Origin: a phage
Reading direction: 5' to 3' (one strand)
Sequence record: PZ445411.1
DNA length: 51,129 nt
The notes under the pieces were generated by a model. It saw only the letters and a list, made by a program, of their open reading frames with translations, was not told the DNA's origin and searched no databases. The position numbers were made by a program, and so were the translations under genes. Of the stretch, positions 1-51,129 are shown piece by piece (positions within the stretch are counted from its first letter, which is position 1; every line of letters begins with the position of its first letter).

Positions 1-1569
1 ATGCTGATTTGGGAAGACTTAACAGCGGCGCAAAAACGCGCCGTTAAGGAAATGAGCGAATATTCATTCGAAAAGATGATCCGCATTTGGTTTCAACTTC
101 TCCAGGGGCAAAGGTTCTTAGGAAACTGGCATTTCAGTTACCTATGCAGCGAAGTTGAAAAAATCATCAAAGGCGAGTCACAGAATGTAATTTTCAACAT
201 AACGCCAGGCAGTGGTAAAACAGAGATATTCTCGATCCACATGTCACCTTATGCGTCATTGAAAAGTAAGAAGGTGCGAAATCTTAATCTTTCGTTTAGT
301 GATGGCCTTGTCCAGCAGAATAGCAACCGAATTAAGGAGATTATTGGTTCTCCAGAATGGCAGGAGCTATGGCCTGGAAAGCTGGTAAAGGCGAGCGCAA
401 AGGATTTGATTGTAACCGATGGCGGAAAGGTTAAATTGCAAGTTAACTCGCGTTCTATCGGTGGTCAGGTTACTGGTCTGCGTGGCGGCTACATGGACGA
501 TGGATTTACTGGTATGCTGGTTCTTGACGATCCAGACAAGCCGGATGATATGTTTTCTAAGGTGAAGCGCGAAGCCGGACACATGCGCCTAAAGAACACG
601 GTGCGATCACGTCGAATGAAGGACACCACGCCAATTGTGATGGTTCAGCAGCGTCTACACGTCAATGATTCAACATGGTTCATGACAAACGGCGGCATGG
701 GCGGCATCCAGTTTAAAGTGGTTAGTATTCCGGCGCTCGTTACCAAGGAATATCGCGAAACGCTTCCTGATTGGTTAAAGCCTGAGTTTGATCGCGATGT
801 TTTGTCCAGTAAGCCAGTGATGATTGATGGCGTTGCTCATTATTCATTCTGGCCTGCTAAGGAAAGCGCGGAGGAATTACTTGCACTTCGAAATGCTGAT
901 CCGTACACGTTCGCTAGTCAGTATCAGCAACAGCCTGTTGCGCTTGGCGGCAACGTGTTTAAAACAGAGTGGTTCCAGTATTACGGCAGCAGCGAGAAAT
1001 GCACGCTACCAAAACCGGATCGCTTTGAATATACATTTATCACGGTTGATACCGCGCAGAAAACAGGTGAGCTTAACGACTACTCCGTGATCTGTTATTG
1101 GGGGATGTATAAAGATCGCGTTTACTTCATTGATGGTGTTCGCGGAAAATGGGAAGCGCCTGACCTTGAGACGAATTTTGTTGCATTTGTTAATCAGTGC
1201 TGGAAGCGCAATAAAGAATGCGGAACGTTGCGAAGGATTCATGTTGAAGATAAATCATCTGGCACTGGTTTGATTCAGAGTGCAGCGAAAAAAATCATGA
1301 TCAAGATCAATCCCGTTCAGCGCGATAAAGACAAGGTTACTCGTGCAATGGACGCAGCGCCAGTAATACGAGCCGGACGAGTTGCACTTCCAGAATCGCA
1401 CCCTATGCTGGCTGAGATACTGGCTGAAGTTGCGGCGTTCACATTCGATGATTCGCATCCTCATGATGATATTGTTGATAACATCATTGATGCGGTTAAC
1501 ATTGAAATGAACATGGCAGATGATCCGGTAGGAAGAATGAAAAAATTGGCAGGTTTGCGGAACAAATAG
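1..1569 (+). CDS. terminase large subunit
   Basis: 522-aa ORF directly upstream of the portal gene; P-loop-like GSGKTE near N-terminus; its ATG at nt 1 overlaps the TA|A stop of the small-terminase ORF across the window junction. Confidence 0.75.
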   Translation: MLIWEDLTAAQKRAVKEMSEYSFEKMIRIWFQLLQGQRFLGNWHFSYLCSEVEKIIKGESQNVIFNITPGSGKTEIFSIHMSPYASLKSKKVRNLNLSFSDGLVQQNSNRIKEIIGSPEWQELWPGKLVKASAKDLIVTDGGKVKLQVNSRSIGGQVTGLRGGYMDDGFTGMLVLDDPDKPDDMFSKVKREAGHMRLKNTVRSRRMKDTTPIVMVQQRLHVNDSTWFMTNGGMGGIQFKVVSIPALVTKEYRETLPDWLKPEFDRDVLSSKPVMIDGVAHYSFWPAKESAEELLALRNADPYTFASQYQQQPVALGGNVFKTEWFQYYGSSEKCTLPKPDRFEYTFITVDTAQKTGELNDYSVICYWGMYKDRVYFIDGVRGKWEAPDLETNFVAFVNQCWKRNKECGTLRRIHVEDKSSGTGLIQSAAKKIMIKINPVQRDKDKVTRAMDAAPVIRAGRVALPESHPMLAEILAEVAAFTFDDSHPHDDIVDNIIDAVNIEMNMADDPVGRMKKLAGLRNK

Positions 1570-1596
1570 CACGAATCGACAAACCAATATATAATC

Positions 1597-1624
1597 AAAG
1601 GCTGGTAAATCCAGCCTTTTTTTA
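1597..1624 (+). terminator. rho-independent terminator
   Basis: AAAGGCTGG-taaat-CCAGCCTTT hairpin followed by a T-run. Confidence 0.7.
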
Positions 1625-1638
1625 TTGGAGGAAAGATA

Positions 1639-2919
1639 ATGAGTAAATCACGAATCGTTAAGGCTGACGGCTACAACGAGATATTTAAAGGCGAGAATTG
1701 CAAATCGCGAGTAGAGCAACCATTCTACATGCAGTCAATGCCATACAAGACACTCGCTGACTTTTACGAAAAAGACGGCCTGGCAAAAAGGATTATTGAC
1801 GTAGTGCCAGAGGAAATGGTTTCCCCTGGTTTCACGGTTGACGGAGTGGCAGACGAGGCAGCATTCCGTTCTTTGTGGGATGAGAAGCGATTGAATGCAA
1901 AAATCATTGATGCGCTTTGCTGGTCGCGTTTGTTTGGCGGATCTGCAATCATTGCTCTTGTTCAGGATGGGCGAGCGCTCAAATCACCTGTAAAGCCTGG
2001 AGCTATTCTGGAAGATGTGCGCGTTTATGATCGTTATCAGATTCGCGTTGAAGCGCGCGAAACTAATCCCCGCAAGGTTCGCTATGGTGAGCCAGTGCTT
2101 TACACTGTAACGCCTGGTGGAGACTTGCCGGAATACCATGTGCACTACACGCGTGTTTGCATTATCGACGGTGAGCGGATACCTAACGCAAAGCGACGCA
2201 GCAATGATGGATGGGGTGAGTCAGTTCTTAACAAGAGACTTGTTGAGGCTATTGTTGATTATAACTATTGTGAAACATTGGCAACGCAATTATTGCGGCG
2301 GAAGCAGCAGGCAGTATGGAAAGCTAAAGGACTCGCTGACTTGTGCGATGATGAGGAGGGTGTTAGCGCGGCACGCCTGAGACTTGCGCAGGTTGACGAT
2401 GAGGGTGGAGTAGGCAAGGCCATTGGTATTGATGCTGAGGATGAGGAATATGATGTTCTTAACTCTGATATTAGCGGAGTTGATTCTTTTCTGGAAAAGA
2501 AAATGGATCGCATCGTTTCCCTTTCAGGTATTCATGAAATCATCCTGAAAAATAAAAACGTTGGCGGCGTTAGCGCAAGCCAAAACACGGCGCTTGAAAC
2601 ATTCTATAAGCTGATTGAACGAAAACGCGTTGAGGATTACAAGCCTATCCTTGAATTTCTATTACCGTTCATTATTAGTGAGCAGGAGTGGAGCATTGAG
2701 TTTTCACCTTTGAGCGTGCCTAGCGATAAAGATCAGGCTGAAATTCTGAATAAGAATATCGACTCAATCAGCAAGGCTATTGATGGTCAGTTCCTTGATG
2801 TTGAAGAAGCGCGAGACACGTTGCGAGCAATCGCCCCAAGCGTTAAACTAAAGGACACTAATAAAATCAAGCTGCCGGAGCCAGCGGAGCCGGAGCCAGG
2901 CACACAGGGGAATGAGTAA
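1639..2919 (+). CDS. portal protein
   Basis: 426-aa ORF after terminase; strong RBS GGAGGAAAGATA-ATG; position and size typical of siphophage portal. Confidence 0.7.
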   Translation: MSKSRIVKADGYNEIFKGENCKSRVEQPFYMQSMPYKTLADFYEKDGLAKRIIDVVPEEMVSPGFTVDGVADEAAFRSLWDEKRLNAKIIDALCWSRLFGGSAIIALVQDGRALKSPVKPGAILEDVRVYDRYQIRVEARETNPRKVRYGEPVLYTVTPGGDLPEYHVHYTRVCIIDGERIPNAKRRSNDGWGESVLNKRLVEAIVDYNYCETLATQLLRRKQQAVWKAKGLADLCDDEEGVSAARLRLAQVDDEGGVGKAIGIDAEDEEYDVLNSDISGVDSFLEKKMDRIVSLSGIHEIILKNKNVGGVSASQNTALETFYKLIERKRVEDYKPILEFLLPFIISEQEWSIEFSPLSVPSDKDQAEILNKNIDSISKAIDGQFLDVEEARDTLRAIAPSVKLKDTNKIKLPEPAEPEPGTQGNE

Positions 2920-3683
2920 TGAAAGTGAAGGGCGTCGTTAAACAATGGCGCTTTCCTGAAGCAAGCGAGCGGCAACTTAGCCGCTCAATTCAGGAGGCAA
3001 TCAGAGATCTTGTAATTCTAATGCGCAAGCGAACAAAAGCGATGAAGTTTGACGCAACAGATAATGAGATCAACAGCGCAGAAGATGAAATTAACAGCCT
3101 AGCAACTGACCTTATAGCTGGCATTGTTTCCACTCTTCCTGCAATCGCGTTGACCATCTATAAATTCAATGCGAAGCAGTTTATCAATGTTGCCAAGTCA
3201 ACTGGTGGAAAGGATAACACGGCGGTAATTGTTTTGATCGCGGTTGGCGCTAACGCTAACGAGGACTGGTATCAGACGCTATACGGTCAATGGCACGGGC
3301 TTACAGAATCATCGCTAAGGAAGTTATTCACAAACATTGTTTCTGATTGGTCAACAAACATTCGCAATGCAAACTTTCGCGGAAGCAATGATAAACAGGT
3401 TAATGATCTTGCAGAAAAGAGATTTGCTGTTTATAGCTCCTGGGGTAAAACTAGATCAGAAAACATTATCGGCGCGTGGAATAGTCGCCTTATGCGCCAG
3501 CGCCTTTATGATGCTAAGGTTACTCATTATTTCTGGCATGGAATGTTAGATGATAGAGAGCGCTTGCAGCATGTGTTATGGGAAGGTAAAAGAATAGCGC
3601 TTGATGCAATTCATGATTTCCCTGGTGAGCCGTGGGGTTGCCGTTGCTGGGCGATTCCAGACTGGAATAATAAAGGAGAGTAA
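2919..3683 (+). CDS. head morphogenesis / minor head protein
   Basis: 254 aa, start overlaps portal stop (TAATG); position between portal and scaffold-like gene; function inferred from synteny only. Confidence 0.45.
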   Translation: MKVKGVVKQWRFPEASERQLSRSIQEAIRDLVILMRKRTKAMKFDATDNEINSAEDEINSLATDLIAGIVSTLPAIALTIYKFNAKQFINVAKSTGGKDNTAVIVLIAVGANANEDWYQTLYGQWHGLTESSLRKLFTNIVSDWSTNIRNANFRGSNDKQVNDLAEKRFAVYSSWGKTRSENIIGAWNSRLMRQRLYDAKVTHYFWHGMLDDRERLQHVLWEGKRIALDAIHDFPGEPWGCRCWAIPDWNNKGE

Positions 3684-3686
3684 TTA

Positions 3687-4799
3687 ATGAAGGCAAAACA
3701 AAGATTTGATAGCGTCCAGGTTAAGGCGCATTTTGATGATAATGGCTTTTTAGTGGATCGCCCAATTGTGGCGCGAATTGGTTTGCAGGAGTACCGCACA
3801 CCGTATGGAATCAGACGAGAGTTCCGACCGGCGTCAGAGGTGTTTAAGGCTGATTCGCTTGCTACGTTCGCAGGCAAGCCGATCACTATCGGTCACGTCA
3901 TAGTGACGCCAGACAATGCTGATCAGGTTGTTGTTGGTTCATGCGCTGGTGCTGGTGTTCCAAATGGTGTTGGCGTTGAAGTTCCGTTAAGTATTTACTC
4001 AAAGCGAGCAATTGAGAGCGCAAAAAAGAAAGACACGGCGGAAATTTCAGTTGGTTACACATCAATTGATATTGATAAACCAGGTTGGGGTAATAATAAA
4101 ACTGGCGATTACTTGTTTGAGGAAGACATTAAGGAAGACTGGAAGCCTGATTCCCCTGATTGGGTTAAATTTGACGCCATTCAGACGAATATCAGTGTTA
4201 ATCACATTGCGCTTGTCTTTCGTGGTCGTGCTGGAATTGCCAAATTAAATCTTGATAGTGAACAGGATTTTCCGTATAGTGACGAGGTTCTAAATGACAA
4301 AGGAGATGAGAAAATGACAGTAAAAATTAAACTTGATGGCGCGGTAGAATTTGATGTTCCAAAGGCCGTTGCTGATCATATTGAGGCGTTAAAGGCAGAT
4401 GCAAAAGCTGCAACCGAAAAAGCTGATGGCCTTGAGGCCGAGCGCGACGCCCTGAAAACTAAAGTCGATGGCATTCCGACGCAGATTGCAGAAGCTGTTA
4501 AGAAGGCAAAGACTGACGCAGAAGAACACGCCAAGCTAGTTGCAGATGCAACTGAAATTGGCATCAAGTGTGACGGCTTGGACGCTAAAGCGATCAAAGT
4601 TGCTTACGTCAAAGAAGTCACTGGCGCTGATATTTCAGAAAAAGCCGATGCATATATTGAAACAGCTTTTGACCTTGCGAAGCAGTCTGATAAAATGGCG
4701 GCGCAGCGTAAATCTGTTAAGGGCGATTCTTTCGAGTCTGGCAAGAGTGAAAAAACCGACTCCCTTGATCCGACTGCGCGTTTGAAAAAACTTAAATAA
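3687..4799 (+). CDS. capsid scaffolding protein (possibly prohead protease-scaffold)
   Basis: 370 aa, RBS AAAGGAG; C-terminal half is charged Ala/Lys/Glu-rich coiled-coil-like sequence typical of scaffolds; lies upstream of capsid genes. Confidence 0.4.
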   Translation: MKAKQRFDSVQVKAHFDDNGFLVDRPIVARIGLQEYRTPYGIRREFRPASEVFKADSLATFAGKPITIGHVIVTPDNADQVVVGSCAGAGVPNGVGVEVPLSIYSKRAIESAKKKDTAEISVGYTSIDIDKPGWGNNKTGDYLFEEDIKEDWKPDSPDWVKFDAIQTNISVNHIALVFRGRAGIAKLNLDSEQDFPYSDEVLNDKGDEKMTVKIKLDGAVEFDVPKAVADHIEALKADAKAATEKADGLEAERDALKTKVDGIPTQIAEAVKKAKTDAEEHAKLVADATEIGIKCDGLDAKAIKVAYVKEVTGADISEKADAYIETAFDLAKQSDKMAAQRKSVKGDSFESGKSEKTDSLDPTARLKKLK

Positions 4800-4811
4800 G
4801 GAGAAATAAAC

Positions 4812-5324
4812 ATGGCTACAATTGGAGCAAGTTATTTTGCTGTAATGTCTCGCGCGTTACCTGGTCAGGTTTCTGACACTTCAGCTTATAATATTGATGG
4901 TGCTTGTGTTCTTGAGAATGCGGCAGGCAATCAGAATCAGTCTGTTTTTGTTGGTGTGGCGGTCCAGCATGGCGGCGTTGATGCGATGGGTAATAAACTG
5001 ATCAAGCCTATGGCGGCAAGCGGCAAGGCTTACGGTGTTGCAATTCGATCCCACTTCCAGACGACTTCGGCTGACGGTCGAATGATTTATGAGTCTGGCG
5101 GCGGAATCAACGTAATGACTGAGGGGCGTGTTTGGATGTTGGCTAAAGACGCTTCCGCGCCAGCGTTCGGCACTACAATCAAGCTGTCTAATGATGGTCA
5201 GGTTGATACAGGGTCTGGCACTATCGAAACAAACTGGATCGCAACTGGTGACTTTACCGAGTTTCAAGACTTGAAGCTGGTAGAGGTTCAGGTGCAAAAA
5301 GTTCCGGCAGTTTCAGCAGGTTAA
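4812..5324 (+). CDS. capsid-associated protein, paralog 1 (decoration/cement-like)
   Basis: 170 aa, RBS AAGGAG; shares motifs with the next ORF (G-VW-L---APxFG, DG, TG-F). Confidence 0.35.
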   Translation: MATIGASYFAVMSRALPGQVSDTSAYNIDGACVLENAAGNQNQSVFVGVAVQHGGVDAMGNKLIKPMAASGKAYGVAIRSHFQTTSADGRMIYESGGGINVMTEGRVWMLAKDASAPAFGTTIKLSNDGQVDTGSGTIETNWIATGDFTEFQDLKLVEVQVQKVPAVSAG

Positions 5325-5331
5325 TAAATAT

Positions 5332-5355
5332 GGCGCTCACTGAGCGCCTTTTTTA
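5332..5355 (+). terminator. rho-independent terminator
   Basis: GGCGCTCA-c-TGAGCGCC hairpin then TTTTTT. Confidence 0.7.
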
Positions 5356-5369
5356 TATTTGGGGTTATC

Positions 5370-5804
5370 ATGAGTGATTATTCAGTCATTGTTGGCGCTG
5401 AGTCGCCAGGGTGCATGGTCGATTCTTCAATAATGGTGATTAACGGATCTTTCGTGTGCGGAGATGAATTTATTGAGCCAGGTAAGATTGTGCGACTATC
5501 ACATATAACAAATGGATACAAAATAGCAAGTGTTAATGGGGATCTCGTTATTGGTGTGGCAGTAAGGCCGCCGGACTCGTGCATATATGAGGAGGGTGAT
5601 CCCGTTAATGTAGTTAGTAGAGGTAGTGTGTGGTGCTTAACTTCTGAGAGCGAAGCGCCAGAATATGGAGATAAAGTATTTGTAACGCAAGATGGAGATG
5701 CGACATACAGTGAAGGTGACTTACTGATTGGTTGGATCTTTACTGGCGAACATGTAAAGGTTGATCATGATTCATATATTGTCGGGGTAAGCATTAACGC
5801 ATAA
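5370..5804 (+). CDS. capsid-associated protein, paralog 2
   Basis: 144 aa; alignable by eye to ORF 4812-5324 (VSRGSVWCLTSESEAPEYGDKV vs MTEGRVWMLAKDASAPAFGTTI). Confidence 0.35.
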   Translation: MSDYSVIVGAESPGCMVDSSIMVINGSFVCGDEFIEPGKIVRLSHITNGYKIASVNGDLVIGVAVRPPDSCIYEEGDPVNVVSRGSVWCLTSESEAPEYGDKVFVTQDGDATYSEGDLLIGWIFTGEHVKVDHDSYIVGVSINA

Positions 5805-5887
5805 CACAAAATTATGTTGCACGTTTAACAAAAAATGCTATCATTGTGGCGTTACATACTAACAGCCTTTATATATGGAGGAAGAAA

Positions 5888-6862
5888 ATGGAAAAAGAAA
5901 AATTTGATCAGCTAGATGCGGATATTGTTTCTAGCTATCTGGCTACTCGCGGAGTTAAGGGTGATGCGTCCGATATGGGCATCTGGACGGCGCAAGAGCT
6001 TCACAAGATCCGCTCAACTGCTTACGAGAAAGAATATCCGGCAGGTTCGGCGCTTCGTGTGTTCCCTGTAACTAATGAGCTTTCTGATACTGATAAAACT
6101 TTTGAATACCAGATGTTTGATAAGGTTGGTTACGCAAAAATTATTGCTGATTACACCGATGACCTGCCGACCGTTGACGCGCTGATGTCTAGCGAATTCG
6201 GTAAAGTGTTCCGCCTGGGTAACGCGTTCTTGATCTCCATTGACGAAATCAAGGCTGGTCAGCGCACTGGTAAGAGCCTTTCCACTCGCAAGGCAAACGC
6301 AGCGCAAAACGCGCATGATCAAGAAGTTAACCGCTTGGTGTTTAAGGGTTCAAAACCGCATAAGATTCTTTCGGTGTTTGAACATCCTAACCTGACAAAG
6401 ATCGTGTCAACTGGCTGGTTAAGTGCTGATGAAAACACCAAGTTCCCACAGGCGGCATCTGATGAACTGGAAAAGGCTATTGAAACCATTCAGACCATCA
6501 CCAATGGTCAGCACCGAGCAACCAACATCCTGATTCCGCCGTCTATGCGCAAGGTCCTTTCCGTTCGAATGGAAAACACCACTGAAAGTTATCTGGAATA
6601 CTTCCAGAAACAAAACAGCGGAATCACTATCGACTCAATCGCAGAGCTTGAGGATATTGATGGCACTGGAACGAAAGGTTGCCTGGTATATGAGAAAGAC
6701 CCGATGAACATGTCGATCGAAATTCCAGAAGCATTTAATATGCTTCCGGCGCAACCAAAAGATCTGCATTTCAAAGTTCCGTGTACTTCAAAATGTACTG
6801 GCCTGACGATTTACCGTCCGTTTACGCTAGTTCTTATTACTGGCTTGAAAAAATCAGGTTAA
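5888..6862 (+). CDS. major capsid protein
   Basis: 324 aa; strong RBS GGAGGAAGAAA-ATG at 5888 (the ORF-track start 5846 lacks an RBS); flanked by terminators; position between scaffold-like and head-tail joining genes. Confidence 0.55.
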   Translation: MEKEKFDQLDADIVSSYLATRGVKGDASDMGIWTAQELHKIRSTAYEKEYPAGSALRVFPVTNELSDTDKTFEYQMFDKVGYAKIIADYTDDLPTVDALMSSEFGKVFRLGNAFLISIDEIKAGQRTGKSLSTRKANAAQNAHDQEVNRLVFKGSKPHKILSVFEHPNLTKIVSTGWLSADENTKFPQAASDELEKAIETIQTITNGQHRATNILIPPSMRKVLSVRMENTTESYLEYFQKQNSGITIDSIAELEDIDGTGTKGCLVYEKDPMNMSIEIPEAFNMLPAQPKDLHFKVPCTSKCTGLTIYRPFTLVLITGLKKSG

Positions 6863-6874
6863 TCGTATAACATT

Positions 6875-6903
6875 GGGGAATCCTTAACTGGATTCCCTTT
6901 TTA
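6875..6903 (+). terminator. rho-independent terminator after major capsid gene
   Basis: GGGAATCC-ttaact-GGATTCCC hairpin then TTTTT. Confidence 0.65.
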
Positions 6904-6917
6904 TTGGAGGTTATGAA

Positions 6918-7190
6918 ATGGCTAAAGAAAAAACTGTAACGCTAAAGGTTTCCGGCGTGTGCCTTATCATTGTTGATGGTGAGCATTATCATCCAGGCAA
7001 AGAGTTTGACGTAGAAGAATCAAAATTGAAAACAAGCGCGTTTGAATATCTAATTGCAAAAGGCGATCTGGAGGTTAAAGACAACTCCGCATTGAACGAA
7101 GAAATAAAACAGAGCGCAGCAAGCAAACGTAAAAAAGACCCGCGAGAGGGCAAGAGCAAAGCCGAACTTGAAGACGGCGGCATCTATTAA
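6918..7190 (+). CDS. hypothetical small virion-module protein
   Basis: 90 aa, RBS GGAGG; charged C-terminus; between two terminator hairpins. Confidence 0.4.
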   Translation: MAKEKTVTLKVSGVCLIIVDGEHYHPGKEFDVEESKLKTSAFEYLIAKGDLEVKDNSALNEEIKQSAASKRKKDPREGKSKAELEDGGIY

Positions 7191-7237
7191 TAAAGAGGGC
7201 GCTATAAGCGCCCTTTGTCATATCTGGAGGAAACAAA

Positions 7238-7654
7238 ATGGTTGATGAACTTTTCACTGACGCAGAAATCACGCAGCAAATCGTGAAATTAGCTCCACCG
7301 ATGAAACAGATTGATCCAGATTTAATGGTGGCATGGATTGACCTGGCAAAGGGATTTGTTTGCAAGAAGCGGTTTAAAGAATCATATCCTAAAGCGGTTG
7401 CCCTTTATACTTTGCACCTTATGACGCTTGACGGAGCTATGAAGCAAGAAGGGGAAAGCGTAGAGAGTTACTCACGGCGCGTGGCGTCATTTTCCCTGAC
7501 TGGTGAATTTAGCCAGACATTTGATCGAGTGTCCGGCGATTCAAGCGGAAAAGAGATTAGACAAACTCCGTGGGGCAAAATGTATGAGACGTTAAATAGA
7601 AAAAAAGGCGGTGGATTTGGCCTTGTGACTGGATTTCGGAGGCGCTGCAAATGA
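7238..7654 (+). CDS. head-tail connector/adaptor candidate
   Basis: 138 aa, RBS GGAGG; first gene of a 4-gene overlapping set between capsid and major tail genes. Confidence 0.4.
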
Positions 7655-8022
7655 ACTATAACGAGATCGCAAGAATGGCAACCGAAGGAATTAACTTCTT
7701 TAGTGATGGCAACGGTGAGTTTAAGTGCATAACGCAGCGTGGAAGCGTTGAAATCATCGGGGGCGAAGAAGTAGAAAAGCCAGAGATTAGTGTAATGATT
7801 AATGGTTTAATTAGATCACCCAAAGTCCGAGAGGTTGACGGCGAGACAATACGAGTAACCGATAAGTTGGGAGTTTTTAACAATAAAGTTGAAATTAAGA
7901 ACGGGTATCATATTGATGTTGATGGTGAATTATATGTTGTAGTTGAAGCAAGACCAATCAGACAAACCAATGTCACTGTTGCTTATCGGCCTATTTTGAG
8001 AAGGATTTCTGTACATGGCTAA
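7651..8022 (+). CDS. head-tail joining protein candidate
   Basis: 123 aa; start overlaps upstream stop (ATGA); synteny. Confidence 0.4.
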
Positions 8023-8458
8023 AAACTACACGATAAGGGAATTTCACGGCAACATTGATGCGTGGATAAACGCCGTTGATAGTGGATTAAAAGATTGCGT
8101 GGAGTTGTTCGCCGAAAAAGTACACACAGATTTGGTTAAGCGTTCTCCGGTAGATACTGGTCGTTACCGTGGAAACTGGCAGGTAACAGCAAATAAGCCG
8201 CCACTGTATGCGCTTAATCAGTACGATAAGCACGGAGACAAAACGATCGCGGAAGGAAAACGTGCCATATACGCAATATTACGAGGTGGCGGCGCAGTAA
8301 GAGCTATTTATTTTTCTAACATGCTTATTTATGCTAACGCGCTTGAGTACGGTCATTCAAAACAAGCGCCAGCGGGTGTGCTTGGTATTGTTGCCGTGAA
8401 ATTGCGTTCATATATGGCTGAGGCAATAAAAGAGTCGAGGGCAAAAAATGCACTATGA
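8015..8458 (+). CDS. tail completion / head-tail joining protein candidate
   Basis: 147 aa; overlapping start; synteny upstream of major tail protein. Confidence 0.4.
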   Translation: MAKNYTIREFHGNIDAWINAVDSGLKDCVELFAEKVHTDLVKRSPVDTGRYRGNWQVTANKPPLYALNQYDKHGDKTIAEGKRAIYAILRGGGAVRAIYFSNMLIYANALEYGHSKQAPAGVLGIVAVKLRSYMAEAIKESRAKNAL

Positions 8459-8846
8459 ATTAATGCTATCGGCGCGTAAGGCGCTGGCGACTGAATACGA
8501 AAGCAGATTCATGATCGCTTATGAAAACGTAGAGTTTACGCCACCTGGTGACGGTTCGCCGTGGTTGAAGTTTGACTATGCCGAAGTTGACACAGAATAC
8601 TTGTCATTGGATCGAAAATGCGTTTCTTATATCGGAATGATTCAGATTGGCATTGTGTTTCCACCAGGTTACGGAACTGACAGGCCGCGCGTTCTCGCTA
8701 AAGAGATTGCGCAATTCTTTTACGATGGTAAAATGCTGGAGCATGGTTATATATATGAGGGTGCAAGAGTTCACAAACCGCTCAAGAGTGAAAGCGGATG
8801 GCTTCTCCCTATAAGGTTTTATGTTCGAATTGAAACAAAGGAGTAA
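8448..8846 (+). CDS. tail terminator-like protein candidate
   Basis: 132 aa; RBS GAGGG; immediately upstream of major tail protein gene. Confidence 0.35.
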   Translation: MHYELMLSARKALATEYESRFMIAYENVEFTPPGDGSPWLKFDYAEVDTEYLSLDRKCVSYIGMIQIGIVFPPGYGTDRPRVLAKEIAQFFYDGKMLEHGYIYEGARVHKPLKSESGWLLPIRFYVRIETKE

Positions 8847-8851
8847 AAATT

Positions 8852-9514
8852 ATGCATTTACCAAATGGATCGCAAATTTTCGTTGAGAGCAATCGCGGAA
8901 GCGAAATCCAAGCAACAGCAGTGTCAAACGCTAAAGATCCTGTATTCACAGTTGCATCTGGTGGCACTGCGTACAAGAAAGGTGATTATGTGATCATCAC
9001 TGCGTCTTCTTGGGGTAAGCTGATTGATCGTGTTATGCGTGTAAAGACTAACGGTGAAGAAACAAGCGTAACTCTTGAAGGTATTGACACTACTGATCAG
9101 AACGTTTTTCCGTCTGGCGGTACTGCATCTTTTGCCAAAATTGATGCATGGACTGAGATCCCTTGCGTTCAAGATTTGTCTCAGGACGGCGGCGAACAGC
9201 AATACTACACTTATCAGTGTTTGGCAGACGACCAGGAGCAGCAGTTACCTACCTATAAGAGCGCGGTTTCTCTGACATACACTTTTGCTCACGAATACGA
9301 TAACGCGATCTATCCGTTACTTCGTGCAGCAGATGAGTCAGGCGCTGTAACGGCGCTTCGAATGTATGTTCCGAAAGCAAAAGAGATGCGTTGCTGGGCT
9401 GGTGTCCTTTCGTTTAACGAAATCCCGCAGACTACCGTTAACGAAATGGAAACTGTTTCCCTGTCTGTATCACTGAAAGGTCGATTCACCTTCCTACCTT
9501 CTCAAGTAGAGTAA
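8852..9514 (+). CDS. major tail protein
   Basis: 220 aa, RBS AAAGGAG; directly upstream of G/GT chaperone and tape measure; followed by a strong terminator. Confidence 0.55.
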   Translation: MHLPNGSQIFVESNRGSEIQATAVSNAKDPVFTVASGGTAYKKGDYVIITASSWGKLIDRVMRVKTNGEETSVTLEGIDTTDQNVFPSGGTASFAKIDAWTEIPCVQDLSQDGGEQQYYTYQCLADDQEQQLPTYKSAVSLTYTFAHEYDNAIYPLLRAADESGAVTALRMYVPKAKEMRCWAGVLSFNEIPQTTVNEMETVSLSVSLKGRFTFLPSQVE

Positions 9515-9518
9515 TAAC

Positions 9519-9543
9519 AAGGGGCGTTGCGCCCCTTTTTTTG
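9519..9543 (+). terminator. rho-independent terminator after major tail gene
   Basis: GGGGCG-ttg-CGCCCC hairpin then T7. Confidence 0.75.
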
Positions 9544-9584
9544 TTACTGTACAATCATGCTACACGATTCATAATCAATTCTTT

Positions 9585-9599
9585 TAGCAAAAAGTGCTA
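9585..9599. promoter_or_regulatory. palindromic box variant in the 5' leader of the tail chaperone / tape measure operon
   Basis: TAGCA-AAAAG-TGCTA perfect inverted repeat between CATAAT (9570-9575) and the RBS of gene 9614; TTGTTA at 9541-9546 lies 23 nt upstream of CATAAT. Confidence 0.35.
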
Positions 9600-9613
9600 T
9601 CAAGGAGAAAGAA

Positions 9614-9931
9614 ATGTCAAAAATGAAATTGACGATTGGGCCGCTTCCTGACTTTAAATTACCAGTGAAATTTGCAATGCCTAACGGAGAAGATCAAACA
9701 ATTATCTTCACAGTTCGCCACCGCAAAACAAGTGAGATTCACGAGCGCTACACGTCAGATACTCCAATGAGCGATGTTGAAATGATCACCTTTCTTGCTT
9801 CTGGTTGGAATCTTGATGATGAATTTAACGAAGAAAATATTAAACAGCTTCTTGATTACTACCCAGCAACAGCAATCGGATTAACTAGCGCGTACATGAA
9901 AGCGCTTGCGGGGCAGCGAGTAAAAAACTAA
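9614..9931 (+). CDS. tail assembly chaperone (G-like)
   Basis: 105 aa, RBS AAGGAG; ends at slippery heptamer A_AAA_AAC followed by TAA; lies between major tail and tape measure genes. Confidence 0.65.
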   Translation: MSKMKLTIGPLPDFKLPVKFAMPNGEDQTIIFTVRHRKTSEIHERYTSDTPMSDVEMITFLASGWNLDDEFNEENIKQLLDYYPATAIGLTSAYMKALAGQRVKN

Positions 9932-10242
9932 AAAGGGCGGTTTACCTGTTTTATCAGAAACCGCCGACAGATGCAGAACTTGAGGCTGTTGGCCTTACAA
10001 GGGCAGACTATGAAGGAGAAGATCCGCCAGAGGTTATATTTGATGAAAGCATGATGCAATCATGGGATATATTTTGCGCAATGCAAACTCAATGGAGATG
10101 TTCAGGCGGTGGCGCTTACGGATTTGATTATAATGTCTTGCCTATGCTTTTTGAGATTTACAAGGTTGAGGATCGCGAGATGGCGCTAAACGACTTGCGA
10201 ATCATGGAGCAAAAAGCACTTGAAATGATGCATTCAAAATAA
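9614..10242 (+). CDS. tail assembly chaperone fusion (GT-like) via programmed -1 frameshift
   Basis: The -1 frame is open from the slippery site at 9922-9928 through 10242 (ORF 10051-10242 is its 3' part); stem-loop 7 nt downstream of the heptamer. Confidence 0.6.
9922..9965 (+). promoter_or_regulatory. programmed -1 ribosomal frameshift signal (slippery heptamer + stem-loop)
   Basis: A_AAA_AAC at 9922-9928 in the G frame, 7-nt spacer, then 8-bp stem GGCGGTTT/AAACCGCC (9936-9943/9958-9965). Confidence 0.6.
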
Positions 10243-10263
10243 GCGCCTACGGGCGCTTTTTTA
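10241..10263 (+). terminator. rho-independent terminator after GT chaperone
   Basis: AGCGCC-tacg-GGCGCT hairpin then TTTTTT. Confidence 0.7.
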
Positions 10264-10281
10264 TTACCTGGAGGATTAATA

Positions 10282-12954
10282 ATGTCAGAACAATACGCAG
10301 GCTTGACGCTTGGGGTTGATGTATCTCAACTCAACAATGCTGTAAAGTCTTTGCAGCAATTCAAAAAGGCAAACGACGACGCAAAGGGAAGCGTTGAGAG
10401 CTTTGTTGATTCAGAGGTTGTTGCAAGACAAAGAGCCAAACAACTGGCTGAGGAATTGGCAAAGCAGAAGCAAGAATTTAAAGCAATTCAGTCGGCAATA
10501 GATCCGACAGCAAGCAAAATGGATAAGTTGCGCCAGGCGGCAACACAGCTTGATGCGCTTTGGAAAAAAGGAATTGTGCCGGATGATACATTCTTTGAGT
10601 TAGGATCAATTCTTGAGACGCAGCAAAATAAACTGATCGCAACTAAGAAGGCGCTAACTGAAGAAGGACGCGCGGCGCTTGAGGAAGCAAAAAATAAGGT
10701 AAGGGCAGAGGCTGAGGCAAGAAAGTTCATTGCGGCATTGCAGGCGCAAGCTGACGCAGCGGAAAAAACAAAATCAGAGCTTGTCGAAATGAGAGCCGCA
10801 CAACTTGGAGTTAGTGCAGAGGCAGCGCCATTTATTGCAAAAATGAAGGAGCAGGAAAAACAAGCCTCAAAACTTGGCGTTTCTATGGGGCAGTACAAGC
10901 AAGCAATGGCGCAATTGCCAATGCAGATCACTGACGTTGTTACTTCTCTTGCTTCAGGTATGCCAGTATGGATGATCGCAATCCAGCAAGGGGGGCAAAT
11001 CAAGGACTCATTCGGCGGTGTTGCTAATACGTTTAAAGCGCTAATGACATTTGTTACGCCTTTAAGTGTAGGAATGACGGCGCTGACTGGTGCGCTTGGT
11101 TATGCTGCATATAATGCATACAAAGCAAATGCGCAACTGAAGGAGATCACAAAAACCGTTCAGGAGGCAACAGGTCTTTCAGGTGAGTTTGCGGAGCGGA
11201 TTGCAACTGGAATCCAGGCGCTATCTGACAAGACAGGTGAGAGCGCCGATAATATCGCAAAGGCTTATATAAGCACTAAGGATGGAGCAAGCGAGGCTAT
11301 ACAAAAACTCGTCGATGTTGGATTTACCTATGACGAAGCAAAGGCAAAAGTAAACGAATACAAAAACGCATCAAGTTTTGTAAGTCTTAACAATGAAATT
11401 GCTGATCATAAAAACAAAGTTCTTGAGCTTGGCGATTCATGGTATGCGGTCTTAAAAGCAAAACGTGATTATGCTTCACCGTCCGGCGGGCTGTTGGGGA
11501 AAGAGCTTGGTTATGTGAATCCAATGCTGCAATTTGCGAAGAACACCTATGAGGATATAGGAAAGATCGTAAAAGATGCGAATAAGGATATGGCGGAACG
11601 AGCAGCACGCATCGACAGAGAAAACCTTTCCTTAAACAGAGTTCGAGCGGCTCAAGAGGCTTTAAACAAAGCCATAGAGGATCAGAAGAACGTAGCAAGG
11701 ACAGCAGACGAAGAGTTGAAAAAACGAGCGGCTGAGAACGTTGAGTTCAGGCGAAAAGAGCTTGAAGAGGCGAAGAAGGCGCAGCAGCAAAAGGAAAAAG
11801 TTGGTGGAGTTGTAAAAGCACCAACAGAGCAGCTTGATAAGGAGCTATATGTTCTCAAGGCGCAACTTGAAACTCTGAAAGAGCACCGAACTGTAAATGA
11901 TGTTATTTCACGCCAGAGGCAATCTTTGTGGAGTATTGAAAAGCAGATCCAGATCCTGGAGGAAGCGCAAAGCAAACGTAAGCTGACAAAAGCGGAACAG
12001 GCGTTACTAAACGAGCAAAAAGCAGTTATTGCTATGGCAAAAGAAAAGGCCGAGATAGGCGATCAGATTGTTTTGCAACAGAGAAAGAATAAGCAATACC
12101 AGGACGGGCTTAAATTCATTCAGCAAACATCAGATGCTATTGACGCTATGAACTTGCGACAGTCTGGAGCTACAGATCTGCAAATCCAGCGAGAGCTTGA
12201 GTTGAAGAAGTTGCGAACTGATTATGTTGCTGGCGGAGGTAGTATCGACGATGAAATTTATCAGCAGATGGAAGCAAAGCTGAAGGAGTATTACGCCACT
12301 GAAGATCAGCTTAGAAGTAACTGGATTGCAGGAGCGAAAAACGCATGGGAGGTTTACGGACAAGATGCAATGGATATGTACGGCAACGTGCAAGATATTG
12401 CAAGCGAGGCGCTCAACGGTCTAACCAACCAAATGGCTACATTCCTTGCAACAGGCAAGGCAAACTTTAAGAGCTTCGCAACGTCAATCATCCAAATGAT
12501 TATCCAGATGATCACAAAGATGGTTATCTTTAATGCCATATCTGGTGCGATTGGCGGTGACACCTGGACGATTGGTAGTCTTCTTAAAAATGTTGGATTT
12601 GCAACTGGTGGATACACTGGAGACGGCGGGAAGTATGAGCCAGCAGGTGTTGTTCATAAAGGTGAATTTGTCATGACGAAGGAGGCCACGAAGCGGATCG
12701 GAGTTGGAAACCTTTACAAAATGATGCGCGGTTATGCAAATGGCGGCGTTGTTGGCGGCACTTCATACACTGGCGGCGGAGTTTCATCTGGAGCAACAAA
12801 TCTTAATATTGGCGGGATCAGCGTTGATATTAACAACGGAAGCGATCCGAAAGGGTTGGAGACTGGCGTAAAAATGATTTTCACTGATATGATTAAGCGT
12901 TCATGTACGCAGGGTGGGGAAGTTTACGAATTTGTTATGTCTAAGCGGGGGTGA
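10282..12954 (+). CDS. tail tape measure protein
   Basis: 890 aa, long coiled-coil-rich central region, hydrophobic segment and Gly-rich C-terminus; canonical position after G/GT. Confidence 0.85.
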
Positions 12955-13010
12955 TAGTGAAACTTGAGCAATTCAAATGGTGCACGCAAACGCAAGGAGG
13001 CGGCGGCGCC

Positions 13011-13307
13011 ATGACTACATCAAATAACGACAGGGAAATTTCATTTGGTAATGGTTACACGCAGGTTGCATCAGGAGGATTCAATACGGTACGCAGGGAG
13101 TTTTCCATTGTTTATGTTGGCAAGGATTACAGAGACGTTGTTGACTTCCTGAATGGTCACAGGCTGAAGCCTTTTTTATGGTTCATGCCTGACGGTCAGC
13201 CTGGTCTATTCAGGGTAAAATCTGGTAGCGTTGGATTAACTCCAATATCAGCAACCGTCCAGGAAGTGAAGGCAACATTTACTGAGCAATTTACATCAAT
13301 GCAATAA
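13011..13307 (+). CDS. minor tail protein (lambda M-like)
   Basis: 98 aa from ATG 13011 with RBS AAGGAGG (the track start 12951 is GTG overlapping the tape measure); synteny with lambda M-L-K-I-J. Confidence 0.6.
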   Translation: MTTSNNDREISFGNGYTQVASGGFNTVRREFSIVYVGKDYRDVVDFLNGHRLKPFLWFMPDGQPGLFRVKSGSVGLTPISATVQEVKATFTEQFTSMQ

Positions 13308-13310
13308 TTC

Positions 13311-13335
13311 AAGCCGCCTTTGTGCGGCTTTTTTA
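13311..13335 (+). terminator. rho-independent terminator
   Basis: AAGCCGC-ctttgt-GCGGCTT hairpin then T-run. Confidence 0.7.
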
Positions 13336-13368
13336 TTGATGATACAATGTGCGAAAGGAGGTGCAATT

Positions 13369-14130
13369 ATGGCTAATGAAACAACAGGTCGAGCGGATCT
13401 TGAAAATTGTCTGCAAAGCCTTTACCCTGGCGAGATTATCACGCTAATTGAAATTGACGGTACAAAGTTTGGCGCAAACATTTACCGCATACACAATGAG
13501 AACATCTCATACACTGCGGAAGAATTATTGCAGGCGCGAGAAACTGGAGTTCTTCCGCCGAAAGAGATTACATTCCGTGGTGAGGTTTACGGCGCGCGCC
13601 CGTTCGGAATATCTGGAATCAACTTCACAAGCAACGGAAAGGCTGATAAGCCACAATTGATACTGTCAAACCTTGATAGCCAGGTGAGCGCGATGATTCG
13701 CAACTTTAACGGCATGATGCAAGCTAAGGTTACAATCTGGATCACGCCAGCAGAATTAATGGGTAAAGATGGCATCATTAAAGATGGCGCTTCAAGAAAG
13801 CTGGTTTATTACATTGAGCGCCCAAGCCATTACAATAGAATGATGGCAAAGTTTGATCTGACATCGCCTTATGATATGGATGGAATAATGATTCCTCCGC
13901 GAATAACTCAAAGCGTTTGTTATTGGGCGCAGCGTGGATGGTATCGAAGCGGAAAAGGTTGCGGATACAATGGATCGCGAATGTTTGACAAAGACAACAA
14001 TCCTGTAACCGATCCATCTCAAGACTTTTGCGCAGGAACTGTAACAGTGTGCAAACTTCGTTTTGGTGCAGATCAGCAGCTTGATTTTGGCGGTGCGCCA
14101 GTAGCAAGCCTGTTAAGGAGAAATCAGTGA
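13369..14130 (+). CDS. minor tail protein (lambda L-like)
   Basis: 253 aa from ATG 13369 with RBS AAAGGAGG; C-terminal cysteine cluster (CYWAQ...GKGCGY...FCAGTVTVC) as in gpL; synteny. Confidence 0.7.
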   Translation: MANETTGRADLENCLQSLYPGEIITLIEIDGTKFGANIYRIHNENISYTAEELLQARETGVLPPKEITFRGEVYGARPFGISGINFTSNGKADKPQLILSNLDSQVSAMIRNFNGMMQAKVTIWITPAELMGKDGIIKDGASRKLVYYIERPSHYNRMMAKFDLTSPYDMDGIMIPPRITQSVCYWAQRGWYRSGKGCGYNGSRMFDKDNNPVTDPSQDFCAGTVTVCKLRFGADQQLDFGGAPVASLLRRNQ

Positions 14131-14861
14131 TGATTAGTGCAAAAATAAAACTTGAAATAATGCAGCACGTAAAAGATGAATACCCGCGCGAGGCGTGCGG
14201 TGTTATCACTCAAAAATCACGCGTGCAAAAATACCGCCGCATAACCAACGTACATGATGATCCTGAAAATCATTTTGAGATGGACGCAATTGAATACGTT
14301 GAAGCGTGCGAAAGTGGCGAGCTTATTGCTGTTGTGCATAGCCACACTGGAGACGGGGCAAGTACAATTCCAAGCGCCCATGATACATGCATGTGTGATG
14401 AAATGGGTGTTTCATGGGTTATTGTGTCATGGCCAGAAGGTGATATGAGGATCATTGAGCCTGAATCTCGTCCTCTGATTGGTCGCCCGTGGTCGCTTGG
14501 GGCGTATGATTGCTGGGGGCTTATTATGGCATGGCACAAGCAACATGGAGTTATCCTGAATGATTTCAGGAAACCATATGAATGGTGGAAGCCTGAGCAC
14601 GGTGAAAATCTTTATCAAGAAAATTATCTGAAAGAGGGTTTTATTGAAACAGGAGAGCCGCCAAAACCTGGTGATATGGTTATCTTTCAGCTTTCCGCGC
14701 CAGTGTGGAATCATGCAGGCATTTATCTTGGCAACAATCAGTTGCTTCATCATGCCTTTGGTAAATTGTCGAGGGTTGATTTGTATTCTGGATGGTATCA
14801 GGAACATGCAAAAATGGTTTGTAGACATAAGGATCTGAAATATGACTTTGAAGGTAATTAA
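14130..14861 (+). CDS. tail assembly protein (lambda K-like; MPN/JAMM + NlpC/P60)
   Basis: JAMM-like HSHTGDGASTIPSAHD motif and NlpC/P60-like Cys (YDCWGL) / His (HAGIYLG); synteny. Confidence 0.8.
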   Translation: MISAKIKLEIMQHVKDEYPREACGVITQKSRVQKYRRITNVHDDPENHFEMDAIEYVEACESGELIAVVHSHTGDGASTIPSAHDTCMCDEMGVSWVIVSWPEGDMRIIEPESRPLIGRPWSLGAYDCWGLIMAWHKQHGVILNDFRKPYEWWKPEHGENLYQENYLKEGFIETGEPPKPGDMVIFQLSAPVWNHAGIYLGNNQLLHHAFGKLSRVDLYSGWYQEHAKMVCRHKDLKYDFEGN

Positions 14862-15438
14862 ATTATCTGGATCTTTAGGGCGAAGATTTGGTGTATTTCA
14901 TAAGCTGGCTGTTGACTCATACCCTGAAGCAATACGCGCACTATCTTCGCAGGTGGAAGGATTCAAGGACTACATGCAAAGCGAAGTAGGATCGCGGATG
15001 CGTTACGCTGTATTTGTTGACGGTAAGAATGTAGGGCAGCACGATGAAAAAGCGTGGCAATGTGCAAAGGAAGTGAGGATTATTCCAATCCCCACAGGTT
15101 CAAAGTCTGGCGGCTTGTTTCAGGTTGTTCTTGGTGCGGTTATTATGGCGACTGCATTTTTCACTGGCGGCTCCTCACTTGCGTTGATGGGTGCTTTTGC
15201 ATCTTCTGCTTTCATGATGGGTGGCGCTATGGTGCTTGGCGGAGTAATGCAAATGATCTCACCGCAGCAAGGAGGATCAAGATTGTCATCCCAATCAGCA
15301 GAAAACAAGCCGTCTTATGCTTTCGGTGGCGCTGTTAACACAACGGCAGCAGGATACCCAATACCATTGCCATATGGTAAAAGGACCGTCGGCGGAGCTA
15401 TATGGTCGGCTGGGAGTTATGCAGAGGATAAGGCTTAA
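14842..15438 (+). CDS. tail assembly protein (lambda I-like)
   Basis: 198 aa, overlaps K-like gene end; hydrophobic Gly/Ala-rich middle; directly upstream of J-like gene. Confidence 0.6.
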   Translation: MTLKVIKLSGSLGRRFGVFHKLAVDSYPEAIRALSSQVEGFKDYMQSEVGSRMRYAVFVDGKNVGQHDEKAWQCAKEVRIIPIPTGSKSGGLFQVVLGAVIMATAFFTGGSSLALMGAFASSAFMMGGAMVLGGVMQMISPQQGGSRLSSQSAENKPSYAFGGAVNTTAAGYPIPLPYGKRTVGGAIWSAGSYAEDKA

Positions 15439-15446
15439 TATAAAAG

Positions 15447-15474
15447 AGTCGCGCGTTGCGCGGCTTTTTTTTTG
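15447..15474 (+). terminator. rho-independent terminator upstream of J-like gene
   Basis: GC-rich imperfect hairpin (GTCGCGCG...CGCGGC) followed by nine T. Confidence 0.65.
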
Positions 15475-15518
15475 CCCGTATAATTCAACAAATAAAATAG
15501 CACAAAAGGTGAAAAAGC

Positions 15519-18500
15519 ATGGCTGAAAATATGATAACTGGCAGTAAGGGTGGATCATCAAAACCTTATGTGCCGAAAGAGATGGAAGATAACCTGATCT
15601 CAATCAACAAAATCAAAATCCTTCTTGCCGTTTCCGATGGCGAGTGCGATCCAGATTTTACACTTCGCGATCTGTATCTTGATGATGTTCCGGTAATTGC
15701 AGATGATGGAACTGTTAACTACCAGGGTGTGAAAGCTGAATTTCGACCTGGAACACAGACGCAAGATTACATTCAGGGGTTTACTGACACATCAAGCGAA
15801 GTGACACTGGCGCGTGACATTACTACATCAAATCCTTATGTAATTTCTGTGACCAACAAAACATTATCGGCTATCAGAATCAAAATGCTAATGCCAACAG
15901 GCATTAAGCAAGAGGATAACGGCGATCTTGTCGGCGTTAAGGTTACTTATGCTGTTGATATGGCTGTTGACGGAGACTCTTACAAAGAAGTATTGCTAGA
16001 CACCATCGAAGGTAAAACTCGTTCCGGTTACGACAGAAGCCGAAGGATTGACCTTCCGGCATTTAATGATCGCGTATTGCTTAGGGTTAGAAGGGTTACG
16101 GCAGACAGCACATCTTCTCGCGTTACCGATCTGATTAAGCTACAAAGTTACGCTGAGGTTATTGATGCAAAATTCCGTTATCCTCTGACTGGTCTTGTAT
16201 ATGTTGAATTTGACAGTGAGTTATTCCCTAACCAGATCCCTAACATTTCAATCAAGAAGAAATGGAAGTTGATTAATGTTCCGAGCAATTACGATCCGGT
16301 AATGCGAGAGTATCACGGTTCATGGGATGGTACTTTCAAGAAAGCGTGGTCGAACAATCCGGCGTGGGTTCTTTATGACATTATCACAAACCAGCGATAC
16401 GGATTAGATCAGCGAGAACTTGGTGTGCAGGTTGACAAATGGAGTCTTTACGAAGCTGCGCAATACTGCGATCAGAAAGTGCCGGATGGAAAAGGCGGTA
16501 CAGAGCCGCGTTATCTATGCGACGTTGTGATTCAAAGCCAGATTGAGGCTTATCAGCTTATTCGTGATATTTGCTCAATCTTCCGAGGCATGAGCTTTTG
16601 GAATGGCGAGAGCTTGTCAATCGTCATTGATAAGCCGCGCGATCCGTCGTACATCTTCACCAATGACAACGTTGTTGATGGTGATTTTCAGTACACAACA
16701 GCAAGCGAAAAGAGCATGTACACGCAGTGCAACGTGACGTTCGACGACGAACAAAACATGTATCAACAGGACGTAGAGGGCGTATTCGACACCGAGGCAG
16801 CATTGCGCTTTGGATACAATCCTACAAGCATAACCGCGATCGGATGTACACGCAGGAGCGAGGCTAATCGGCGCGGTCGATGGATATTAAAAACCAACTT
16901 GCGCAGCACTACGGTAAACTTTGCTACTGGACTGGAAGGCATGATCCCATCAATAGGTGATGTGATTGCTATTGCTGACAATTTTCACAGCAGCAACCTT
17001 AAATTAAACCTATCAGGGCGCGTGATGGAAGTTTCCGGCTTGCAGGTGTTCGCTCCGTTTAAGATTGACGCACGACCAGGTGATTTCATTATCATCAACA
17101 AGCCGGACGGTAAGCCAGTTAAGCGCACAATCTCAAAGGTAAGCGGTGACGGAAAAACCATTGAGCTAAACATTGGGTTTGGATTTGACGTTAAACCTGA
17201 CACGGTTTTTGCAATCGACCGCACTGATATTGCTTTGCAGCAATACGTTGTAACGAGCATCGGCAAAGGTGATGATGATGATGAATTTACATACTCAATC
17301 ACGGCTGTTGAATATGATCCTAACAAATATGACGAGATTGATTATGGAGTAAACATTGACGACAGGCCAACTTCAATTGTCCAGCCTGACACAATGGCAG
17401 CGCCTGAAAATGTGCAAATATCCTCATACTCGCGAATTGTCCAGGGTGCAAGCGTTGAAACAATGGTTGTGTCGTGGGATAAAGTACCTTACGCATCGCT
17501 GTATGAAATGCAGTGGCGAAAAGGTGATGGCAACTGGCTGAATACACCACAGACTGCAAACAAAGAAATTGAGGTTGAAGGTATTTATTCAGGAAACTAC
17601 CAGGTAAGGGTTAGATCTGTTTCTGCTTCCGGCTCTACATCTCCATGGTCCAGAATTGTGACAGCTTCACTGACTGGTAAGGTAGGAGAGCCAGGCGCGC
17701 CAGTTAACTTAACAGCATCCGACAATGAGGTGTTTGGAATTCGTGTTAAGTGGGGAATGCCAGAAGGCAGCGGAGACACGGCATACATTGAGCTTCATCA
17801 GTCGCCGGATGGAACGGCTGAAAACTCAAGCCTGTTAACGCTGATCCCATATCCACAATATGAATACTGGCACGGTACGCTTCCGGCTGGTCATGTTGTA
17901 TGGTATAGAATCCGCAGCGTTGACAGAATCGGCAACGTTTCCGGCTGGACTGATTTTGTTAGAGGCATGGCTTCAGATGATGTGGAGGCTGTTTTAGGCG
18001 ATATTCTTGATAAGATTTTTGATACCGAAGCCGGAAAGGATCTGAAAGAGAATGCCATTGATAGCGCAAACAAAATCAAGGATCAGGCACAAAGCATCAT
18101 TCAAAACGCATTGGCGAATGATGCAGACGTTAGGATTATGAGGAAGGAAAACGGAAAACGCAAAGCCGAATTCAGGCAATCAATACAGTTGATCGCAAAT
18201 GAAACTGAGGCGCGCGTTACCGCAATGACGCAACTCAAGGCTGAATTTGACGAGGAAATAACCAGCGAAGTAACGAGACTCGATCAGGCAATTGCAACAG
18301 AATCGGAAACGCGAGCCACAGCAATTGAGGAATTGAAGTCACAGATTGGAGATGATATTCAGGGACAGTTAACGAGAGTTGAGGAGGCGATTGCAAGTGA
18401 AACAGAGGCGCGCGTTTCGGCTGATACAGCATTAACAGCGAAGTTTGGAGATGTTGAATCAGCGCTGGCAGAAAAACTTGATTCATGGGCTGGCGTTAAT

Positions 18501-18944
18501 GGAGTTGGCGCACAGTACGCAATGAAACTTGGATTGACATACAACGGGCAGAAGTACAGCGCTGGTATGGTGATGCAGCTTTCGCAGGGTTCATCCGGCC
18601 TTATTTCGCAGATTTTGTTTGATGCGAACAGGTTCGCCATCATGACAAGTTCGACTGGAGGGTCGTATACATTGCCTTTTGTGGTAGAAAATAACCAAGT
18701 TTTCATCAACAGCCTGTTAGTGAAAAACGGATCAATCACAAACGCCATGATCGGTAACTTCATCCAATCAAACAATTACGTTTGGAATCAAGCGGGGTGG
18801 AGGCTGGACAAAAACGGCACGTTTGAAAATTATGGTTCTACTCCTGGAGAGGGGGCCATGAAAATGACAAACGAAACGATCAGCGTTAGGGATGCAAACG
18901 GAGTTTTGCGTGTTCAGATTGGTAGGCTGACTGGTGCGTGGTAA
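15519..18944 (+). CDS. central tail fibre / host specificity protein (lambda J-like)
   Basis: 1141 aa; long stretches match remembered lambda J sequence (NYDPxxREYHGSWDGTFKxAWSNNPAWVLYD, DKWSLYEAAQYCDQKVPDGKGGTEPRY). Confidence 0.9.
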   Translation: MAENMITGSKGGSSKPYVPKEMEDNLISINKIKILLAVSDGECDPDFTLRDLYLDDVPVIADDGTVNYQGVKAEFRPGTQTQDYIQGFTDTSSEVTLARDITTSNPYVISVTNKTLSAIRIKMLMPTGIKQEDNGDLVGVKVTYAVDMAVDGDSYKEVLLDTIEGKTRSGYDRSRRIDLPAFNDRVLLRVRRVTADSTSSRVTDLIKLQSYAEVIDAKFRYPLTGLVYVEFDSELFPNQIPNISIKKKWKLINVPSNYDPVMREYHGSWDGTFKKAWSNNPAWVLYDIITNQRYGLDQRELGVQVDKWSLYEAAQYCDQKVPDGKGGTEPRYLCDVVIQSQIEAYQLIRDICSIFRGMSFWNGESLSIVIDKPRDPSYIFTNDNVVDGDFQYTTASEKSMYTQCNVTFDDEQNMYQQDVEGVFDTEAALRFGYNPTSITAIGCTRRSEANRRGRWILKTNLRSTTVNFATGLEGMIPSIGDVIAIADNFHSSNLKLNLSGRVMEVSGLQVFAPFKIDARPGDFIIINKPDGKPVKRTISKVSGDGKTIELNIGFGFDVKPDTVFAIDRTDIALQQYVVTSIGKGDDDDEFTYSITAVEYDPNKYDEIDYGVNIDDRPTSIVQPDTMAAPENVQISSYSRIVQGASVETMVVSWDKVPYASLYEMQWRKGDGNWLNTPQTANKEIEVEGIYSGNYQVRVRSVSASGSTSPWSRIVTASLTGKVGEPGAPVNLTASDNEVFGIRVKWGMPEGSGDTAYIELHQSPDGTAENSSLLTLIPYPQYEYWHGTLPAGHVVWYRIRSVDRIGNVSGWTDFVRGMASDDVEAVLGDILDKIFDTEAGKDLKENAIDSANKIKDQAQSIIQNALANDADVRIMRKENGKRKAEFRQSIQLIANETEARVTAMTQLKAEFDEEITSEVTRLDQAIATESETRATAIEELKSQIGDDIQGQLTRVEEAIASETEARVSADTALTAKFGDVESALAEKLDSWAGVNGVGAQYAMKLGLTYNGQKYSAGMVMQLSQGSSGLISQILFDANRFAIMTSSTGGSYTLPFVVENNQVFINSLLVKNGSITNAMIGNFIQSNNYVWNQAGWRLDKNGTFENYGSTPGEGAMKMTNETISVRDANGVLRVQIGRLTGAW

Positions 18945-18987
18945 AATCAAAGCGGGGCGCTTGCCCCGCATTTATGGAGGTTTAATA

Positions 18988-19293
18988 ATGGCTGAGTATG
19001 GAATTTCAACGTGGGATGCAAACGGTAATTATAATAACTATGGGATCAAGCCTGTTTCAGTTGTTGGTATCATTTTTTTAAGTCAAGGCCAAACAAGTGG
19101 ATCTTGGTCCTTTACAATACCAAGCGGGATGAAAGTAGGATTCGCAATTGCTCTTGATCAAGGTGATGTTGGCGTGGGGAGGAATATAGTAGCATCAGGA
19201 AATACAATAAAAGTTTCACCTGCAAGTAACGTTGGGCCTGGAAATTATGCTGCGTCTGCTTGTGAATTGGTAGTTTTTGTGGAGAAATCTTAA
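18988..19293 (+). CDS. hypothetical tail-tip / host-range module protein
   Basis: 101 aa from ATG 18988 with RBS GGAGG; visibly AT-rich; N-terminus (YGISTWDANGNY) resembles an internal segment of the next ORF (YGMAIWDEGGTC). Confidence 0.4.
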   Translation: MAEYGISTWDANGNYNNYGIKPVSVVGIIFLSQGQTSGSWSFTIPSGMKVGFAIALDQGDVGVGRNIVASGNTIKVSPASNVGPGNYAASACELVVFVEKS

Positions 19294-19294
19294 T

Positions 19295-19966
19295 ATGAGT
19301 TACGGTGCTTTATTAAATCTTAATAACGGCAATCCATTTGTTACGCCAAATTCAACGCCTTTTGTATTATATAAAAAAGTAAATGTATCATCTTCCGCTA
19401 ACGGAGTTTTTCAATCAGCATCAACTAATATTCAAATCAGTTCAAGTTATCCGGCAATAGCATTTTTGAAAACAACTTACACAGCACAACCAACAACAGT
19501 TGGATCAAGAAGAAATGGAGACAGTATAGTTGTTAGCTCAAGCAATCCATTTGGTCAATCACACACTTTAACAGCTTATGTTTTTGCAAGATTCCCTCAG
19601 CCATTGCCAAAATATGGAATGGCAATTTGGGATGAAGGAGGGACGTGTATATTAACAAATGAATCAAAGGTTTTAACAGATCTAGTGACCATTGGGACAC
19701 CTGGAGTTAATGGTGGTATAAATATAGATGAAACGTTATCAGGAAGTTATGCAGTATCACCAGGAATATTGGGTTCTACTCTAATTAGATTTTTTGTTCA
19801 AGGTCAACCACAGGTGATTTCTATTACTGCATACACAGGAGCCAGGTTTAACGGGTCAACAACAAGAATATCAGCAGCAAGCGGTAATAATGCAACTGGA
19901 TCTGTTGTTGGATATACAAATAATGGCAATGCAATAACAGCCATAAAGACTGACATTTACGACTAA
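19295..19966 (+). CDS. hypothetical tail-tip / receptor-binding candidate
   Basis: 223 aa from ATG 19295 with RBS GGAG; Ser/Thr/Asn/Gly-rich, AT-rich coding; last gene before a bidirectional terminator. Confidence 0.4.
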   Translation: MSYGALLNLNNGNPFVTPNSTPFVLYKKVNVSSSANGVFQSASTNIQISSSYPAIAFLKTTYTAQPTTVGSRRNGDSIVVSSSNPFGQSHTLTAYVFARFPQPLPKYGMAIWDEGGTCILTNESKVLTDLVTIGTPGVNGGINIDETLSGSYAVSPGILGSTLIRFFVQGQPQVISITAYTGARFNGSTTRISAASGNNATGSVVGYTNNGNAITAIKTDIYD

Positions 19967-19968
19967 TG

Positions 19969-20000
19969 AAAAAGGGGGGGGGCTTTCGCCCCTTTGTTTT
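19969..20000. terminator. bidirectional terminator between convergent genes (contains a 9-G homopolymer)
   Basis: AAAAAGGGGGGGGG-cttt-CGCCCCTTTGTTTTT; A-run on one side, T-run on the other. Confidence 0.6.
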
Positions 20001-20003
20001 TAT

Positions 20004-20231
20004 TTACAGACTGCAATCAGCGTTTTTAAAGTTATCAATGCTTACCCACTGAAAATTAAACGGATAGCCAGCCTTAACAATAGTGCGGTCGCCAACTCGT
20101 TTTACTCCAAAAATAGCAACTGAATACTGCATACCGCTATTTTCATAAATAGCCGTGCATTCACGCTTAGGCATATTTGCACATCCAGTCAGTGTAACGG
20201 TTGCAATCAAAACGGCGATTAACTTTTTCAT
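20004..20231 (-). CDS. lipoprotein, Llp-like superinfection-exclusion candidate
   Basis: 75 aa; signal peptide with lipobox LTGC; overall pattern resembles T5 Llp as I recall it; RBS AAGGAG. Confidence 0.5.
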   Translation of the reverse strand: MKKLIAVLIATVTLTGCANMPKRECTAIYENSGMQYSVAIFGVKRVGDRTIVKAGYPFNFQWVSIDNFKNADCSL

Positions 20232-20262
20232 GTTGGTATCTCCTTAGTTGTTGTTGGTTGCA

Positions 20263-20304
20263 ACTATACACGATCTTGCGGTGGGCGTTTAGCAAAAAGT
20301 GCTA
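20263..20304 (-). promoter_or_regulatory. conserved box variant + TATAGT cassette upstream of Llp-like lipoprotein gene (minus strand)
   Basis: Minus strand TAGCACTTTTTGCTAAAC, 20 nt, TATAGT, then RBS AAGGAG and ATG 20231. Confidence 0.45.
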
Positions 20305-20415
20305 TTCTGTTCCTTTTGTTCTCCGGTGTTCTCAAATCTGCGGAGGCTTAAATTTAGCTCAAAAAGTGAACAGTAATAGAGCGCTATACATACGAATAAA
20401 TATATATACATACAT

Positions 20416-20455
20416 ATAAATCAATAAGTTAGTGGTATATATATTTATATTTGTT
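20416..20455. repeat. conserved AT-rich segment, copy A (partner at 42248-42288)
   Basis: ATAAATCAATAAGTTAGTGGTATATATATTTATATTTGTT; about 90% identical to copy B; followed by GT-rich degenerate repeats to about 20540. Confidence 0.6.
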
Positions 20456-20675
20456 TTTTCTTGTTATCTATGTTTTGTGTGATTTTGTGTGTCTGGTGAT
20501 TTTTATGTGGTTGTGTATGTGTCAGTGTTTGTGTGCGTCTATATATCTATATCCGTCGCAAATGTAGGAACAAGAGAACAAAAAGACAACAAAGATATTT
20601 ATCAATCACTTACATGTAAATTTTGTTATCCGATTCGTCAGGAACGTTGTTAGAACAGAAAAAACAAAATAACTG

Positions 20676-20703
20676 TTGACTAAACGCATTAAATAGCTAA
20701 AAT
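20676..20703 (+). promoter_or_regulatory. sigma70-like promoter for the rightward recombination module
   Basis: TTGACT (20676-20681), 16-nt spacer, TAAAAT (20698-20703); 30 nt upstream of the exonuclease ATG. Confidence 0.5.
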
Positions 20704-20732
20704 GCAGGTATACCAACTAATGAGGGCAAATC

Positions 20733-21794
20733 ATGAATAAGTTTATGGCGTACACCAGCGAAGAAATGAGCAACGAGCTTTATCACGATCCAGAAGCGTG
20801 GACTGCTGATTATGTTAGCGGATCAAGCTTGGCAGAGATTTACAGCACATGCCCGGCAGCGTGGAAGTTCAAGCCGCGTGACGATAAGAGCAAGGCGCTA
20901 GTTTTTGGTACGCAGTCGCATACCAACTTTGAAAGCAAGGAGCTTTTCGAAAAAACATATCGCCGTGCGCCAGCGCCAGAAGACTTTAAGGATCTGATAA
21001 CCAGCCAAACGGCGCTTGCTGCAAAGCTGAAATCATTTGGCCTGAAAGGTACAACAGGAAAGACTTATCCAGACCTTATCAAAATGATGGTGGATTGCGG
21101 AGAAGACCTTAACGTTATGTGGTTGATTGAGATGATCGCAGAAAGTCAGGCCAGGGCAGATGGAGTTCAGTTAATCGAAGCCAAAGATTACGATGCGTGC
21201 GAGGCAATGCGCCAGGTTCTTGAATCAATACCTGAACATAACGCATGTATGAATAGCAAGACAGCACAACGTGAATTATCGCTGTTCGGTGAAATTAACG
21301 GCGTAAAAGTCAAGGTTCGATGCGATCACGTTGACGTAACAAAGAACGTCACCGCAACCCTGATTGATGGTTACGATGAAAAAGGTCAGCCGATTTGTCG
21401 AGATATTATTTATCCAGAGGCTATTGTGATCACTGACTACAAAACAACAATGAGCGCCAATCCGGTTGAGTTTATGCGCTTGGCTTACAATCACGGCTAT
21501 TATTTAAAAATGGCGTTGCAATGTGATTTATTTAGGAAAGCGTATCCAGAAGAAAAGCGACCTATAGTTGTGCGACTGTTAGCGCAAGAGAAGAAAGAGC
21601 CTTATTTGCCGTTGGCTTTCCGCATGAATAGCGAGCAGTTGAAGATCGGGCGCATTCAGTACATGAGCGTGATTAACCAGTTTGCCATGTGCCAGCAACA
21701 TGACGTTTGGCCTTCGTATTCAAACGGTGAGCCTGAGGTTTGCCTTGATACTCCTGATTGGGTGCGCCGCCAGTTTAAGCAATATCTTATTTAA
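20733..21794 (+). CDS. PD-(D/E)XK recombination exonuclease
   Basis: 353 aa; motifs RCDHVD and ITDYKT fit a PD-(D/E)xK nuclease; upstream of Erf-like and SSB genes. Confidence 0.55.
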   Translation: MNKFMAYTSEEMSNELYHDPEAWTADYVSGSSLAEIYSTCPAAWKFKPRDDKSKALVFGTQSHTNFESKELFEKTYRRAPAPEDFKDLITSQTALAAKLKSFGLKGTTGKTYPDLIKMMVDCGEDLNVMWLIEMIAESQARADGVQLIEAKDYDACEAMRQVLESIPEHNACMNSKTAQRELSLFGEINGVKVKVRCDHVDVTKNVTATLIDGYDEKGQPICRDIIYPEAIVITDYKTTMSANPVEFMRLAYNHGYYLKMALQCDLFRKAYPEEKRPIVVRLLAQEKKEPYLPLAFRMNSEQLKIGRIQYMSVINQFAMCQQHDVWPSYSNGEPEVCLDTPDWVRRQFKQYLI

Positions 21795-21875
21795 ACAGCA
21801 CAAATAGCTAAACAAATGAAAAATGCGGTGTTATAATTCACCGCATAAGTTAACAACAAGCGTGAGGAAATAAAC

Positions 21876-22154
21876 ATGGAAAACAAGCAAGTGTCAGAGG
21901 TGGCAGTTCATATCAACAATTTTGCAACTGGCATGGCTATGTTGCTTCGTGACTTTGTGGCGCCACTTGATCCAACTGCAGGCGAAGAAGAAATGGAGTA
22001 CATCAGAAAAGTAATTGATGCTGTAGATAACGTCGTACTTATTGCAACAATGAGCGAAGACAACGATGAAGCAATCAAGGCGGTAAAAGAAAGTTCTGAT
22101 CGCATGATGGAAAATCTGATTAAATTACACACCAAAGAAGAAACAAAGCACTAA
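21876..22154 (+). CDS. acidic hypothetical protein
   Basis: 92 aa, RBS GAGGAAA; strongly acidic; sits between exonuclease and annealase genes. Confidence 0.5.
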   Translation: MENKQVSEVAVHINNFATGMAMLLRDFVAPLDPTAGEEEMEYIRKVIDAVDNVVLIATMSEDNDEAIKAVKESSDRMMENLIKLHTKEETKH

Positions 22155-22199
22155 CAGCAATAAGGCGGCGAAAGCCGCCATTAATTACGGGAATTAATC

Positions 22200-22856
22200 A
22201 TGAAACTATCAGAGCAATTCGACAAGGTTTTGCCAGCACTGCATAAGGCGCGCAGTTTGTTTGTAAAGGTGAAGAAGGATAAGCAAAACACGCACCTTAA
22301 AAACCGTTACGCAACACTTGATGCCGTACTTGATGCAATCACTCCAGCACTCAACGATAACGAGCTAATGTTGATGCAGGACATGATTGAAAGCGAACAA
22401 CCAAACAGAATTAAGGTTGAGACAACAGTTCTTCATGTTTCCGGTCAGTGGGTAAAATTCTATGCTGAATTACCAATCGTTAAAAACGATCCTCAAGGTG
22501 TAGGATCTGCATTCACATATGCTCGTCGTTATGCAGCCGCAGCAGCATTTGGATTAAGCCAGGCAGACGATGACGCACAGATTGCCGTTAAATCTGCAAA
22601 CGACTGGAAGCGTGACATTGAGAAATGTGAAAGCGTAAACGAATTACAAGAAGTGCTTAAATCAGCATGGAAGGCAAGCGATCCGGCAAGCAAGCAGGTA
22701 ATTAAAGAGCATTACGAAAAACGCAAGGCAGAGCTTGAGATAGGCAAAGCACGAGGATTTAATCCAGCGCAACCAAAGCAAAATCTTGCCTCGCCAGAAG
22801 TTGACACAAAAAACGACGAGCAAGTAAAATCACAAAGTATCACTGATTTTGAATAA
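22200..22856 (+). CDS. ssDNA annealing protein (Erf-like)
   Basis: 218 aa; N-terminal [16 protein letters not shown] motif typical of Erf-type annealases; Ala-rich linker. Confidence 0.6.
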
Positions 22857-22863
22857 TTGACAT

Positions 22864-22886
22864 GGGGCGATTGCGCCCCTTTTTTA
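22864..22886 (+). terminator. rho-independent terminator after Erf-like gene
   Basis: GGGGCG-attg-CGCCCC hairpin then TTTTTT. Confidence 0.7.
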
Positions 22887-22900
22887 CAGGAGAATGAATA

Positions 22901-23353
22901 ATGCATATCATTACTGGTGAGATCCGAAAAGAGCCGCGAGTAAAGCAAATGCCTAACGGCAGCACACTTTATGTGGTTGAACTTTCAGAGCGATACAAAG
23001 ATAAAGATGGAAACTGGCAATATACAAACTACAGTTTCTTTTTTAATGCGAAAACAGAAGGTCTTAAGGGTTGGTATGATGAGGCGTTCCAGGTTGGCAA
23101 GGTTATTTCTGTATCTTGCGACACGCTGCGCATTGAAACGCGTGAATATAACGGAAAGATGTATTCAAGTTTAATGCCAGGAGGATTTGCAAATCTTATC
23201 TTCAGTCAGCGAGGGGAAAGCCAGCAACAATATCAGCAGCGAACTCAAGGAGGATGGGGCCAGCCACAACAACAGAATCAACCGCAACAACCGCAACAGC
23301 CAAGACAAAGCAATCAACCTCCTATGGACTTTGACGACGACATTCCTTTCTGA
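22901..23353 (+). CDS. ssb: single-stranded DNA-binding protein
   Basis: 150 aa; Gln/Pro-rich linker and canonical acidic C-terminal tail DFDDDIPF; RBS AGGAG. Confidence 0.85.
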   Translation: MHIITGEIRKEPRVKQMPNGSTLYVVELSERYKDKDGNWQYTNYSFFFNAKTEGLKGWYDEAFQVGKVISVSCDTLRIETREYNGKMYSSLMPGGFANLIFSQRGESQQQYQQRTQGGWGQPQQQNQPQQPQQPRQSNQPPMDFDDDIPF

Positions 23354-23360
23354 TCAACAA

Positions 23361-23383
23361 AGGGGCATTACGCCCCTTTTTCA
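23361..23383. terminator. bidirectional terminator between SSB gene (+) and minus-strand ORF
   Basis: AAAGGGGC-attac-GCCCCTTT palindromic hairpin with A/T flanks on both sides. Confidence 0.55.
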
Positions 23384-23625
23384 CTTTCAGCCATCCCAAG
23401 AACAGCAATCACCTTAACAGCAATTCGCTTTGCAAGTTCAGTTTGATGAGCGTTAAGTTTTCCAGTGGTCATTATTGACAGCATTCCGCTCATACTTCCA
23501 AGCCCGTTAAAATCTGACATTGCCGATTTCATAATTGATATTGGTGAATGACCTTCGGCAGCTATTGTGTGCGCTCTCTCTGACAGGTCTTTAACTACCT
23601 GATCAATTCCTTCACTTTTCGTCAT
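23368..23625 (-). CDS. hypothetical protein
   Basis: 85 aa; stop lies in the loop of the bidirectional terminator at 23361-23383. Confidence 0.4.
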   Translation of the reverse strand: MTKSEGIDQVVKDLSERAHTIAAEGHSPISIMKSAMSDFNGLGSMSGMLSIMTTGKLNAHQTELAKRIAVKVIAVLGMAESEKGA

Positions 23626-24103
23626 TTGCTTTTCCTTCAGGAGTTGATTGTTGTTCTGGTATTACAGGCCATGGGCTAATTGATTCCCTTTCTGCGACTG
23701 GCTTTTCAGGTTCAATTCCTAAAAACTTTCCTACAAACTCACCAACAAAATTTGAGCTATCGCTTACATAAACATGCATCCTGTCCAGATCTGCAACAGT
23801 AACGCTATTTGGTGCGATCATGATCCTCTGTTGGTGAAAACCGATATACATCACATTAGCCGGACGCTCAAGAGTCCCCATATTTGGCGCAATTACGCCC
23901 ATTATCCAACAATAATGAATGTTGCCATCAAGCGGCTCACATCCAGCGTTAAGCCAGTTTACTTTCTGGTGAGGAAATGCCATTGATGAATCAGTAGCAT
24001 CACGCCGTAACGACCATTTAACGCCGCCAATTTCAATGATTTGTTTCGGCCTCATCCCGTTGAATTGAGTCACGCCAGCGCCATTTTGATTAATGTTTTG
24101 CAT
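23612..24103 (-). CDS. hypothetical protein
   Basis: 163 aa; RBS AAGGTGA; conserved-looking Cys/His residues (NAGCEPLDG, HYCW) but no family recognised. Confidence 0.5.
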   Translation of the reverse strand: MQNINQNGAGVTQFNGMRPKQIIEIGGVKWSLRRDATDSSMAFPHQKVNWLNAGCEPLDGNIHYCWIMGVIAPNMGTLERPANVMYIGFHQQRIMIAPNSVTVADLDRMHVYVSDSSNFVGEFVGKFLGIEPEKPVAERESISPWPVIPEQQSTPEGKANDEK

Positions 24104-24117
24104 ATCGGTTCACCTTG

Positions 24118-24441
24118 TTACATTGATTTCATTTTACGCAATGCGCAGATACAAGCGGCAGCAAGATCGGTTAATTCTTTCTCAATGCCATGATGCGAGC
24201 CTCCTGCCTTTTCGGTCATTAGCTCTTTGTATTCCATTTCTACAATCGACATTAAGCCGCCTGGCTTGTCAATGTGCGCGTCCCATGTTTTAGGATAGTG
24301 CTTAGTTCTTTCAATAACACTTCCCATAACTGAATCATGTTCATGATCTCGATCATAATCTCCATCATGGCCATTCCCTCCAATTACTACTCGCGGCAAA
24401 TGCACGCGCGGTAAATGATAGCCAGCGATACGAATTTTCAT
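24118..24441 (-). CDS. hypothetical His/Asp-rich protein
   Basis: 107 aa; RBS AAGGGG; tandem HLPRV-HLPRV repeat and GNGHDGDYDRDHEHD segment, then EMEYKEL...EKELTDL. Confidence 0.5.
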   Translation of the reverse strand: MKIRIAGYHLPRVHLPRVVIGGNGHDGDYDRDHEHDSVMGSVIERTKHYPKTWDAHIDKPGGLMSIVEMEYKELMTEKAGGSHHGIEKELTDLAAACICALRKMKSM

Positions 24442-24454
24442 GAGTATATCCCCT

Positions 24455-24480
24455 TATAAAAAAGCGCCCCGAAAGGCGCT
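24455..24480 (-). terminator. rho-independent terminator (minus strand) after the glycine-zipper / Cys-rich ORF pair
   Basis: On the minus strand AGCGCC-tttcgg-GGCGCT followed by TTTTTT. Confidence 0.65.
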
Positions 24481-24487
24481 TGATTTA

Positions 24488-24958
24488 TTAGCAACCGCAG
24501 CAGCCAGTCGGCGGAGTCGCCGGAGTAGGCAACTTGAAGTTTACCAGTTGCTCGACTTGGTTGATTTTGCAATTCAGTGCGGCGGTCTGGTTTGCCTGAG
24601 AAAGAGCAAAACGAGCCTCCTGCAACTGAGCTTTCATATCGCAAATCAGAACAGCCTGAGAATCAGCGAACTGTTGACGAATCAGATCTCGCGTTGCATT
24701 GCCTTGTCGCTCAATATTCAGGTTTGTATCACAGCAACATCTCTCCGCTGCAATCTGTGCCTGATAGGAACGCTCAAGAGCATTAACATCGGCAGCATTA
24801 ATCGCAGCAACTGTCTGGTTAGTACCGCTAACAATCGCGGTATTCAGTCCGGCGAAACCTTGCACCGATGCAAGCAGGTTTTGCGTATTCTGGCTGGTAA
24901 TGCCGTTAAAGGTTGACGCGGCGGAGCGCTCAACGGCAAGGTTTGTGGAGTTTTGACC
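24488..24958 (-). pseudogene. downstream continuation of the glycine-zipper ORF, separated by one in-frame TAA (no start codon or RBS of its own)
   Basis: Open frame runs from just after the TAA at 24959-24961 to 24488 in the same frame as ORF 24959-25192; first ATG is deep inside; Cys-rich C-terminus GCCGC. Confidence 0.3.
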
Positions 24959-25192
24959 TTACAGAGTTTGCAGCCCCAGGTTGTTTACTCCTGTCTGGAT
25001 GTTATTAATACCATCAAGAACAGCGTTAGCACCGACAGCAACAGCAGCACCATCACCACCATAACCACCACGACCATTAAAGCCGTTACCAAACCATGAC
25101 CCAATCAGGCCACCAACAGCACCGCCAAGACCAGCCGCGCCAGCTTCGCCACCAAAACCACCACCAGTAGGGAGTAAAGTCATATCTGACAT
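24959..25192 (-). CDS. glycine-zipper-like small protein
   Basis: 77 aa; RBS AGAGGA; GxxxG-rich sequence GGGFGGEAGAAGLGGAVGGLIGSWFGNGFNGRGGYGG; ends at a TAA that is in frame with a further 157 open codons. Confidence 0.5.
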   Translation of the reverse strand: MSDMTLLPTGGGFGGEAGAAGLGGAVGGLIGSWFGNGFNGRGGYGGDGAAVAVGANAVLDGINNIQTGVNNLGLQTL

Positions 25193-25325
25193 AGTAAATT
25201 CCTCTTTGACGTTAAAAAAAATTAAAAAAAGTTTGCAACATTTATGTTACGACAAAGAGTATGCGCCCAATTACCAGGAATAGATATAAAATATTTGTAA
25301 GCGATATGTCAGCAAATGGCATAAA

Positions 25326-25357
25326 GACGAAAAAAGGCGCAGCCGTAGCCGCGCCTT
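25326..25357 (-). terminator. terminator (minus strand) after tail fibre gene
   Basis: GGCGC...GCGCC hairpin; minus strand reads hairpin then TTTTTT. Confidence 0.55.
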
Positions 25358-25371
25358 GTGATTATTTTTTG

Positions 25372-27597
25372 TTAACTTTCCAGCGTTGTTGGCTTGTCGA
25401 GTAACGCCGCCACCGCCTCTTTGAGATCTGCAATTTCAGATTTAAGTGTTTCGATCTCCTCTTGTTGCTTGTCAACTTTTGCCTTTTGCTCTTTGAATGC
25501 GTTAACCAAAAGAGCCACAACTCCATTATAGTTAATTCCTTTGATTGACTCACCTTTTGGTTCTAATCCACAATCATTGTTTAAATAGTGAACAGCTTCC
25601 GGCAAAACCCTTTCAACATCTTGAGCGATCAATCCAGCCTCAATGCTATAAACGCTGTTTTCATCTTCTATAAGATTATTGCGCTTGTAATAAGTATAAC
25701 CAGTTAGATAATCAATTTTGTCGGATGCCGTTTCAATCTCTTTTAGTTGCGCTTTCATCCTTATGTCTGACGTAGAAATCCATTGGCTACAAGTAGCATT
25801 TCCAGCGCTACTGAAAATGAATTCACCACTCTTTACATAAAGGTGAGTTTCAGCGCCGCCACCAGAAAAGTTAATGGCATCCATTCCAGCAATCCAATCA
25901 TCACCCCAATGAACAACCTTGAATACGTTAAAGGCTGCGTCTTTTCCTGTAATCTCGCAAAGCAACCCACAACCACGATCACGCCAACCAGCAAAAGAGC
26001 CTCCCCCAATTTGACCGGAAATCATGGCACTTCCACCACCTGACCTAACGCCAGCAACCCTAATTGAATTATCATCAACAGGATATATGGTTAAACGACC
26101 ATCAAAACGAATGTTTTGAGGAGAAAATGATGCAATACTTCCACCATTACAATAAACCTGCAATATTCCGTCACCGCCCCATTTAAAACCTGTATCATTA
26201 TCTCCAATTGCTATTGAGTATTCACCAAGAAGATTTCCTTTTTCACCAGTAAGTTCAATTATGTTATCGCTTCTAAAAACTCTTTTCCAACCACGCCAGT
26301 TACCGTTATCGCAAACATTTTCCCATTTGTTACCAGAGTGACCTGTTACTGAAAGAAGACCATATAGCAATTTACTTTCATCACTAGTCTTTCCGTGAAC
26401 ATGTAAATTATACATCCACCAAGCGCCGACTTCCGGCAAACCTACAACGTCGCCACCAGAAGAATAATATCCGCTTTCTGGATTGTTTATAAAAAAACTG
26501 AGAATATCAGTCTTGTCAGCAAGTACAACGGCCCTATTACCAACAGGAATATTCAGGTTCTTTCTTGCTCCAGCTTCACTATTAGATCCAGTGCCTCCAG
26601 CATGAATTGAAAGAGGAATAAAACGTTGCAATGCGGTATCCCAGTAACCCCAACCATCGTTACGAACTGTAAGGTATTTGATCTTATCTGGCGACAGAAT
26701 AAGCGTTTCACCATCGACCTGATTAAATCGGTCAACCTTCAATGCTTCCCTTGCAAGGTCTTTATTTTCCAGATCATTAAGGTTTTGATCTTTATGCAGC
26801 AGATTTTCAGGATGTACCTGTTGCGCCCATTGGCGAGCTTCATCACGCGCAGTTTCAGCGCCATGCTTTGCAGTTTCAGCGGCGCTATTTGCAGATTGAG
26901 CGCCAGTCATGTATTGCTGGGCTGAATCCCTTGCTGAAATAGCTTCGTTTTTCAGATTCGAAACATCACCCTTTATCTGATTCATTTCTGAAACAGCCTG
27001 ATCTTTAGTCTGGTTTACAGCTAAAACACCTTGATCGCGTGCGGAATTAACTTCCGTTATCGCAGAATCTTTAATCTGTTGCGTTTGCTCCTTGATTGCG
27101 TTAGTGTCTGCTTTAATCTGGTTTGTTTCAGCAACAGCAGAATCCTTTATCTGTTGAGTGTCGTTTTTCAGTTGTTCAGTAGCAGCACGATCATTGGCTG
27201 TTTTCTCTGCATCACCTTTAACCTGATTAGCCAGATCTTGCAACTGTTTTAGGTCAAAGTTTTTGAAAAATTCAATAGCTTCCTCGATCTGAGTTTCTTT
27301 GCTTTGATAGTAACGCAGCGTTTCCGCAACATCTTGCGCCAGGCCGTCAACAGTTATTGAGTCATGCAGCAAAATAATGTAGTTGCTTCGCCCAATTTCA
27401 GCGCCGCCAGTTGTGATGGCGCGGATTTGTGTATCGCTGATAACTTCACTGATCACAGCCGCTTGAAATGGAGCATCAATGAAAAAGATTGTTGCACCAG
27501 GGCGAATGAGCGTTAGTTGCTCTCGCCATTTTGTGTCGTATCCAGTGATATAACCTTGCGCGTCCATTGACGCTTGTCCGGTTCTGTAAATTGCCAT
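25372..27597 (-). CDS. tail fibre with C-terminal intramolecular chaperone (peptidase S74-like) domain
   Basis: 741 aa from ATG 27597 (RBS GGGAG); coiled-coil N-terminal part; C-terminus has SDIRMK...GLIAQDVERVLPEAV typical of self-cleaving fibre chaperone domains; followed by a terminator. Confidence 0.8.
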   Translation of the reverse strand: MAIYRTGQASMDAQGYITGYDTKWREQLTLIRPGATIFFIDAPFQAAVISEVISDTQIRAITTGGAEIGRSNYIILLHDSITVDGLAQDVAETLRYYQSKETQIEEAIEFFKNFDLKQLQDLANQVKGDAEKTANDRAATEQLKNDTQQIKDSAVAETNQIKADTNAIKEQTQQIKDSAITEVNSARDQGVLAVNQTKDQAVSEMNQIKGDVSNLKNEAISARDSAQQYMTGAQSANSAAETAKHGAETARDEARQWAQQVHPENLLHKDQNLNDLENKDLAREALKVDRFNQVDGETLILSPDKIKYLTVRNDGWGYWDTALQRFIPLSIHAGGTGSNSEAGARKNLNIPVGNRAVVLADKTDILSFFINNPESGYYSSGGDVVGLPEVGAWWMYNLHVHGKTSDESKLLYGLLSVTGHSGNKWENVCDNGNWRGWKRVFRSDNIIELTGEKGNLLGEYSIAIGDNDTGFKWGGDGILQVYCNGGSIASFSPQNIRFDGRLTIYPVDDNSIRVAGVRSGGGSAMISGQIGGGSFAGWRDRGCGLLCEITGKDAAFNVFKVVHWGDDWIAGMDAINFSGGGAETHLYVKSGEFIFSSAGNATCSQWISTSDIRMKAQLKEIETASDKIDYLTGYTYYKRNNLIEDENSVYSIEAGLIAQDVERVLPEAVHYLNNDCGLEPKGESIKGINYNGVVALLVNAFKEQKAKVDKQQEEIETLKSEIADLKEAVAALLDKPTTLES

Positions 27598-27653
27598 GCG
27601 TTTTCTCCCGTGTTGCATATTAATGTCAATGCAGATAATAGCATTTGCTAAGG

Positions 27654-27679
27654 CAAAAAAAAACCCCGCAATGCGGGGT
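27654..27679 (-). terminator. rho-independent terminator (minus strand) after primase-like gene
   Basis: Minus strand: CCCCGC-att-GCGGGG followed by nine T. Confidence 0.7.
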
Positions 27680-27696
27680 AAAAGTAGCAGTGACAT

Positions 27697-28629
27697 TTAG
27701 AGAATAGATTCAGGTTTGAAAACCTTCCTCTCTATCCCTTGTCTGTAATTATCATTAATCGGCATCATAATTTCAAGTCCTCTTTCCTCGGCAGCAATGA
27801 TCGCGTCACGATCTGTGCTCTTACAGACAACTCGCATTCTTCTGTTGCCTTTATACCTGTAAGCCACAATCTCAATGTTAGTTGCATCAAAACAGGCCCA
27901 AACCTCCTGACCAGTTGCAAGGTGAATATGTTGCGCATCAATCCAGTCAACGCAAAGATAGATCGTCTTATCTGTGCTTCCTGTTCTCACAATCGACCCG
28001 CGCGTGTAGTCCTTTGCGAGAAAAGACTTATTACCTTCTTCATCAATGAAAAGCACATTGCACATTTCATCATCAATTTCATCTGAATGTACCAGGTAAC
28101 ATGGGAGCGCGTGAATGTATCGACCATCTTTAACGCCGCATTCATAATAACCATCTTCAGGCGGATATATCCCTTCATATGTACTTAACGGGGTGCGATC
28201 AAATTTTAGTGTTTTCGACATAACTCGCTCGCAGCATTCATGGCTTGCCTGCTTCCCAAACGAATAACCAGAATCACGAGATACTCGCTTATTTGCCTTG
28301 ATCCTATAGTCCTGCGGAACTTTTCCAAGAAAGCGGCCCAAAATATTGATCACTTCGCTGTAAGGTTCTCCGGTTAGCTTCATGATCCAACCAATTCCAG
28401 TATCGTTGCCGCACACGTTGCAGATAGCGCCGCCATCGCCTTTTTTATCGCCAAGTTTATCCGTCCATCTGAAGCGATCCTTTCCGCCGCAGTGGGGGCA
28501 AGATTGATGCTTGCCGTTAAAAACTTCATTTGGAAGACCGCAAATACTTTGTAGCGCCTCACGCCACAATCCTTGCATATATGGGAGAACATCTTCTTTT
28601 TGATAAACCATAAAGTTTTCGTTATTCAT
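27697..28629 (-). CDS. primase-like protein (zinc ribbon + possible TOPRIM)
   Basis: 310 aa from ATG 28629; CPHCGG...CNVCG zinc-ribbon motif; SD GAGGTG sits only 3 nt from the ATG so the start is uncertain. Confidence 0.45.
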   Translation of the reverse strand: MNNENFMVYQKEDVLPYMQGLWREALQSICGLPNEVFNGKHQSCPHCGGKDRFRWTDKLGDKKGDGGAICNVCGNDTGIGWIMKLTGEPYSEVINILGRFLGKVPQDYRIKANKRVSRDSGYSFGKQASHECCERVMSKTLKFDRTPLSTYEGIYPPEDGYYECGVKDGRYIHALPCYLVHSDEIDDEMCNVLFIDEEGNKSFLAKDYTRGSIVRTGSTDKTIYLCVDWIDAQHIHLATGQEVWACFDATNIEIVAYRYKGNRRMRVVCKSTDRDAIIAAEERGLEIMMPINDNYRQGIERKVFKPESIL

Positions 28630-28682
28630 ATACACCTCAAACAAAAAAGCCTGACAGATGATAACATCATGCCAGGCATTGT

Positions 28683-28702
28683 TTTTAGCAATTAGTGCTT
28701 TC
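28683..28702 (-). promoter_or_regulatory. conserved box variant overlapping the HTH gene stop, followed by hairpin and T-run (terminator-like)
   Basis: Minus strand AGCACTAATTGCTAAAAAC, then imperfect hairpin GCCTGGCA...TGTCAGGC and TTTTTTG before the primase-like gene. Confidence 0.35.
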
Positions 28703-29158
28703 AGGTTTATACAGGAATCCGCCAGGTTCATAATCTGACATTCTTACCACTCGCAACATTTCACGCTTATCACATCTCTTTGTGAGCGGTTTTCCATTGG
28801 AATCAAATCGCAGATCTGGACGGCAGAATGAAGCGCGATAGCCTTGACAGCCATACTTTTTGTAATCGTTATGCACCTTTTGAGCGCCAGCGGCTGAAAT
28901 CATACCGCGAACGCGCCACTGATTTACAGTTTGCTGGCTAACGTTAAGACGCTTTGCCATTGCTGACACGCTGCCGTAATACTCAATAAGAATGTCAAGC
29001 CGTGCTTTTAGTCCGGCGCGCACCTCATCTTTTAGAACATAATAACCTGTCGGTCGCTTGCGCTTCTTCTTGTCCTTGCCTCGTCTTGTTCCGTTATTGC
29101 CATTAATTGTGCGCTTGTCAATCTTGCCTGTTGATACCGCGATTCGTTGCTCTTTCAT
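28685..29158 (-). CDS. HTH DNA-binding protein (putative transcriptional regulator)
   Basis: 157 aa; RBS GGAG; helix-turn-helix-like SAMAKRLNVSQQTVNQW; very basic N-terminus; sits at a divergent promoter region. Confidence 0.55.
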   Translation of the reverse strand: MKEQRIAVSTGKIDKRTINGNNGTRRGKDKKKRKRPTGYYVLKDEVRAGLKARLDILIEYYGSVSAMAKRLNVSQQTVNQWRVRGMISAAGAQKVHNDYKKYGCQGYRASFCRPDLRFDSNGKPLTKRCDKREMLRVVRMSDYEPGGFLYKPESTNC

Positions 29159-29172
29159 TATTCATTCTCCAA

Positions 29173-29214
29173 TAGCATTTTTTGTTAAACGATGATTTAA
29201 TGATTGTGTATTAT
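29173..29214 (+). promoter_or_regulatory. conserved box + -10-like hexamer (promoter-like cassette) upstream of helicase gene
   Basis: TAGCATTTTTTGTTAAAC, 21 nt, TATTAT (29209-29214); in divergent intergenic region. Confidence 0.45.
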
Positions 29215-29247
29215 ACACGCCAAATGGCATTACTCAAAGGTTTTAGA

Positions 29248-31287
29248 ATGATTCCAAACATTGAAAAGCAAATATCAGCACTTGGTGAAGCGGTAATTAA
29301 ATCCATACAGGATCGATTCACTGTTGGCGATATTGTTCCTTACCCTTACCAGTGCGTTGCATACGCTGAGATCGCAAAGCGTATGAAAAATTATGAGCAT
29401 CCATTCTTTGTTAAAGCGTCCGTATCGGCTGGCAAAACATTGATGTTTGCAATGGTTGCTCACCAGTGCCGGAAAATGGGGTTAAAAATGATGGTCCTTG
29501 CTCGCCAGGCTGAGATTGTGGATCAGGATTCTGAAGAGATAACAAATCTTGGCGTGCCGAACTCAATCTATTGTGCAGGACTGAAGACAAAAAGCGCATA
29601 CTTTCCGATTGTTGTTGGTTCTGAGGGCACTGTAGTTAATGGGCTGTTTAAAGCGCTTGGCGACTATGTTCCGCACGTTATCGGGATTGACGAGTGTCAC
29701 CAGGTGGATTGGGAAGACCTTGCCGACGCCATAGAGAAAGACGAATCATTTTTACAAATGACAACGAAGAAAGGCGAAAAAGTACCAAATCCAGATTATG
29801 ACATAACGAGCGATAACGAATGCGAAGAGTTCCTGATTGGTGAGGATGGCTTACCAATGGAGGGAACAGGCCGCACGCAATACACTGTCATTATCATGGA
29901 AATGATGCGACGTTGCAGGAAAGCATATGGTCATGAACTGCGCATCTTTGGTATGACTGGTTCGGAGTTTCGCGGAGTAGTCCCGATCCTGGTAGAAGAC
30001 AAAAAACAGAAAGGATTCTGGCGTGAACAGGTTACTAATATTGACACCAACTACCTGATCAAATTCGGTTCTGTTGTGCCAACAAATTTTGGCGACGTTG
30101 GCGATCTAGGGTATGACCTTTCAGAGTTTGAGGCATCCAGCGAGGATGGCGTTGCAGACTTTGACGCTAAAACGCTTCGCAGGATGGAACAAAAAATTCA
30201 TGAAGAAGCTACCATGACAAAGCGCATCATGGAGAAAGTGCACGAGATCTGTAAAAACCGTAACGGCGTACTTGTGACATGCGCAGGAGAAAGGCACTGT
30301 AAAGAGGCAGCGGCAGCGTTGCCACCTGGAACGACTTACAGGATCATTACTGGTAAGACTGGCGATAACCAGCGCAAGGAGTGGTTGAAGGAAGCATACG
30401 AAGGGAAGGTAAAATACATATTCCAGGTGCAGGCGCTAACAACTGGCGTTAACGTTCCGTTTTGGGATACATCTGTCATTCTGCGCAAGATTGGATCGCT
30501 AACTTTGCTGATTCAGCTTTTAGGTCGCGGAATGCGACTACTTAAGAAGTGGCATAAGGAGCAAGGATTCAAGAAAGATGATCACCTCGTTATGGATTTT
30601 TCAGGAACGATGGATGAGTTAGGGGAGCTTTATTTTGATCCGATACTGGAGCAGGCGCAACATCAGAAGCGATTCAGGAACGGTAAAGATCCGAAGCCGT
30701 GCCCTATTTGCGGAACTCTTAACAGCTATTATGCTCGTCGTTGTATGCACGTAGACGAAAACGGAAACAGATGTGAGTGGTTCTTTAAATTCAGGACATG
30801 TGATGATCAGATTGACCCGCGCACTAAAAAGATTATTCAGCGCGGTTGCGGAACGAAGAATGATATTGCGGCCAGGGTATGCAGACATTGCGACATGTCA
30901 TTGATTGACCCTAACGAGAAGTTGAGCGGAAAGCACTACACAAAAAATGACTGGTTCAAGGTGCAATCTTTCTCGGTTGACATGACGAAAAACCAGAAAG
31001 GGATAATATTTAATTATGAGCTTTCCGATGGCATAGACACTTTCAGGGCGAGAGAGATATTTTTCCCTGAATCTGAGAGCCAAATTTGCCGCGCAAAATG
31101 GCGAAGCGTTGCTCTTAAGCACATACCGGATCGCCGTGTTGCTGGCATGGTGGCGAGCTATCGTAATGCACGAAAAATAATGCAATATGTGAATCACATC
31201 ATGCCACCATCGCGTGTGACTCACCGCAAGACTAGCAAGGGAGAAGATAATTTGTACAAGAAGGAGTTTAATTATGGCAATGACTGA
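29248..31287 (+). CDS. SF2 DEAD/DEAH-type helicase
   Basis: Walker A SVSAGKT, DECH box, motif VI QLLGRGMR; C-terminal Cys clusters; start chosen at 29248 (RBS AAAGG) rather than the track start 29182. Confidence 0.75.
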   Translation: MIPNIEKQISALGEAVIKSIQDRFTVGDIVPYPYQCVAYAEIAKRMKNYEHPFFVKASVSAGKTLMFAMVAHQCRKMGLKMMVLARQAEIVDQDSEEITNLGVPNSIYCAGLKTKSAYFPIVVGSEGTVVNGLFKALGDYVPHVIGIDECHQVDWEDLADAIEKDESFLQMTTKKGEKVPNPDYDITSDNECEEFLIGEDGLPMEGTGRTQYTVIIMEMMRRCRKAYGHELRIFGMTGSEFRGVVPILVEDKKQKGFWREQVTNIDTNYLIKFGSVVPTNFGDVGDLGYDLSEFEASSEDGVADFDAKTLRRMEQKIHEEATMTKRIMEKVHEICKNRNGVLVTCAGERHCKEAAAALPPGTTYRIITGKTGDNQRKEWLKEAYEGKVKYIFQVQALTTGVNVPFWDTSVILRKIGSLTLLIQLLGRGMRLLKKWHKEQGFKKDDHLVMDFSGTMDELGELYFDPILEQAQHQKRFRNGKDPKPCPICGTLNSYYARRCMHVDENGNRCEWFFKFRTCDDQIDPRTKKIIQRGCGTKNDIAARVCRHCDMSLIDPNEKLSGKHYTKNDWFKVQSFSVDMTKNQKGIIFNYELSDGIDTFRAREIFFPESESQICRAKWRSVALKHIPDRRVAGMVASYRNARKIMQYVNHIMPPSRVTHRKTSKGEDNLYKKEFNYGND

Positions 31288-31693
31288 TAAAGGCGATTAT
31301 CTGGAGTTTTACGAAAGAGATCCGACGGATACGCTAAAGGAGGAATCACACCAGATCGGGGCGTTTCAATGGTTAACTTATGCTCATCCTGAATTTCTTG
31401 CCTGGCATACGAAAAACGAGGGCGACAAGGGGATCGCCACCGCAATGATGGATCAGCAAGCAGGACTCGTTAAGGGCGTAAGTGATTTTATCATCCTGAT
31501 TGGATTAAAAGGCCGTTATCCGTTTGCAGCAATTGAGATGAAGCGCGTCAATAAGTCTGGAAAGGGCAAGGCTTCACCAGTCAGTAAGGAGCAAAAAGCC
31601 TTCTTACGCCGTGTGCGCGAGCTTGGCGGATTCGCTGCCGTAACATACGGATATAAGCAATTCATGATCGCTGTAGAATACATGATGAAATAG
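31274..31693 (+). CDS. VRR-NUC domain nuclease
   Basis: 139 aa; RBS AAGGAG; PD-(D/E)XK-like D...EMK arrangement (SDFIIL...AAIEMKRV). Confidence 0.55.
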   Translation: MAMTDKGDYLEFYERDPTDTLKEESHQIGAFQWLTYAHPEFLAWHTKNEGDKGIATAMMDQQAGLVKGVSDFIILIGLKGRYPFAAIEMKRVNKSGKGKASPVSKEQKAFLRRVRELGGFAAVTYGYKQFMIAVEYMMK

Positions 31694-31733
31694 CACTTTT
31701 TGTTAAAACAGGCGCGAAGGATTGCGCCATAAT
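31691..31733 (+). promoter_or_regulatory. conserved box + hairpin + CATAAT cassette
   Basis: TAGCACTTTTTGTTAAAAC (TAG is the VRR-NUC stop), hairpin GGCGCGAAGGATTGCGCC, CATAAT 22 nt after TTGTTA. Confidence 0.5.
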
Positions 31734-31767
31734 AACACCAGTTCAACAAGCAACAGGTAATTAAGAA

Positions 31768-32469
31768 ATGAGCAAAGAAACCGAAGTGACATTTGAACAA
31801 ATCGAACGAGAAACATTCATTGGCAATGCTCTTGCTACAGGAGGCTATTACCAGGCTGTTAAACCAAATAAATATTATAAGGTAACTGGCAACAGATATA
31901 ACGGCAGCAATACGCCGGACGTTGTGCGAGATTTGTGGTCTACGCCGTCTGAGCTTGTCGCATGGATGGAAATCGAATACGGTGATTATGACATCGACGC
32001 GGCGGCAAGCAAAGAAAATGCTGTATGTGAAAAATTCTACAGCAAGGAAACAAATTGCTTAAAGCGTTGGTGGGGTAGTAATAAGCATATCTGGCTGAAT
32101 CCACCGTACAGTAATATAACGCCTTTCGTTAAGAAAGCGATTGAGCAAATGGAGCACAATAACCAGATCGACATTCTGTTACCTTGCGACACATCTACAG
32201 GATGGTTTTATGAGGCACAACAGAAAGCAGCGGAAATCATCTGGATCACTGGCGAAGTTTACCAGGAGGAAGGAATAGAATATTCCAGAACTGGACGGCT
32301 TGCTTTCACTTCAGCGCTTACAGGTAAACCAGTGCAGGGAAACAACAAAGGAAGCGTTATTTTCATCATGCGCGAACTTAAAGAAGGTGAGCAGCAGAAA
32401 ACTCGATACGTTAAGATCAGCGACATTTGCCCGTCAGTGGCAGAGCGTCGAGCAAGAAAGCGGAGTTAA
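31768..32469 (+). CDS. DNA N6-adenine methyltransferase (Dam-like)
   Basis: 233 aa; catalytic NPPY motif (WLNPPYSN); no adjacent restriction endonuclease gene. Confidence 0.75.
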   Translation: MSKETEVTFEQIERETFIGNALATGGYYQAVKPNKYYKVTGNRYNGSNTPDVVRDLWSTPSELVAWMEIEYGDYDIDAAASKENAVCEKFYSKETNCLKRWWGSNKHIWLNPPYSNITPFVKKAIEQMEHNNQIDILLPCDTSTGWFYEAQQKAAEIIWITGEVYQEEGIEYSRTGRLAFTSALTGKPVQGNNKGSVIFIMRELKEGEQQKTRYVKISDICPSVAERRARKRS

Positions 32470-32473
32470 TATC

Positions 32474-32713
32474 ATGCAGAAAGAAAGAAGCGTTTATTTA
32501 AATGAAACTGGAGAGTGGTTGTTATTTCGCGCTATGGTTTGCGAGGCGCTTGATAAAAACGAGTTCATAAAACCGCTATTAGGTTGTGATCCGTGGGAGT
32601 TTACAAGCGCGCTTGACATGAGCTTTGAGGAAACAAGAAAACTACCGCTTGAAAAATGGCATGAGCAGATCGGTAAAGACTTGCAAGAGTTTTACGAATC
32701 CGCGACAAAATAG
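32474..32713 (+). CDS. hypothetical protein
   Basis: 79 aa from ATG 32474; stop codon TAG is the first triplet of a conserved box. Confidence 0.45.
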   Translation: MQKERSVYLNETGEWLLFRAMVCEALDKNEFIKPLLGCDPWEFTSALDMSFEETRKLPLEKWHEQIGKDLQEFYESATK

Positions 32714-32753
32714 CACTTTTTGTTAAAACGCCCGGCCTTGTGTCGGGCATAAT
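32711..32753 (+). promoter_or_regulatory. conserved box + hairpin + CATAAT cassette
   Basis: TAGCACTTTTTGTTAAAAC, hairpin GCCCGGCCTTGTGTCGGGC, CATAAT at 32748-32753. Confidence 0.5.
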
Positions 32754-32785
32754 TATTTCATCAAAACGAACAAGAGGAAAACAAA

Positions 32786-32965
32786 ATGGTTGTTTACGAT
32801 CCACGCGCTTTTAAAATTGCCCAAGAAGTTTCACGCGAATCTGTTGCTGGCGGTTCTGTTAACGGCTATCAGTTTGATTGGTCGGCAGCAATGACCTTGC
32901 TTAAGGTTGCATATGGTCACGCACCAATTGAAACAGCGGAGGAATATTATAAGCATGAAGGTTGA
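32786..32965 (+). CDS. hypothetical small protein
   Basis: 59 aa, below the ORF-track size cutoff; RBS AAGAGGAAAACAAA-ATG. Confidence 0.35.
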   Translation: MVVYDPRAFKIAQEVSRESVAGGSVNGYQFDWSAAMTLLKVAYGHAPIETAEEYYKHEG

Positions 32966-33197
32966 ACAAGGTAGGCAGGCTGTATGGGATCACGCAAAGG
33001 AATGCGGGATCGCAGAAGACATATCCAGGATAGCGAAATATTTTGATATTGCTGACATAAGCATTATCAGCGGCGACAAAATGACATTTCTCAATGAACG
33101 ACCGCGCAAGATGCATCGCGTCCCAGCAATACCAACAAAGATTGATTTCAAAGAGGCTATGGCGAAAATTCGCGAGCCGCGCAAATACTACAAATGA
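32955..33197 (+). CDS. hypothetical protein
   Basis: 80 aa from ATG 32955 with RBS GGAGGAA. Confidence 0.4.
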   Translation: MKVEQGRQAVWDHAKECGIAEDISRIAKYFDIADISIISGDKMTFLNERPRKMHRVPAIPTKIDFKEAMAKIREPRKYYK

Positions 33198-33295
33198 GGA
33201 TTATTATCATGTGGCGTTTGTTACTTTTGCCCTTACCTGTTATGATGGCGATCTCTATTGTATACGTTGTCATAATGAGATAAGGAGAATTTTTG

Positions 33296-34411
33296 ATGAA
33301 GCAAATCAAAATCACAGATGAACAATTTATCAATGAGCGCAAGCAGGGAAAGACATATAAGCAGATCGCTAATGAGTATGGCATGAACGTTCGCAGCATT
33401 GAGCGCCGCGCGGCAAGATTAGCAAAGCAAGGTAAAGTTACAACCATCGGATCACCTGGTTTTGGTGTTACTGGAGAATCAAAGCTAATTGATAAAGATG
33501 GCAATGTGGTTATGACATGGATTAAGACAAGCAAGGACCGCGAACAGTTAGAAGCATTAATGCAGGCCGCTATGGATGCATTTAGCGAAGAAGTTCCGCG
33601 ACTTGATCCACAGCCAGAATCACAAAAGGATTATAGCGAGACGTTATCACTGTATCCGATATTTGACATGCACTTGGGCGCAATGGCGCATAAGCATGAA
33701 TGCGGCGAGAATTGGGATACAGCAACAGCAGAGCGCGTAATGAATAATTTCATTGATTATTCCATCCAGTGCGCGCCGGATAGTGAAAAGGCTGTTTTGC
33801 TGATTGGTGGTGATATGCTTCACAGCGACGGACTGGAAGCGGTAACGCCTGCAAGCGGTCACGTATTAGATCAAGATAGTCGATATGCAAAACTTGTTTA
33901 TGTTGCTATCCGGTCGGTTCGTCGAGCAATTACAAAGCTGTTATCAAAACACAAAAACGTCGAGATCCAAATCATTGAAGGCAACCACGACCAAAGCGGT
34001 ATGATCTGGTTGCGCGCAGCAATGGCGGCAGCATATGAGAATGAGCCGCGAGTGCATGTTGATGTGTCTCCGCGAGTAGTTCATCACACACAATATGGCA
34101 AAACGTTCCTGGCATACCATCACGGGCATACTATCCGCAAACCTGAAACATTGCTCATGATGTGCGCGGCAGACTGGCGCGAAGATTTCGGCAATTCAAA
34201 AATGATGTATGCTCACGTAGGGCACTGGCATCATCAGACAGTAACTGAAACAAGCCTGGGCATTGTTGAAGTGCATAGCACTATGGCGGCAAAAGATGCA
34301 TATGCGGCGCGCGGTGGATGGCGTTCTCGTCGCCGTGCGGCTGTTATTGTTTACGATAAAGAATACGGCGAAGTCGGGCGATTTATGCATTATCCAGAAA
34401 TGGCTGATTGA
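33296..34411 (+). CDS. metallophosphoesterase-like protein with N-terminal HTH
   Basis: 371 aa, RBS AAGGAG; N-terminal HTH-like YKQIANEYGMNVRSIERR; phosphoesterase-like motifs DMH, GGDMLHSD, GNHD, HWHH. Confidence 0.5.
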   Translation: MKQIKITDEQFINERKQGKTYKQIANEYGMNVRSIERRAARLAKQGKVTTIGSPGFGVTGESKLIDKDGNVVMTWIKTSKDREQLEALMQAAMDAFSEEVPRLDPQPESQKDYSETLSLYPIFDMHLGAMAHKHECGENWDTATAERVMNNFIDYSIQCAPDSEKAVLLIGGDMLHSDGLEAVTPASGHVLDQDSRYAKLVYVAIRSVRRAITKLLSKHKNVEIQIIEGNHDQSGMIWLRAAMAAAYENEPRVHVDVSPRVVHHTQYGKTFLAYHHGHTIRKPETLLMMCAADWREDFGNSKMMYAHVGHWHHQTVTETSLGIVEVHSTMAAKDAYAARGGWRSRRRAAVIVYDKEYGEVGRFMHYPEMAD

Positions 34412-34454
34412 ACTTTTAATCATTAAAATATAAATATAAATCATCAATTTAATT

Positions 34455-34485
34455 GGGCGACGCATTTTGCTTCGCCCTTTTTTTA
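34455..34485 (+). terminator. rho-independent terminator upstream of lysis cassette
   Basis: GGGCGA...TCGCCC hairpin then T7. Confidence 0.65.
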
Positions 34486-34557
34486 TTCCTTTTTGTTCGT
34501 TCAATGGTTAGGATACAATCAATTAATTGTTGACTTTTATTTACAGGAGATCTAATC

Positions 34558-34773
34558 ATGAAAGATTTTTTAAACGCTGCAACTTCAGGCACTGGCGGAG
34601 CGTCAATCACTGGCGCGGTAACTGGTCAAACAACTATTGCAATAGCCAGCTTCGTTTTGATGGCTGCATTTGGTATGTGGGGCGCTTATCTTCGTTGGCG
34701 TGATAGTAAGGCGCTACGTGACGCGCTTGAGTGCGGTGATATTAAGAAAGCTATTGAAATCAGGGGTAAATAA
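34558..34773 (+). CDS. holin
   Basis: 71 aa; one hydrophobic TM segment and charged C-terminus; RBS AGGAG; directly upstream of lysozyme. Confidence 0.55.
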
Positions 34774-35261
34774 TGAGCATAAAACAAAGAGTGACCGCTG
34801 CGGCTTTTGGCGTTGCTCTTGCTCTTACTTCTCCATTACTGGAGGAAATAGAAGGAGTAAAATATAAGCCGTACAAAGATATTGCTGGAATATGGACGGT
34901 TTGCGCCGGAATAACTGGATCTGACGTAATACCAGGTAAGACGTACACGAAGAGAGAATGCGATGCGCTACTGGCAAAGCATATCAAGATCGCAAAGGAT
35001 GAAGTTGATAAGCGTGTGAATGTTGATATTCCTGATACAATGCGCGCGGCAATGTATTCATTCACATACAATGCTGGCACTGGTGCTTTTAGAAATTCAA
35101 CCATGCTTAAGCTGATTAATAACGGTCGTTATATGGAAGCGTGCAATCAGTTATGGCGATGGACAAAATACACCAATCCAAAAACAGGAAAGAAAGAAAC
35201 GTCTAAAGGACTGCGCAACCGCCGCGCTGTGGAATTTAAATATTGCATTAAGGATCTGTAA
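34773..35261 (+). CDS. endolysin (T4-type lysozyme)
   Basis: 162 aa; catalytic E-x8-D-x5-T arrangement ([16 protein letters not shown]); start overlaps holin stop. Confidence 0.8.
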
Positions 35262-35263
35262 TT

Positions 35264-35662
35264 ATGAGAAAGTTATCAGTAATCGCGATCGCTGTTATCT
35301 TGTCTGGATGTTCAAGCGTTACGCCACTGACCGGATTGATAGGAAACAAGCCTGAGATAACAGCACAGGCAGGAGCGGAGAACGTAAAACAGACCGTCGG
35401 CCTGACAGCAAAACAGGACGCCAGCACAAAACAGGATACGACAATTAAAGAGTCGAAAGTTGACACTGTTGATACTTCAAACAAAAAGGAGATCAGAACG
35501 TCAACCATTCAGGCTAACACCATCAAGGCTGATAAAATCCAGGTGGTACAGGGTGAGCAAGGTAAGTGGTACGATCCTATAATATATTGCGCTGCAATTT
35601 TTAGTGGTCTTTTGTTAATGACTTACTTTTCCTACCGCAAAGGCAACAAAAAGGAGGCTTAA
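35264..35662 (+). CDS. unimolecular spanin (u-spanin)
   Basis: 132 aa; N-terminal lipoprotein signal (LSGCSS) plus C-terminal TM helix, the architecture described for T1 gp11. Confidence 0.65.
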   Translation: MRKLSVIAIAVILSGCSSVTPLTGLIGNKPEITAQAGAENVKQTVGLTAKQDASTKQDTTIKESKVDTVDTSNKKEIRTSTIQANTIKADKIQVVQGEQGKWYDPIIYCAAIFSGLLLMTYFSYRKGNKKEA

Positions 35663-35676
35663 CGCCTCCTTTGTTA
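35645..35676. terminator. bidirectional hairpin between convergent spanin gene (+) and minus-strand block
   Basis: AAGGAGGC-ttaac-GCCTCCTT; both convergent stop codons fall in or beside the hairpin. Confidence 0.5.
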
Positions 35677-35868
35677 TTCAATTCTCTTTACAGTAACCAA
35701 CAAAACGCCGTCCTCATCACACAAATTATGCTCTGATATGTTAAACGCTCGCATGTCAGAATGAATTAGCGTTAACATTGCGTGCATGAAGTCGTCATGT
35801 GAGATTGAACTTACGGCGCAGAACTTCAATATTTTGTCTATTAGCATTTGACGTAAACAATTCTTCAT
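35674..35868 (-). CDS. hypothetical protein (possible 3' part of a frameshifted gene)
   Basis: 64 aa; overlaps ORF 35795-36187 by 74 nt in another frame. Confidence 0.3.
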   Translation of the reverse strand: MKNCLRQMLIDKILKFCAVSSISHDDFMHAMLTLIHSDMRAFNISEHNLCDEDGVLLVTVKRIE

Positions 35869-36187
35869 CGCTCATTTCTCCGATCCGTAAAACATCCCTT
35901 ACCCATTCGTTTTGCATACCATCCAGGCTGTAAAGTTCAAACGAGAAAGGGCGATTTGCTGATCCTTTCTTACACCAGAACTTTCCACCAACTCCATCAA
36001 GATAACCAGCGGTCATCATTCTTGCGCAAAACTCTTTTGAAACGGCAGTAGCAAACATTCTCGGCGTAAATCCTGCGGCCCTTGCTAGCCGCTCACATTC
36101 TCTATGCTGAAAGATAAATTTTGCTATATGTTGACGCGTAAACCATTCGAATGACTCACACCAGCGATACAGATCCAGAAGAAACAT
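35795..36187 (-). CDS. hypothetical protein
   Basis: 130 aa; ATG 2 nt after the upstream stop (TAATTATG). Confidence 0.4.
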   Translation of the reverse strand: MFLLDLYRWCESFEWFTRQHIAKFIFQHRECERLARAAGFTPRMFATAVSKEFCARMMTAGYLDGVGGKFWCKKGSANRPFSFELYSLDGMQNEWVRDVLRIGEMSDEELFTSNANRQNIEVLRRKFNLT

Positions 36188-36189
36188 AA

Positions 36190-37773
36190 TTACCCCAGCA
36201 ATGTTGGATTTACGAAAACAACGCCATTAATCACACAAATATAATTTCTTTCTTCAAGCATCGGCAGCAGTTGCGTTTCCATACGCTTCATTACGCCAGC
36301 CTGACCAACAAACGGCTTAACTTTTCGTGCTGCCTCATATATGGCGCGCACATTCAGGATTCCCTTATTAGCCTTGCCGTGTCGAGTGATTATCTCGATT
36401 AGTTTACCCATTTCAGCATCATCACCAGCGTAGCCAGAAGCGTTGGCGGCGCTAATGTATGTTTTGCTCAACTCGCTAAACATCAACAATGCTTCCTGAA
36501 CGGTTTCAACCTCAATCTCTTTCGACTTCTGAGGGTATCCGCCAGGATTAAACCAATTTCGGATAGTGTGCAAAACCGAAGCAATCCTGATCACCTGCTT
36601 ATCCATTTTGCCAAGAGCGCCGCGCAGCATTGTATGCGAATACTTTCCGCCATCAGCAAGGTGCGGCTCCATCTCCTGACGAGCCATGTTAAGAACTCGC
36701 ATTGCTGATTTGCTGATCTTAAGCTGGATGTTTGATTCACTCATGATGTTATGGATCAGCTTGAAATATTGGCTTTTCAGTTCCCCATCAACAGGCTCAT
36801 AAGTAGAATCACCGTTATCATCAACAAACTTTCTACGGCCTAAAAATGATTCCTCACGCACAAGCAAATAACGCTCACTTACACCGATACCGCGCGATCC
36901 TGCATCCATGATGGCATTGATTGTTTCATCCTGGGCAATTACCGCCATACAGCCAAGAGCTTTAAAACTCATATTGTTGTCAGCGTTTGCACGAGCTATA
37001 GAAACATGACCATGATCCCATGCTTTTAGCACAAGTTCGCTGTTGGTTTTACGTTCGCTATTGGCATATGTCAGACCTAAAAGGCTGTTAATACTTGTTG
37101 CCTCGTCTGAAATCACAGCAAAGTTACCCTGGCGATTGTTGATTCTTGCAAGTCCTTCCGGCGTTGTGTCGGACACAGGGAAAACGATGTCACACATCTT
37201 TTCCAGTTTTTCTTCCAGATCTTCTTTCTCCTGGTACAGAGACTCCATATCAGCGCCGGAGCGCTCGCTTTTCATCTCTTTTGCAAGACCTGCCAACTTT
37301 GCCTGAATCTTTTTTCTTTCCTTCTTTCGCTGATCATTAATTCTTTCCACTTCAGCAACCATAGGAGCAAGTGCCAGGCTGTTAACGGCAGATTTACCAG
37401 TTGATGGAGGCTGGCTTGTGACAACGTAAAGAGCGGTTGGTTGATCCGTTCCGTGATACTCAACCGTGAAGCGTCCAAGCATTGCAGCAGATACACAGCC
37501 GATAAAATGCATATATGCCGATGATTCAGGGAATTGAACAGATCGAGCAATGTTTCGCGCCAACTTTCCAACAACATCAACATCATTGCCAAGAGAAATT
37601 ACAGGGTAGCGATCGTTTCCGTTATTAACATCATTAACCTCACCCCAAAAGCTGGACGATTGACGGTATCCGTTAGCCTGAATGGACACGCGCACCGGAG
37701 ACAATCCTTGTGCATCAGCTAATTCGATAATTTGTTTTGGTGTTAGTTTATTGGTTTCAAACGAAAAATTCAT
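36190..37773 (-). CDS. primase/helicase-like replication protein (P-loop)
   Basis: 527 aa from ATG 37773 (RBS AAAGGAG); the longer track start 37827 would overlap a conserved box; P-loop-like SQPPSTGKSA. Confidence 0.5.
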   Translation of the reverse strand: MNFSFETNKLTPKQIIELADAQGLSPVRVSIQANGYRQSSSFWGEVNDVNNGNDRYPVISLGNDVDVVGKLARNIARSVQFPESSAYMHFIGCVSAAMLGRFTVEYHGTDQPTALYVVTSQPPSTGKSAVNSLALAPMVAEVERINDQRKKERKKIQAKLAGLAKEMKSERSGADMESLYQEKEDLEEKLEKMCDIVFPVSDTTPEGLARINNRQGNFAVISDEATSINSLLGLTYANSERKTNSELVLKAWDHGHVSIARANADNNMSFKALGCMAVIAQDETINAIMDAGSRGIGVSERYLLVREESFLGRRKFVDDNGDSTYEPVDGELKSQYFKLIHNIMSESNIQLKISKSAMRVLNMARQEMEPHLADGGKYSHTMLRGALGKMDKQVIRIASVLHTIRNWFNPGGYPQKSKEIEVETVQEALLMFSELSKTYISAANASGYAGDDAEMGKLIEIITRHGKANKGILNVRAIYEAARKVKPFVGQAGVMKRMETQLLPMLEERNYICVINGVVFVNPTLLG

Positions 37774-37800
37774 TGATGATAACTCCTTTTTGATGCGGCA

Positions 37801-37843
37801 ATAATACCGCACCAATGCTACCCGCATTTAACAAAAAATGCTA
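37801..37843 (-). promoter_or_regulatory. conserved box + TATTAT cassette (minus strand)
   Basis: Minus strand TAGCATTTTTTGTTAAATG (TAG is the stop of gene 37841-38062), 22 nt, TATTAT; upstream of primase/helicase-like gene. Confidence 0.5.
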
Positions 37844-38062
37844 TTTTATCCGCTCTATGCTAACTAAGATTTTTTCTGGTTCCTTTGCACTATGGCAATG
37901 CGCGGTTACAGAATCAACAAAATCAAAGTAAAGTGATTTGTGATATGAGAATCCAATCAGCCACCCAACCATCGTTTTCTTTATTGGCCTGACTACATCG
38001 CCAGGCTTGAAGGTTTTTGTTGCTGAATAAGTCACCTTATAGCGATATTCAGTCTTGATCAC
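37841..38062 (-). CDS. hypothetical protein
   Basis: 73 aa; apparent GTG start overlapping upstream stop (GTGA); stop codon TAG is part of a conserved box. Confidence 0.35.
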   Translation of the reverse strand: MIKTEYRYKVTYSATKTFKPGDVVRPIKKTMVGWLIGFSYHKSLYFDFVDSVTAHCHSAKEPEKILVSIERIK

Positions 38063-38445
38063 TTATACATAGCCTCAAACAAATGACAGCCACCAGCGGA
38101 AAACCCTACTTCTTCGCGGTATAGCGTCCAGCGGTCGCCAGCTTCATCAAACACATAACCAGCAACAGCGCCAAGCGCGCGGCCTTGCTCAATCTGGTAG
38201 CGCTTTCCTTCTTTGAAATGCTTTTTACAAGGGATCTTGTGATCTACAAAGGTGCATTTAATTGTTTTTGTCTTGATATGACGATAGTCAGACTCAACAG
38301 CGTTTTGCCACTTACTACCCTTTGTAATGCTCTTTACCTGGAATTGTTCCAACTCGATCACATCATCGCTACCAGCAATTTTTTCGTATACAGCTTTATA
38401 ACGACCGTTCATCAAAACGTTGGTTTTATTGCAGATAACTTTCAT
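38059..38445 (-). CDS. hypothetical protein
   Basis: 128 aa; RBS AAAGGAG; preceded by box, hairpin and CATAAT. Confidence 0.5.
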   Translation of the reverse strand: MKVICNKTNVLMNGRYKAVYEKIAGSDDVIELEQFQVKSITKGSKWQNAVESDYRHIKTKTIKCTFVDHKIPCKKHFKEGKRYQIEQGRALGAVAGYVFDEAGDRWTLYREEVGFSAGGCHLFEAMYK

Positions 38446-38476
38446 CGTTTATTTCTCCTTTCGTTTCGGTGAAGTG

Positions 38477-38519
38477 ATTATGCCAGGCTTTTACACCTGG
38501 CTTTTAACAAAAAGTGCTA
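38477..38519 (-). promoter_or_regulatory. conserved box + hairpin + CATAAT cassette (minus strand)
   Basis: Minus strand TAGCACTTTTTGTTAAAAG (TAG is the Dcm stop), hairpin CCAGGTGTAAAAGCCTGG, CATAAT 22 nt after TTGTTA. Confidence 0.5.
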
Positions 38520-39227
38520 TTTTGCGTTAGCTTCAAAGATTGCGCGAGCAAAACCGCGCGGTGTGAGGGAGCGGATCATCTTTGTACGAGATGATTTTCC
38601 GCCAGTTTTGGCCCAGCCAGGATTATACTTGTCGTCCTCTTTCGGTAGGATCGTTGCGCGCTGAGGAATAACAAAGCCGTTACCAGTCCAAAGGCATGTT
38701 TTCTTAAAGTACCGATCCCGCGCCGGAATAATATCAGGGAAGTCGGGATGTTTATCATCTTCCGGCAGATAGCCAGCGTAATCGCACGGATGGAACGTAT
38801 AATCAGGCTTACGCCATAACGTTGACAGCTTGCCTACAGGATTCTCTATCATGTAAGGAACACCGAAATAATCAGCGATATGAGCGGCTATTTTGCAAGT
38901 GTCGGCGGCCTCATTTTGGAAGTTAGGATTTTCCATGCGCTTTTTAGCCCAATGGCGAGATCCGCTGTTTGCTAATTGTGTGCAAGGTGGGAAGGCCATA
39001 ATGAAATCAGGCTTACCCCAATTTAAAAGTTTTGCGGTATATTTGAATAGATCATCAATCCACACATTAACGTAAAAAATGTTATCATGGATTATGCGCA
39101 CTGATTGGTAATCGCCGTGATCGGCATCATCGTAATTAAAGCAAATGCATTTATAACCAGCATCAGCCCAATCTTTAACAGCCTTACCAGATCCATCAAA
39201 CAAAGAGAAAATTAAACCTTTATACAT
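38517..39227 (-). CDS. DNA C5-cytosine methyltransferase (Dcm-like)
   Basis: 236 aa; motif I FSLFDGSG, catalytic PC motif FPPCTQ, ENV-like MIENPVG; RBS GAGGTGA. Confidence 0.65.
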   Translation of the reverse strand: MYKGLIFSLFDGSGKAVKDWADAGYKCICFNYDDADHGDYQSVRIIHDNIFYVNVWIDDLFKYTAKLLNWGKPDFIMAFPPCTQLANSGSRHWAKKRMENPNFQNEAADTCKIAAHIADYFGVPYMIENPVGKLSTLWRKPDYTFHPCDYAGYLPEDDKHPDFPDIIPARDRYFKKTCLWTGNGFVIPQRATILPKEDDKYNPGWAKTGGKSSRTKMIRSLTPRGFARAIFEANAK

Positions 39228-39236
39228 TTCATCACC

Positions 39237-39461
39237 TCAAAACGGAAAGCATCGCGGGCAGTTAGGATCAAAATTGCATCCGCAATCATTGACAATCATA
39301 GTTGGATCTGCAAATGCAGCGCCGCATTCATGATCCATATCCATTTCACCCAGCGCATCATCAAGCGTTCTGATCTTATATGCAACTTCAAGCGCTGCCT
39401 CTTTATTTAATCCGGCATCTTCAGCCATTTGCAGGCGCTCAAAAAATCCGTCCTGACTCAT
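39237..39461 (-). CDS. Cys-rich small protein (possible zinc-binding)
   Basis: 74 aa; RBS AAGGAG; C-terminal HECG...DCGCNFDPNCPRC cluster. Confidence 0.5.
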   Translation of the reverse strand: MSQDGFFERLQMAEDAGLNKEAALEVAYKIRTLDDALGEMDMDHECGAAFADPTMIVNDCGCNFDPNCPRCFPF

Positions 39462-39571
39462 TTCATAATCTCCTTTATAGCAACCAAAATAATAGCAAGA
39501 CCAGCAGTGACAACAAAAAGACCAGCAAGGCCAATCATCACTACAAATAAAATATCAAGAAATTTCATCAT
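39458..39571 (-). CDS. small hydrophobic peptide (single TM)
   Basis: 37 aa MMKFLDILFVVMIGLAGLFVVTAGLAIILVAIKEIMK; RBS AGGTGA; stop overlaps next ATG (ATGA). Confidence 0.35.
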   Translation of the reverse strand: MMKFLDILFVVMIGLAGLFVVTAGLAIILVAIKEIMK

Positions 39572-39618
39572 TATTATCACCTTTATTTAAAGGGAGGCGG
39601 AAACCTCCCATTGGTTAA

Positions 39619-39846
39619 TCATACAGCCTTCCAGCTTTCAATAAACATGCTGTTTTCTTCCAGCAGTTTAATCAATTCTTCGCGCGTGTATTTGCGGATT
39701 TTACTACCTGGATGTGAGCCAACAACAAACACACCTTTACCACTCGTGATTGTTAACTGGTTGATTCCGCAAGATTTATCCATCTTAATTGCGACGCGGT
39801 GATGTGCATCAACAGTGTTCATGATGTTAGTAACTTTAGCTTTCAT
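39619..39846 (-). CDS. hypothetical protein
   Basis: 75 aa from ATG 39846 (RBS GAGGA); the track start 39909 lies inside a conserved box. Confidence 0.45.
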   Translation of the reverse strand: MKAKVTNIMNTVDAHHRVAIKMDKSCGINQLTITSGKGVFVVGSHPGSKIRKYTREELIKLLEENSMFIESWKAV

Positions 39847-39876
39847 TATGCAATCCTCATTATATTTGGTGTGATA

Positions 39877-39918
39877 ACTATACCAGGTTTGAGAAATATT
39901 GTTTAGCAATTCGTGCTA
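39877..39918 (-). promoter_or_regulatory. conserved box variant + TATAGT cassette (minus strand)
   Basis: Minus strand TAGCACGAATTGCTAAAC, 21 nt, TATAGT; upstream of gene starting 39846. Confidence 0.45.
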
Positions 39919-40020
39919 TCAGTTGAAATAGCTATGGCGCTTTGCTCGCTTGCCGTCTCCGCCATAATGATCATTTGCAACAGCTACCATCCAGGAATTA
40001 TGGAATATTATTAGCTTCAT

Positions 40021-40302
40021 CTAATTAATGCCAACAACGTTAAAACTTACAGCTTTTGTTGCGCTAAATACATACGCTTCAACAGCCTCACCAAATACAC
40101 GAATTTTTCCATAGCCGTACTGCGCATTCATATTGCGCCAAACCGTCCTGTTAGAACAGAACGCGTTACCAGTCTTGATAAGATTATCAATCTCTTTTCT
40201 TAGGTCATGATAATCAAGCCAGAATCTATAAGCGCGTTGTTTAATGAGTTGCGCCTTGATTGTTTCGGCTGAGTTTTTAAAATCGCTGTTTTTGTATGCC
40301 AT
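40021..40302 (-). CDS. hypothetical protein
   Basis: 93 aa; RBS GGAGG; start overlaps upstream stop. Confidence 0.5.
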   Translation of the reverse strand: MAYKNSDFKNSAETIKAQLIKQRAYRFWLDYHDLRKEIDNLIKTGNAFCSNRTVWRNMNAQYGYGKIRVFGEAVEAYVFSATKAVSFNVVGIN

Positions 40303-40496
40303 TACACAACCTCCATAAAAGTATTGAATCCACGCAGTTTGAAAGCATTGCCATGTTTAACAACGTTCCATGTCAGGCCGGAGTGATACGCAACCATATC
40401 CTCAAGATCAATTGTGATGATAGCGCCTTTCTTAAAGATTCCTTTCTCGTGAGTGGTGTCACGCTGTACAACTTTAACGTCAACCTGTGTTTCCAT
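40302..40496 (-). CDS. hypothetical protein
   Basis: 64 aa; weak RBS AGGAT; preceded by a box and -10-like hexamer. Confidence 0.45.
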   Translation of the reverse strand: METQVDVKVVQRDTTHEKGIFKKGAIITIDLEDMVAYHSGLTWNVVKHGNAFKLRGFNTFMEVV

Positions 40497-40527
40497 TTTT
40501 AAATCCTAGTTCGTTGTCGATGCGCTT

Positions 40528-40570
40528 AATATACCAATCAGAGTCGCATCGGTTTTAACAAAAAGCGCTA
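40528..40570 (-). promoter_or_regulatory. conserved box + TATATT cassette (minus strand)
   Basis: Minus strand TAGCGCTTTTTGTTAAAAC (TAG is the stop of gene 40568-40858), 22 nt, TATATT. Confidence 0.45.
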
Positions 40571-40858
40571 TTCAACAACAGATCCGGTCAAAGAGATAAG
40601 CTGCCTTGTGATCTTGTGTCTGCGATACTGGCGCGCAACAACCGGAAGATTTTCACCGCTTTGATGACCGAAGCAGATCGGCAACTCACCCTCAAGAGAG
40701 CGGAAGCCGCCAAACTCAAGATCACGCACAGGCTTTGAGCGCCACGCTTCAATAAATCCGCGTTCGTCACGCGTGATATAGCGGTATATGTTCGGGAGGG
40801 GCAATTGTATCCCCTCAAAATCCACTGTATCGGTATAGCTGTAAAACTTAGAACTCAT
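40568..40858 (-). CDS. hypothetical protein
   Basis: 96 aa from ATG 40858; stop codon TAG is part of a conserved box; start overlaps stop of the upstream small ORF. Confidence 0.45.
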   Translation of the reverse strand: MSSKFYSYTDTVDFEGIQLPLPNIYRYITRDERGFIEAWRSKPVRDLEFGGFRSLEGELPICFGHQSGENLPVVARQYRRHKITRQLISLTGSVVE

Positions 40859-41000
40859 AGTCAACAACTCCAAATTCGTTAACAATTTGCGCCTTATAGA
40901 ATCCGCCATTTTTCGCCAGGTTATAACATGCCGCTACAGTTTCAAATTCGCGCACTTCCGGCTGGCTGTTTTCGTGTTCCCAGGTAATCAGAGTAACCAT
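40848..41000 (-). CDS. hypothetical small protein
   Basis: 50 aa MVTLITWEHENSQPEVREFETVAACYNLAKNGGFYKAQIVNEFGVVDYEF; RBS GAGGA; not in ORF track (below cutoff). Confidence 0.35.
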   Translation of the reverse strand: MVTLITWEHENSQPEVREFETVAACYNLAKNGGFYKAQIVNEFGVVDYEF

Positions 41001-41033
41001 TTTCAAATCCTCGCATTCGTTATCGATGTGTGT

Positions 41034-41076
41034 AATGTACAGGAATACGAGGATTGAGTTTTAACAAAAAGTGCTA
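41034..41076 (-). promoter_or_regulatory. conserved box + TACATT cassette (minus strand)
   Basis: Minus strand TAGCACTTTTTGTTAAAAC, 22 nt, TACATT; flank CGATGTGTGTAATGTAC shared with the copy at 41912-41954. Confidence 0.45.
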
Positions 41077-41077
41077 T

Positions 41078-41344
41078 TTAGTCCAGGAATTCGATTTCGC
41101 GCTCGCCAGTTAACGGATCTACAAGCCAGAATCCTAGCGCCTCACCGTAAATACCGCCATAGAATCCAAGCGCCGACAGATCCTCACCTTTAACAAATAC
41201 CAGATCCCCGCTACGGCTTACGTGAGATACGTTAACGATAACCGGAAAGGTGCGATCCTTAAATGCAGGCCGCAGGGAGTAACACCCGTTATTGAGCAAA
41301 CGTGCTTTGCGCTTAACTGGAATAGGTGCATTGATTCGCGCCAT
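41078..41344 (-). CDS. hypothetical protein
   Basis: 88 aa; RBS AAGGAG; stop followed by a conserved box. Confidence 0.5.
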   Translation of the reverse strand: MARINAPIPVKRKARLLNNGCYSLRPAFKDRTFPVIVNVSHVSRSGDLVFVKGEDLSALGFYGGIYGEALGFWLVDPLTGEREIEFLD

Positions 41345-41357
41345 CTTTATTTCTCCT

Positions 41358-41603
41358 TCATTGTTGATCGTGTTTAACTGCCATCAGAACATCACAGGAC
41401 TCGTTAATAAATTTTGCCATGCGCTTATCATCACCAGCAGGGATTAGCGCGTTAAACTCGCGTTTGCTACTGAACACCGTCACTTTATGGAATGATGCGA
41501 ACGGCATAGACGGAAACTCCACGGTTTTCGTCAGTATACGCAAACCCATCTTTTTGGCCCTTACCTGGGCCTCGGCAAGTTCAAAATCCACTTCACTAAT
41601 CAT
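41358..41603 (-). CDS. hypothetical protein
   Basis: 81 aa; RBS GAGGAG; start overlaps upstream stop. Confidence 0.5.
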   Translation of the reverse strand: MISEVDFELAEAQVRAKKMGLRILTKTVEFPSMPFASFHKVTVFSSKREFNALIPAGDDKRMAKFINESCDVLMAVKHDQQ

Positions 41604-41872
41604 TTCTTGATCTCCTCAGCAATAAACTTCAGGACTTTGCGCAAAAACACTTCATTATTGATGGTAGCTGGCAATTCCTCTTTCACTTCTTGCGGCAGAT
41701 AGATATTACCGTGCCAGGTTAAGCAATCGTAATTGATACGATAAGAGCAAAGCCACTCGCAATCGTTATCCGCTTCCCAAATGCAGAGTTGCAGAACATC
41801 GACAAAATCTTCAACAGTCAGATCCAGACCGTGACGCTTTGCAAAGTTGAAAGTGGTTTTGCTGATGTTCAT
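41600..41872 (-). CDS. hypothetical protein
   Basis: 90 aa; RBS AGGAGA; Cys/Trp-rich. Confidence 0.5.
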   Translation of the reverse strand: MNISKTTFNFAKRHGLDLTVEDFVDVLQLCIWEADNDCEWLCSYRINYDCLTWHGNIYLPQEVKEELPATINNEVFLRKVLKFIAEEIKK

Positions 41873-41911
41873 TTTACTGTCTCCTGATGGGTATCTCGTT
41901 TCGATGTGTCT

Positions 41912-41954
41912 AATGTACCCGATCAGGCGGATTCAGTTTTAACAAAAAGTGCTA
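41912..41954 (-). promoter_or_regulatory. conserved box + TACATT cassette (minus strand)
   Basis: Minus strand TAGCACTTTTTGTTAAAAC, 22 nt, TACATT; lies in the 3' end of ORF 41923-42210. Confidence 0.45.
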
Positions 41955-42210
41955 TTTGCTGACTGGTCATTATTCCATCTATTCCATTAATCAGGAATAA
42001 CAGGAATAACTCATTCTCGATCACCTGGATTGTGAGACTTTGAGTTTGATCAATTTTAATCAGGTGATTAACTTTTTGTGTGGAGGGGATAGAGAAACAC
42101 GGCCCTCTTGCATCCTTTCCTGCAATCATGGCGCGCGCATCTGTTATTTCTGTTCTCCGTGTTATCTCAAATAAGCCTCCGCACTTTGAGATAACAGAAA
42201 CGGCGTTCAT
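41923..42210 (-). CDS. hypothetical protein (first gene of the leftward block; start uncertain)
   Basis: Open frame ends at 41923; no convincing RBS for ATG 42210 or 42249; a conserved box lies in its 3' end where it encodes IALFVKT. Confidence 0.3.
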   Translation of the reverse strand: MNAVSVISKCGGLFEITRRTEITDARAMIAGKDARGPCFSIPSTQKVNHLIKIDQTQSLTIQVIENELFLLFLINGIDGIMTSQQIALFVKTESA

Positions 42211-42247
42211 CAACAAAAAGAACAAAATAAAATTTATATATATACCC

Positions 42248-42288
42248 ATAAAATCAATAAGTTAGTTATATATGTATTTATATTTGTT
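42248..42288. repeat. conserved AT-rich segment, copy B (partner at 20416-20455)
   Basis: ATAAAATCAATAAGTTAGTTATATATGTATTTATATTTGTT; followed by GT-rich degenerate repeats to about 42420. Confidence 0.6.
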
Positions 42289-42544
42289 ATTTACTGTTGA
42301 GCTTGTTCTATGGGTATATGGTGGTGTGGTATTGTTTGTGGTGATATGTATGTGTGATTGTATATTTTTTAATCAATGGTGATGTGTGGTGATTTTTGTA
42401 TGTATATATATGGGTATGGAGCAATCCTCCGTCAACCAAGTAAACAATGTCATTTTTAACAGAAAAACCAATGACTTAACTGAAGCATTTTGTTATCTTT
42501 AAACGCGCCACGTGCCAAAAATTGTTATTAAAACACAAAATATA

Positions 42545-42574
42545 TTGACATGTAGGAAAGGCAAGGCAATAATG
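42545..42574 (+). promoter_or_regulatory. strong sigma70-like early promoter for the rightward small-gene block
   Basis: Consensus -35 TTGACA (42545-42550), 17-18 nt spacer, -10 ATAAT around 42568-42574; 36 nt upstream of ATG 42610. Confidence 0.55.
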
Positions 42575-42609
42575 CATCCAGTTCAAACGCAACAAAAGGA
42601 GTAGACGCC

Positions 42610-43095
42610 ATGAATGAAGAAAATGTTAGTTCTATGTCGCGTAGTGAGTTCTGCGATATGCTTCGCAGCCTGGGCGCGGCAATTGGTAGCGGCGAGCGTA
42701 ACAATGTATTCATGCCAGCACTTTTCTTGTGCGCTAACGTGGAGAACGGCGACGCAATTACAGCATCGTACATGCGCCAGGTGGTAAACCGTGTGCCAGA
42801 AGTAAAGCAAAAAGGCGTGATCAGCATTAAGCGAAAGGTGACTGATGAGGGTGATGGCTTTGTGTTTACGCTCACTGAAGCCAAAAGCAAGCCTCGCGTT
42901 CTGACTGGTGAAGAAATCGACGAGATCGCAGAAAAGCGCGCAGAGAAGGCGGTAAGCAAAATTCTTAATCACCTGGTAAACGTAATGCCAAATATCACAG
43001 ACATGGAAGGCGACAAACTTGCTGGAGCGTGTGAGGCTATCGGGCGCTACCAGGATATGATTCGTAAACTCGCTGGAGGAAAAGAGGATGAATAA
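42610..43095 (+). CDS. hypothetical protein (first rightward early gene)
   Basis: 161 aa; RBS AAAGGAG; 36 nt downstream of a near-consensus promoter. Confidence 0.55.
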   Translation: MNEENVSSMSRSEFCDMLRSLGAAIGSGERNNVFMPALFLCANVENGDAITASYMRQVVNRVPEVKQKGVISIKRKVTDEGDGFVFTLTEAKSKPRVLTGEEIDEIAEKRAEKAVSKILNHLVNVMPNITDMEGDKLAGACEAIGRYQDMIRKLAGGKEDE

Positions 43096-43348
43096 GGCAT
43101 TAATTGGAGTTTTGATTGCAATTGCTACCCTGACCGGATGCGAAAAGGCATCTGAATCAACAGTTGTCGTAGGAGTTGAGTCAGATTTCAAAGTCGGTCG
43201 CCTGTTCACTGTTGACGGATGCACGGCATACCGATTCTATGACAACGGTCGAGCAATCTATTACACCAATTGCAAGGGCGCAACGGATAGCACATACCGC
43301 ATCGGCAAAAACGTAATGCACCAACAAGTCACAACAGATATTAAATAG
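43088..43348 (+). CDS. lipoprotein
   Basis: 86 aa; signal peptide with lipobox LTGC; three further Cys; stop TAG is the start of a conserved box. Confidence 0.55.
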   Translation: MNKALIGVLIAIATLTGCEKASESTVVVGVESDFKVGRLFTVDGCTAYRFYDNGRAIYYTNCKGATDSTYRIGKNVMHQQVTTDIK

Positions 43349-43388
43349 CACTTTTTGTTAAAACGCCAGGCGCAAAGCCTGGCATAAT
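43346..43388 (+). promoter_or_regulatory. conserved box + hairpin + CATAAT cassette
   Basis: TAGCACTTTTTGTTAAAAC (TAG is the lipoprotein stop), hairpin GCCAGGCGCAAAGCCTGGC, CATAAT at 43383-43388. Confidence 0.5.
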
Positions 43389-43420
43389 AGCCTCATCGAA
43401 ACGAGATTGAGGAAAACAAA

Positions 43421-43606
43421 ATGGCACGTCGCATCACCAAAGACCTTAAAGTTCTGAACAAAGAAAACGTAGTTAAAATCCTGGTTATCTGGGGCTACAA
43501 CGAAGAAACAGCAAAGCAGAAGGTAGATGCGGGTTATGACCTGGCTGTAAAAGCAATGCCAAACGACGACGCCAAAGGCATTGCAAACTATGTGGCTTTC
43601 TTTTAA
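43421..43606 (+). CDS. hypothetical protein
   Basis: 61 aa; RBS GAGGAAAACAAA-ATG. Confidence 0.5.
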   Translation: MARRITKDLKVLNKENVVKILVIWGYNEETAKQKVDAGYDLAVKAMPNDDAKGIANYVAFF

Positions 43607-43621
43607 TTAGCAGGTGAATAA

Positions 43622-43807
43622 ATGAAAACGAAATTAGTCCATAAATCAGAAATAAAGATCGGCGACACTGTGATTCACAACGGCGAGCTTAGAACGGTTG
43701 GTAAAGAGTCAATAAGCCACGATGAATTTATGGGGATCTTGTTGTTCGGTGACTCTTATCGGCTGGGCTATAAAATGGTTGAGCTTGTTGAAGAGGTAAA
43801 ATTCTAA
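43622..43807 (+). CDS. hypothetical protein
   Basis: 61 aa; RBS AGGTGA; followed by a conserved box. Confidence 0.5.
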   Translation: MKTKLVHKSEIKIGDTVIHNGELRTVGKESISHDEFMGILLFGDSYRLGYKMVELVEEVKF

Positions 43808-43808
43808 A

Positions 43809-43851
43809 TAGCACTTTTTGTTAAAACTAAAAAACGATAACCAGTCATAAT
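43809..43851 (+). promoter_or_regulatory. conserved box + CATAAT cassette
   Basis: TAGCACTTTTTGTTAAAAC, 22 nt, CATAAT at 43846-43851. Confidence 0.5.
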
Positions 43852-43906
43852 ACATCACATAGGGCGGCACGGCGTCGCCCAGTTAAACCAATCAGGAGAA
43901 AGTACC

Positions 43907-44788
43907 ATGTTAAAACTTGCTAACATTAAATTCCCGATCACCTTCGAATCTCGCGGCGTTGGTCATTTCATGTTTACCGACGAGAAGACATGCACTAAGT
44001 TTAACGAATACGGAAGCCCAAACGCTTCAACAATGGAGATTGAACACTTCATTGAAGCGCACAATAAACACTACAACTCACTCAGAGACTACGCTTACGC
44101 AATGCCAGGATACACATGTTTTCACTACAAGCCATATAAAGGCCAGGTGTTACCAGTGCGCTCACCGGAACGCGCAGAGATTCCGATGGTCAATATGAAA
44201 ACCTGCGACCACAAAAAGCTGTGGTGCTTAAGCGTGGATAACATCAAGTATCCGATTGTTTTTCATTGTTGCGGTGGTTCAACAATCAGGTTCACATCGC
44301 GCGACAATGGCGTTTATAGCGATGGTCAGAAATCAGAGTTGAAAGTTGATTTCTTTGTTAATGGTCACAACAAATTCAATCCGCACAATGAAGAAGATAA
44401 GGTGTACTACGTGGAAGACATTACAAAACACTTGTTTGGAGAAACACCATTCGGCGGCGGTAAGTCATATTTTGCGCAGGCGATAGATAACGCTGCGCGA
44501 CGCATTGGTGAGCAGATTCACAGTCAAACAATTAAGGCGTCTGGTCTTGTTGCGCAAGACGTCGTAAGTCAGGGCGCTATTGAATACATGCCAGTTGCCG
44601 CCACGCTAAAAGGCGTTCAGCTTGATGATGGTATGTGGTTTGAAGTAACGGCAAAACCAAAGACGATCGAGATTCATGATGATGTTGTTATTCTTCTGCT
44701 TCATTACGGTAGCGCAAAAAACCGTACCGTTGCGGGTGAGATTAGTATCAAGCGCGGAACGATGGTTAAGTGGAAGGTTAGCGCATGA
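43907..44788 (+). CDS. hypothetical protein with internal duplication
   Basis: 293 aa; RBS AGGAGA; two similar segments (NIKFPITFESRGVGHFMFTDE / NIKYPIVFHCCGGSTIRFTSRD). Confidence 0.55.
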   Translation: MLKLANIKFPITFESRGVGHFMFTDEKTCTKFNEYGSPNASTMEIEHFIEAHNKHYNSLRDYAYAMPGYTCFHYKPYKGQVLPVRSPERAEIPMVNMKTCDHKKLWCLSVDNIKYPIVFHCCGGSTIRFTSRDNGVYSDGQKSELKVDFFVNGHNKFNPHNEEDKVYYVEDITKHLFGETPFGGGKSYFAQAIDNAARRIGEQIHSQTIKASGLVAQDVVSQGAIEYMPVAATLKGVQLDDGMWFEVTAKPKTIEIHDDVVILLLHYGSAKNRTVAGEISIKRGTMVKWKVSA

Positions 44789-44857
44789 GCATTTACACGT
44801 TGATGCACATTGCAGGCTGGATAGGACTGTTTGGATACATCCTAATGAATTATTAAA

Positions 44858-44899
44858 TAGCACGAATTGTTAAAACTCAAATGTGGGGCCAGGTATAAT
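44858..44899 (+). promoter_or_regulatory. conserved box variant + TATAAT cassette
   Basis: TAGCACGAATTGTTAAAAC, 21 nt, TATAAT at 44894-44899 embedded in GGCC...GGCC palindrome. Confidence 0.5.
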
Positions 44900-44929
44900 G
44901 GCCTCACTTTCAATGAAGGAGATAAAACG

Positions 44930-45148
44930 ATGTACATTAACAAGAAGATGAAATGCATTTCCGTTAACTATGGTTGCGCTGGCATGTTCAAGCCTGGCGA
45001 AATCTATATGGCGCAAAAGTTGAAATCATCAACCGGATCTTTTTATGTGAGCAATAGTAAGGGGCATCGCATGTTCCTGAACGGCGGTGAAGGCACTAAG
45101 GTTATGGCATACGCTATGGTAATTGCTGAATTTGAGGAAGTGAAATAA
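44930..45148 (+). CDS. hypothetical protein
   Basis: 72 aa from ATG 44930 with RBS AAGGAG; the track start 44867 lies inside a box. Confidence 0.45.
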   Translation: MYINKKMKCISVNYGCAGMFKPGEIYMAQKLKSSTGSFYVSNSKGHRMFLNGGEGTKVMAYAMVIAEFEEVK

Positions 45149-45861
45149 TGAAAAAATACGAGTTCGAACTTTGGGGCATCAAATACCATTTTTCCACGAG
45201 CAAGCCGATTGTTATTGTTGATCTGGACGGAACGTTATCAGATGGAACGCATCGCTTGCACCTGCTGCCGACAGAAGATTTGCACCTTACAGAAAGCTGG
45301 TCTGAGTTCAACAAAGCGGCTGTTGGCGATTCGCCGATTAAGAGCACGGTTGCAGTGGTTAACGGATTGTGGATGTCAGGATTTGCCATCGTTATCCTGA
45401 CCGGGCGTAGCGATGAAGTGATTGAGGACACCTGCAAATGGCTTAACGAAAACGGCATCAAGTACGATGCGTTAATCATGCGACGCAAGGAAGACAACCG
45501 CAAAGACACAATCATCAAAGAAGAAGTCTTGCGCGCTATCGGACTGGAAAACATTGTGTGCGCTTTTGATGATTCGCCGAACGTTGTTAAGCACTTCCGC
45601 AGCCTGGGAATCACAACCTATCAGGTCACGGAATACGACAAGCCACATAGTCACATCCAATCGCACGGCGTTGAAGCAATCAAGATCACGAAGCGCGCCC
45701 GATTCGTTGGCAGCAAAGACAGCCTTGTGAATGCCAGCTTTACTAGAGGAATAACCTATGACGTTGTTTCTTATCATGACAAGAGCTTTATAGTTCATGA
45801 TGATTCTGGATGCGCCTGGTCATTCGATCATAGTGACGGCGATTTTGTTAATGCTGAATAG
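45148..45861 (+). CDS. HAD-superfamily phosphatase (nucleotidase / polynucleotide phosphatase-like)
   Basis: 237 aa; HAD motif I VDLDGTLSDGTHR; RBS GAGGAAG. Confidence 0.6.
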   Translation: MKKYEFELWGIKYHFSTSKPIVIVDLDGTLSDGTHRLHLLPTEDLHLTESWSEFNKAAVGDSPIKSTVAVVNGLWMSGFAIVILTGRSDEVIEDTCKWLNENGIKYDALIMRRKEDNRKDTIIKEEVLRAIGLENIVCAFDDSPNVVKHFRSLGITTYQVTEYDKPHSHIQSHGVEAIKITKRARFVGSKDSLVNASFTRGITYDVVSYHDKSFIVHDDSGCAWSFDHSDGDFVNAE

Positions 45862-45901
45862 CACTTTTTGCAAAAACAGATTATCGGGCTTGCGGTATAG
45901 T
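45859..45901 (+). promoter_or_regulatory. conserved box variant + TATAGT cassette
   Basis: TAGCACTTTTTGCAAAAAC (TAG is the HAD phosphatase stop), 22 nt, TATAGT at 45896-45901. Confidence 0.5.
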
Positions 45902-45932
45902 AAGCCCATCGACAACAAGTGAGGATTAAATC

Positions 45933-46196
45933 ATGGTTAATAAAGTTGAGTTTTTCAAAGCGGTAGACAAGATTGACGGCGCGCCAAGTTTCTTTGCTAT
46001 CCATTCCATTGACGGCGAAGACGTTGCATACAACGTGATTAGTCGAGACGGTATATCAAAACTTAGTGACCTTGTGGGTTATATTGTAGCAAACGGGAAA
46101 TGTGCATGGCCCGATTCGCCACGAGAGCCGCGCCGCCGCGACATGCAAAATCCAGTCCTGCTTTACACGCTGGTAATTGAAGGAGTCAACAAATGA
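45933..46196 (+). CDS. hypothetical protein
   Basis: 87 aa; RBS GAGGA. Confidence 0.5.
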   Translation: MVNKVEFFKAVDKIDGAPSFFAIHSIDGEDVAYNVISRDGISKLSDLVGYIVANGKCAWPDSPREPRRRDMQNPVLLYTLVIEGVNK

Positions 46197-46378
46197 TTTG
46201 GTTACTTGTATTTTTAGTGGTTTTCTTTTATATTTCAGGTTTATTCATCTTCCGCGCATTGGTTAAAGAGTGTGATTGCACTGATAAAGATCAGCCTCTT
46301 GTTCTGATGTTCTGGTTTGTGTGGTTTTGGGTGGCGCTTTACCAGATTGTACGGGATGAAAGCGGCTTTAAGTGGTGA
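46193..46378 (+). CDS. small membrane protein
   Basis: 61 aa; two hydrophobic segments; RBS AAGGAG; start overlaps upstream stop. Confidence 0.45.
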   Translation: MIWLLVFLVVFFYISGLFIFRALVKECDCTDKDQPLVLMFWFVWFWVALYQIVRDESGFKW

Positions 46379-46571
46379 CTCTTACTATAGCGCATTCATG
46401 CAGTGCGCTATGTTGAGATAACAACATGAGATCATGAAGATGCGAAACTTCGAAAAAATCGTATCCAAGAAGAAGCGATACAGCTACTACGAGCACAAAG
46501 AGATGAATCAACGCTATCGCAAAAAGCGACAGCGCCCGGGTAAACATTAAAGCAGATATGGAGACAACTAA

Positions 46572-46763
46572 ATGCAATTGCCACCATTTGACGAAAAAAA
46601 CGAAGAGATTGCCAAAACTGCAAGTCACCTTCGAGAGCTTGCCGACATGATAGAGCGCGGTCAGGTTATGATTGTCAATATGACGATTAAAAGCGAGAAT
46701 AGAAATTTCAAGGTTTTAAGCGAGACAACAGAAATTACTATCTTGAAAGCAAGAGGGGAATAA
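46572..46763 (+). CDS. hypothetical protein
   Basis: 63 aa; RBS GGAG. Confidence 0.45.
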   Translation: MQLPPFDEKNEEIAKTASHLRELADMIERGQVMIVNMTIKSENRNFKVLSETTEITILKARGE

Positions 46764-46765
46764 AT

Positions 46766-47356
46766 ATGAAACGAGACATTATCATTCTTAACGGACCGCC
46801 AGGAGTTGGCAAAGATACGCTTGCGGCATACTTAACTGGTCATCGTTACGCAGCCGTTAAAGCGTCGTTTAAACAGCCTATGTTCGATATTGCATTCTCC
46901 ATGCTTGGCGTTTACCGATATGACGAGTTCATTGATCTGTATAACGACCGCGAGCAGAAAGAAAAGCCTCAAGCAATCTTGCAAGGCAAGTCACCGCGCC
47001 AGTTCATGATCTGGATTAGCGAAGAAGTCATGAAGCCAGCTTTTGGCGAGCAATATTTTGGGAATCGCATGGTTGAGCAAGTACACGAGATGTACAGGGA
47101 TTTAGCTGTTGTAATTAGCGATGGCGGATTCCCTGAAGAAATCAAGCCTCTCGTTAAGGCAGGCCATGAAGTTCACATTTGCCGACTGCATCGCGAGGGA
47201 TTCACGTTTGATGGAGATTCGCGAAACTATATTGACCTGAGCGGATACCATCACCGAGTCAAGCATTACGACTTCACAATGACTGATGGCGAGCCAGAAA
47301 AGACTGTTGACGAGATCATCAAAACTGTCCAGTGGAAACACATTAAGATCAAATAG
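46766..47356 (+). CDS. P-loop nucleotide kinase (dNMP kinase-like)
   Basis: 196 aa; Walker A GPPGVGKDT near N-terminus in an arrangement resembling phage dNMP kinases; RBS AGAGGGG. Confidence 0.6.
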   Translation: MKRDIIILNGPPGVGKDTLAAYLTGHRYAAVKASFKQPMFDIAFSMLGVYRYDEFIDLYNDREQKEKPQAILQGKSPRQFMIWISEEVMKPAFGEQYFGNRMVEQVHEMYRDLAVVISDGGFPEEIKPLVKAGHEVHICRLHREGFTFDGDSRNYIDLSGYHHRVKHYDFTMTDGEPEKTVDEIIKTVQWKHIKIK

Positions 47357-47396
47357 CACGAATTGCTAAAAGCGGGGCGCAATGCCTCGCTATAAT
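47354..47396 (+). promoter_or_regulatory. conserved box variant (palindromic TAGCA-N5-TGCTA) + TATAAT cassette
   Basis: TAGCACGAATTGCTAAAAG (TAG is the kinase stop), 22 nt, TATAAT at 47391-47396. Confidence 0.5.
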
Positions 47397-47426
47397 GCAA
47401 ACACCAATCAACGAGAGGAAATCATC

Positions 47427-47828
47427 ATGGTAGAGTTAAACGACATTCGCGTTGGAACAAAATTTCGCGTAACCTGGGCAGATAAATATTGCGGAGTTAG
47501 CAAGGGTCAGGTTGTTACGGTGGATAGTATTTATCGCGGATGCAGCAAAGACTTTCGCCGACCACGCATCAAGAATGGCTATATCATAACTCGCCGTTTT
47601 GGCTTTGAGCATTATTACGTAGTGGCGACTCAAGGAGTTTTGATTGAGCTTCAGCGAATCAGCGATCATCGCGGCTGTCATGTCAAAACTACGAAGATAC
47701 CATGCCAGAGAGCGCGATACGATGCGCGCAGGATGCGCAGGCTTGCACGAAACGCGATCAAGTTCAAAAAGCATGGTGGTAACTTTTACCGAATGTACAA
47801 AGGGATTGCGCGAAATGCTGGAAAATAA
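47427..47828 (+). CDS. hypothetical basic protein
   Basis: 133 aa from ATG 47427 (RBS GAGAGGAA); Arg/Lys-rich C-terminal third. Confidence 0.5.
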   Translation: MVELNDIRVGTKFRVTWADKYCGVSKGQVVTVDSIYRGCSKDFRRPRIKNGYIITRRFGFEHYYVVATQGVLIELQRISDHRGCHVKTTKIPCQRARYDARRMRRLARNAIKFKKHGGNFYRMYKGIARNAGK

Positions 47829-47946
47829 CAACAACGCAACAAATCCAAAGCCGCCATTTGATTTTCATGAAATCATGATTGTGTTATTCTTGATTCTCTT
47901 AGTTGTTTATTCAGTGAGGGCCGCAATATGGTTTTTAATGCACTAA
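47815..47946 (+). CDS. small hydrophobic peptide (single TM)
   Basis: 43 aa MLENNNNATNPKPPFDFHEIMIVLFLILLVVYSVRAAIWFLMH; RBS AAGGGA; overlaps neighbours. Confidence 0.3.
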   Translation: MLENNNNATNPKPPFDFHEIMIVLFLILLVVYSVRAAIWFLMH

Positions 47947-48191
47947 AACGAATCTTTAAACCTGAATACCGGATCGTTGCTTGCACAGAATGTGAGATTT
48001 ATTACCTGCAACGCCGCCGCGTTATTAGTGGGGATTGGGAATATCTGACGGATGATGCTTTCGGCTTTTGGGCTATGGAGTTCAATAGCTACAGCGAAGC
48101 GCGTGAGTACGCTAAAAAGTTGCACAAGTTCAGACCTTACAAGCTGCGTTTGCTGGTTGTCAAAAAATGCGATGTGTGGGATCACGAATGA
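47928..48191 (+). CDS. hypothetical protein
   Basis: 87 aa; RBS GAGGG; CTEC motif. Confidence 0.45.
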   Translation: MVFNALKRIFKPEYRIVACTECEIYYLQRRRVISGDWEYLTDDAFGFWAMEFNSYSEAREYAKKLHKFRPYKLRLLVVKKCDVWDHE

Positions 48192-48367
48192 AAAGAGTAA
48201 TTATCATTTTTATTGCCCTTATCGCTGGTTGCTACCTGGCATATAATTATAGCGGCATTGTTGAGTCAATTGGCGGGTTGATTATCTTCATGGCTGGCGG
48301 GTATGCTGGCTATTGTGATGGATTCGAAAACGGAAAGCGTTACATGCTGACCGGAAAAAAGAAGTAA
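48188..48367 (+). CDS. small membrane protein / lipoprotein candidate
   Basis: 59 aa from ATG 48188 overlapping upstream stop; hydrophobic N-terminus with LIAGC. Confidence 0.4.
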   Translation: MKRVIIIFIALIAGCYLAYNYSGIVESIGGLIIFMAGGYAGYCDGFENGKRYMLTGKKK

Positions 48368-48410
48368 TGTTAACCGCGACGCTTCGGTGGCGCTAAAAGG
48401 AGGAAACAAA

Positions 48411-48698
48411 ATGGCTAAAAGCAATCGTAAAATGTTGATTAACGCATTCGAAAAGGCGGCGCTTGAGCGTGGTTGGAATGACTCATTTCACACAGCAAAC
48501 TGTATCCGCCGTTACGGATTCAAGAATTGCCGATCCTGGGCGCGTCAAATGGCTTCATGGTATGATCTTGATGCGCATTACCTTGATATGGATTGCGCCC
48601 TGGTTGAAATGATTGAGCAGGCCGCATTAGAGGATCGACCATTAACGCAATCTGATTTTGACGATTTTGTGCGCGATGAAATCTATTACATGAGCTAA
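48411..48698 (+). CDS. hypothetical protein
   Basis: 95 aa from ATG 48411 with RBS AAAGGAGG; followed by a conserved box. Confidence 0.5.
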   Translation: MAKSNRKMLINAFEKAALERGWNDSFHTANCIRRYGFKNCRSWARQMASWYDLDAHYLDMDCALVEMIEQAALEDRPLTQSDFDDFVRDEIYYMS

Positions 48699-48741
48699 TA
48701 GCACTTTTTGTTAAAACTTCCGCGAGGGCATTTGTTAAAGT
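48699..48741 (+). promoter_or_regulatory. conserved box + weak -10-like hexamer
   Basis: TAGCACTTTTTGTTAAAAC, 22 nt, TAAAGT; a second TTTGTTAAAG follows at 48731-48740. Confidence 0.45.
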
Positions 48742-48773
48742 GTCCTCATTGAAGCGAAACAGAGGAAAGCGCA

Positions 48774-48998
48774 ATGAAAATTCGAATTACCAATATTGAA
48801 TCAGTTAGCCAGTTTGATACTGACGAATTAAGCCTTGGGCAGTGTGGGATCGAGGTTGGCGATGTGTTCGAAGTTACCGGACAATATCGCGATGGAACTT
48901 TGAGCATTCAAGCACCACGAGATACCGATGATGGTTGCATCAAGGCAGGAGATGAGTTTAGCGTTAACGAAGGAGAATACGAGGTAGTAGAAGAATGA
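48774..48998 (+). CDS. hypothetical acidic protein
   Basis: 74 aa; RBS AGAGGAAA. Confidence 0.5.
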   Translation: MKIRITNIESVSQFDTDELSLGQCGIEVGDVFEVTGQYRDGTLSIQAPRDTDDGCIKAGDEFSVNEGEYEVVEE

Positions 48999-49228
48999 TC
49001 ACGATTAACCTTTCAGAGAAGCAAGCATATCAAGTGATGAGCTACATTTCTGGCTTTGGTATGGAAGGCGCTATGGGTGAAGTTGCGGATCAGATTTGCC
49101 GTCAACTTACACCAGCACCAACGCGAGCGGCAGAAACTGCCGCATGGCGCAACGAGGCTGGATACATCCAGAAAGCTATTGAAGACTGGAAGCGCAAAAA
49201 CGAGACTGCGGAGGATGCAGGATTATGA
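48995..49228 (+). CDS. hypothetical protein
   Basis: 77 aa; start overlaps upstream stop (ATGA). Confidence 0.45.
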   Translation: MITINLSEKQAYQVMSYISGFGMEGAMGEVADQICRQLTPAPTRAAETAAWRNEAGYIQKAIEDWKRKNETAEDAGL

Positions 49229-49539
49229 TTTACATTCACTACTACCAGATCGGGACAAACGAAAACAAGCATGAGCGCAGAGCAATTTGTGACACACTCG
49301 ACGATGCTAAAGCACAGCAACGCGTTTTGGGTGGTGTAATTCAGGCTTTTGAGCCAGTGGAAGACATAGAGCACCGAGAGCATTTGAAAGAGATTATTGT
49401 TGATGAAATTTCATCACTAATCGACGACATGACAAATCACGGTCCTGGTTCTCCGTGGGAAGAAGCTGGATCGACGGAGTGGGATTGCGCTAAAGTTGCA
49501 ACGCTTAACAACTTTCGTGAGTTGCTCGACGATTTTTAA
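49225..49539 (+). CDS. hypothetical protein
   Basis: 104 aa; RBS GGAGG; start overlaps upstream stop. Confidence 0.5.
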   Translation: MIYIHYYQIGTNENKHERRAICDTLDDAKAQQRVLGGVIQAFEPVEDIEHREHLKEIIVDEISSLIDDMTNHGPGSPWEEAGSTEWDCAKVATLNNFRELLDDF

Positions 49540-49609
49540 TTAAAATTGAATGACTCATACAGCGAACAGGACGCATTTTGACGAGGCATTTTTTAGGTAA
49601 GGTGATTCA

Positions 49610-49738
49610 ATGGATAACTACATAAAACCGTCGCAGTGGTGCGCACAGAAGCAAGAGGAAGCATTAGAACGCGGCGACACTGAAACGGCAATGCACTATT
49701 TCGAAATGTACAACTTGTGGAAGGGTAGAGGTCTGTAA
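49610..49738 (+). CDS. hypothetical small protein
   Basis: 42 aa; RBS AGGTGA; stop overlaps next ATG (TAATG); below track cutoff. Confidence 0.3.
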   Translation: MDNYIKPSQWCAQKQEEALERGDTETAMHYFEMYNLWKGRGL

Positions 49739-49968
49739 TGTTTGGAATGAACGAGGCACAATTCAACGCTGCAAAACGCCAGGCCAAGAAGTGCGGCGAG
49801 GCAATGAAGGCGGATGTTGAAAAGCGCGGGAAGTATGTTGATGAAGTTATGAAGGGCATTATTGCCGAACATTATCAGCCAGTTGCGCCAATGCTGACAA
49901 TTACCCAATTCATCTGGTTGTGTGGTTATCTTCGTGGGCGATGGGGAAACGCATTTGACCGCGAATGA
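49738..49968 (+). CDS. hypothetical protein
   Basis: 76 aa; translationally coupled to the upstream small ORF. Confidence 0.45.
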   Translation: MFGMNEAQFNAAKRQAKKCGEAMKADVEKRGKYVDEVMKGIIAEHYQPVAPMLTITQFIWLCGYLRGRWGNAFDRE

Positions 49969-50112
49969 TTGACAACGATTTCCTGATTGGATAGCATGTC
50001 AATCGTTTACATAAGAGCGGCTAAGGCCGAACGGGTGGCGCGGTTGCCACGCAACAACGGCGATATGCAGGTTTTTACCGTAAGACGTATCGCCTTTTTA
50101 TGAGGATAAAGA

Positions 50113-50295
50113 ATGAAGTGGAAAGTTATCCTTACCATACGAAAAATGGGCAGGAACTGCGCGACATGTAAACAAGAATTTGAAACAACTGTTACGGCAT
50201 GTAGCGCCGAGATGGCAGTAAGACTGGCAAAAGATTACTCCAGAGCCAATCAAGAAACGCACCAGTTTTCAGTTAATTTAGTGAGGAAAATATAA
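50113..50295 (+). CDS. hypothetical protein
   Basis: 60 aa; RBS GAGGATAAAGA-ATG; CxxC pair. Confidence 0.45.
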   Translation: MKWKVILTIRKMGRNCATCKQEFETTVTACSAEMAVRLAKDYSRANQETHQFSVNLVRKI

Positions 50296-50528
50296 TGTTA
50301 AACTTAATTTCTGCCTTTGTTTTTGGTTTTGTTTTTGCTGTAATTATTTTGCTTATAGCGTCGGAAAAGATTTGCAAATTTCTTGCTAAGAACGGGAAGT
50401 TTGCAAGCGCGACATGGAATAACAAGATGCAGCGATGGGATGTGCGCGGTCACTATCTGACGATCGGTAGCAAAATTCATCAGCATCTGAAGAATCAAGA
50501 AGATGAAAAAGTAAAATACAAGTGTTGA
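50295..50528 (+). CDS. small membrane protein
   Basis: 77 aa; N-terminal TM helix; start overlaps upstream stop; followed by a terminator. Confidence 0.45.
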   Translation: MLNLISAFVFGFVFAVIILLIASEKICKFLAKNGKFASATWNNKMQRWDVRGHYLTIGSKIHQHLKNQEDEKVKYKC

Positions 50529-50535
50529 ACAACTA

Positions 50536-50558
50536 CCCGCCAAATGGCGGGTTTTTTA
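50536..50558 (+). terminator. rho-independent terminator upstream of small terminase gene
   Basis: CCCGCC-aaat-GGCGGG hairpin then TTTTTT. Confidence 0.7.
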
Positions 50559-50608
50559 TTGCCTGCAATTTGTCTATAATGATGCTTTGTTATAAAGGAG
50601 GGCGCATT

Positions 50609-51129
50609 ATGGCTAAAAACGTTGAGCCAGCAGTAAAGGCTTGCAATTTTAAAAAACTATATAATAAGCAATATGGCGATATAGCAAAAATGACAAAGGC
50701 GCACAAGTACACGCCGGAACAGGTATTTGATCTGGCTGTTCGTTACTTTACGTGGGCTGAGGAAAATCATATACAGGCTGCGGAAACAGCATCCTTTCAG
50801 GGTGACGTATACGAAAGCAAGATTCACAAGCCGCGCGTGTTCACCTTAAATGGATTCCGCTTATTCGCTGGCCTTTCTGCTTCCGTGCTTGAAAAATGGC
50901 GACGTGAGCCAGGATTCAGCGAGGTTATGGACTTTATCGACGGCGTTGTTTACGAGCAAAAATTCCAGCTTGCCGCAAACAATATTGTTAACGCCGGATT
51001 CATTGGTAAAGAGATCGGTATTGAAAAGCCAGCTACCGTTACCATTGAGAATAACACAAGCGCCAGCGTTGACGCTGTAACGGCGGAGGAAGTCAAAGAG
51101 GCAGTAATTGACATTCTGGAGAAGATATA
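50609..51129 (+). CDS. terminase small subunit (stop codon completed across the circular junction)
   Basis: RBS AAAGGAGG, ATG 50609; 173 codons then TA at window end, which joins A at nt 1 to give TAA overlapping the large-terminase ATG; position immediately 5' of the large subunit. Confidence 0.6.
   Translation, partial: MAKNVEPAVKACNFKKLYNKQYGDIAKMTKAHKYTPEQVFDLAVRYFTWAEENHIQAAETASFQGDVYESKIHKPRVFTLNGFRLFAGLSASVLEKWRREPGFSEVMDFIDGVVYEQKFQLAANNIVNAGFIGKEIGIEKPATVTIENNTSASVDAVTAEEVKEAVIDILEKI

Follow-up and report, generated by a model that had tools for sequence, protein, structure and literature searches.

AF_0060 of Archaeoglobus fulgidus (PDB 2P06) is a small MazG-domain protein (PF03819), which SCOP places among the all-alpha NTP pyrophosphatases and for which we know of no substrate. 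Exclusion proteins, Cor and Llp among them, are often encoded directly behind the receptor-binding genes of T1- and T5-like phages. Cor is mentioned in PMC13164509. MazG-type proteins are also encoded by phages. The MazG-like protein Atd1 of Pectobacterium phage PcCB7V depletes (p)ppGpp and has a reported counter-defence role (bioRxiv 10.1101/2022.06.09.495361), and a cyanophage MazG is described in the title of PMC6850273 as a pyrophosphohydrolase that is unable to hydrolyse magic-spot nucleotides.

Here, we analysed a stretch of phage DNA of 51,129 nucleotides (record PZ445411.1, hereafter the window), which belongs to a T1-like Hanrivervirus (Drexlerviridae) and shares 95-97% identity with the Escherichia phages JLBYU09, EC147, and KarlJaspers. 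The initial annotation had pointed to three minus-strand ORFs of 107, 163, and 85 amino acids, and both their coordinates and their lengths were borne out. These genes are referred to as A, B, and C, and the gene preceding them as X:

24488..25192, minus strand: gene X, first gene of the cassette, 234 codons, phrog_9288; interrupted in the window
24118..24441, minus strand: gene A, 107 amino acids, phrog_9157, E 3.5e-49
23612..24103, minus strand: gene B, 163 amino acids, phrog_8329, E 4.2e-87
23368..23625, minus strand: gene C, 85 amino acids, phrog_7239, E 2.5e-43

Compared with the systems above, protein A shares 14% identity with AF_0060. The archaeal protein has the sequence EEMDE where A carries Met in place of the first Glu, and A adds a His/Asp-rich N-terminus with proline-arginine repeats and is phage-encoded within a four-gene cassette. 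The Pfam models of canonical MazG, HisE (PRA-PH), and the dimeric dUTPase/dCTPase miss A, which is also shorter. In common with Atd1 and the cyanophage MazG, A appears to be a small phage-encoded MazG-type domain in an accessory gene, and these two proteins offer a plausible model for it. However, both are recognisable MazG members encoded by single genes, and we saw no sequence similarity between them and A. Like Cor and Llp, the cassette can be found at the end of the late/tail-fibre transcription unit, is dispensable, and varies between related phages. Unlike these single lipoproteins, with which it shares no homology, it comprises four genes, including the cytoplasmic-looking A, B, and C, and it also occurs far from fibre genes.

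Gene content and coding evidence

In the window, A, B, and C are flanked on one side by a convergent RecE/Erf/SSB module and on the other by a lateral tail-fibre gene and a primase gene. Each of the three is preceded by a plausible ribosome-binding site (Shine-Dalgarno), and homologues were found in 114-139 phage records. Pairwise dN/dS values against relatives were 0.04-0.12 for B, 0.06-0.27 for C, and 0.19-0.43 for A, making B the most constrained of the three. Given the PHROG matches far beyond chance, the homologues, and the low dN/dS values, we regard A, B, and C as real genes, and the comparison with relatives indicates purifying selection on all four genes of the cassette. PHROG lists families 9157, 8329, and 7239 under 'unknown function'. 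Neither Rfam families nor tRNAs were found in the window.

Gene X is split in the window into two ORFs, 24959-25192 and 24488-24865, the first matching the N-terminal and the second the C-terminal part of phrog_9288. Alignment with JLBYU09 and KarlJaspers revealed a single CAA>TAA change in an otherwise intact frame of 234 codons:

24959..24961, minus strand: in-frame TAA nonsense codon in X; CAA (Gln78) in relatives

A conserved cassette with variable genome position

The four genes occur in the order X-A-B-C in at least eight phage lineages, namely Hanrivervirus, Tlsvirus, Seuratvirus CAjan, Eiauvirus, Yersinia phage vB_YenM_22, Sashavirus, Segzyvirus, and Aeromonas phage phiWae15. They correspond to gp21-24 in CAjan, gp08-11 in eiAU-183, gp30-33 in vB_YenM_22, gp07-10 in Sasha, and gp24-27 in Segz_1. 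All four proteins were homologous in pairwise comparisons of CAjan, eiAU-183, and vB_YenM_22, and HMM searches confirmed X, A, B, and C for Sasha, Segz_1, and phiWae15; the small protein C, too, is homologous across lineages. A T7-like metagenomic contig contained X, A, and B and ended before the expected C. Intact cassettes, with all genes on one strand and in the same order, were present in 28 of 33 IMG/VR loci that had been recovered with B, and the linkage of X and A extended to the most distant members of the family that were examined. As A, B, and C are conserved jointly with a fourth, upstream gene, they do not represent an isolated three-gene operon. Rather, gene order across these lineages shows that they make up the distal part of a larger conserved unit of four genes, the cassette X|A-B-C.

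In Hanrivervirus, Seuratvirus, and Eiauvirus, the cassette comes immediately behind the lateral tail-fibre genes. Sasha has it between terL and the portal gene, Segz_1 behind the head genes, Yersinia phage vB_YenM_22 among early genes, and the T7-like contig behind the terminase. Considering that its genome position varies to this extent, the cassette behaves as a mobile unit. In one T7-like metagenomic contig, a Tad2-like (anti-Thoeris) gene is located ~200 bp upstream of the cassette; this neighbour is a circumstantial hint, and the only one we found, of a possible anti-defence or host-interaction role.

Several viable phages carry only a part of the cassette. WildeMaa, a phage of the BASEL collection isolated on E. 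coli K-12, encodes a deletion fusion of X and B and lacks A, and the same type of X-B fusion without A was found in P0089 (11 contigs) and L048. T5-like phages carry X without A-B-C, again after the lateral fibre gene and often as remnants. Moreover, a search of 185,579 bacterial and archaeal genomes returned no homologue of B, and a bacterial or prophage origin was rejected on this ground. The varying genome position, the lack of bacterial homologues in the search with B, the nonsense codon in X of the window, and the partial deletions in viable phages together mark the cassette as accessory and dispensable. This agrees with the accessory character that had been proposed from the location of the genes, to which the comparison adds that the cassette is phage-restricted. 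We also looked for clear homology to structural or replication proteins, which would have contradicted that proposal, and found none for A, B, or C. A lysis function was discarded as well, because KarlJaspers, a close relative, has its annotated holin, endolysin, and u-spanin elsewhere in the genome.

A literature search returned no paper that names the A, B, or C genes or describes the cassette. To the extent of this search, the X|A-B-C cassette has not been described, and B, C, and X are orphans.

The MazG-like domain of protein A

Alignment of the family and structure prediction divided A into a variable N-terminus and a helical domain that contains both halves of a predicted metal site:

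24331..24441, minus strand: A residues 1-37, variable N-terminus in the family alignment, predicted disordered
24121..24330, minus strand: A residues 38-107, all-alpha NTP-pyrophosphohydrolase-like domain (helices 32-47, 62-80, and 83-106)
24223..24234, minus strand: ExxE motif E70-Y-K-E73, half 1 of the predicted metal site; aligns with EMDE of AF_0060
24166..24177, minus strand: ExxD motif E89-L-T-D92, half 2 of the predicted metal site; aligns with ELLD of AF_0060

The N-terminus starts with tandem hydrophobic-P-R-hydrophobic repeats (HLPRV HLPRV), followed by a His/Asp-rich low-complexity stretch. These repeats, the stretch GNGHDGDYDRDHEHD, and the segment EMEYKEL...EKELTDL had all been quoted in the initial annotation and are indeed present, the last of them without any variation in the family. 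The suggestion that the His/Asp-rich stretch binds metal was not supported, since its length and sequence differ among A homologues, ranging from absent to long poly-His runs. By this comparison, the stretch is best described as a low-complexity linker or tail and not as a fixed metal site.

The AF2 model of A reached pLDDT values above 90 for residues 40-107 and remained below 50 for residues 1-30. In the model, the confident part adopts the all-alpha helical-bundle fold of MazG domains. A total of 49 homologues were found, and E70, E73, E89, and D92 were invariant in 32 aligned family members. The two motifs are separated by 15 residues, which matches the four-acid pattern ExxE-x(12-28)-ExxD of all-alpha NTP pyrophosphohydrolases. 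The invariant positions of the C-terminus comprise R45, P50, W53, E68, M69, E70, Y71, E73, E89, L90, T91, D92, and the sequence LAAAC; the first Glu of the canonical EExxE motif is replaced by an almost invariant Met.

Searching 1.84 billion representative proteins with the A profile yielded 163 cluster representatives, 129 of which were used to build an extended profile. In this wider family, E70 was conserved in 128/129 and E73 in 122/129 members. Position 89 was Glu in 93/129 and Asn in 23/129, and position 92 was His in 95/129 and Asp in 30/129. That the final Asp is usually His suggests a metal preference different from that of the canonical enzymes, and catalysis may be different or lost in part of the extended family.

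Against the PDB, the extended profile (129 members) matched AF_0060 (2P06) at E 5.9e-6. When the His-rich region and the His-tag were removed, AF_0060 was still matched at E 2e-4 (24.3 bits), with ExxE and ExxD/H aligned. The narrow A-family profile reached AF_0060 only at E 0.19-0.62, so that the link needs the extended family. Native AF_0060 scored 30.3 bits on the Pfam MazG model (cut-off 22) and also passed the PRA-PH threshold. MazG and PRA-PH were in turn the only Pfam families matched by more than one of the 129 extended members, each of them by 3/129 (E 3e-4 to 2e-3). A itself gave no match to any Pfam family at E up to 1, MazG (PF03819) and PRA-PH (PF01503) included, and stayed below their gathering scores. 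Likewise, no NCBIfam or PADLOC model detected A directly, and the single-sequence PDB search with A was empty. The trimmed family profile matched E. coli MazG at E 10. The top PDB matches of the narrow A profiles, PA2G4 and a lectin neck repeat, were dismissed as chance matches that involved only a partial domain or a repeated ELT.L motif.

The fold, the extended-profile match to AF_0060, and the aligned acidic motifs place A in the MazG superfamily. Based on profiles and model, the C-terminal helical domain of ~70 residues makes A a remote member, of the AF_0060-like branch, within the MazG / all-alpha NTP-pyrophosphohydrolase superfamily, which substantiates the faint MazG resemblance noticed initially. 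As judged by the same profiles, it is a new variant, invisible to Pfam, within a known enzyme superfamily. Given that AF_0060 has no assigned substrate, nothing beyond the fold can be transferred to A with respect to function.

Proteins B, C, and X

Protein B contains the invariant residues C65, H90, D105, R108, and H110, and H45 and C55 are at least 90% conserved, in line with the conserved-looking Cys/His residues reported for the 163-aa protein. The peptides GVTQFNGM and RExISPWP at its termini are also conserved, and its acidic tail is variable. The model showed a confident beta-rich core, and B appears to be an orphan alpha/beta protein. No structural neighbour outside its own uncharacterised family was found in BFVD, and single-sequence and profile searches of the PDB with B were empty.

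The start of C precedes the end of B by an overlap of 14 nt, which is also present in CAjan, eiAU-183, and Sasha. This conserved overlap suggests that B and C are translationally coupled and may form a complex. Pfam and PDB profile searches with C gave no informative match. Its sole PDB profile match, a de novo TIM-barrel repeat, was due to chance, and a carrier-protein-like (acyl/peptidyl) 'LGS.S' motif was rejected after its serines proved to be lost in the Yersinia homologue and the Pfam PP-binding model remained silent. Matches of A, B, and C to Amdase, hotdog thioesterase, and E1-E2 families in Pfam, NCBIfam, and PADLOC were at chance level, and PADLOC returned nothing better than E 0.02 for the three proteins, with no defence-system model matched. 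Thus, neither the 163-aa nor the 85-aa protein matches a named family, as had been stated from the sequence of the window, and we found no link of B or C to nucleotide chemistry.

Protein X is characterised in the family alignment by an N-terminal MSDMTLLP, a glycine zipper, a Q/N-rich middle part, and a CCCE cysteine motif. The glycine-zipper segment is conserved, weakly hydrophobic according to a hand estimate, and without a lipobox. X matched none of the Pfam glycine-zipper families and had no significant match to fibre, capsid, or membrane proteins. A likeness to the influenza HA2 fusion peptide (E 0.05 with a single sequence) was gone with the family profile and is regarded as compositional. 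The label 'putative sugar-binding protein' on the KarlJaspers X was also unsupported; the one mention of 'sugar-binding' in the BASEL paper concerns other phages. The same applies to the database labels 'TerL', 'matrix protein', 'transcriptional regulator', and 'sugar-binding' for cassette genes, for which we found no support.

Hairpins and expression

Three predicted hairpins delimit and divide the cassette in the window:

25334..25357, minus strand: terminator-like hairpin after the tail-fibre gene, -19.7 kcal/mol, z -5.7
24462..24481, minus strand: X/A hairpin, candidate internal attenuator, -13.9 kcal/mol, z -3.6, with U-run
23359..23379, both strands: SSB/C hairpin, -16.4 kcal/mol on the minus and -15.3 on the plus strand, z -4.3

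The first of these marks the upstream boundary of the cassette. The X/A hairpin lies between the stop codon of X and the ribosome-binding site of A. Such a GC-rich hairpin was present in eight of nine cassettes examined, usually with a U-run; equivalents were found in CAjan, eiAU-183, Yersinia phage vB_YenM_22, Sasha, where it is annotated as a terminator, Segz_1, phiWae15, and the T7-like contig L014. The SSB/C hairpin lies where SSB (plus strand) and C (minus strand) converge, and it shares sequence with the stop codon of C. Because a proper T-run follows it on the plus strand only, it serves mainly as the terminator of SSB.

The terminators that had been proposed to bound the three genes are therefore real as hairpins, whereas their roles differ: the upstream one appears, from its conservation, to be an internal hairpin of the X|A-B-C cassette, and the downstream one has its T-run on the plus strand only. 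Similarly, the three-gene operon-like unit holds in that its genes are real but not in that it is self-contained, as A-B-C form the distal part of a larger cassette and no promoter-like (sigma-70-like) site was found between the upstream hairpin and A. We infer that A-B-C would be transcribed by read-through of the X/A hairpin, with X in excess and A, B, and C consequently made in smaller amounts. The strong linkage to X and the excess of X implied by the hairpin would be equally compatible with A-B-C serving X.

Proposed function and alternative explanations

The best explanation for these observations, to which we assign an even chance of being right, is a mobile and dispensable X|A-B-C cassette of virulent phages in which A-B-C follow X and A acts as a pyrophosphohydrolase together with B and C. 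By analogy with other MazG domains, A would be a metal-dependent enzyme and probably a dimer. Its predicted target would be a nucleoside triphosphate or a related nucleotide, i.e., a non-canonical dNTP, a host alarmone, or a signalling nucleotide, and the variable His/Asp-rich N-terminus could be a flexible tail that scavenges metal or binds a partner. B and C, translationally coupled and complex-forming, would be partners of A, supplying for instance a specificity or regulatory subunit. The cassette would provide a host-dependent advantage and not a core replication or virion function.

The main rival of this MazG-enzyme reading concerns the maturation of X. X would be an abundant fibre-, membrane-, or virion-associated product, and A, B, and C would be scarce cytoplasmic factors for its assembly or maturation, with the MazG-like bundle of A acting as a scaffold or, through the His-rich tail, as a metallochaperone that hydrolyses no nucleotides. 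We consider this unlikely, despite several observations that fit it. The linkage of X and A persists in the most distant family members examined, the conserved hairpin after X resembles those after abundantly made first genes of other operons, and conservation extends to the His-rich (A), Cys-rich (X), and Cys/His (B) residues alike. The location behind the lateral fibre genes in Hanrivervirus, Seuratvirus, and Eiauvirus would also be explained, and X alone is found likewise in T5-like phages. However, these same T5-like phages carry X without its supposed maturation factors, and the cassette lies away from fibre genes in Sasha, Segz_1, the Yersinia phage, and the T7-like contig. Phages remain viable when X is broken or fused to B, X lacks significant matches to any fibre, capsid, or membrane protein, and an acidic tetrad that is invariant in the subfamily of A would not be expected of a mere scaffold. 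Decidedly unlikely in our estimation, X|A-B-C might instead constitute a new phage system, in which a MazG-type A, the orphan-fold proteins B and C, and an abundant glycine-zipper, Cys-rich X combine in a new joint activity. For example, X might mature in a nucleotide-dependent manner, or an envelope-acting component might be coupled to the destruction of a nucleotide that serves the host as an immune signal or alarmone; under this reading, most of the wider A family would have a transition-metal site (ExxE...ExxH).

Two further explanations assign different roles to A-B-C relative to X. If A-B-C were an autonomous anti-defence or host-interaction operon with its own terminators, unrelated to the upstream gene, this would account for the hairpins on both sides and for the intact A, B, and C in the window despite the broken X. 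The Tad2-like gene next to the cassette in one T7-like contig and the counter-defence role reported for the phage MazG-like protein Atd1 point in the same direction. Yet the X-A-B-C order is kept in 28/33 loci and across families, a promoter-like site between the hairpin and A was not found, the models of known defence-system proteins in PADLOC remained unmatched, and the neighbourhood consists of recombination and tail-fibre genes and not of an anti-defence island, all of which renders this explanation very unlikely. An exclusion or competition module, in which the glycine zipper of X inserts into the envelope and blocks superinfection or is toxic while A-B-C regulate or immunise, would fit the position behind receptor-binding genes, where Cor, Llp, and other exclusion proteins are often encoded in T1- and T5-like phages. 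It would also fit the conserved glycine-zipper N-terminus of X and the Cys-rich region that follows, which might form extracytoplasmic disulfides. Considering that this zipper is weakly hydrophobic by the hand estimate, has no lipobox, and is not matched by Pfam glycine-zipper families, and that the likeness to the HA2 fusion peptide (E 0.05) vanished with the family profile, we regard this last explanation as highly improbable.

Implications

The cassette is carried by well over a hundred sequenced phages, BASEL model phages among them, with hosts in the genera Escherichia, Salmonella, Shigella, Yersinia, Edwardsiella, Klebsiella, and Aeromonas, and its genes are listed in databases as hypothetical or under contradictory names. 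The assignment of A to the MazG superfamily turns one of these genes into a testable enzyme and adds to the superfamily a branch that is undetected by Pfam (163 cluster representatives). Recognising four genes and an internal hairpin as one unit guides joint deletion, expression, and pull-down experiments, for which natural knock-outs are at hand in WildeMaa versus CAjan and in the broken X of the window phage. Should A neither degrade an alarmone or immune signal nor take part in the maturation of X, the cassette would be an ordinary accessory module. If A does degrade such a signal, the cassette would be an added counter-defence module, and if A-B-C mature X, it would represent a new kind of phage protein-processing system.

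Organization of the cassette and its surroundings

The similarity of the window to most of its relatives stops near the hairpin at 25334-25357 (at about 25358-25400), and the tail-fibre gene that lies past this hairpin (25372-27696) differs among close relatives. We therefore place a mosaic boundary at the edge of the cassette. On a T7-like metagenomic contig (L014), the X-A-B cassette comes after the terminase, together with a gene that has a match to the Tad2-like (anti-Thoeris) Pfam family and is located about 200 bp upstream of the cassette (3759-3977).

Within the cassette, eight phage lineages have a GC-rich hairpin between the stop codon of X and the ribosome-binding site of A, the gene of the MazG-like protein; in most cases a U-run accompanies it. 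The stem of the hairpin, AAGCGCC...GGCGCUU, is often identical across lineages, and the element looks like a conserved internal attenuator.

Positions of the X/A hairpin in the window and the compared phage loci
Window 24462-24481
L004 4542-4616
L005 3538-3592
L006 3566-3633
L008 4058-4115
L009 4446-4542
L010 4081-4121
L014 4904-5000

Among the database matches, GenBank records named 'Campylobacter phage' (19 in one search), including MG065669 and MG065637 (matches H67, H69, and H128), were ~99% identical at the protein level to the E. coli Hanrivervirus region of the window. This identity suggests that the records are mislabelled or contaminant.

Interruption, isolation, and deletion of cassette genes

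Comparison with relatives revealed that X (phrog_9288, 234 codons, 24488-25192), uninterrupted in these relatives, carries a single in-frame nonsense codon in the window, where CAA is changed to TAA at Gln78 (24959-24961, minus strand). This may be a true knock-out or a sequencing error. A long plus-strand ORF (24440-24916, 158 aa) runs antisense to X and is regarded as a side effect of the conserved gene on the minus strand.

In T5-like Epseptimavirus phages, X occurs without A-B-C, directly 3' of the lateral tail-fibre gene. The remnants in phage SuperGirl, which carry the RefSeq label 'tail fiber protein', are short, with nothing more left. Elsewhere, independent deletions removed A and joined the 5' part of X to the 3' part of B (WildeMaa, the fusion protein P0089, and locus L048).

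X outside the complete cassette
L018 3291-3926, X alone, phage polluks
L019 3959-4238, X remnants, phage SuperGirl
L011 2660-3243, X-B fusion, phage WildeMaa
L048 5870-6426, X-B fusion

The junction in P0089 is the site where X and B both encode the tripeptide Ile-Glu-Arg (IER). Because this chimeric protein is a row in the B-family alignment (A2), the B profile yields weak matches within X genes (L035 5137-5313 and similar), which are spurious and should be treated as such in any reuse of the profile. The X-B fusions are natural knock-outs of the cassette in viable phages.

Follow-up and report, generated by a model that had tools for sequence, protein, structure and literature searches.

Positions 24488-25192 of the window (the whole stretch of phage DNA analysed, 51,129 nucleotides) hold a gene of 234 codons on the minus strand, which is broken by an ochre stop at codon 78. 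The gene lies between a lateral tail fibre gene and three small genes of the same strand:

25372..27696, minus strand: lateral tail fibre gene, 774 aa, upstream of the interrupted gene (Peptidase_S74, E=4e-10; tail-fibre PHROGs, E=2e-195).
25357-25334, minus strand: terminator-like hairpin after the lateral tail fibre gene (10-pair stem with 7 GC pairs, then a T-run).
25205-25200, minus strand: Shine-Dalgarno sequence AGAGGA of the interrupted gene, read from the sequence.
24488..25192, minus strand: interrupted gene, 234 codons and a stop; orthologue of pSf-1 gp92 and KarlJaspers bas06_0034, member of PHROG 9288.
25192-24962, minus strand: 77-aa remnant, translated (from the ORF listing), with the Gly-rich GxxxG N-terminal region and the first ~22 residues of a long predicted helix.
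24961-24959, minus strand: premature ochre TAA in place of Gln78 (CAA), with T at 24961 as the mutated base.
24958-24491, minus strand: 156 untranslated codons, covering most of the long predicted helix, the CCC-E/Q-TN motif, Cys184, Cys208 and a Pro-rich tail ending in GCCGC.
24481-24462, minus strand: terminator-like hairpin right after the natural TAA-TAA (8-pair stem with 5 GC pairs, then a T-run).
23368..24441, minus strand: three small downstream genes of 107, 163 and 85 aa (PHROGs 9157, 8329 and 7239, function uncharacterised).

The first-pass annotation had reported a 77-aa, GxxxG-rich ORF with a good ribosome-binding site that ends in TAA at 24959-24961, and all of these elements can be read in the sequence: the GAGG core of the Shine-Dalgarno sequence stands 8 nt from the start ATG (25192-25190), residues G23, G27, G31 and G35 keep the GxxxG register, and the stop is present, followed by G. 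Past the stop the frame is indeed open, for 156 sense codons (the earlier count of 157 includes the terminator), up to the natural end at TAA-TAA (24490-24485, minus strand); the chance of an open frame of that length is (61/64)^156, or ~6e-4. Both Cys clusters described for this part, ERCCCD and GCCGC, were found. It was also correctly noted to have neither an ATG near its 5' end nor a ribosome-binding site: the first in-frame GTG is codon 110 and the first ATG is codon 186, neither is preceded by a Shine-Dalgarno sequence, and no restart with a ribosome-binding site was found downstream of the stop. The proposal of a discrete transcription unit holds for the flanking terminator-like hairpins and not for a promoter, as a simple scan found no sigma-70 promoter in the 25193-25333 spacer. 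On the opposite strand, the untranslated part is overlapped by a 158-aa ATG ORF (window 24440-24916, plus), which is almost certainly spurious, since the minus-strand frame accounts for the conservation (dN/dS well below 1).

Among related phages the locus is occupied by a single gene. One CDS of 231-251 aa is annotated in pSf-1, KarlJaspers, DanielBernoulli, SP-126, EC147, JLBYU09, herni and slyngel (annotated intact orthologues: pSf-1 gp92, AGI61475.1; KarlJaspers bas06_0034; DanielBernoulli bas08_0030; SP-126_00010; EC147 URC25742.1; herni_2; slyngel_39), and the interrupted gene aligns codon for codon with the single ORFs of its relatives. At the codon level, position 78 is CAA or CAG (Gln) in 16/16 orthologous loci that span the site, and this glutamine, located inside a nearly invariant QGQN motif, is conserved at 90% or more. 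The frame is likewise uninterrupted at 78 of 79 further loci from IMG/VR, a set that extends to relatives with only 27-35% identity, and in a search of 5.8 billion proteins the best 120 matches are each one ORF of 223-265 aa. When Gln78 is restored, residues 1-233 of the protein match the phrog_9288 profile (234 positions) from end to end (E=2.8e-123); the restored protein also falls into VOG6476 (family PHROG 9288 / VOG6476). Comparison with the relatives gives dN/dS values of 0.02-0.08 before the stop (codons 1-77) and 0.05-0.28 after it (codons 79-234), which identifies the apparent continuation as ordinary coding sequence under purifying selection, and the frame beyond the stop is open because it is real coding sequence.

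Sequence comparison thus identifies 24488-25192 as one conserved phage gene of 234 codons, not two parts. The members of PHROG 9288 are single uninterrupted ORFs of ~220-265 codons, a trait that the window copy lacks owing to the TAA at codon 78; the window therefore holds a null allele of a PHROG 9288 member. The orthologue comparison and the database search of the fused sequence that had been suggested earlier give a consistent answer: the TAA is not conserved, the relatives do not carry two separate genes, and the Gln-restored protein matches its family over the full length. Among the earlier proposals, a nonsense-inactivated (ochre) gene is borne out by uninterrupted orthologues with Gln at codon 78, whereas the idea of a small glycine-zipper peptide that can be extended by a Cys-rich part is contradicted by orthologues that are single ORFs of the 234-aa type. 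The product, described as unrecognisable, does have a family, and the remark remains valid for the function of that family, which is itself uncharacterised.

At this locus the window shares 93-98% identity with Hanrivervirus phages (Drexlerviridae, T1-like), among them EC147, herni, pSf-1 and KarlJaspers, and the left and right arms of the window show ~94-97% identity to slyngel and PGN590. In pSf-1, KarlJaspers and EC147 the gene occupies the same locus just past the lateral tail fibre gene, shares its ribosome-binding site and terminators with the window copy and is 95-98% identical to it in DNA and 97-99% in protein; these phages differ from the window by CAA at codon 78 and one protein of 231-234 aa. 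A GTG-started sub-ORF of 125 aa (24865-24488) is identical to QXV80709.1, annotated as 'putative sugar-binding protein' of phage JakobBernoulli, and to judge from this identity the window phage is very probably the BASEL phage JakobBernoulli (Bas07), a T1-like siphovirus of the genus Hanrivervirus. About 19-22 unannotated GenBank records named 'Campylobacter phage' (MG0656xx, host C. jejuni) are 93-97% identical to E. coli Hanrivervirus at the interrupted-gene locus and the structural arm, and look like mislabelled or contaminant coliphages.

BASEL phages went through at least three rounds of plaque purification on E. coli K-12 MG1655 dRM, and their genomes were sequenced on Illumina NextSeq at 50-100x (PMC8594841). 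The 774-aa lateral tail fibre is described as Gp36 of JakobBernoulli (PMC11990801), and the ability of this phage to form plaques on O16-restored K-12 has been credited to it (BASEL papers; PMC11990801). The attribution fits the window, because the 774-aa ORF carries a C-terminal intramolecular chaperone domain (Peptidase_S74). Only the N-terminal ~170-330 residues of the fibre are shared with slyngel and herni (66-75% identity), while the distal module differs; such a mosaic structure agrees with the O16 tropism described for JakobBernoulli Gp36.

A single base separates the interrupted gene from an intact one. Set against 10 distinct close relatives, the 705-nt gene has just one window-private base, the C-to-T change at 24961, so nothing has decayed downstream of the stop. 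The exact repaired protein (P0121) occurs on 14 public contigs. The TAA allele gave no match in exact-pattern scans of IMG/VR, JGI metagenomes and GTDB genomes, nor in a 61-nt megablast against 50,697 phage records and 5,426 E. coli genomes. One '77-aa' match in Logan was considered as a second TAA allele and rejected, as its contig terminates at ...CTGCA and represents the CAA allele. Stop codons could be created by 60 of the 2115 possible single-base changes in the gene (~3%), and 23 of its codons can be converted to a stop by one transition.

Loss of the gene by other routes is seen in several cultured phages. The viable Hanrivervirus PGN590 carries a clean deletion that corresponds to window 23585-25201, from the ribosome-binding site of the gene into the 85-aa gene, and TLS, the archetype of Tlsvirus, lacks the same block in comparison with DanielBernoulli (locus L002, 2527-4226 missing), with 8-nt microhomology at the junction. 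The interrupted gene and the three small downstream genes make up a cassette, which both phages have lost as a block. In Fulano1 (OL539459; locus L107, about 700-710), a 27-nt deletion between TTTACT direct repeats has removed the ATG and the first nine codons, and only a GTG-started fragment of 125 aa is annotated at the locus. Another BASEL phage, SeppeHuegi (Bas24, MZ501104), has a homologue (locus L025, 3806-4513) with TAG at 4052-4054 in place of Gln80, the gene being otherwise intact and annotated as two hypothetical proteins (bas24_0023/bas24_0024). As in the window, this homologue lies downstream of a lateral tail fibre gene, has one in-frame stop in the QGQN motif and keeps its frame intact beyond it; unlike the window phage, SeppeHuegi is a Seuratvirus (Queuovirinae), and its stop is TAG rather than TAA, at Gln80 rather than Gln78. 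Since phage group, codon and glutamine all differ, the stop in SeppeHuegi is a separate event. In Shigella phage 2019SD1 (MT360681) a frameshift hits the orthologue near codon 72, and the C-terminal part of the gene is found as an inverted duplicate, reflecting either a genuine rearrangement or a mis-assembly.

T5-like Epseptimavirus phages contain decayed remnants of the gene directly downstream of their lateral tail fibre gene (SuperGirl, locus L023, 3959-4238; polluks, locus L024, 3791-4426), with several stops (at Gln codons) and without the C-terminus. This suggests that the gene travelled with a tail-fibre module and then decayed; some of the remnants are annotated as tiny 'tail fiber protein' ORFs. 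As read from these genomes, the gene is dispensable and has been repeatedly lost in cultured phages.

Two further observations concern the extent of such losses. PGN590 and TLS, which belong to different genera, lack a nearly identical block of ~1.6-1.7 kb with short microhomology at both junctions; the block takes in the orthologue of the interrupted gene, the two genes after it and the initial ~14-17 codons of the 85-aa gene, and suggests recurrent deletion of the four-gene cassette. More fragments of 124/125 aa and a 215-aa variant with an aberrant N-terminus (together P0136, P0140, P0148 and P0143) occur in Logan and ENA assemblies and on a 3.3-kb contig labelled Chlamydia trachomatis (presumably phage contamination), and may be additional null alleles.

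Taken together, the data strongly favour an ordinary null allele of the ochre type in a dispensable accessory gene, created by a single recent C-to-T change in a phage that stays viable. In the present isolate, the transition would have turned the CAA of Gln78 into ochre TAA; ribosomes would stop at codon 78 and release a 77-aa stub, and the remaining 156 codons would go untranslated, save for background misreading of UAA. The allele presumably originated spontaneously, without mutagenesis, and became fixed by plaque purification. The phage would tolerate the stop because plaque growth on laboratory E. coli does not require the gene, and the downstream frame would still be perfect because the mutation is very recent. 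The 77-aa stub is presumably non-functional. Misreading of UAA by tRNA-Gln restores the wild-type Gln78, and a trace of full-length protein arising through such basal misreading is possible.

Selection might have promoted the loss, if the intact protein brings a cost or no benefit on rough laboratory hosts or if the 77-aa stub is itself active. Consistent with this idea, cultured phages show at least six independent lesions (the window, SeppeHuegi, Fulano1, PGN590, TLS and 2019SD1) where by contrast 78 of 79 IMG/VR loci are intact, and the sole private change of the window gene belongs to the small fraction of single-base changes that make a stop. The gene is nevertheless intact in most relatives isolated on K-12 (herni, egaa, damhaus, KarlJaspers, DanielBernoulli), and two stops falling within three codons amount to only a ~9% coincidence, given the number of codons that one transition can turn into a stop. 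Selected loss is considered unlikely, albeit compatible with the null allele, as both can be true together. A mutational hotspot behind the stops at Q78 and Q80 was also considered and rejected: neither site is in a CCWGG Dcm context, and the coincidence is no rarer than stated.

A sequencing or consensus artefact would mean that the true base at 24961 is C (CAA), or that a variant from a sub-population won the consensus. The stop-making base is the only private base of the gene, which is just how an error would look, and the repaired protein is exact in 14 other assemblies while the TAA allele turned up nowhere else in the collections searched. Yet the change is a substitution and not a homopolymer indel, and the independent null alleles of other isolates show that such lesions do occur. 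The assembly also appears clean: 157 probes, the annotated CDSs of slyngel and herni compared with the window, revealed no other interrupted conserved gene or frameshift, the interrupted gene being the sole full-length, high-identity match with an internal stop and no large gene being frameshifted. A substitution error is made unlikely by this clean assembly together with the sequencing method and the repeated plaque purification of the probable source phage. An artefact is quite improbable, and the T at 24961 is probably real in the phage DNA. Elsewhere in the window, the counterpart of slyngel_77 (46440-46568, plus), an ORF of 43 codons in slyngel, ends seven codons early with TAA at codon 37, which probably represents trivial C-terminal variation of a tiny hypothetical ORF.

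Low-level programmed readthrough, which the first-pass annotation had entertained, would yield mostly the 77-aa peptide and a minor 234-aa isoform. The perfectly open downstream frame without a restart site speaks for it, and misreading of UAA by tRNA-Gln would insert the native residue. The proposal fails on the stop itself, which is absent from all 16 loci spanning the codon, with 78 of 79 further IMG/VR loci open; no conserved signal can program readthrough where the relatives have no stop. In E. coli, UAA with a following G terminates efficiently and UAA leaks least of the three stops, and known bacterial and phage readthrough uses the leaky UGA or UAG. TAA is moreover a normal terminator of the present genome, indeed the commonest, ending 42 of 72 conserved genes, the natural end of the interrupted gene included. 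The SeppeHuegi stop, being TAG at another Gln, is an independent knockout and points to no common signal. Functionally relevant readthrough is hardly credible on these grounds. The window lacks the recoding apparatus that the remaining schemes call for: a suppressor tRNA was rejected because no tRNA genes were found in the window, codon reassignment because TAA ends the majority of the conserved genes as above, and reinitiation because no in-frame start is preceded by a Shine-Dalgarno sequence.

The intact protein probably consists of a disordered, glycine-zipper-like N-terminus and a helix of ~160 residues forming a coiled coil. In the AlphaFold2 model of the intact protein (mean pLDDT 58, low confidence), residues 1-54 are disordered and residues 55-218 form one helix, of which the TAA takes away ~140 of 164 helical residues along with all eight cysteines of the protein. 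C152, C153, C154, T156 and N157 are invariant, even in homologues of 27-35% identity. The window version of the CCC-E/Q-TN motif reads ERCCCDTN, its E/Q position being taken by Asp, which EC147 also has there, and the Pro-rich C-terminus typical of PHROG 9288 is present in the window protein. The N-terminal region of the enterobacterial version reaches a maximum hydrophobicity of 0.96, below the usual transmembrane threshold.

Searches for a function in Pfam, NCBIfam, PADLOC, PDB profiles (narrow and broad alignment) and, with Foldseek, BFVD returned nothing significant; the PDB profile matches of the intact protein are generic coiled coils only, at E ~ 1. The GxxxG spacing is visible in the sequence, while membership of PF05433 (Glycine zipper 2TM domain) or a SlyB-like family is not established: the window protein has no match to PF05433 at E<=1, SlyB appears in the PDB profile search at E=3.3, and one distant homologue reaches E=0.004 against PF05433 (17.4 bits, under the 24.2-bit cut-off). 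The depositors' 'sugar-binding protein' label was rejected, as Pfam, NCBIfam, PDB and Foldseek reveal no carbohydrate-binding domain and the BASEL paper offers no basis for it. Literature searches with locus tags, PHROG/VOG identifiers, genus names combined with proteomics, and motif words found neither a characterisation of the family nor a mention of the interrupted gene.

More distant homologues form PHROG 16490 (loci L060-L104, e.g., L063, 1477-3525); they are 27-35% identical and come from viral contigs that look Firmicute-type. There the family member is the second gene of a conserved three-gene module, between a Q/N/P-rich protein of ~150 aa and a protein of ~140 aa, placed between tail-fibre and lysis genes; the ~140-aa protein shows a weak BclA_C/C1q-like match below the Pfam cut-off. 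In PHROG 16490 proteins the CCC-E/Q-TN motif is likewise invariant, the N-terminal segment is clearly hydrophobic and the tail is rich in Pro and Cys.

The family adjoins tail-fibre genes in Drexlerviridae, Queuovirinae and T5-like phages and lies near them in Firmicute-type phages; a link to host recognition is therefore the one conserved clue given by the context. The intact protein might thus be an envelope- or membrane-associated coiled coil, possibly disulfide-linked and tied to host recognition. That PHROG 9288 and PHROG 16490 constitute a new class of envelope-associated host-recognition accessories, whose loss is favoured on rough laboratory hosts, is a speculative and rather unlikely extension. 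If it were true, the window TAA would count among at least six independent knockouts, and loss of the gene might contribute to the fact that JakobBernoulli, alone among the BASEL Drexlerviridae, forms plaques on O16-restored K-12.

The ochre allele matters little in itself; its value lies in the correction of an annotation and in a natural knockout. The deposited record contains only the GTG-started 125-aa fragment under an unsupported 'putative sugar-binding protein' label, and the proper entry would be an interrupted gene of 234 codons. JakobBernoulli is a natural knockout of a widespread, uncharacterised family that travels with lateral tail-fibre genes, and the intact copies of KarlJaspers and EC147, at 95-98% nucleotide identity, offer a starting comparison for its function. 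For users of the BASEL collection, null alleles in both Bas07 and Bas24 are relevant to the reading of host-range and defence phenotypes.

With respect to known systems, the architecture of the family, and only its architecture, resembles that of the i-spanin Rz and PBSX XhlA, membrane-anchored coiled-coil proteins of phages, which likewise combine a hydrophobic or Gly-rich N-terminus with a long helix and conserved cysteines; the position of the distant homologues between tail-fibre and lysis genes would fit this analogy. On the other side, sequence and profile comparisons link the family to no spanin or XhlA family, the N-terminus of the enterobacterial version is less hydrophobic than a transmembrane segment usually is, and the Hanrivervirus relatives have a separate cassette of holin, endolysin and spanin-like protein (RzlA) annotated away from the interrupted-gene locus. 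The open in-frame extension past a stop recalls the A1 extension of the Q-beta coat protein; in such cases of programmed readthrough, however, the stop is conserved and is a leaky UGA or UAG, whereas the window has UAA in one isolate. The closest parallel is provided by the classical amber and ochre alleles of non-essential phage genes, in which a Gln codon is likewise turned into a stop by one transition and the phage is likewise viable on a non-suppressor host, the gene being dispensable. There is no difference in kind, except that the window allele was presumably spontaneous where the classical ones came from mutagenesis; nonsense mutations that arise spontaneously in non-essential phage genes are an already known, routine kind of event.

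Follow-up and report, generated by a model that had tools for sequence, protein, structure and literature searches.

The repeated box of the T1-like coliphage (Drexlerviridae, Hanrivervirus) analysed here, whose DNA was taken as a single window of 51,129 nt, lies at a fixed distance from a -10 hexamer and fits the MarA/SoxS/Rob "marbox" motif perfectly, with an orientation and spacing equal to those of the Escherichia coli micF promoter. Judging from the sequence, it is somewhat more probable than not that the box is a class II marbox of the phage early and middle promoters, which replaces the -35 element and is read by the host proteins MarA, SoxS or Rob. The match in both sequence and position suggests that the phage borrows these activators to switch on its early genes.

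The box sequence is ATAGCACTTTTTGYTAAAAC, and a looser scan located approximately 22 copies of it in the window. Sixteen matches within three mismatches of ATAGCACTTTTTGTTAAAA were found where 0.10 would be expected, and 100 shuffles never gave as many. All four copies named in the initial annotation are present, with coordinates that agree to within 1 nt. The element is the previously published "21-nt direct repeat" of TLS, T1 and Rtp. In TLS, the repeat was described as DR1-DR18 and was also noted in T1, Rtp and Rogue1, with the consensus aaATAGCACnnnTTGnTAAAA and about 20 copies per genome that run along transcription some 76 nt before start codons (PMC11447400). The window box shares that consensus and is likewise found in many intergenic, co-directional copies about 76 nt before an ATG; DR10, with terminator T57, corresponds to the copy at 28682, and DR11 to the copy at 29172. 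The TLS paper offered a stoperator, an enhancer site or an UP element as possible functions, and makes no mention of the -10 spacing or of the marbox identity (PMC11447400). The fixed -10 spacing of the repeat, its marbox identity and the terminators nested inside promoters are new here.

In 18 of the 22 window copies, a -10 hexamer (TAnnnT or cATAAT) is located 17-18 nt 3' of the 20-mer. Across T1 and 44 related loci, 224 distinct box contexts were considered, and for 182 of them the best -10 within offsets 5-40 fell at 17-18. Since the -10 lies at this distance, the boxes are centred near -41 (spanning about -50 to -31) in promoters lacking a -35, and are therefore promoter elements, making up the upstream half of about twenty phage promoters. 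No recognisable -35 hexamer was found 16-18 bp from the -10 of the box promoters, and a sigma-70 consensus scan of the 27.5-33.5 kb region called none of them, the -35 position reading AAAACn. Copies of the promoter type point in the same direction as the next gene and precede its ATG by about 76 nt, as in the TLS paper; examples are the boxes at 31690 and 32710, followed by genes at 31768 and 32786. Conserved copies outside this promoter geometry are found at 1566, 5822-5841 (minus strand) and 15497.

An A/T-rich box upstream of a -10 could also act without any dedicated reader, as an UP-like element for the polymerase alpha subunit or as an unusual -35, an option that was raised by the TLS authors (PMC11447400). 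This seems to us a poor prospect. UP elements are A/T-rich at -40 to -60 and have no conserved G or C, whereas G4, C5, C7 and G13 are nearly invariant in the box, which moreover extends to -31, within -35 territory. As for an unusual -35, the TTGYTA contained in the box is separated from the -10 by 22 bp, a distance too great for sigma-70.

In 12 of 19 promoters, folding placed a stable hairpin between the box and the predicted start site. By their sequence, these GC hairpins, situated in the spacer or around the -10, look like 3' ends or terminators of the upstream unit, and the T1 and TLS records label the box-adjoining hairpins as terminators. The initial annotation had proposed that the box is part of a combined termination and re-initiation module, and the sequence bears this out through the -10 at 17-18 nt, the nested hairpins, the conserved terminator described below and the terminator annotations of T1 and TLS. 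A different matter is whether the box itself could be a roadblock ("stoperator"), a terminator part or an RNA processing signal instead of a promoter element. The box read on the opposite strand does provide a TTTT tract after the hairpin, but this reading leaves unexplained the fixed 17-18-nt distance to the -10 in about 80% of copies. In addition, the copies at 29172, 41955 and 20305, which head divergent units, have a box and a -10 and no hairpin by folding. The phage is virulent, with no repressor or integrase annotated, and the fixed -10 spacing does not correspond to a stoperator of the mycobacteriophage L5 type, an asymmetric site where a bound repressor blocks elongation in a temperate phage, unrelated to any -10. 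We thus regard such a role as highly improbable.

The copies that follow the VRR-NUC gene and the gene after Dam were both noted in the initial annotation. In each, the TAG of the box is the stop codon of the preceding gene. The Dam-promoter box (31690-31709, plus strand) takes its TAG from VRR-NUC and is followed by a spacer hairpin (31711-31728, -11.4 kcal/mol) that ends in the -10 CATAAT at 31728-31733; the sequence after this hairpin is ATAATAACACC, with no T-run. The box at 32710-32729 (plus strand), whose TAG ends the gene after Dam, belongs to the promoter of a 59-aa ORF at 32786. Its spacer hairpin (32730-32748, -13 kcal/mol) ends in the -10 CATAAT at 32748-32753, has the tail ATAATTATTT and was called terminator-like. 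Elsewhere in the window, six more box promoters belong to the leftward early operon (minus strand; 20-mers at 37825-37844, 38501-38520, 39900-39919, 40552-40571, 41058-41077 and 41936-41955) and six more to the rightward one (plus strand; 43345-43364, 43808-43827, 44857-44876, 45858-45877, 47353-47372 and 48698-48717). There is also a box promoter at 20286-20305 (minus strand) for a small cor-like gene (20004-20231, minus strand), and another at 21795-21814 (plus strand; ACAGCACAAATAGCTAAACA, 17 nt, TATAAT) upstream of an ORF at 21876.

At the junction between the HTH gene and the primase gene, the elements are on the minus strand. The box, a marbox-like 20-mer (AAAGCACTAATTGCTAAAAA, 28682-28701), encloses the TAA that ends the HTH gene (28685-28687) and is followed by a predicted intrinsic terminator of the HTH transcript (28643-28677), formed by a hairpin at 28677-28649 and TTTTTT at 28648-28643. 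Thus, the overlap with the HTH stop and the imperfect hairpin and T-run before the primase gene, which had been noticed at first inspection, hold. The hairpin has 12 bp and one bulge, with folding energies of -17 to -20 kcal/mol and z scores of -4.3 to -5.8. In ten diverged relatives the hairpin and T-run (T5-T7) are kept at this junction, with -14 to -18 kcal/mol and unrelated stem sequences, and T1 and TLS annotate a terminator at the same site. With its stable, GC-rich stem-loop, the T-run directly after it and the conserved structure, it has the sequence features of a rho-independent terminator. The terminator loop carries, 18 nt beyond the box, a -10 hexamer TATCAT (28658-28663) preceded by TGt; in the relatives, the loop likewise retains a TAnnnT hexamer at a distance of 17-18 nt. 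The box and TATCAT are predicted to constitute the primase promoter, with a start site near 28651-28652, upstream of the gene for a protein with a zinc-ribbon primase domain (27697-28629, minus strand; ATG at 28629-28627). Transcripts of the HTH gene, driven by sigma-70, would end at the terminator, and those of the box promoter would begin within the 3' arm of the hairpin and, because the start lies inside that arm, would escape termination.

The copy assigned to the divergent region 5' of the helicase gene was also confirmed. This box (ATAGCATTTTTTGTTAAACG, 29172-29191, plus strand) is kept in all relatives examined and is followed after 17 nt by the -10 TATTAT (29209-29214, plus strand), the helicase ATG being at 29248; the -10 core TATTATA is invariant among relatives. 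On the opposite strand, the consensus scan found a canonical sigma-70 promoter of the HTH gene (TTGAGT-16-TATAAT, 29210-29237, minus strand), which is also kept in relatives as TTGAAT, TTGTCA and similar hexamers followed by TATAAT. The -10 elements of the two promoters have 5 bp in common. The TATTATA core belongs to both promoters, which should compete for polymerase.

The identification of the box as a marbox is based on several comparisons. The 20-mer consensus of the marbox is AYnGCACnnWnnRYYAAAYn. Logos built from copies selected on one half of the box recovered, in its other half, A1, GCAC at 4-7, W at 9-10, T12, G13, Y14, Y15 and AAA at 16-18. The MarA motif derived from ChIP is gcannwwntgnnaaa (PMC12052159), and the window contains 19 exact matches to it, where random sequence would give about 2. 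Sites of SoxS, RamA and MarA have been mapped in Salmonella by ChIP-seq, and some of them are identical to box cores: the site GCACTTTTTGCAAAA is the same as the window copy at 45858, and GCATTTTTTGCTAAA the same as the box in the divergent region of loci L014 and L015. Read directly, the promoter of E. coli micF consists of ACAGCACTGAATGTCAAAAC, 18 nt, TAGAAT, 7 nt and +1; the orientation is identical in the phage boxes, and so is the 18-nt spacing (17-18 nt in the phage). On micF, RamA is located at about -41; a -35 is absent from class II promoters; and in the Rob box the A site is GCAC and the B site, CAAA, overlaps the -35, with Rob occluding sigma region 4. In sequence, the phage boxes share with class II marboxes the asymmetric motif, the forward orientation, the overlap with the -35, the centre near -41 and the micF-like distance to the -10. 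The box is, on the other hand, conserved beyond what the marbox consensus needs at T2, A3 and T11, and has discrete centre variants (TTTTT, GAATT and AAAWR), which could mean another reader or added constraints.

The initial annotation had put forward the adjacent HTH protein as the factor that binds the box. This is a Cro-like protein of 157 aa with a single HTH (28685-29158, minus strand; PHROG 2856, annotated as "transcriptional regulator"), and it could be imagined to activate class II promoters and to repress its own overlapping promoter. Its gene is among the very few with a canonical sigma-70 promoter, as would suit an immediate-early regulator; the leader of its own transcript includes the box; the -10 is common to the two promoters; a partial dyad, TAGCA-N5-TGCTA, is present in many copies; and gene and boxes co-occur in Drexlerviridae and Dibbivirus. 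Nevertheless, the proposal was not supported. A single Cro-type HTH does not agree with an asymmetric box in which A1, C7 and the AAA at 16-18 have no symmetric partners, and in which an invariant G4 is set against C or T at position 14. The recognition helix varies among relatives (SQQTVNQWR, SNQTVQGWK, SIQVVQQWR, GTQVVNEWV), and in Pantoea phage AAM37, which has identical boxes with the same 18-nt spacing, it is completely different (PFSGVRSWK, as opposed to SQQTVNQWR). A site for a dimeric Cro/CI-type protein would not be expected to show only a partial dyad, asymmetric conservation and no change with the helix. On the basis of AAM37 in particular, the HTH protein is an unlikely reader, and the idea that it binds the box, with a dual activator and repressor role, has, in our opinion, a very small chance of being correct.

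There is also the possibility that the box is read by a phage factor beyond recognition by sequence search, which activates the same promoters, and that the resemblance to the marbox reflects convergence or deliberate mimicry. As a rule, promoter motifs specific to phages are recognised by factors of the phage itself, and the tight conservation mentioned above is more than a marbox needs. Furthermore, two small proteins without assigned function are common to the window phage and to AAM37; small early proteins shared with Dibbivirus, such as those of ORFs 32474-32713 or 32955-33197, might be candidates. However, none of the 30 unassigned ORFs has a recognisable DNA-binding domain, no homologue of MarA, SoxS or gp49 was found by tblastn or with a small HMM, and a perfect marbox match together with the micF geometry would have to be coincidental. 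For these reasons we consider a phage reader unlikely.

According to the host-activator reading that we prefer, one of the enterobacterial dual-HTH stress activators MarA, SoxS or Rob (and RamA in Klebsiella and Salmonella) would bind the box, displace sigma region 4 on the DNA and recruit the host RNA polymerase. Of these proteins, Rob suggests itself first, as the host always contains it. An independent hint in favour of this reading comes from AAM37, which encodes an AraC-family protein of the size of MarA, with MarA and RamA as its best solved relatives; the base-contacting residues of MarA are not kept in it, so it is only a hint. Sequence is unconstrained in the spacer that separates the box from the -10, which would allow the phage to house the stem-loop that terminates the upstream transcript there or around the -10; in this way stop codon, box, hairpin, -10 and start site could be packed into about 45 nt. 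Against this reading, unstressed cells contain little MarA and SoxS, and most of their Rob is sequestered; dependence on these proteins looks risky for a virulent phage.

A bolder version, to which we give little credence, would have nearly all T1-like early and middle transcription pass through MarA/SoxS/Rob/RamA, with the same protein serving as a timer that activates about 18 class II early promoters, represses the head-gene promoter and is titrated during replication. In the sigma-70 promoter of the major head gene, the spacer is taken up by a reversed box, which would serve for repression; MarA, SoxS and Rob repress pbpG from such a reversed-orientation geometry. Hundreds of replicated genomes, each with about 20 near-consensus sites, would then soak up the limited activator pool, the early promoters would weaken and repression of the capsid promoter would be lifted. 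If this were true, host stress or exposure to antibiotics (salicylate, paraquat, bile or a ramA-overexpressing Klebsiella) would tune phage yield.

The Drexlerviridae are a very large family that includes T1, many laboratory contaminants and therapy phages of Klebsiella and E. coli. To our knowledge, their transcription has never been worked out, and the latest genome paper identified no more than three sigma-70 promoters and left the 21-nt repeat unexplained. If host activators do read the box, most of the early programme of a virulent phage would depend on a host stress regulon, which would be a rare case. Exposure to antibiotics or stress, and drug-resistance mutations of the mar/ram type, could then affect phage productivity, with relevance for phage therapy and phage-antibiotic synergy. 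The terminator-in-promoter layout is a tidy example of genome compaction.

Apart from the 21-nt repeat itself, the closest known systems include the class II promoters of MarA/SoxS/Rob/RamA in enterobacteria, represented by micF. Like the phage boxes, their site of 20 bp is asymmetric, carries GCAC and YAAA at a distance of seven bp, points forward, overlaps and replaces the -35, and lies 18 bp from the -10 with its centre near -41. Unlike those host promoters, the phage boxes are present in about 20 near-consensus copies on a 50-kb virulent genome, appear to drive genes of replication and recombination and small early genes in place of stress genes, and have terminator hairpins nested in the promoters. 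In the middle promoters of T4, a MotA box centred at -30 is read by the phage proteins MotA and AsiA. There too, a conserved box replaces the sigma-70 -35 and defines a temporal gene class, but the box described here is at -41, fits a host activator site and has no phage reader detectable by sequence searches. Finally, rho-independent terminators flank the modules of T1 that are called "transcriptons" (Roberts et al. 2004, as cited in PMC11447400), and the box-adjoining hairpins correspond to the terminators 35930-35971, 38973-39001, 39998-40024 and 41980-42007 of the T1 record. The organization found here differs in that the terminator stem-loop is placed inside the next promoter, in its spacer or around its -10.

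The four copies of the repeated 20-mer (the box) that the initial annotation had named were all found in the window. The junction box (28682-28701, minus strand) contains the TAA stop of the HTH gene, the second box (29172-29191) lies in the 89 bp that separate the divergent HTH and helicase genes, and the boxes at 31690-31709 and 32710-32729 each provide the TAG stop of the preceding gene. Matches with up to three mismatches number 16 in the window against 0.10 expected, so the box is not a product of chance, and looser scans bring the count to about 22 copies. A 2024 re-annotation of phage TLS described a 21-nt direct repeat, aaATAGCACnnnTTGnTAAAA, present in 21 copies, co-directional with transcription and located ~76 nt 5' of start codons, which is also found in T1, Rtp and Rogue1 (PMC11447400). 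The TLS authors counted only three sigma-70-like promoters and offered stoperators, enhancer-binding sites and UP elements as options for the repeat (PMC11447400). The TLS direct repeats DR10, with terminator T57, and DR11 are the counterparts of the two boxes flanking the HTH gene in the window.

The 8 kb around these boxes is 95-97% identical to Hanrivervirus phages of Escherichia, Shigella and Salmonella (Drexlerviridae), among them PGN590, haarsle, pSf-1 and G29-2. Genes are arranged as in T1: up to about 20 kb, the plus strand encodes the terminase and structural proteins, with RecE, Erf and SSB next; the tail fibre, the primase and the small HTH protein are encoded on the minus strand; and the helicase, VRR-NUC, Dam, small ORFs and lysis genes return to the plus strand, beyond which small early genes form two divergent blocks. 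Some twenty GenBank entries under the name 'Campylobacter phage' (MG0656xx) share 95-100% identity with the E. coli/Shigella phage group of the window; they are probably mislabelled or contaminants.

When the copies are aligned on their own strand, a TAnnnT or cATAAT hexamer stands exactly 17 or 18 nt 3' of the 20-mer in 18 of the 22, and a purine-rich ribosome-binding site with a start codon follows about 30-40 nt beyond this -10 hexamer. The same spacing was seen when 224 distinct box contexts were collected from T1 and from 44 loci surrounding HTH homologues: in 182 of them, the best -10-like hexamer, searched at 5-40 nt, was at offset 17 or 18. Judged from these sequence features, the boxes are promoter elements. 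With a -10 at this offset, the box would span about -50 to -31, with its centre near -41. At the normal distance no -35 was found, and a sigma-70 consensus scan misses the box promoters; TTGYTA within the box was considered as a -35 and rejected, as its spacer to the -10 would be 22 bp. That the box acts as an UP-like element with no dedicated reader, in line with one of the options of the TLS authors, seems to us quite unlikely; in a by-eye comparison with consensus sequences, neither UP nor IHF, CRP, FNR or Fis fitted the box. Many box promoters, in the window as in T1, share a conserved leader, (C)ATCGAAACGA(R), which opens at their predicted start, at about +1 to +11 (for example 32759-32770, 43394-43405 and, on the minus strand, 41897-41886), and could be an initial-transcribed, stability or translation signal. 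Directly 3' of the box promoter at 40552-40571 there is a small early ORF (40302-40496, minus strand) matching Pfam PF25180, 'Phage antiviral trigger protein Gp54' (E 9e-37).

Strong hairpins (-11 to -19 kcal/mol, z below -2.9) are nested in 12 of the 19 box promoters of the window, either filling the spacer and ending at the -10 or enclosing the -10 and ending at about -1. They are always 5' of the predicted start site and can thus only belong to RNA coming from the upstream gene; box promoters with no co-oriented upstream gene (29172, 20305 and 41955) have no hairpin. In the T1 record, exactly these hairpins are listed as rho-independent terminators. Since a proper T-run is absent after most of them, those hairpins may be weak terminators or protective 3' structures. 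The stop of the upstream gene often lies inside the box, as the TAG of ATAGCAC or the TAA of CTAAAA (1566, 31690, 32710 and 28682 in the window, and homologous junctions in the related locus L022 and similar loci), so that about 45 nt hold stop codon, activator site, terminator stem and -10 together. A marbox-like site at 32116, within the Dam gene, has 5 mismatches and was set aside as chance.

At the HTH/primase junction, the minus strand presents a 12-bp hairpin (28677-28649), TTTTTT (28648-28643) and then the primase ATG (28629-28627); what had been noticed there as a terminator-like unit is, in sequence, a canonical terminator. When the sequences of ten diverged relatives (T1, Klebsiella-type phages and others) were folded one by one, each gave a hairpin of -14 to -18 kcal/mol at this position, with T5-T7 next to it. 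Their stems are unrelated in sequence (GCCTGGCA, CGCGTAG, GCCCAGC, TCGCGTG, CGCCTGC and GCGGTGAGGGA), and a TAnnnT hexamer is retained in the loop, 17-18 nt from the box. A MAFFT alignment of the junction gave no structure in RNAalifold because these unrelated stems were misaligned. According to the mechanism that we propose, the junction hairpin would end the HTH transcript while carrying the -10 of the primase promoter in its loop; RNA begun at the primase promoter would open in the 3' arm, so that the hairpin could not form. The nested hairpins, the fixed spacing between box and -10 and the junction terminator support the earlier suggestion of a termination and re-initiation module.

In the divergent region, the relatives keep the box and the helicase ribosome-binding site, and TATTATA stands invariant 17-18 nt 3' of the box. 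Read rightward, TATTATA gives TATTAT, the -10 of the helicase promoter; read leftward, it gives the TATAAT of a canonical sigma-70 promoter (TTGAGT-16-TATAAT, 29237-29210), which is predicted to drive the HTH gene. Simultaneous occupancy of the helicase and HTH promoters would be impossible. The sole further consensus sigma-70 promoter that was detected (42545-42573) stands at the head of the rightward early block. A 111-nt GT-rich repeat with internal TGTGTGGTGATTTTT-like units occupies the two largest non-coding regions of the window (20418-20528 and 42251-42361, 72% identical), one copy being in the divergent early control region beside this promoter; the repeat may serve as an origin, for packaging or in regulation.

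The 20-mer consensus of the marbox, the DNA site of the host activators MarA, SoxS and Rob, is AYnGCACnnWnnRYYAAAYn. A MarA motif derived from ChIP-seq is 5'-gcannwwntgnnaaa-3' (PMC12052159), and the common box core, GCACTTTTTGTTAAA, fits every specified position of it; exact matches to this motif number 19 in the window vs about 2 in Markov-random sequence. As a check on circularity, sites were chosen by the -10 and one half of the box, and the other half was then read. One side was regained as A1, T/C2, A3 and GCAC at 4-7, and the other as W9, W10, T11-T12-G13, C/T14, T/C15 and AAA at 16-18; to judge by these letters, the regained pattern is that of the marbox, degenerate positions included. 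Conservation is asymmetric, as a monomeric protein having two helix-turn-helix motifs would lead one to expect. This asymmetry, together with position 14, which is C or T, led us to reject a palindromic operator, TAGCA-N5-TGCTA. Furthermore, some Salmonella ChIP-seq sites of MarA, SoxS, Rob or RamA have exactly the sequence of a box core: GCACTTTTTGCAAAA is that of the window copy at 45858, and GCATTTTTTGCTAAA that of the divergent-region box of two related loci (L014 and L015).

As for the protein that reads the box, the initial annotation named the adjacent HTH protein (28685-29158, minus strand) as a candidate. It has one Cro-type HTH (residues 54-91), matches the Cro-family chains 5w8y_A (protein XPH1, E 2e-5) and 3bd1_A (Cro protein, E 3e-4), and gives Pfam Cro and YdaS matches just under threshold; a single-sequence AlphaFold model, of mean pLDDT 48, was confident only in a four-helix HTH domain (44-101). 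Its recognition helix differs among relatives having the same box. Pantoea phage AAM37, a myovirus of the genus Dibbivirus, carries a T1-type replication module (21473-36390 of its locus) and shares the helicase, HTH, primase, Dam, VRR-NUC, RecE and Erf genes with the window. It has at least 10 near-consensus boxes, including four with one mismatch or none, and a -10 follows them at 18 nt, but its HTH recognition helix is wholly different (PFSGVRSWK vs SQQTVNQWR). Recognition of the box by the HTH protein is thus very unlikely, and we do not retain that proposal.

A 136-aa AraC-family protein (AAM37 gp49, 25901-26311), related most closely among solved structures to MarA and RamA, is encoded by AAM37 and its relatives, Xanthomonas phage DIBBI being one of them. 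This protein gives only a hint, since the MarA base-contact residues are not retained, and its homologues occur only in AAM37, PSKM and DIBBI. No phage homologue of MarA was found by tblastn with MarA, SoxS and AAM37 gp49 as queries or with a small HMM, nor by Pfam scans of 30 unassigned ORFs; a phage factor beyond sequence recognition is an unlikely reader. Given the misfit of the HTH protein and that no AraC-family protein was detectable in the window or in T1, host MarA, SoxS and Rob appear as the best candidates, a reading that we hold with slightly better than even confidence. It should be noted that some points count against it: in unstressed cells MarA and SoxS are in short supply and most Rob is sequestered; conservation of the box is tighter than a marbox needs; and several conserved copies are outside promoter geometry. 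The alternative that the box is a roadblock or a processing signal we consider highly improbable.

Some copies occur in other settings. A reversed box (5822-5841, minus strand) fills the spacer of a sigma-70-like promoter (5817-5844, plus strand; TTGCAC-16-TATCAT) just 5' of the major head gene (ATG at 5888); the T1 counterpart of this promoter is at about 15062-15095 (TTGACG-16-TATTAT). Because MarA, SoxS and Rob repress pbpG from the same position, this box may be a repression site for a late promoter. After the major tail gene, another reversed box (9557-9600, minus strand), kept in T1 at 18850 (minus strand), has TAGCAT 18 nt downstream and is aimed leftward into a bidirectional terminator (9516-9543); this arrangement predicts an RNA of ~30 nt, antisense to the end of the tail gene. 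The variant ATAGCACAAAAGGTGAAAAA (15497-15516, plus strand) holds the ribosome-binding site of the tail-tip gene, with the ATG 3 nt past its 19-nt core and no -10 at promoter distance; it is kept in three genera, being also found in T1 (25021) and as TLS DR8. The box at 1566-1585 (plus strand) provides the TAG stop of the large terminase gene, has no -10 at promoter distance and is followed by a terminator (GGCTGG...CCAGCC then T7, hairpin at about 1598-1625); at the matching position of T1 no box was found.

In the literature searched, we found no link between the marbox and T1-like phages, and the search for T1 transcriptomes or start-site maps gave nothing relevant. The box itself was already known; what appears new is to read it as a class II marbox promoter in which terminators are nested. 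In promoters of this class, the marbox is in forward orientation and overlaps the -35, and no -35 is recognisable. By cryo-EM, RamA is placed on micF at about -41 and Rob on a box of 20 bp; the GCAC and CAAA elements of the Rob box overlap the -35, and sigma region 4 is displaced. The retrieved E. coli micF sequence reads ACAGCACTGAATGTCAAAAC, 18 nt, TAGAAT, 7 nt and +1; the phage box promoters equal it in orientation and in the 18-nt spacing, and their predicted geometry is that of class II.

Follow-up and report, generated by a model that had tools for sequence, protein, structure and literature searches.

Marbox-like boxes in probable leftward early promoters of a Hanrivervirus-like phage

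The window, the whole stretch of 51,129 nt analysed here (record PZ445411.1), is a Hanrivervirus-like Drexlerviridae genome whose leftward block (35.5-42.3 kb) carries six copies of a 19-mer box, all on the minus strand and each followed by a -10-like hexamer (Table 1). A sequence-only reading had listed these six copies with hexamers 21-22 nt further on and four overlaps with upstream stop codons, and this description holds: every copy is present, a matrix trained solely on T1, KP36 and ESP2949-1 recovers exactly these six in the block and no further one, and the distance is correct when counted from TTGTTA. If counting starts behind the 19-mer, five of the six gaps are 19 nt and one (39901) is 18 nt. 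The 42-43-nt intervals of that reading extend from box position 2 to the final base of the hexamer and so span the whole promoter core, not just the box. The stop-codon overlaps are in substance a TAG inside the box (37826, 38502, 40553) and a TAA abutting it (41059). The flank shared by the copies at 41034 and 41912, CGATGTGT(G/C)TAATGTAC, is likewise real, and on the minus strand represents the TACATT hexamer, the discriminator and a CATCG start region.

Table 1. Boxes, hexamers, further cassettes and the capsid promoter in the window
Feature	Position	Strand	Sequence or composition	Remarks
Box	37826..37844	-	ATAGCATTTTTTGTTAAAT	marbox-like 19-mer; 22.5 bits; TAG (in ATAG) is the stop codon of upstream gene 37841-38062
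-10 hexamer	37801..37806	-	TATTAT	19 nt after box; predicted +1 A at 37794; flanked by inverted repeat TGCGG/CCGCA; helicase gene ATG 37773
Box	38502..38520	-	ATAGCACTTTTTGTTAAAA	29.2 bits; TAG (in ATAG) is the stop of methyltransferase gene 38517-39227
-10 hexamer	38477..38482	-	CATAAT	19 nt after box; predicted +1 38470; ATG 38445; spacer hairpin GCCAGG-N7-CCTGGC, retained in 5 relatives (shifted in pSf-1)
Box	39901..39919	-	ATAGCACGAATTGCTAAAC	'GAA' subgroup; 29.4 bits; free-standing, 101 nt past upstream stop codon
-10 hexamer	39877..39882	-	TATAGT	18 nt after box; preceding TGG gives an extended -10; listed by a generic promoter scan as TAAACA-17-TATAGT; predicted +1 39870; ATG 39846
Box	40553..40571	-	ATAGCGCTTTTTGTTAAAA	23.3 bits; G at position 6 derived (A in 5/5 relatives); TAG (in ATAG) is the stop of gene 40568-40858
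-10 hexamer	40528..40533	-	TATATT	TGG before; 19 nt after box; predicted +1 40521; ATG 40496 of PF25180 'Gp54' gene
Box	41059..41077	-	ATAGCACTTTTTGTTAAAA	29.2 bits; abutting TAA stop of gene 41078-41344 provides its 5' A's
-10 hexamer	41034..41039	-	TACATT	19 nt after box; predicted +1 41027; gene start probably ATG 41000; in-frame TTG at 41006
Box	41937..41955	-	ATAGCACTTTTTGTTAAAA	first box of leftward block; overlaps only the 3' end (last 10 codons) of doubtful ORF 41923-42249, which has no ribosome-binding site
-10 hexamer	41912..41917	-	TACATT	19 nt after box; predicted +1 41905; ATG 41872
Cassette	43345..43388	+	box, 19 nt, CATAAT	rightward block; hairpin GCCAGGC/GCCTGGC
Cassette	43808..43851	+	box, 19 nt, CATAAT	
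Cassette	44857..44899	+	box, 18 nt, TATAAT	'GAA' subgroup
Cassette	45858..45901	+	ATAGCACTTTTTGCAAAAA, 19 nt, TATAGT	
Cassette	47353..47396	+	box, 19 nt, TATAAT	'GAA' subgroup; top-scoring copy, 31.7 bits
Cassette	48698..48741	+	box, 19 nt, TAAAGT	
Cassette	29172..29214	+	box, 18 nt, TATTAT	upstream of 679-aa helicase gene
Cassette	31690..31733	+	box, 19 nt, CATAAT	hairpin GGCGC/GCGCC
Cassette	32710..32753	+	box, 19 nt, CATAAT	hairpin GCCCGGC/GTCGGGC; T-rich tail; orthologous T1 site annotated as terminator
Cassette	21795..21837	+	ACAGCACAAATAGCTAAAC, 18 nt, TATAAT	'AAA' subgroup
Cassette	20263..20305	-	box, 18 nt, TATAGT	upstream of minus-strand lipoprotein gene 20004-20231
Cassette	28658..28701	-	AAAGCACTAATTGCTAAAA, 19 nt, TATCAT	overlaps stop codon of 157-aa HTH gene; spacer and tail form a terminator-like hairpin, then a T run
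Cassette	9557..9600	-	box, 19 nt, TAGCAT	antisense to flanking late genes; bidirectional terminator hairpin ~20 nt past it
Major capsid promoter	5817..5844	+	TTGCAC-16-TATCAT	canonical; reversed box within (5823-5841, minus strand)

Across the window, the same matrix finds 20 strong boxes (at least 22 bits), the best match below them reaching 16.5 bits, and the 21-mer occurs 15 times at up to three mismatches against 0.00 in shuffles, so that chance is no explanation for the repeat. It is the 21-nt repeat aaATAGCACnnnTTGnTAAAA published for TLS, for which a role as stoperator, enhancer site or UP element was left as an open question (PMC11447400). The repeat itself is already published for TLS and T1; the cassette anatomy and the marbox match are what is added here, and the sequence-only reading recognised neither the published repeat nor this match. 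By their middle triplet the boxes fall into TTT, GAA and AAA subgroups. Inside coding sequences there is none of the 20, whether sense or antisense, the latter being the placement that had been proposed for inspection. Equal frequency of both orientations had been named as evidence against a link to transcription; the strands are indeed equally represented (10 boxes each), but the relevant measure is gene direction, and 18 of the 20 share the orientation of the next gene, whose start codon follows the box end by 52-80 nt. The first rightward gene has a separate canonical promoter, TTGACA-17-AATAAT, without a box. Two boxes (5823-, 9582-) are antisense to flanking late genes, both being intergenic and conserved in T1. 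The transcription-linked function argued from consistent orientation is thus supported and, with a fixed hexamer partner, sharpened to promoters.

The cassette consists of the 19-mer box, a variable spacer of 18-19 nt, the -10 hexamer and a conserved CA start, 52-64 nt before the start codon. Over four Drexlerviridae genomes, a -10-like hexamer stands exactly 18 or 19 nt behind the consensus match in 53 of 63 cases, most other offsets accounting for about 1-3 of the 63, and a conserved C-A follows 6-7 nt past the hexamer. When each copy was compared with 4-6 close relatives, the box had 4 variable columns of 114 and the hexamer 1 of 36, the spacer 30 of 114 and the coding sequence upstream 51 of 360; box and hexamer are better conserved than the neighbouring coding sequence, and within the cassette the spacer varies most. 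The six copies are therefore very probably promoters of the leftward early genes. Such a promoter would carry an asymmetric activator site of 19/20 bp at about -50 to -32 without a usable -35 hexamer, then a free spacer of 18-19 bp and a -10 hexamer that frequently has G at -14; transcription would begin at a C-A 7 nt on, with a leader of about 20-30 nt that holds the ribosome-binding site. Since the TAG of the box itself is usually the stop codon of the upstream gene, there is no separate intergenic region.

The spacers are GC-rich (57% vs 44-51% genome-wide) and often form hairpins, which raises the alternative that the cassettes act at the RNA level, the hairpins and the T-rich hexamer tail serving as terminators or processing and stability signals that divide transcription modules, with the box as mere flank. 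Taken from the spacer up to 12 nt beyond the hexamer, the sequence folds more favourably than its shuffles (mean z -2.9, 37 of 53 below -1.5), several loops are GNRA-like, and the T1 and KP36 records annotate hairpins within spacers as rho-independent terminators (in T1 for example 38973-39001, 39998-40024 and 41980-42007). The hairpins are facultative, however, being absent from 39901, 41059 and 41937 and lost at 40553 in herni and PGN590, and they lie in the least conserved part of the cassette; many enclose the hexamer and are followed by ATCGAAAC rather than a U tract, Rfam families gave no match, and the invariant box, hexamer and CA start are left unexplained. As an account of the cassettes this is very improbable, and an effect on RNA or termination is more plausible as a secondary role in certain copies.

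The box fits the published E. coli marbox consensus (AYNGCACNNWNNRYYAAAYN and GCANNWWNTGNNAAA, both defined on E. coli), the binding site of the stress activators MarA, SoxS and Rob. Exact occurrences of the marbox 15-mer number 19 in the window, 20 in T1, 19 in TLS, 14 in KP36 and 8 in ESP2949-1, compared with about 1 in shuffles and 1 in lambda. Among 79 sites picked solely by ATAGCA-N9-AAA, so that degeneracy could be read at the free positions, these track that of the marbox (position 7 C/T in 77, 10 W in 77, 13 G in 75, 14 Y in 71 and 15 Y in 73), and where the phage sites vary (positions 8-10 and 14), the marbox has n, W or Y. The geometry agrees as well: orientation and box-to-hexamer distance equal those measured at E. 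coli micF, sodA and inaA (19 nt each) and fumC (18 nt), an annotated RNA 5' end being available for micF. The predicted starts would centre the phage site at about -40.5, near -41, which suggests class II geometry, described in the literature as forward orientation, overlap with the -35 and a centre between -36 and -55; the RamA site at micF is likewise placed at about -41. Against the marbox reading, position 19 is A in 54 of the 79 sites where the consensus has Y (micF also has A), and position 15 is T in the phage whereas SoxS prefers C. Moreover, the box holds up to about 30 bits, far above the need of a degenerate host marbox, positions free in the marbox being nearly fixed as TTTTT or GAATT. 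This excess could point to another binder of higher specificity, or to additional constraints, for example the box stop codons or a T/A tract beside hairpins.

The likeness might also be coincidental or only modulatory, the cassettes being factor-independent sigma-70 promoters in which the box acts like an UP element or as a surrogate -35 (TTAAAA 18-19 bp from the hexamer) and G at -14 gives a partial extended -10. The hexamers are good, G at -14 carries 1.3 bits, and a generic promoter scan lists 44870-44899 as TTAAAA-18-TATAAT. UP elements were proposed by the TLS authors (PMC11447400), and at the host class II promoters micF and sodA polymerase binding needs no activator (PMC2787020). Box 41937 may be the first leftward promoter, having nothing upstream, and thus may have to fire with host proteins only. 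UP elements, however, are A/T tracts upstream of a -35 hexamer, whereas the place of the -35 is taken here by an asymmetric 19-mer of fixed sequence with an invariant GCAC (2 bits per base), the usual TTAAAA spacing of 19 bp is poor for sigma-70, and the box is conserved above coding sequence. A further difficulty is the major capsid promoter, where the reverse complement of the box makes up the spacer and the first 3 nt of the -10, an arrangement shared by T1 and TLS and conserved in three genera; a UP or -35 role leaves a reversed box in another promoter's spacer unexplained, and since its conservation is unexpected of a neutral spacer or UP element, the box is more readily understood as a protein site. 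Factor-independent promoters are accordingly an improbable explanation.

A protein encoded by the phage could also bind the box, as a phage-specific activator, repressor or 'stoperator' protein, with marbox likeness arising by convergence. Candidates are the immediate-early DUF7174 protein (42610-43095) and a 157-aa Cro/YdaS-like HTH protein (28685-29158), a homologue of the T1 ST23 'transcriptional regulator' that is conserved beside the primase in T1, TLS, KP36 and ESP2949-1. DUF7174, confined to T1-like contigs, is driven by a canonical promoter that precedes the first rightward box; its modelled N-domain (helix-strand-helix-helix-strand-strand) has weak winged-helix matches, none significant (Foldseek best E 0.08). 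Host marboxes are much less uniform than the phage box, and copies with C at position 14 contain a partial dyad, TAGCA-N5-TGCTA. The strongly conserved positions (A1, C7, T11, A16-19) are nonetheless asymmetric, which suits a monomer that reads DNA with two heads and not a symmetric dimer. No AraC-type gene was found: phmmer with MarA and SoxS returned nothing from six-frame ORFs of the window and T1, and none of 40 early ORFs had an AraC/HTH_18 Pfam match. A stoperator, furthermore, requires neither a fixed -10 partner nor a conserved start, and the exact agreement with host class II promoters in spacing and orientation would be left to chance. A phage-encoded binder is, on this evidence, possible but unlikely.

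The leading mechanism, to which we give about an even chance from the sequence, is activation by a host MarA/SoxS/Rob protein. The box would be a marbox for monomeric activators with two helix-turn-helix motifs (MarA, SoxS and Rob, or RamA in Klebsiella); the bound protein would contact sigma-70 region 4 and an alpha C-terminal domain, so that host RNA polymerase is recruited to about 18 phage promoters. As a constitutively produced protein, Rob suggests itself as the candidate. In the spacer of the major capsid promoter, the reversed site would serve as an operator. T1-like phages multiply readily in ordinary broth. Yet MarA and SoxS are scarce and Rob is largely sequestered in unstressed E. 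coli (PMC2787020), which counts against a host activator. In the literature searched, neither a paper linking T1-like repeats to the marbox nor binding, transcription or 5'-end data for these phages were found. The explanation as a whole, with marbox-bearing leftward early promoters, a host MarA-family activator and a reversed capsid operator, is somewhat favoured, and the marbox match offers a testable answer to the published question on the role of these phage repeats.

Among known systems, the TLS repeats, found also in T1, Rtp and Rogue1 (PMC11447400), are the closest: consensus and TTT/GAA/AAA subgroups are the same, and they too are intergenic and directed along transcription, about 76 nt before start codons, at about 18-21 copies per genome. 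There is no essential difference, and the six copies are members of the same family in another genus; a fixed -10 partner, conserved start and marbox match do not feature in that paper. The class II marbox/soxbox promoters of E. coli (micF, sodA, inaA, fumC) share the asymmetric 19/20-bp consensus, forward orientation, overlap of the -35 position, 18-19 nt to the -10 and lack of a good -35, the micF site ACAGCACTGAATGTCAAAAC and the mar site (reverse complement ATGCCACGTTTTGCTAAATC) lying near the phage consensus. The phage sites differ in belonging to a virulent phage, in being nearly identical at about 20 per 50 kb where host sites are very degenerate, in their usual A at position 19 and in their GC-rich, often hairpin-forming spacers, and binding of MarA, SoxS or Rob to them is putative.

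MarA represses rob, purA and hdeA through a marbox overlapping the core promoter. The reversed box, filling the 16-bp capsid spacer and three -10 nucleotides in window, T1 and TLS, resembles this arrangement and by analogy would be expected to block polymerase; for such repression, marboxes of either orientation with a centre between -35 and +25 are allowed (PMC12052159). T4 middle promoters similarly combine a conserved box in place of the -35 with a sigma-70 -10 hexamer and use an activator. The MotA box, however, is centred near -30, 11-13 bp from the -10, and requires the phage proteins MotA and AsiA, whose domains were not found in the 40 ORFs scanned. Mycobacteriophage L5 stoperators, a comparison raised by the TLS authors (PMC11447400), are also numerous asymmetric sites directed along transcription in short intergenic regions. 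Their ligand is the prophage repressor of a temperate phage, and they lack a -10 partner at fixed distance, whereas T1-like phages are virulent and their cassette has full promoter anatomy.

The six boxes of the leftward early block, named here by the first position of their 19-mer (37826, 38502, 39901, 40553, 41059 and 41937), all exist and all lie on the minus strand, as the sequence-only reading had it. A search with the 21-mer AATAGCACTTTTTGTTAAAAC at up to three mismatches returned 15 sites in the window and none in 100 shuffles, and a position matrix trained solely on sites of T1, Klebsiella phage KP36 and Cronobacter phage ESP2949-1 scored 20 window boxes at 22 bits or more, the next best site reaching 16.5 bits. 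In the leftward block this matrix recovers exactly the six noted copies, at 22.5-29.4 bits. The 42-43-nt intervals first taken for box copies are correctly placed, their extent being that of a putative promoter core from -10 hexamer to box. The hexamer described as following 21-22 nt later was measured from TTGTTA; counted from the end of the 19-mer the distance is 19 nt, except for a single copy with 18 nt. Four copies were thought to overlap the stop codon of the upstream gene, which is so for 37826, 38502 and 40553, where a TAG falls within the box, while at 41059 a TAA only adjoins it. Box 41937 falls in the last codons of ORF 41923-42249, a frame without a ribosome-binding site that is annotated in only some relatives, and box 39901 is free-standing. 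The flank common to the last two copies is also real, consisting of the TACATT hexamer, the discriminator and the start region CATCG (minus strand). Across the window the 20 strong boxes divide ten and ten between the strands, yet 18 of them, including all six copies, are co-directional with the gene that follows. Boxes 5823(-) and 9582(-), the two exceptions, lie between genes of the late region and are conserved in T1, and no strong box (0/20) occupies the interior of a coding sequence. Gene-directed orientation, a fixed -10 partner and a conserved start thus support the transcription-linked function that had been proposed.

The guess that the phage is T1-like was correct. With window 35000-43000 as an 8-kb query, Escherichia phage herni (Hanrivervirus herni) shows 94.8% identity, and the 338 phage records that match this region are essentially all T1-like (Drexlerviridae), with the genus Hanrivervirus closest; the portal protein has 99.8% identity with that of Salmonella phage slyngel and is matched by about 1,000 records, some of them not T1-like. 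Among the matches listed in an IMG/VR pattern scan, the multi-copy contigs are of about 28-53 kb, T1-like in size, and single matches are scattered. For phage TLS, a 2024 re-annotation described 21 copies of a 21-nt direct repeat, 18 of them between genes, with the consensus aaATAGCACnnnTTGnTAAAA (PMC11447400). The intergenic copies are transcription-directed, lie about 76 nt upstream of start codons and fall into subgroups A, T and G defined by the middle triplet, and the repeat is present too in T1, Rtp and Rogue1 (PMC11447400). Its authors, who found just three sigma-70-like promoters, proposed a role as stoperators, enhancer sites or UP elements and counted the function among the open questions (PMC11447400). 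Each of the six copies has 0-2 mismatches to the 19-mer; they stand 52-64 nt from box end and about 71-83 nt from box start to the ATG, and the 20 strong copies of the window agree with the 18-21 or so per genome of the T1-like repeat. The six copies therefore belong to the TLS repeat family and the observation itself is not new, the family being already known. The anatomy of the cassette closely matches a known host promoter class.

This anatomy was derived from matches to the marbox 19-mer consensus, with at most one mismatch, in the window, T1, KP36 and ESP2949-1, which represent four Drexlerviridae lineages (n=63 sites). A -10-like hexamer, defined by A at position 2, T at position 6 and at least four of six matches, stands at a fixed distance in 53 of the 63, namely 19 nt after the box in 44 and 18 nt in nine, most other offsets being occupied by 0-3 sites. 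When box and hexamer are aligned, information peaks at an A plus the 19-mer, at a G that precedes the hexamer by two bases (1.3 bits), at TATaaT and at a 'cA' 6-7 nt past the hexamer, which in both distance and sequence fits a textbook start site and is the predicted start here. A loosely conserved leader, A-C-AAAC-A, and then a ribosome-binding site follow. Box end and start codon are separated by 52-64 nt in 17 of the 18 co-oriented window copies and by 80 nt at 43808. At 57% the GC content of the spacer is above that of the whole genomes (44-51%), and the sequence around the hexamer forms more stable folds than its shuffled versions do (mean z -2.9; 37/53 below -1.5). A generic promoter scan caught two of the ten cassettes within the stretch scanned. 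Judged by this arrangement, the cassette is very probably a promoter.

Three further regularities accompany the cassettes. The conserved leader (C)ATCGAAACGA(R), running from the predicted start, is shared by many window, T1 and KP36 cassettes. C-rich discriminators (CCCCA) are frequent and can pair with a GGGG of the spacer, so that the hexamer comes to lie in a hairpin loop; RNA processing, RNA stability or a stringent-type control are possible explanations of the leader and this pairing. In 19 window cassettes the last base of the 19-mer tracks the spacer length, boxes ending in TAAAA having 19 nt (13/14) and those ending in TAAAC 18 nt (4/4), which leaves a constant 18 nt from the C after the A run to the hexamer.

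Each of the six cassettes was also aligned with its orthologues in four to six close relatives, drawn from herni, PGN590, aaroes, aalborv, pSf-1 and one IMG/VR contig. Variable columns number 4/114 in the boxes and 1/36 in the hexamers, against 30/114 in the spacers, 51/360 in the upstream coding ends and 24/180 in the leaders; box and hexamer are thus more constrained than the neighbouring genes, the spacer being free. The pattern is the conservation footprint of a putative two-element promoter with fixed spacing. In copy 40553 the window phage has ATAGCGC where five of five relatives have ATAGCAC (window 40566, box position 6), and this G, a derived change where the position is elsewhere invariant, would be expected to weaken the promoter in the window phage.

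An UP element, as suggested for TLS, would be an A/T-rich tract at about -40 to -60 ahead of a -35 hexamer and fits these sites poorly: the box contains an invariant GCAC and spans -50 to -32, and most copies lack a -35 hexamer 16-18 bp from the -10. From the sigma-54 promoter (TGGCAC-N5-TTGC, with GG and GC exactly 10 bp apart and the start about 12 nt after the GC) the box departs in separating GCAC from TTG by 3 nt, not 5, and in having a conserved sigma-70-type hexamer 19 nt downstream. When the box was compared by eye with the consensus sequences of sigma-54, sigma-28, sigma-32, IHF, CRP, Fis and DnaA sites, spacing or core bases did not fit. A symmetric dimer site, TAGCA-N5-TGCTA, can be read in the box; asymmetry among the conserved flanking positions led to its rejection as the main reading. 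An L5-type stoperator is an asymmetric operator at which a phage repressor blocks elongation and which needs no promoter partner. Here the picture is mixed: the boxes follow the orientation rule of stoperators, but every copy has a fixed -10 hexamer and start, and the phage family is virulent. A repressor was not identified, the only helix-turn-helix (HTH) protein being a 157-aa one of Cro/YdaS-like type.

Termination was considered as well. An Rfam E-value scan of 35-45 kb gave no matches, and a generic scan for rho-independent terminators found 9 against 9.4 expected, hence no excess. Cassettes with terminator-like features (a GC-rich hairpin and a U tract) occur at window 32710 and 28683 and in T1 and carry terminator annotations, and public records place rho-independent terminators within several box-to-hexamer spacers of T1 and one of KP36 (see table). 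In these T1 and KP36 spacer hairpins terminator and promoter overlap, the T-rich hexamer region forming the U tract. Among the six copies, a clean spacer hairpin is found only in 38502, with a weak T tail. It is retained among the relatives, in shifted form in pSf-1, and the hairpin of 40553 is lost in herni and PGN590; with retention in some copies and loss in others, the hairpins are treated as a facultative add-on to the promoter.

Coordinates of features discussed in the text (window, the phage sequence studied; T1, TLS and KP36, related phages)
Feature	Location	Strand	Details
Major-capsid promoter, canonical	window 5817-5844	+	TTGCAC-16-TGcTATCAT; strong
Same capsid arrangement	T1 15062-15089		TTGACG-16-TATTAT
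Same capsid arrangement	TLS ~15018-15045		TTGAAC-16-TATATT
Reversed box within capsid promoter	window 5823-5841	-	hexamer TATGCG
Cassette against late genes, just downstream of major tail gene	window 9557-9600	-	box + 19 nt + TAGCAT
Equivalent of the preceding cassette	T1 18832-18850	-	hexamer TAAGAT
Bidirectional terminator hairpin	window ~9520-9540		~20 nt past the 9557-9600 cassette
Degenerate box before 1141-aa tail protein gene	window 15497-15515	+	ATAGCACAAAAGGTGAAAA; ends 3 nt before ATG
Same degenerate-box arrangement	T1 25021-25039
Small lipoprotein gene	window 20004-20231	-	Pfam LPAM_1 attachment-site match
Annotated rho-independent terminators within box-to-hexamer spacers	T1 38973-39001, 39998-40024, 41980-42007, 35930-35971 (-)		public record
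Annotated rho-independent terminator within box-to-hexamer spacer	KP36 40317-40338		public record
Conserved leader, examples	window 38450-38476	-
	window 41885-41911	-
	window 43389-43410	+
Gene served by cassette 40553	window 40302-40496	-	PF25180 'Phage antiviral trigger protein Gp54', E 1.5e-37
Low-complexity region between divergent early blocks	window 42250-42420		GT-rich; GGTG(A/G)T, TGTG and TATATAT motifs repeated
Near-consensus promoter of first rightward gene	window 42545-42573	+	TTGACA-17-AATAAT; no box
First rightward gene, DUF7174 protein	window 42610-43095	+	confined to T1-like contigs
Small lipoprotein gene, immediate-early	window 43088-43348	+	lipobox LTGC by eye

Other box sites lie in the late region. 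Within the major-capsid promoter, the 16-bp spacer together with the first 3 nt of the -10 is the reverse complement of the box; a leftward promoter at this box was rejected because its hexamer is poor. Since spacers normally vary freely, conservation of the reversed box in three genera suggests that the box is itself a protein-binding site. Its placement looks like that of an operator and should block polymerase, so that a single protein could both switch on early promoters and restrain that of the capsid gene; titration of the box-binding protein by replicating genomes might, more speculatively, act as a timer. Downstream of the major tail gene, the cassette directed against the late genes runs into a bidirectional hairpin after its hexamer and would yield an antisense RNA of about 35 nt or convergent interference; with up to three mismatches allowed, neither TLS nor KP36 has this antisense box. 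Ending so close to the ATG, the degenerate box ahead of the tail protein gene falls on the ribosome-binding region, and it lacks a -10 partner. The lipoprotein gene at 20004-20231, alone on the minus strand within the late block, is served by a box promoter of its own, and its T1 equivalent is annotated as Cor superinfection exclusion.

The low-complexity region that separates the divergent early blocks yielded no clear leftward sigma-70 promoter, and box 41937 may therefore be the first one in that direction. The first rightward gene is driven by a promoter that carries no box. For its DUF7174 product, the predicted structure contains a possible winged-helix-like N-domain and a helical hairpin, and the model gave no significant structural match.

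MarA, SoxS and Rob are monomeric two-helix-turn-helix activators. Their binding site, the asymmetric 20-bp marbox or soxbox, has the consensus AYNGCACNNWNNRYYAAAYN (PMC2064960), and the Grainger laboratory has used GCANNWWNTGNNAAA (PMC12052159). Five of the six copies have at most one mismatch to the marbox 19-mer consensus and 40553 has two, the G at position 6 and position 19. Exact matches to a 15-mer defined in E. coli number 19 in the window, 20 in T1, 19 in TLS, 14 in KP36 and 8 in ESP2949-1, compared with about 1 in shuffles (1.6 for the window) and 1 in lambda. As a guard against circularity, 79 sites were picked by ATAGCA-N9-AAA alone, and the positions left free behave as the degenerate marbox would have them: C (64 sites) or T (13) at position 7, A or T at position 10 (77), G at position 13 (75), and C or T at positions 14 (71) and 15 (73). 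Variation within the phage family falls at positions 8-10 and 14, precisely where the marbox has n, W or Y. The sole systematic departure is an A at position 19, which the high-affinity micF site has too. Among host sites, those of micF (ACAGCACTGAATGTCAAAAC) and mar (reverse complement ATGCCACGTTTTGCTAAATC) closely resemble the phage consensus, and of three promoters with quoted MarA dissociation constants these two have the lowest, 50 and 75 nM, against 2,000 nM for sodA (PMC2787020). By these comparisons the phage 19-mer is a fit to the E. coli marbox/soxbox.

Where the binding protein would come from was approached through the phage genes. With phmmer --max and MarA and SoxS as queries, no MarA/SoxS-like protein was found among all six-frame ORFs of the window and T1 (best E 0.19), nor was an AraC/HTH_18 Pfam domain found in 40 early ORFs, and a phage-encoded MarA-like activator was rejected on these empty scans. 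The 157-aa Cro/YdaS-like protein, the only recognisable HTH protein and a homologue of T1 ST23, is of single-HTH type and expected to prefer symmetric sites, while the conserved positions of the box are asymmetric. Rob, MarA and SoxS are known from all host genera of these phages (Escherichia, Shigella, Salmonella, Klebsiella, Citrobacter, Cronobacter and Enterobacter), and RamA from several. In the likeliest mechanism, each cassette would be a class II activator-dependent promoter, its box bound by a MarA-family protein, most economically a host one, that would contact sigma-70 region 4 and an alpha C-terminal domain and so recruit host polymerase to a good -10 hexamer without a -35 partner. 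SoxS has been likened to a co-sigma factor, one by which polymerase is shifted away from UP-element promoters and towards those with a soxbox (PMC2064960). Because upstream genes end inside the box, upstream transcription would read into the next cassette, making the cassettes internal booster promoters within long co-directional blocks; in some of them the spacer hairpin and T-rich hexamer region may partly terminate the upstream transcripts.

That host MarA, SoxS or Rob act at the boxes appears to us evenly balanced. The main doubts are that these proteins are scarce or sequestered in unstressed cells, Rob being constitutively made and largely sequestered without inducers (PMC2787020), and that the phage sites are far more uniform than the degenerate marbox requires. 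The fuller scheme, in which about 18 early and middle promoters per T1-like genome are wired to MarA/SoxS/Rob/RamA, with a reversed capsid operator, stress coupling and titration, is offered tentatively and seems to us rather doubtful. Near-optimal class II marboxes would couple phage development to the antibiotic, oxidative or bile stress state of the host, and hundreds of genome copies with about 20 high-affinity sites each would titrate the activator, switching off the host mar/sox/rob response and flipping phage expression from early to late. The literature searched, with most subscription journals outside its scope, contained neither a link of marbox or MarA/SoxS/Rob to phages, Drexlerviridae or T1 nor a transcript map of any T1-like phage.

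The function of the 21-base repeat has been flagged as unanswered for the T1-like phages, which are among the oldest model phage groups (PMC11447400), and the match of its anatomy to a host promoter class offers a specific, cheaply testable answer. If that answer is right, a virulent phage would drive most of its early programme through the host stress and antibiotic-resistance regulon, a surprising case. For plating efficiency and phage therapy with Drexlerviridae on E. coli, Klebsiella and Salmonella, the prediction would be a dependence on mar/sox/rob/ramA status, which is often altered by clinical resistance mutations, and synthetic biology would gain a compact, very strong set of marbox promoters. 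Even if the host-activator reading fails, about 20 promoters per genome, the ones that automated promoter scans miss, would be annotated in several hundred deposited Drexlerviridae genomes.

Class II promoters of the mar/sox/rob regulon are defined by a forward marbox that overlaps the -35 element, with its centre at -36 to -55 (PMC12052159); for micF, published work locates the RamA site at about -41. Counted from the conserved CA as a predicted +1, the 20-bp phage site spans -50 to -31 with its centre at about -40.5. Measured directly on the MG1655 sequence, the distance from 19-mer to hexamer is 19 nt at micF (TAGAAT, with the annotated RNA 5' end 7 nt past the hexamer), 19 nt at sodA (TATAAT) and at inaA (TATAGT), and 18 nt at fumC (AATAAT). 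The phage cassettes have the same orientation, with GCAC distal and AAA proximal to the -10, and the same spacings of 19 or 18 nt. They also lack a usable -35 hexamer, as the host examples do: TTAAAA lies 18-19 bp from the hexamer, and TTGTTA was rejected for this role because it lies 21-22 bp away. In orientation, position and spacing, with positions counted from predicted start sites, the phage cassettes are of the same form as the class II promoters of the host.

Follow-up and report, generated by a model that had tools for sequence, protein, structure and literature searches.

The untranslated region in front of the rightward early genes of the phage genome PZ445411.1 features one of two copies of a module that is an undescribed origin-like or control element, and the region has more to it than a promoter alone. 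The right-hand module extends from about 42139 to 42609 and its partner from about 20306 to 20732. The reading favored here, with confidence a little short of even, is that the modules are a pair of origin-type assembly sites, comparable to ori and crr of P4 or oriL and oriR of SPP1, each of which would lie beside an early promoter. The anatomy of the modules, their conservation, their extreme composition and duplex stability, their repeat enrichment, the promoter consensus, and the homology of the phage primase are observed directly. From these features we infer the binding of IHF, a repeat-binding protein, melting, and the initiation of replication at the modules.

The window, which is the whole stretch of 51,129 bp that was analyzed, is the complete genome of a T1-like phage of the genus Hanrivervirus (Drexlerviridae, Tempevirinae). 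Its right-hand region is 93–99% identical to the Escherichia phages vB_Eco-B1.3, Henu8, slyngel, KarlJaspers, and others. The structural genes are read rightward between 1 and 19966, and the early and replication genes beyond them lie in alternating blocks. T1, among the original T phages, is notorious as a laboratory contaminant. An origin of replication has not been identified in any T1-like phage (PMC11447400, PMC7718038). The 2024 paper on the TLS archetype reported that origin-like repeats are absent across the whole genome and listed basic regulation as an open question, and the duplicated AT/GT-rich module is not described in it (PMC11447400). No origin was found in the SU57 paper either (PMC7718038). 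A search of the literature on origins, transcriptomes, and IHF dependence of T1-like phages returned only guesses at the origin based on GC skew. The GC skew here tracks transcription only and is therefore uninformative on replication.

The original prediction held that an AT/GT-rich region is present twice in this genome, and the alignment bears this out. Positions 20418–20528 and 42251–42361 (repeat family D7) are 72% identical across 111 nt, which includes a core of ~40 bp at 42248–42288. The core common to 42211–42609 and 20232–20732 reads AAATCAATAAGTTAGT..TATAT.TATTTATATTTGTT. The two modules contain the lowest-C 120-nt windows of the genome, with 3 and 5–6 C compared to a mean of 24.4 (sd 5.2), and also its least stable 100-bp duplex stretches, with z scores of +4.7 and +5.0 (the third is +3.2). 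Fifteen of the 20 genome copies of ATATATA lie inside the two regions, and the longest alternating purine-pyrimidine runs of the genome fall there as well. Neither module has DnaA boxes or Chi sites, and no clustering of GATC was found. A plasmid database search with the module gave no match. In IMG/VR, a 14-mer pattern gave matches that are mostly due to chance, and a 35-nt pattern retrieved only 7 near-identical loci.

Table 1. Elements of the two modules, their surroundings, and the phage genes considered with them
Feature	Position	Strand	Remarks
21-nt element, left copy	20287..20305	-	upstream of cor-like lipoprotein gene 20004-20231
Three direct TGTTC repeats	20308..20331	+	9-10 bp spacing; positions 20308, 20317, 20327
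19-nt alternating purine-pyrimidine run, IHF consensus 20419-20431, shared core, GT-rich tract	20400..20545	+	
Promoter-proximal perfect IHF consensus TATCAATCACTTA	20600..20612	+	counterpart of 42466-42478
Sigma-70 promoter TTGACT-16-TAAAAT	20676..20703	+	upstream of exonuclease VIII (20733-21794)
Primase	27697-28731		annotated replication function
Cro/YdaS-type regulator	28685-29158		annotated; Pfam/PHROGs scans
SF2 helicase	29182-31287		annotated replication function
Candidate winged-helix protein	35795-36187		130 aa; confident fold; gene after DUF3987 helicase
DUF3987 helicase-like protein	36190-37827		annotated replication function
21-nt family-wide element ATAGCACnnnTTGnTAAAA, right copy	41937..41955	-	upstream of first real leftward gene 41600-41872
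Conserved non-coding zone, formerly 'orfX'	41958..42138	.	right copy only; includes GT-rich 42024-42100
Direct short repeats TGTTAT/TGTTCT/TGTTAT	42142..42165	+	9-bp spacing; iteron- or operator-like
Perfect 12-bp inverted repeat TGTTATCTCAAA / TTTGAGATAACA	42160..42196	.	around 13-nt GC-rich spacer GCCTCCGC
AT-rich imperfect dyad	42217..42292	.	26-nt arms, 77% complementary; centered on IHF consensus
Perfect IHF core consensus WATCAANNNNTTR, here AATCAATAAGTTA	42252..42264	+	A/T-rich 5' flank TATATATATACCCATAAA; predicted site
C-depleted GT-rich tract	42295..42420	+	3 C/120 nt; ends in 16-nt alternating purine-pyrimidine run 42397-42412, GGG
Second, promoter-proximal IHF-like site AACCAATGACTTA	42466..42478	+	1 mismatch; ~67-79 bp upstream of -35
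Sigma-70 promoter TTGACA (42545-42550)-17-AATAAT (42568-42573)	42545..42573	+	11/12 matches
DUF7174, first gene of rightward block	42610..43095	+	N-terminal domain winged-helix-like

The elements of the two copies follow the same order, from the 21-nt element to the promoter (Table 1). The 21-nt element is present in 19 copies in the window, where 0.2 would be expected. It has been described for TLS as 21-nt direct repeats (PMC11447400), and here it bounds each module on the left. The conserved zone that follows it in the right copy is 93.8% identical in nine relatives and has no indels. The start of the module had been placed at 42211, and it lies instead at about 42139, just before the direct short repeats, whose GTT cores are invariant among relatives. 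The density of the motif GTTMT/AKAAC reaches its genome maximum in the right copy (11 per 500 nt versus a mean of 2.5, sd 1.7; z ~5), and the left copy is less strongly enriched (z 2.6). The copies in this genome are only 5–6 nt long and degenerate, and three of them have a 9-bp spacing. The left copy carries GCGGAGGC, the reverse complement of the spacer of the right-copy inverted repeat, and features the only GTGAACA of the two modules (20366). The dyad of the right copy includes the 40-bp segment that is shared with 20415–20455 and carries inverted copies of AGAACA and TGTTAT.

The site at the center of this dyad combines the consensus with an A/T-rich 5′ flank, as is expected of an IHF binding site, and is invariant among relatives. 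Three of the 8 perfect IHF consensus matches in the genome fall in the two modules, and two of these are the cores at 20419 and 20600 in the left copy. Against composition-matched shuffles, the perfect predicted site of the right copy has P=0.11, and the pair in the left copy has P=0.004. The promoter-proximal site of the right copy is perfect in a module variant, R2, that is found in A16a and morffagbaw, and T1 carries a perfect site that is oriented the other way.

The tract at 42300–42420 had been described as a set of GT-rich degenerate repeats. The richness in GT is real; however, the repeat array is not, since TRF detected no tandem array in 42300–42420 and the tract is mainly compositional, with only two copies of ~32 nt that are 72% identical. 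There is no G periodicity in the GT tract of the right copy, and that of the left copy shows only a 2-nt TG alternation. A TA/TG run closes the tract before GGG. The discrete repeats are the short GTTMT/AKAAC motifs on the flanks of the tract. The suggestion that the region contains iterons was thus sound in spirit but assigned to the wrong element, and the iteron-like units are the short genus-specific motifs that flank the AT/GT-rich core.

The right-hand non-coding region is longer than had been assumed. The leftward block was thought to start at 42210, where an ORF (41923–42210/42249) ends, however this ORF is non-coding. Substitutions in it are spread evenly over the three codon positions (17/12/16), whereas the real neighbor gene 41600–41872 shows 6/2/37, and the ORF is interrupted by in-frame stops in 5 of 9 relatives. 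Its annotation in GenBank takes three different forms, and some records omit it. As a gene, 'orfX' is rejected by the codon-position pattern and the in-frame stops. The first real leftward gene starts at 41872, and the non-coding region therefore spans 41873–42609 (737 nt). The equivalent region measures 783 nt in TLS and 700 nt in T1.

Conservation among nine close relatives is highest in 42211–42300, the part with the AT-rich dyad and the predicted IHF site, which is 97.2% identical. In the same relatives, identity is 94.4% for the flanking gene and 84.8% for the 5′ part of DUF7174. Conservation of the GT tract in relatives was a check set by the original prediction, and the tract passes it with 93.1% identity in the nine relatives. 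A C-free GT tract is also present in both modules of T1, TLS, E6, A14b, and SECphi27, and is absent from Rogue1 and mtp19. The non-coding identity is 0.92 in both copies (0.97 in the core), compared to 0.84, 0.87, and 0.73 at the third codon positions of flanking genes, so that the modules evolve about half as fast as neighboring third codon positions. This pattern is counted as evidence that the modules are under purifying selection. Additionally, the TGTT/AACA motif positions are more conserved than the surrounding bases in the right copy (P=0.006), and the left copy shows the same trend without significance (P=0.22).

The right-hand module is mosaic among close relatives. Some relatives keep only the array, the IHF site, and the first TA block, and some swap the promoter-proximal half together with DUF7174, the sequence of which co-varies with the module variant. 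The promoter-proximal half of the R2 variant resembles that of the left copy. These exchanges occur among otherwise near-identical phages, in which the replication proteins are 85–100% and mostly 96–100% identical. The exchange of the module with its downstream gene while the replication proteins stay near-constant fits a promoter/regulator cassette at least as well as an origin.

The layout was compared in eight genomes from six genera, which are this window, the divergent Hanriverviruses E6 and A14b, T1, TLS, Rogue1, the Webervirus mtp19, and the Warwickvirus SECphi27. The two least stable 100-bp stretches are the two modules in all eight genomes, with z scores of +4.2 to +5.9 versus +3.0 to +4.1 for the next stretch. 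In every genome where exoVIII and the first early gene were located, the modules precede them by ~300–400 bp. Each module consists of a (TA)n-rich least-stable core and flanking short repeats that are genus-specific and almost confined to the modules. In mtp19, 8 of the 9 genome copies of GGTAAGAT are in the modules (expected 0.19). T1 has 4/4 copies of GTGTAACA and 6/6 copies of TGTAACA there and also features three tandem GATTAACAC. GTGAACA in TLS (4 of 8 copies; expected 0.2) and ATAACA in A14b (18 of 57; expected 1.4) are likewise enriched in the modules. Several of the repeat copies are phased by 8–11 bp, and they occur in both orientations around the core.

The cores also resemble each other more within a genome than between genera. 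The two cores of T1 give a local-alignment score of 66, compared to at most 39 with any other genome, and those of Rogue1 give 76, compared to at most 51 with other genomes. The two cores of mtp19 share 133 nt at ~88% in inverted orientation, which implies independence of orientation. Likeness within a genome that exceeds likeness between genera is what one would expect if both cores were targets of a single co-evolving factor.

At the right edge of the module, the near-consensus promoter at 42545 is well supported as an early promoter of the host RNA polymerase by its hexamers, which are both invariant in nine relatives while the spacer is variable. An RBS, AAGGAG, is located at 42596–42601, 8 nt before the ATG at 42610. 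The earlier proposal that this promoter drives the rightward block is supported, since the sigma-70 site is near-consensus, evolutionarily conserved, and located ahead of small genes, which may be immediate-early. It had also been named the strongest sigma70-like promoter of the genome; the near-consensus match stands, but the promoter is not alone at the top and shares the genome-best score with a site at 22801 whose spacer is 18 nt long. The partner promoter would drive recE/erf/ssb, and its orthologue scores 11/12 in T1 and TLS. Only three sigma-70-like promoters were found in the TLS genome (PMC11447400), and the promoters at 42545 and 20676 are counterparts of these few. The promoter of the first gene of TLS (P01 here) was found by scan in this analysis, and P51 is the promoter named in the TLS paper (PMC11447400).

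The main alternative to a pair of origins is purely transcriptional control, in which IHF and curved or AT-rich upstream DNA would boost the two early promoters and the repeats would be operators for a phage regulator that would loop the DNA and shut the promoters off, or time them, later in infection, with no role in replication. This account is rather unlikely, and a considerable part of the anatomy is compatible with it. A strong sigma-70 promoter closes each module of Hanrivervirus and TLS as well as the left module of T1, copies of ATAAC abut the −35 element, and the left copy here, its counterpart in T1, and the R2 variant each have a perfect or near-perfect IHF site 65–80 bp upstream of −35. 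IHF acts at such positions at lambda pL and Mu Pe. The co-variation of the promoter-proximal half with the winged-helix-like DUF7174 is as in promoter-operator-autoregulator cassettes, and the phage encodes a Cro/YdaS-type regulator. However, this regulator is 55–70% identical across genera, which matches the family-wide 21-nt element better than the genus-specific repeats. The AT/GT core is also 130–330 bp upstream of the promoter, which is far past the range of an UP element, and the most conserved part of the module is the distal dyad and not the promoter-proximal part. Operators would need neither a genome-extreme instability nor a 120-nt C-free strand. Furthermore, the third sigma-70 promoter, that of the regulator-primase operon, has no module, and the left module of the Webervirus precedes a promoter with the 21-nt element and not a canonical sigma-70 promoter. 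These two cases argue against the core being a mere accessory of sigma-70 promoters.

The reading of the modules as origins draws on several features. The modules are the two global stability minima in eight genomes of six genera, and in this they have the AT-rich unwinding element of an iteron/DUE-type origin. The genus-specific repeats, which are almost confined to the modules, phased, and present in both orientations, point in the same direction. So do the likely purifying selection and the likeness of the cores within a genome, as well as the perfect and invariant IHF consensus at the center of the dyad in a phage that encodes an alpha-like primase and a candidate winged-helix protein. Confidence is limited by the short and degenerate repeats of this genome, the lack of DnaA boxes and of a homologue of the alpha origin-binding domain, the absence of the C-free GT tract from Rogue1 and mtp19, and the IHF consensus at the core, which is perfect only in Hanrivervirus.

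A mechanism can be proposed on this basis. At the right edge of the module, the host sigma-70 early promoter would fire into DUF7174 and the small early genes, and the partner promoter would fire into recE/erf/ssb. IHF would bend the AT-rich dyad upstream of the promoter, the GTTMT/AKAAC arrays on either side of the bend would bind a phage DNA-binding protein, and IHF and this protein together would wrap the arms. Candidate readers of the repeats are the winged-helix protein that is encoded after the DUF3987 helicase and DUF7174. The (TA)n and the C-free GT tract would then melt, helped by the negative supercoiling behind the outward-firing promoters, and the melted C-free strand may serve as a strand-specific platform onto which the DUF3987 helicase and the P4-alpha-type primase are loaded. 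The direction of both promoters, away from the core, argues against priming of the R-loop type. In this scheme the copies would be either a pair of origins or one origin with a cis-enhancer.

The closest parallel is P4, whose ori and crr are two separated cis regions that share the same short repeat. In the annotated P4 record, ori and crr share the type-1 repeat GGTGAACA, and 13 of 15 copies of GTGAACA are found there in both orientations and with ~10-bp phasing. This repeat has the GTGAACA core in common with the TLS repeat CGTGAACA and resembles AGAACA/TGTTCT in the window. TLS, unlike the window, has GTGAACA in both of its modules. The location of P4 ori in a divergent intergenic region is similar as well, and the primases are homologous, as the T1-like primase matches residues 22–262 of P4 alpha (E ~1e-11). 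There are also clear differences. The type-1 octamer TGTTCACC is absent from the window, where the motif is GTTMT/AKAAC, and ori and crr are not the least stable parts of the P4 genome and feature no C-free GT tract. P4 alpha joins the primase, the helicase, and a C-terminal origin-binding winged helix in one protein, and a counterpart of the last was not found by sequence. A comparison of P4 alpha with all ORFs of four T1-like genomes matched only the primase domain. The helicase and the winged helix of the T1-like phages are each encoded by a gene of their own, neither of which has detectable similarity to alpha in sequence, and hhalign comparisons of the two winged-helix candidates with the alpha C-terminus were not significant (E=0.08 and 0.65). 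Regulator-primase fusions of the 'Rosetta stone' type were not found among 118 homologues, and PDB sequence searches gave nothing significant.

SPP1 is a virulent pac-type siphovirus in which two distant origins share initiator-binding repeats beside an AT-rich region. There is no sequence or protein homology between SPP1 oriL/oriR and the modules, oriL lies inside the initiator gene, and no counterpart of the SPP1 initiator G38P was identified here. As in the theta origins of pSC101, R6K gamma, and RK2, which feature iterons and an IHF site, the modules bring together an AT-rich unwinding element, a predicted IHF bend, and short direct repeats beside a promoter and the gene for a winged-helix protein.

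It is improbable that the modules are packaging signals, in which the repeats would bind the small terminase subunit and IHF would bend the DNA, as at P1 pac or lambda cosB, with packaging starting at a nearby pac cut. The proposal that the region is related to packaging has some merit for the neighborhood. Position 1 of the T1 record is the start of an annotated terminal repeat (1..2800). The TLS record starts at AGATTT, which was assigned as pac by restriction mapping, and a single pac was reported in the TLS paper. The SU57 end, which is supported by read coverage, is located in the same untranslated region (PMC7718038). By alignment, the T1 and TLS record ends fall at ~42020–42100 in this genome, which makes the GT-rich stretch 42024–42100 the probable pac region by its homology to the first bases of both records. 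The end is thus close to the right module, and there is a resemblance to P1 pac and parS, with a central predicted IHF bend, heptamer or hexamer boxes on both arms, and a mapped genome end adjoining the right-hand copy. In P1 pac, repeat arrays flank an IHF site. However, the ends lie ~150–200 bp to the left of 42211, outside both the shared module and 42211–42609, and so the module does not coincide with the first-packaged end. The left copy, which is located mid-genome, has the whole shared module and lacks the GT-rich pac-like zone that precedes the repeat array in the right copy, and the extreme melting propensity has no obvious role in the recognition of pac. To our knowledge, the T1 literature reports only one pac fragment. 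As for partition, Pfam and PHROGs scans of nine genes around the modules found no ParA or ParB domains.

Still less probable is a module with no factor-specific function, namely an AT-rich spacer that absorbs supercoils between divergent transcription units or attracts H-NS/Fis and whose copies are alike as a result of gene conversion by RecE/Erf. Such a spacer would suit the long alternating purine-pyrimidine runs, the position of each module between a leftward unit with the 21-nt element and a rightward promoter, and the signs of recombination between the left and right copies, as in the proximal half of the R2 variant. It would leave unexplained the genus-specific 7–8-mers that are almost confined to the two loci, the invariant IHF consensus, and the conservation above that of third codon positions. 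A small non-coding RNA or micro-peptide, which the long conserved non-coding stretch and the tiny ORFs annotated in some records could suggest, is very hard to credit, as Rfam returned no family at the gathering score in the whole window, there is no internal promoter/terminator pair, the small ORFs in 42139–42609 are only low-complexity and lack an RBS, and the conservation follows DNA motifs that are present in both orientations.

If the modules are origin-type sites, the right copy would pack an origin, pac, and the main early promoter into ~700 bp inside the terminal redundancy, and the hub would be found at either end of every first-headful virion, which would be an instructive genome design. 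For the family, it is possible, and put forward more tentatively still, that Drexlerviridae replicate from paired unrecognized origins, or from an origin and a crr-like enhancer, that would combine IHF-bent (TA)n, a C-free GT tract, genus-specific iterons, and a winged-helix reader separated from a P4-alpha-like set of primase and helicase. The analysis provides two precise origin candidates in every family member together with candidate binding proteins, and it sets right a spurious ORF annotation found in several GenBank records. The compact early promoters and cis elements would be useful for the engineering of T1-like phages, for example those of the BASEL collection. The main value of the modules is that they turn the question of the T1-like origin into a directly testable proposal.

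The zone to the left of the right-hand module, one of two copies of a non-coding IHF/AT/GT-rich element, is itself non-coding and is conserved with 94% identity and without indels. A stretch rich in GT within this zone is homologous to the opening bases of the records of the related phages T1 and TLS, and the pac site of the phage is probably located in the zone. The slyngel, grams, and KarlJaspers records carry an overlapping leftward ORF as a hypothetical protein, with a different start in each. This ORF was rejected as a gene, since its substitutions are not biased towards any codon position and in-frame stops interrupt it in 5 of 9 relatives.

The right-hand module also varies among relatives. 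In A16a (31600–31840) and morffagbaw (1420–1660), its promoter-proximal half resembles that of the left-hand module, with which it shares the IHF site AATCAATCACTT, TTTTGTTATC, and TTGACT. The two phages also carry a small additional gene as an insertion. These features point to natural recombination between the two modules. The A16a record, MG065636, and MG065663, MG065643, and MG065640 are titled 'Campylobacter phage' in GenBank and are UNVERIFIED and unannotated. All four are T1-like Hanrivervirus genomes with 90–99% identity to the coliphage studied here in the regions compared, and the host label 'Campylobacter' is almost certainly wrong. Additionally, a 47-nt inverted similarity (79%) joins the 5' ends of a cor-like gene and a DUF4884 gene. 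To judge by their translations, the two genes may encode related lipoprotein signal peptides.

Coordinates of the features discussed in the text
Feature	Position	Strand	Remark
Conserved non-coding zone	41958-42138
Inverted repeat TTATTCC...GGAATAA	41970-42009		within conserved zone
Rejected ORF	41923-42249	-
cor-like gene	20004-20231	-	similarity at 20176-20222
DUF4884 gene	43088-43348		similarity at 43100-43146
TTGACA-18-TAAAAT	22801-22836	+	in 3' end of 22200-22856, upstream of 22901-23353
TTGAGT-16-TATAAT	29237	-	inside TTG-started helicase ORF 29182-31287
phrog_2794 gene	35795-36187	-	3 nt downstream of DUF3987 helicase gene
Least stable stretch, third	34414-34475		directly upstream of holin-like gene at 34558
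Cro-like regulator	28685-29158
21-nt element, example copies	41937-41955	-
	43345-43363	+
	20287-20305	-
	5823-5841	-
	9582-9600	-

The window features two further good sigma-70-like sites. The leftward site lies inside the helicase ORF, therefore the true helicase start is probably further downstream than the TTG, and the site probably serves the regulator-primase operon. Beside the DUF3987 helicase, a 130-aa protein (phrog_2794) is confidently predicted by structure modelling to adopt a winged-helix DNA-binding fold (pLDDT 89). Among close relatives, the protein has changed more quickly (85–94% identity) than the helicase (98–100%). A holin-like gene is preceded by the stretch that ranks third in the genome for instability (z +4.2 over 40 bp).

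A 21-nt element, ATAGCACnnnTTGnTAAAA, which is already known from the TLS paper (PMC11447400), occurs in 19 copies in the window versus 0.2 expected. Most copies share the orientation of the downstream gene, and two are antisense within the rightward structural block. The longer repeat units include a small GC hairpin and a -10-like hexamer ~21–23 nt after TTGnTA, a distance that is too great for TTGnTA to be a normal -35. The Cro-like regulator, which is as conserved as the element, is a plausible candidate for its binder.
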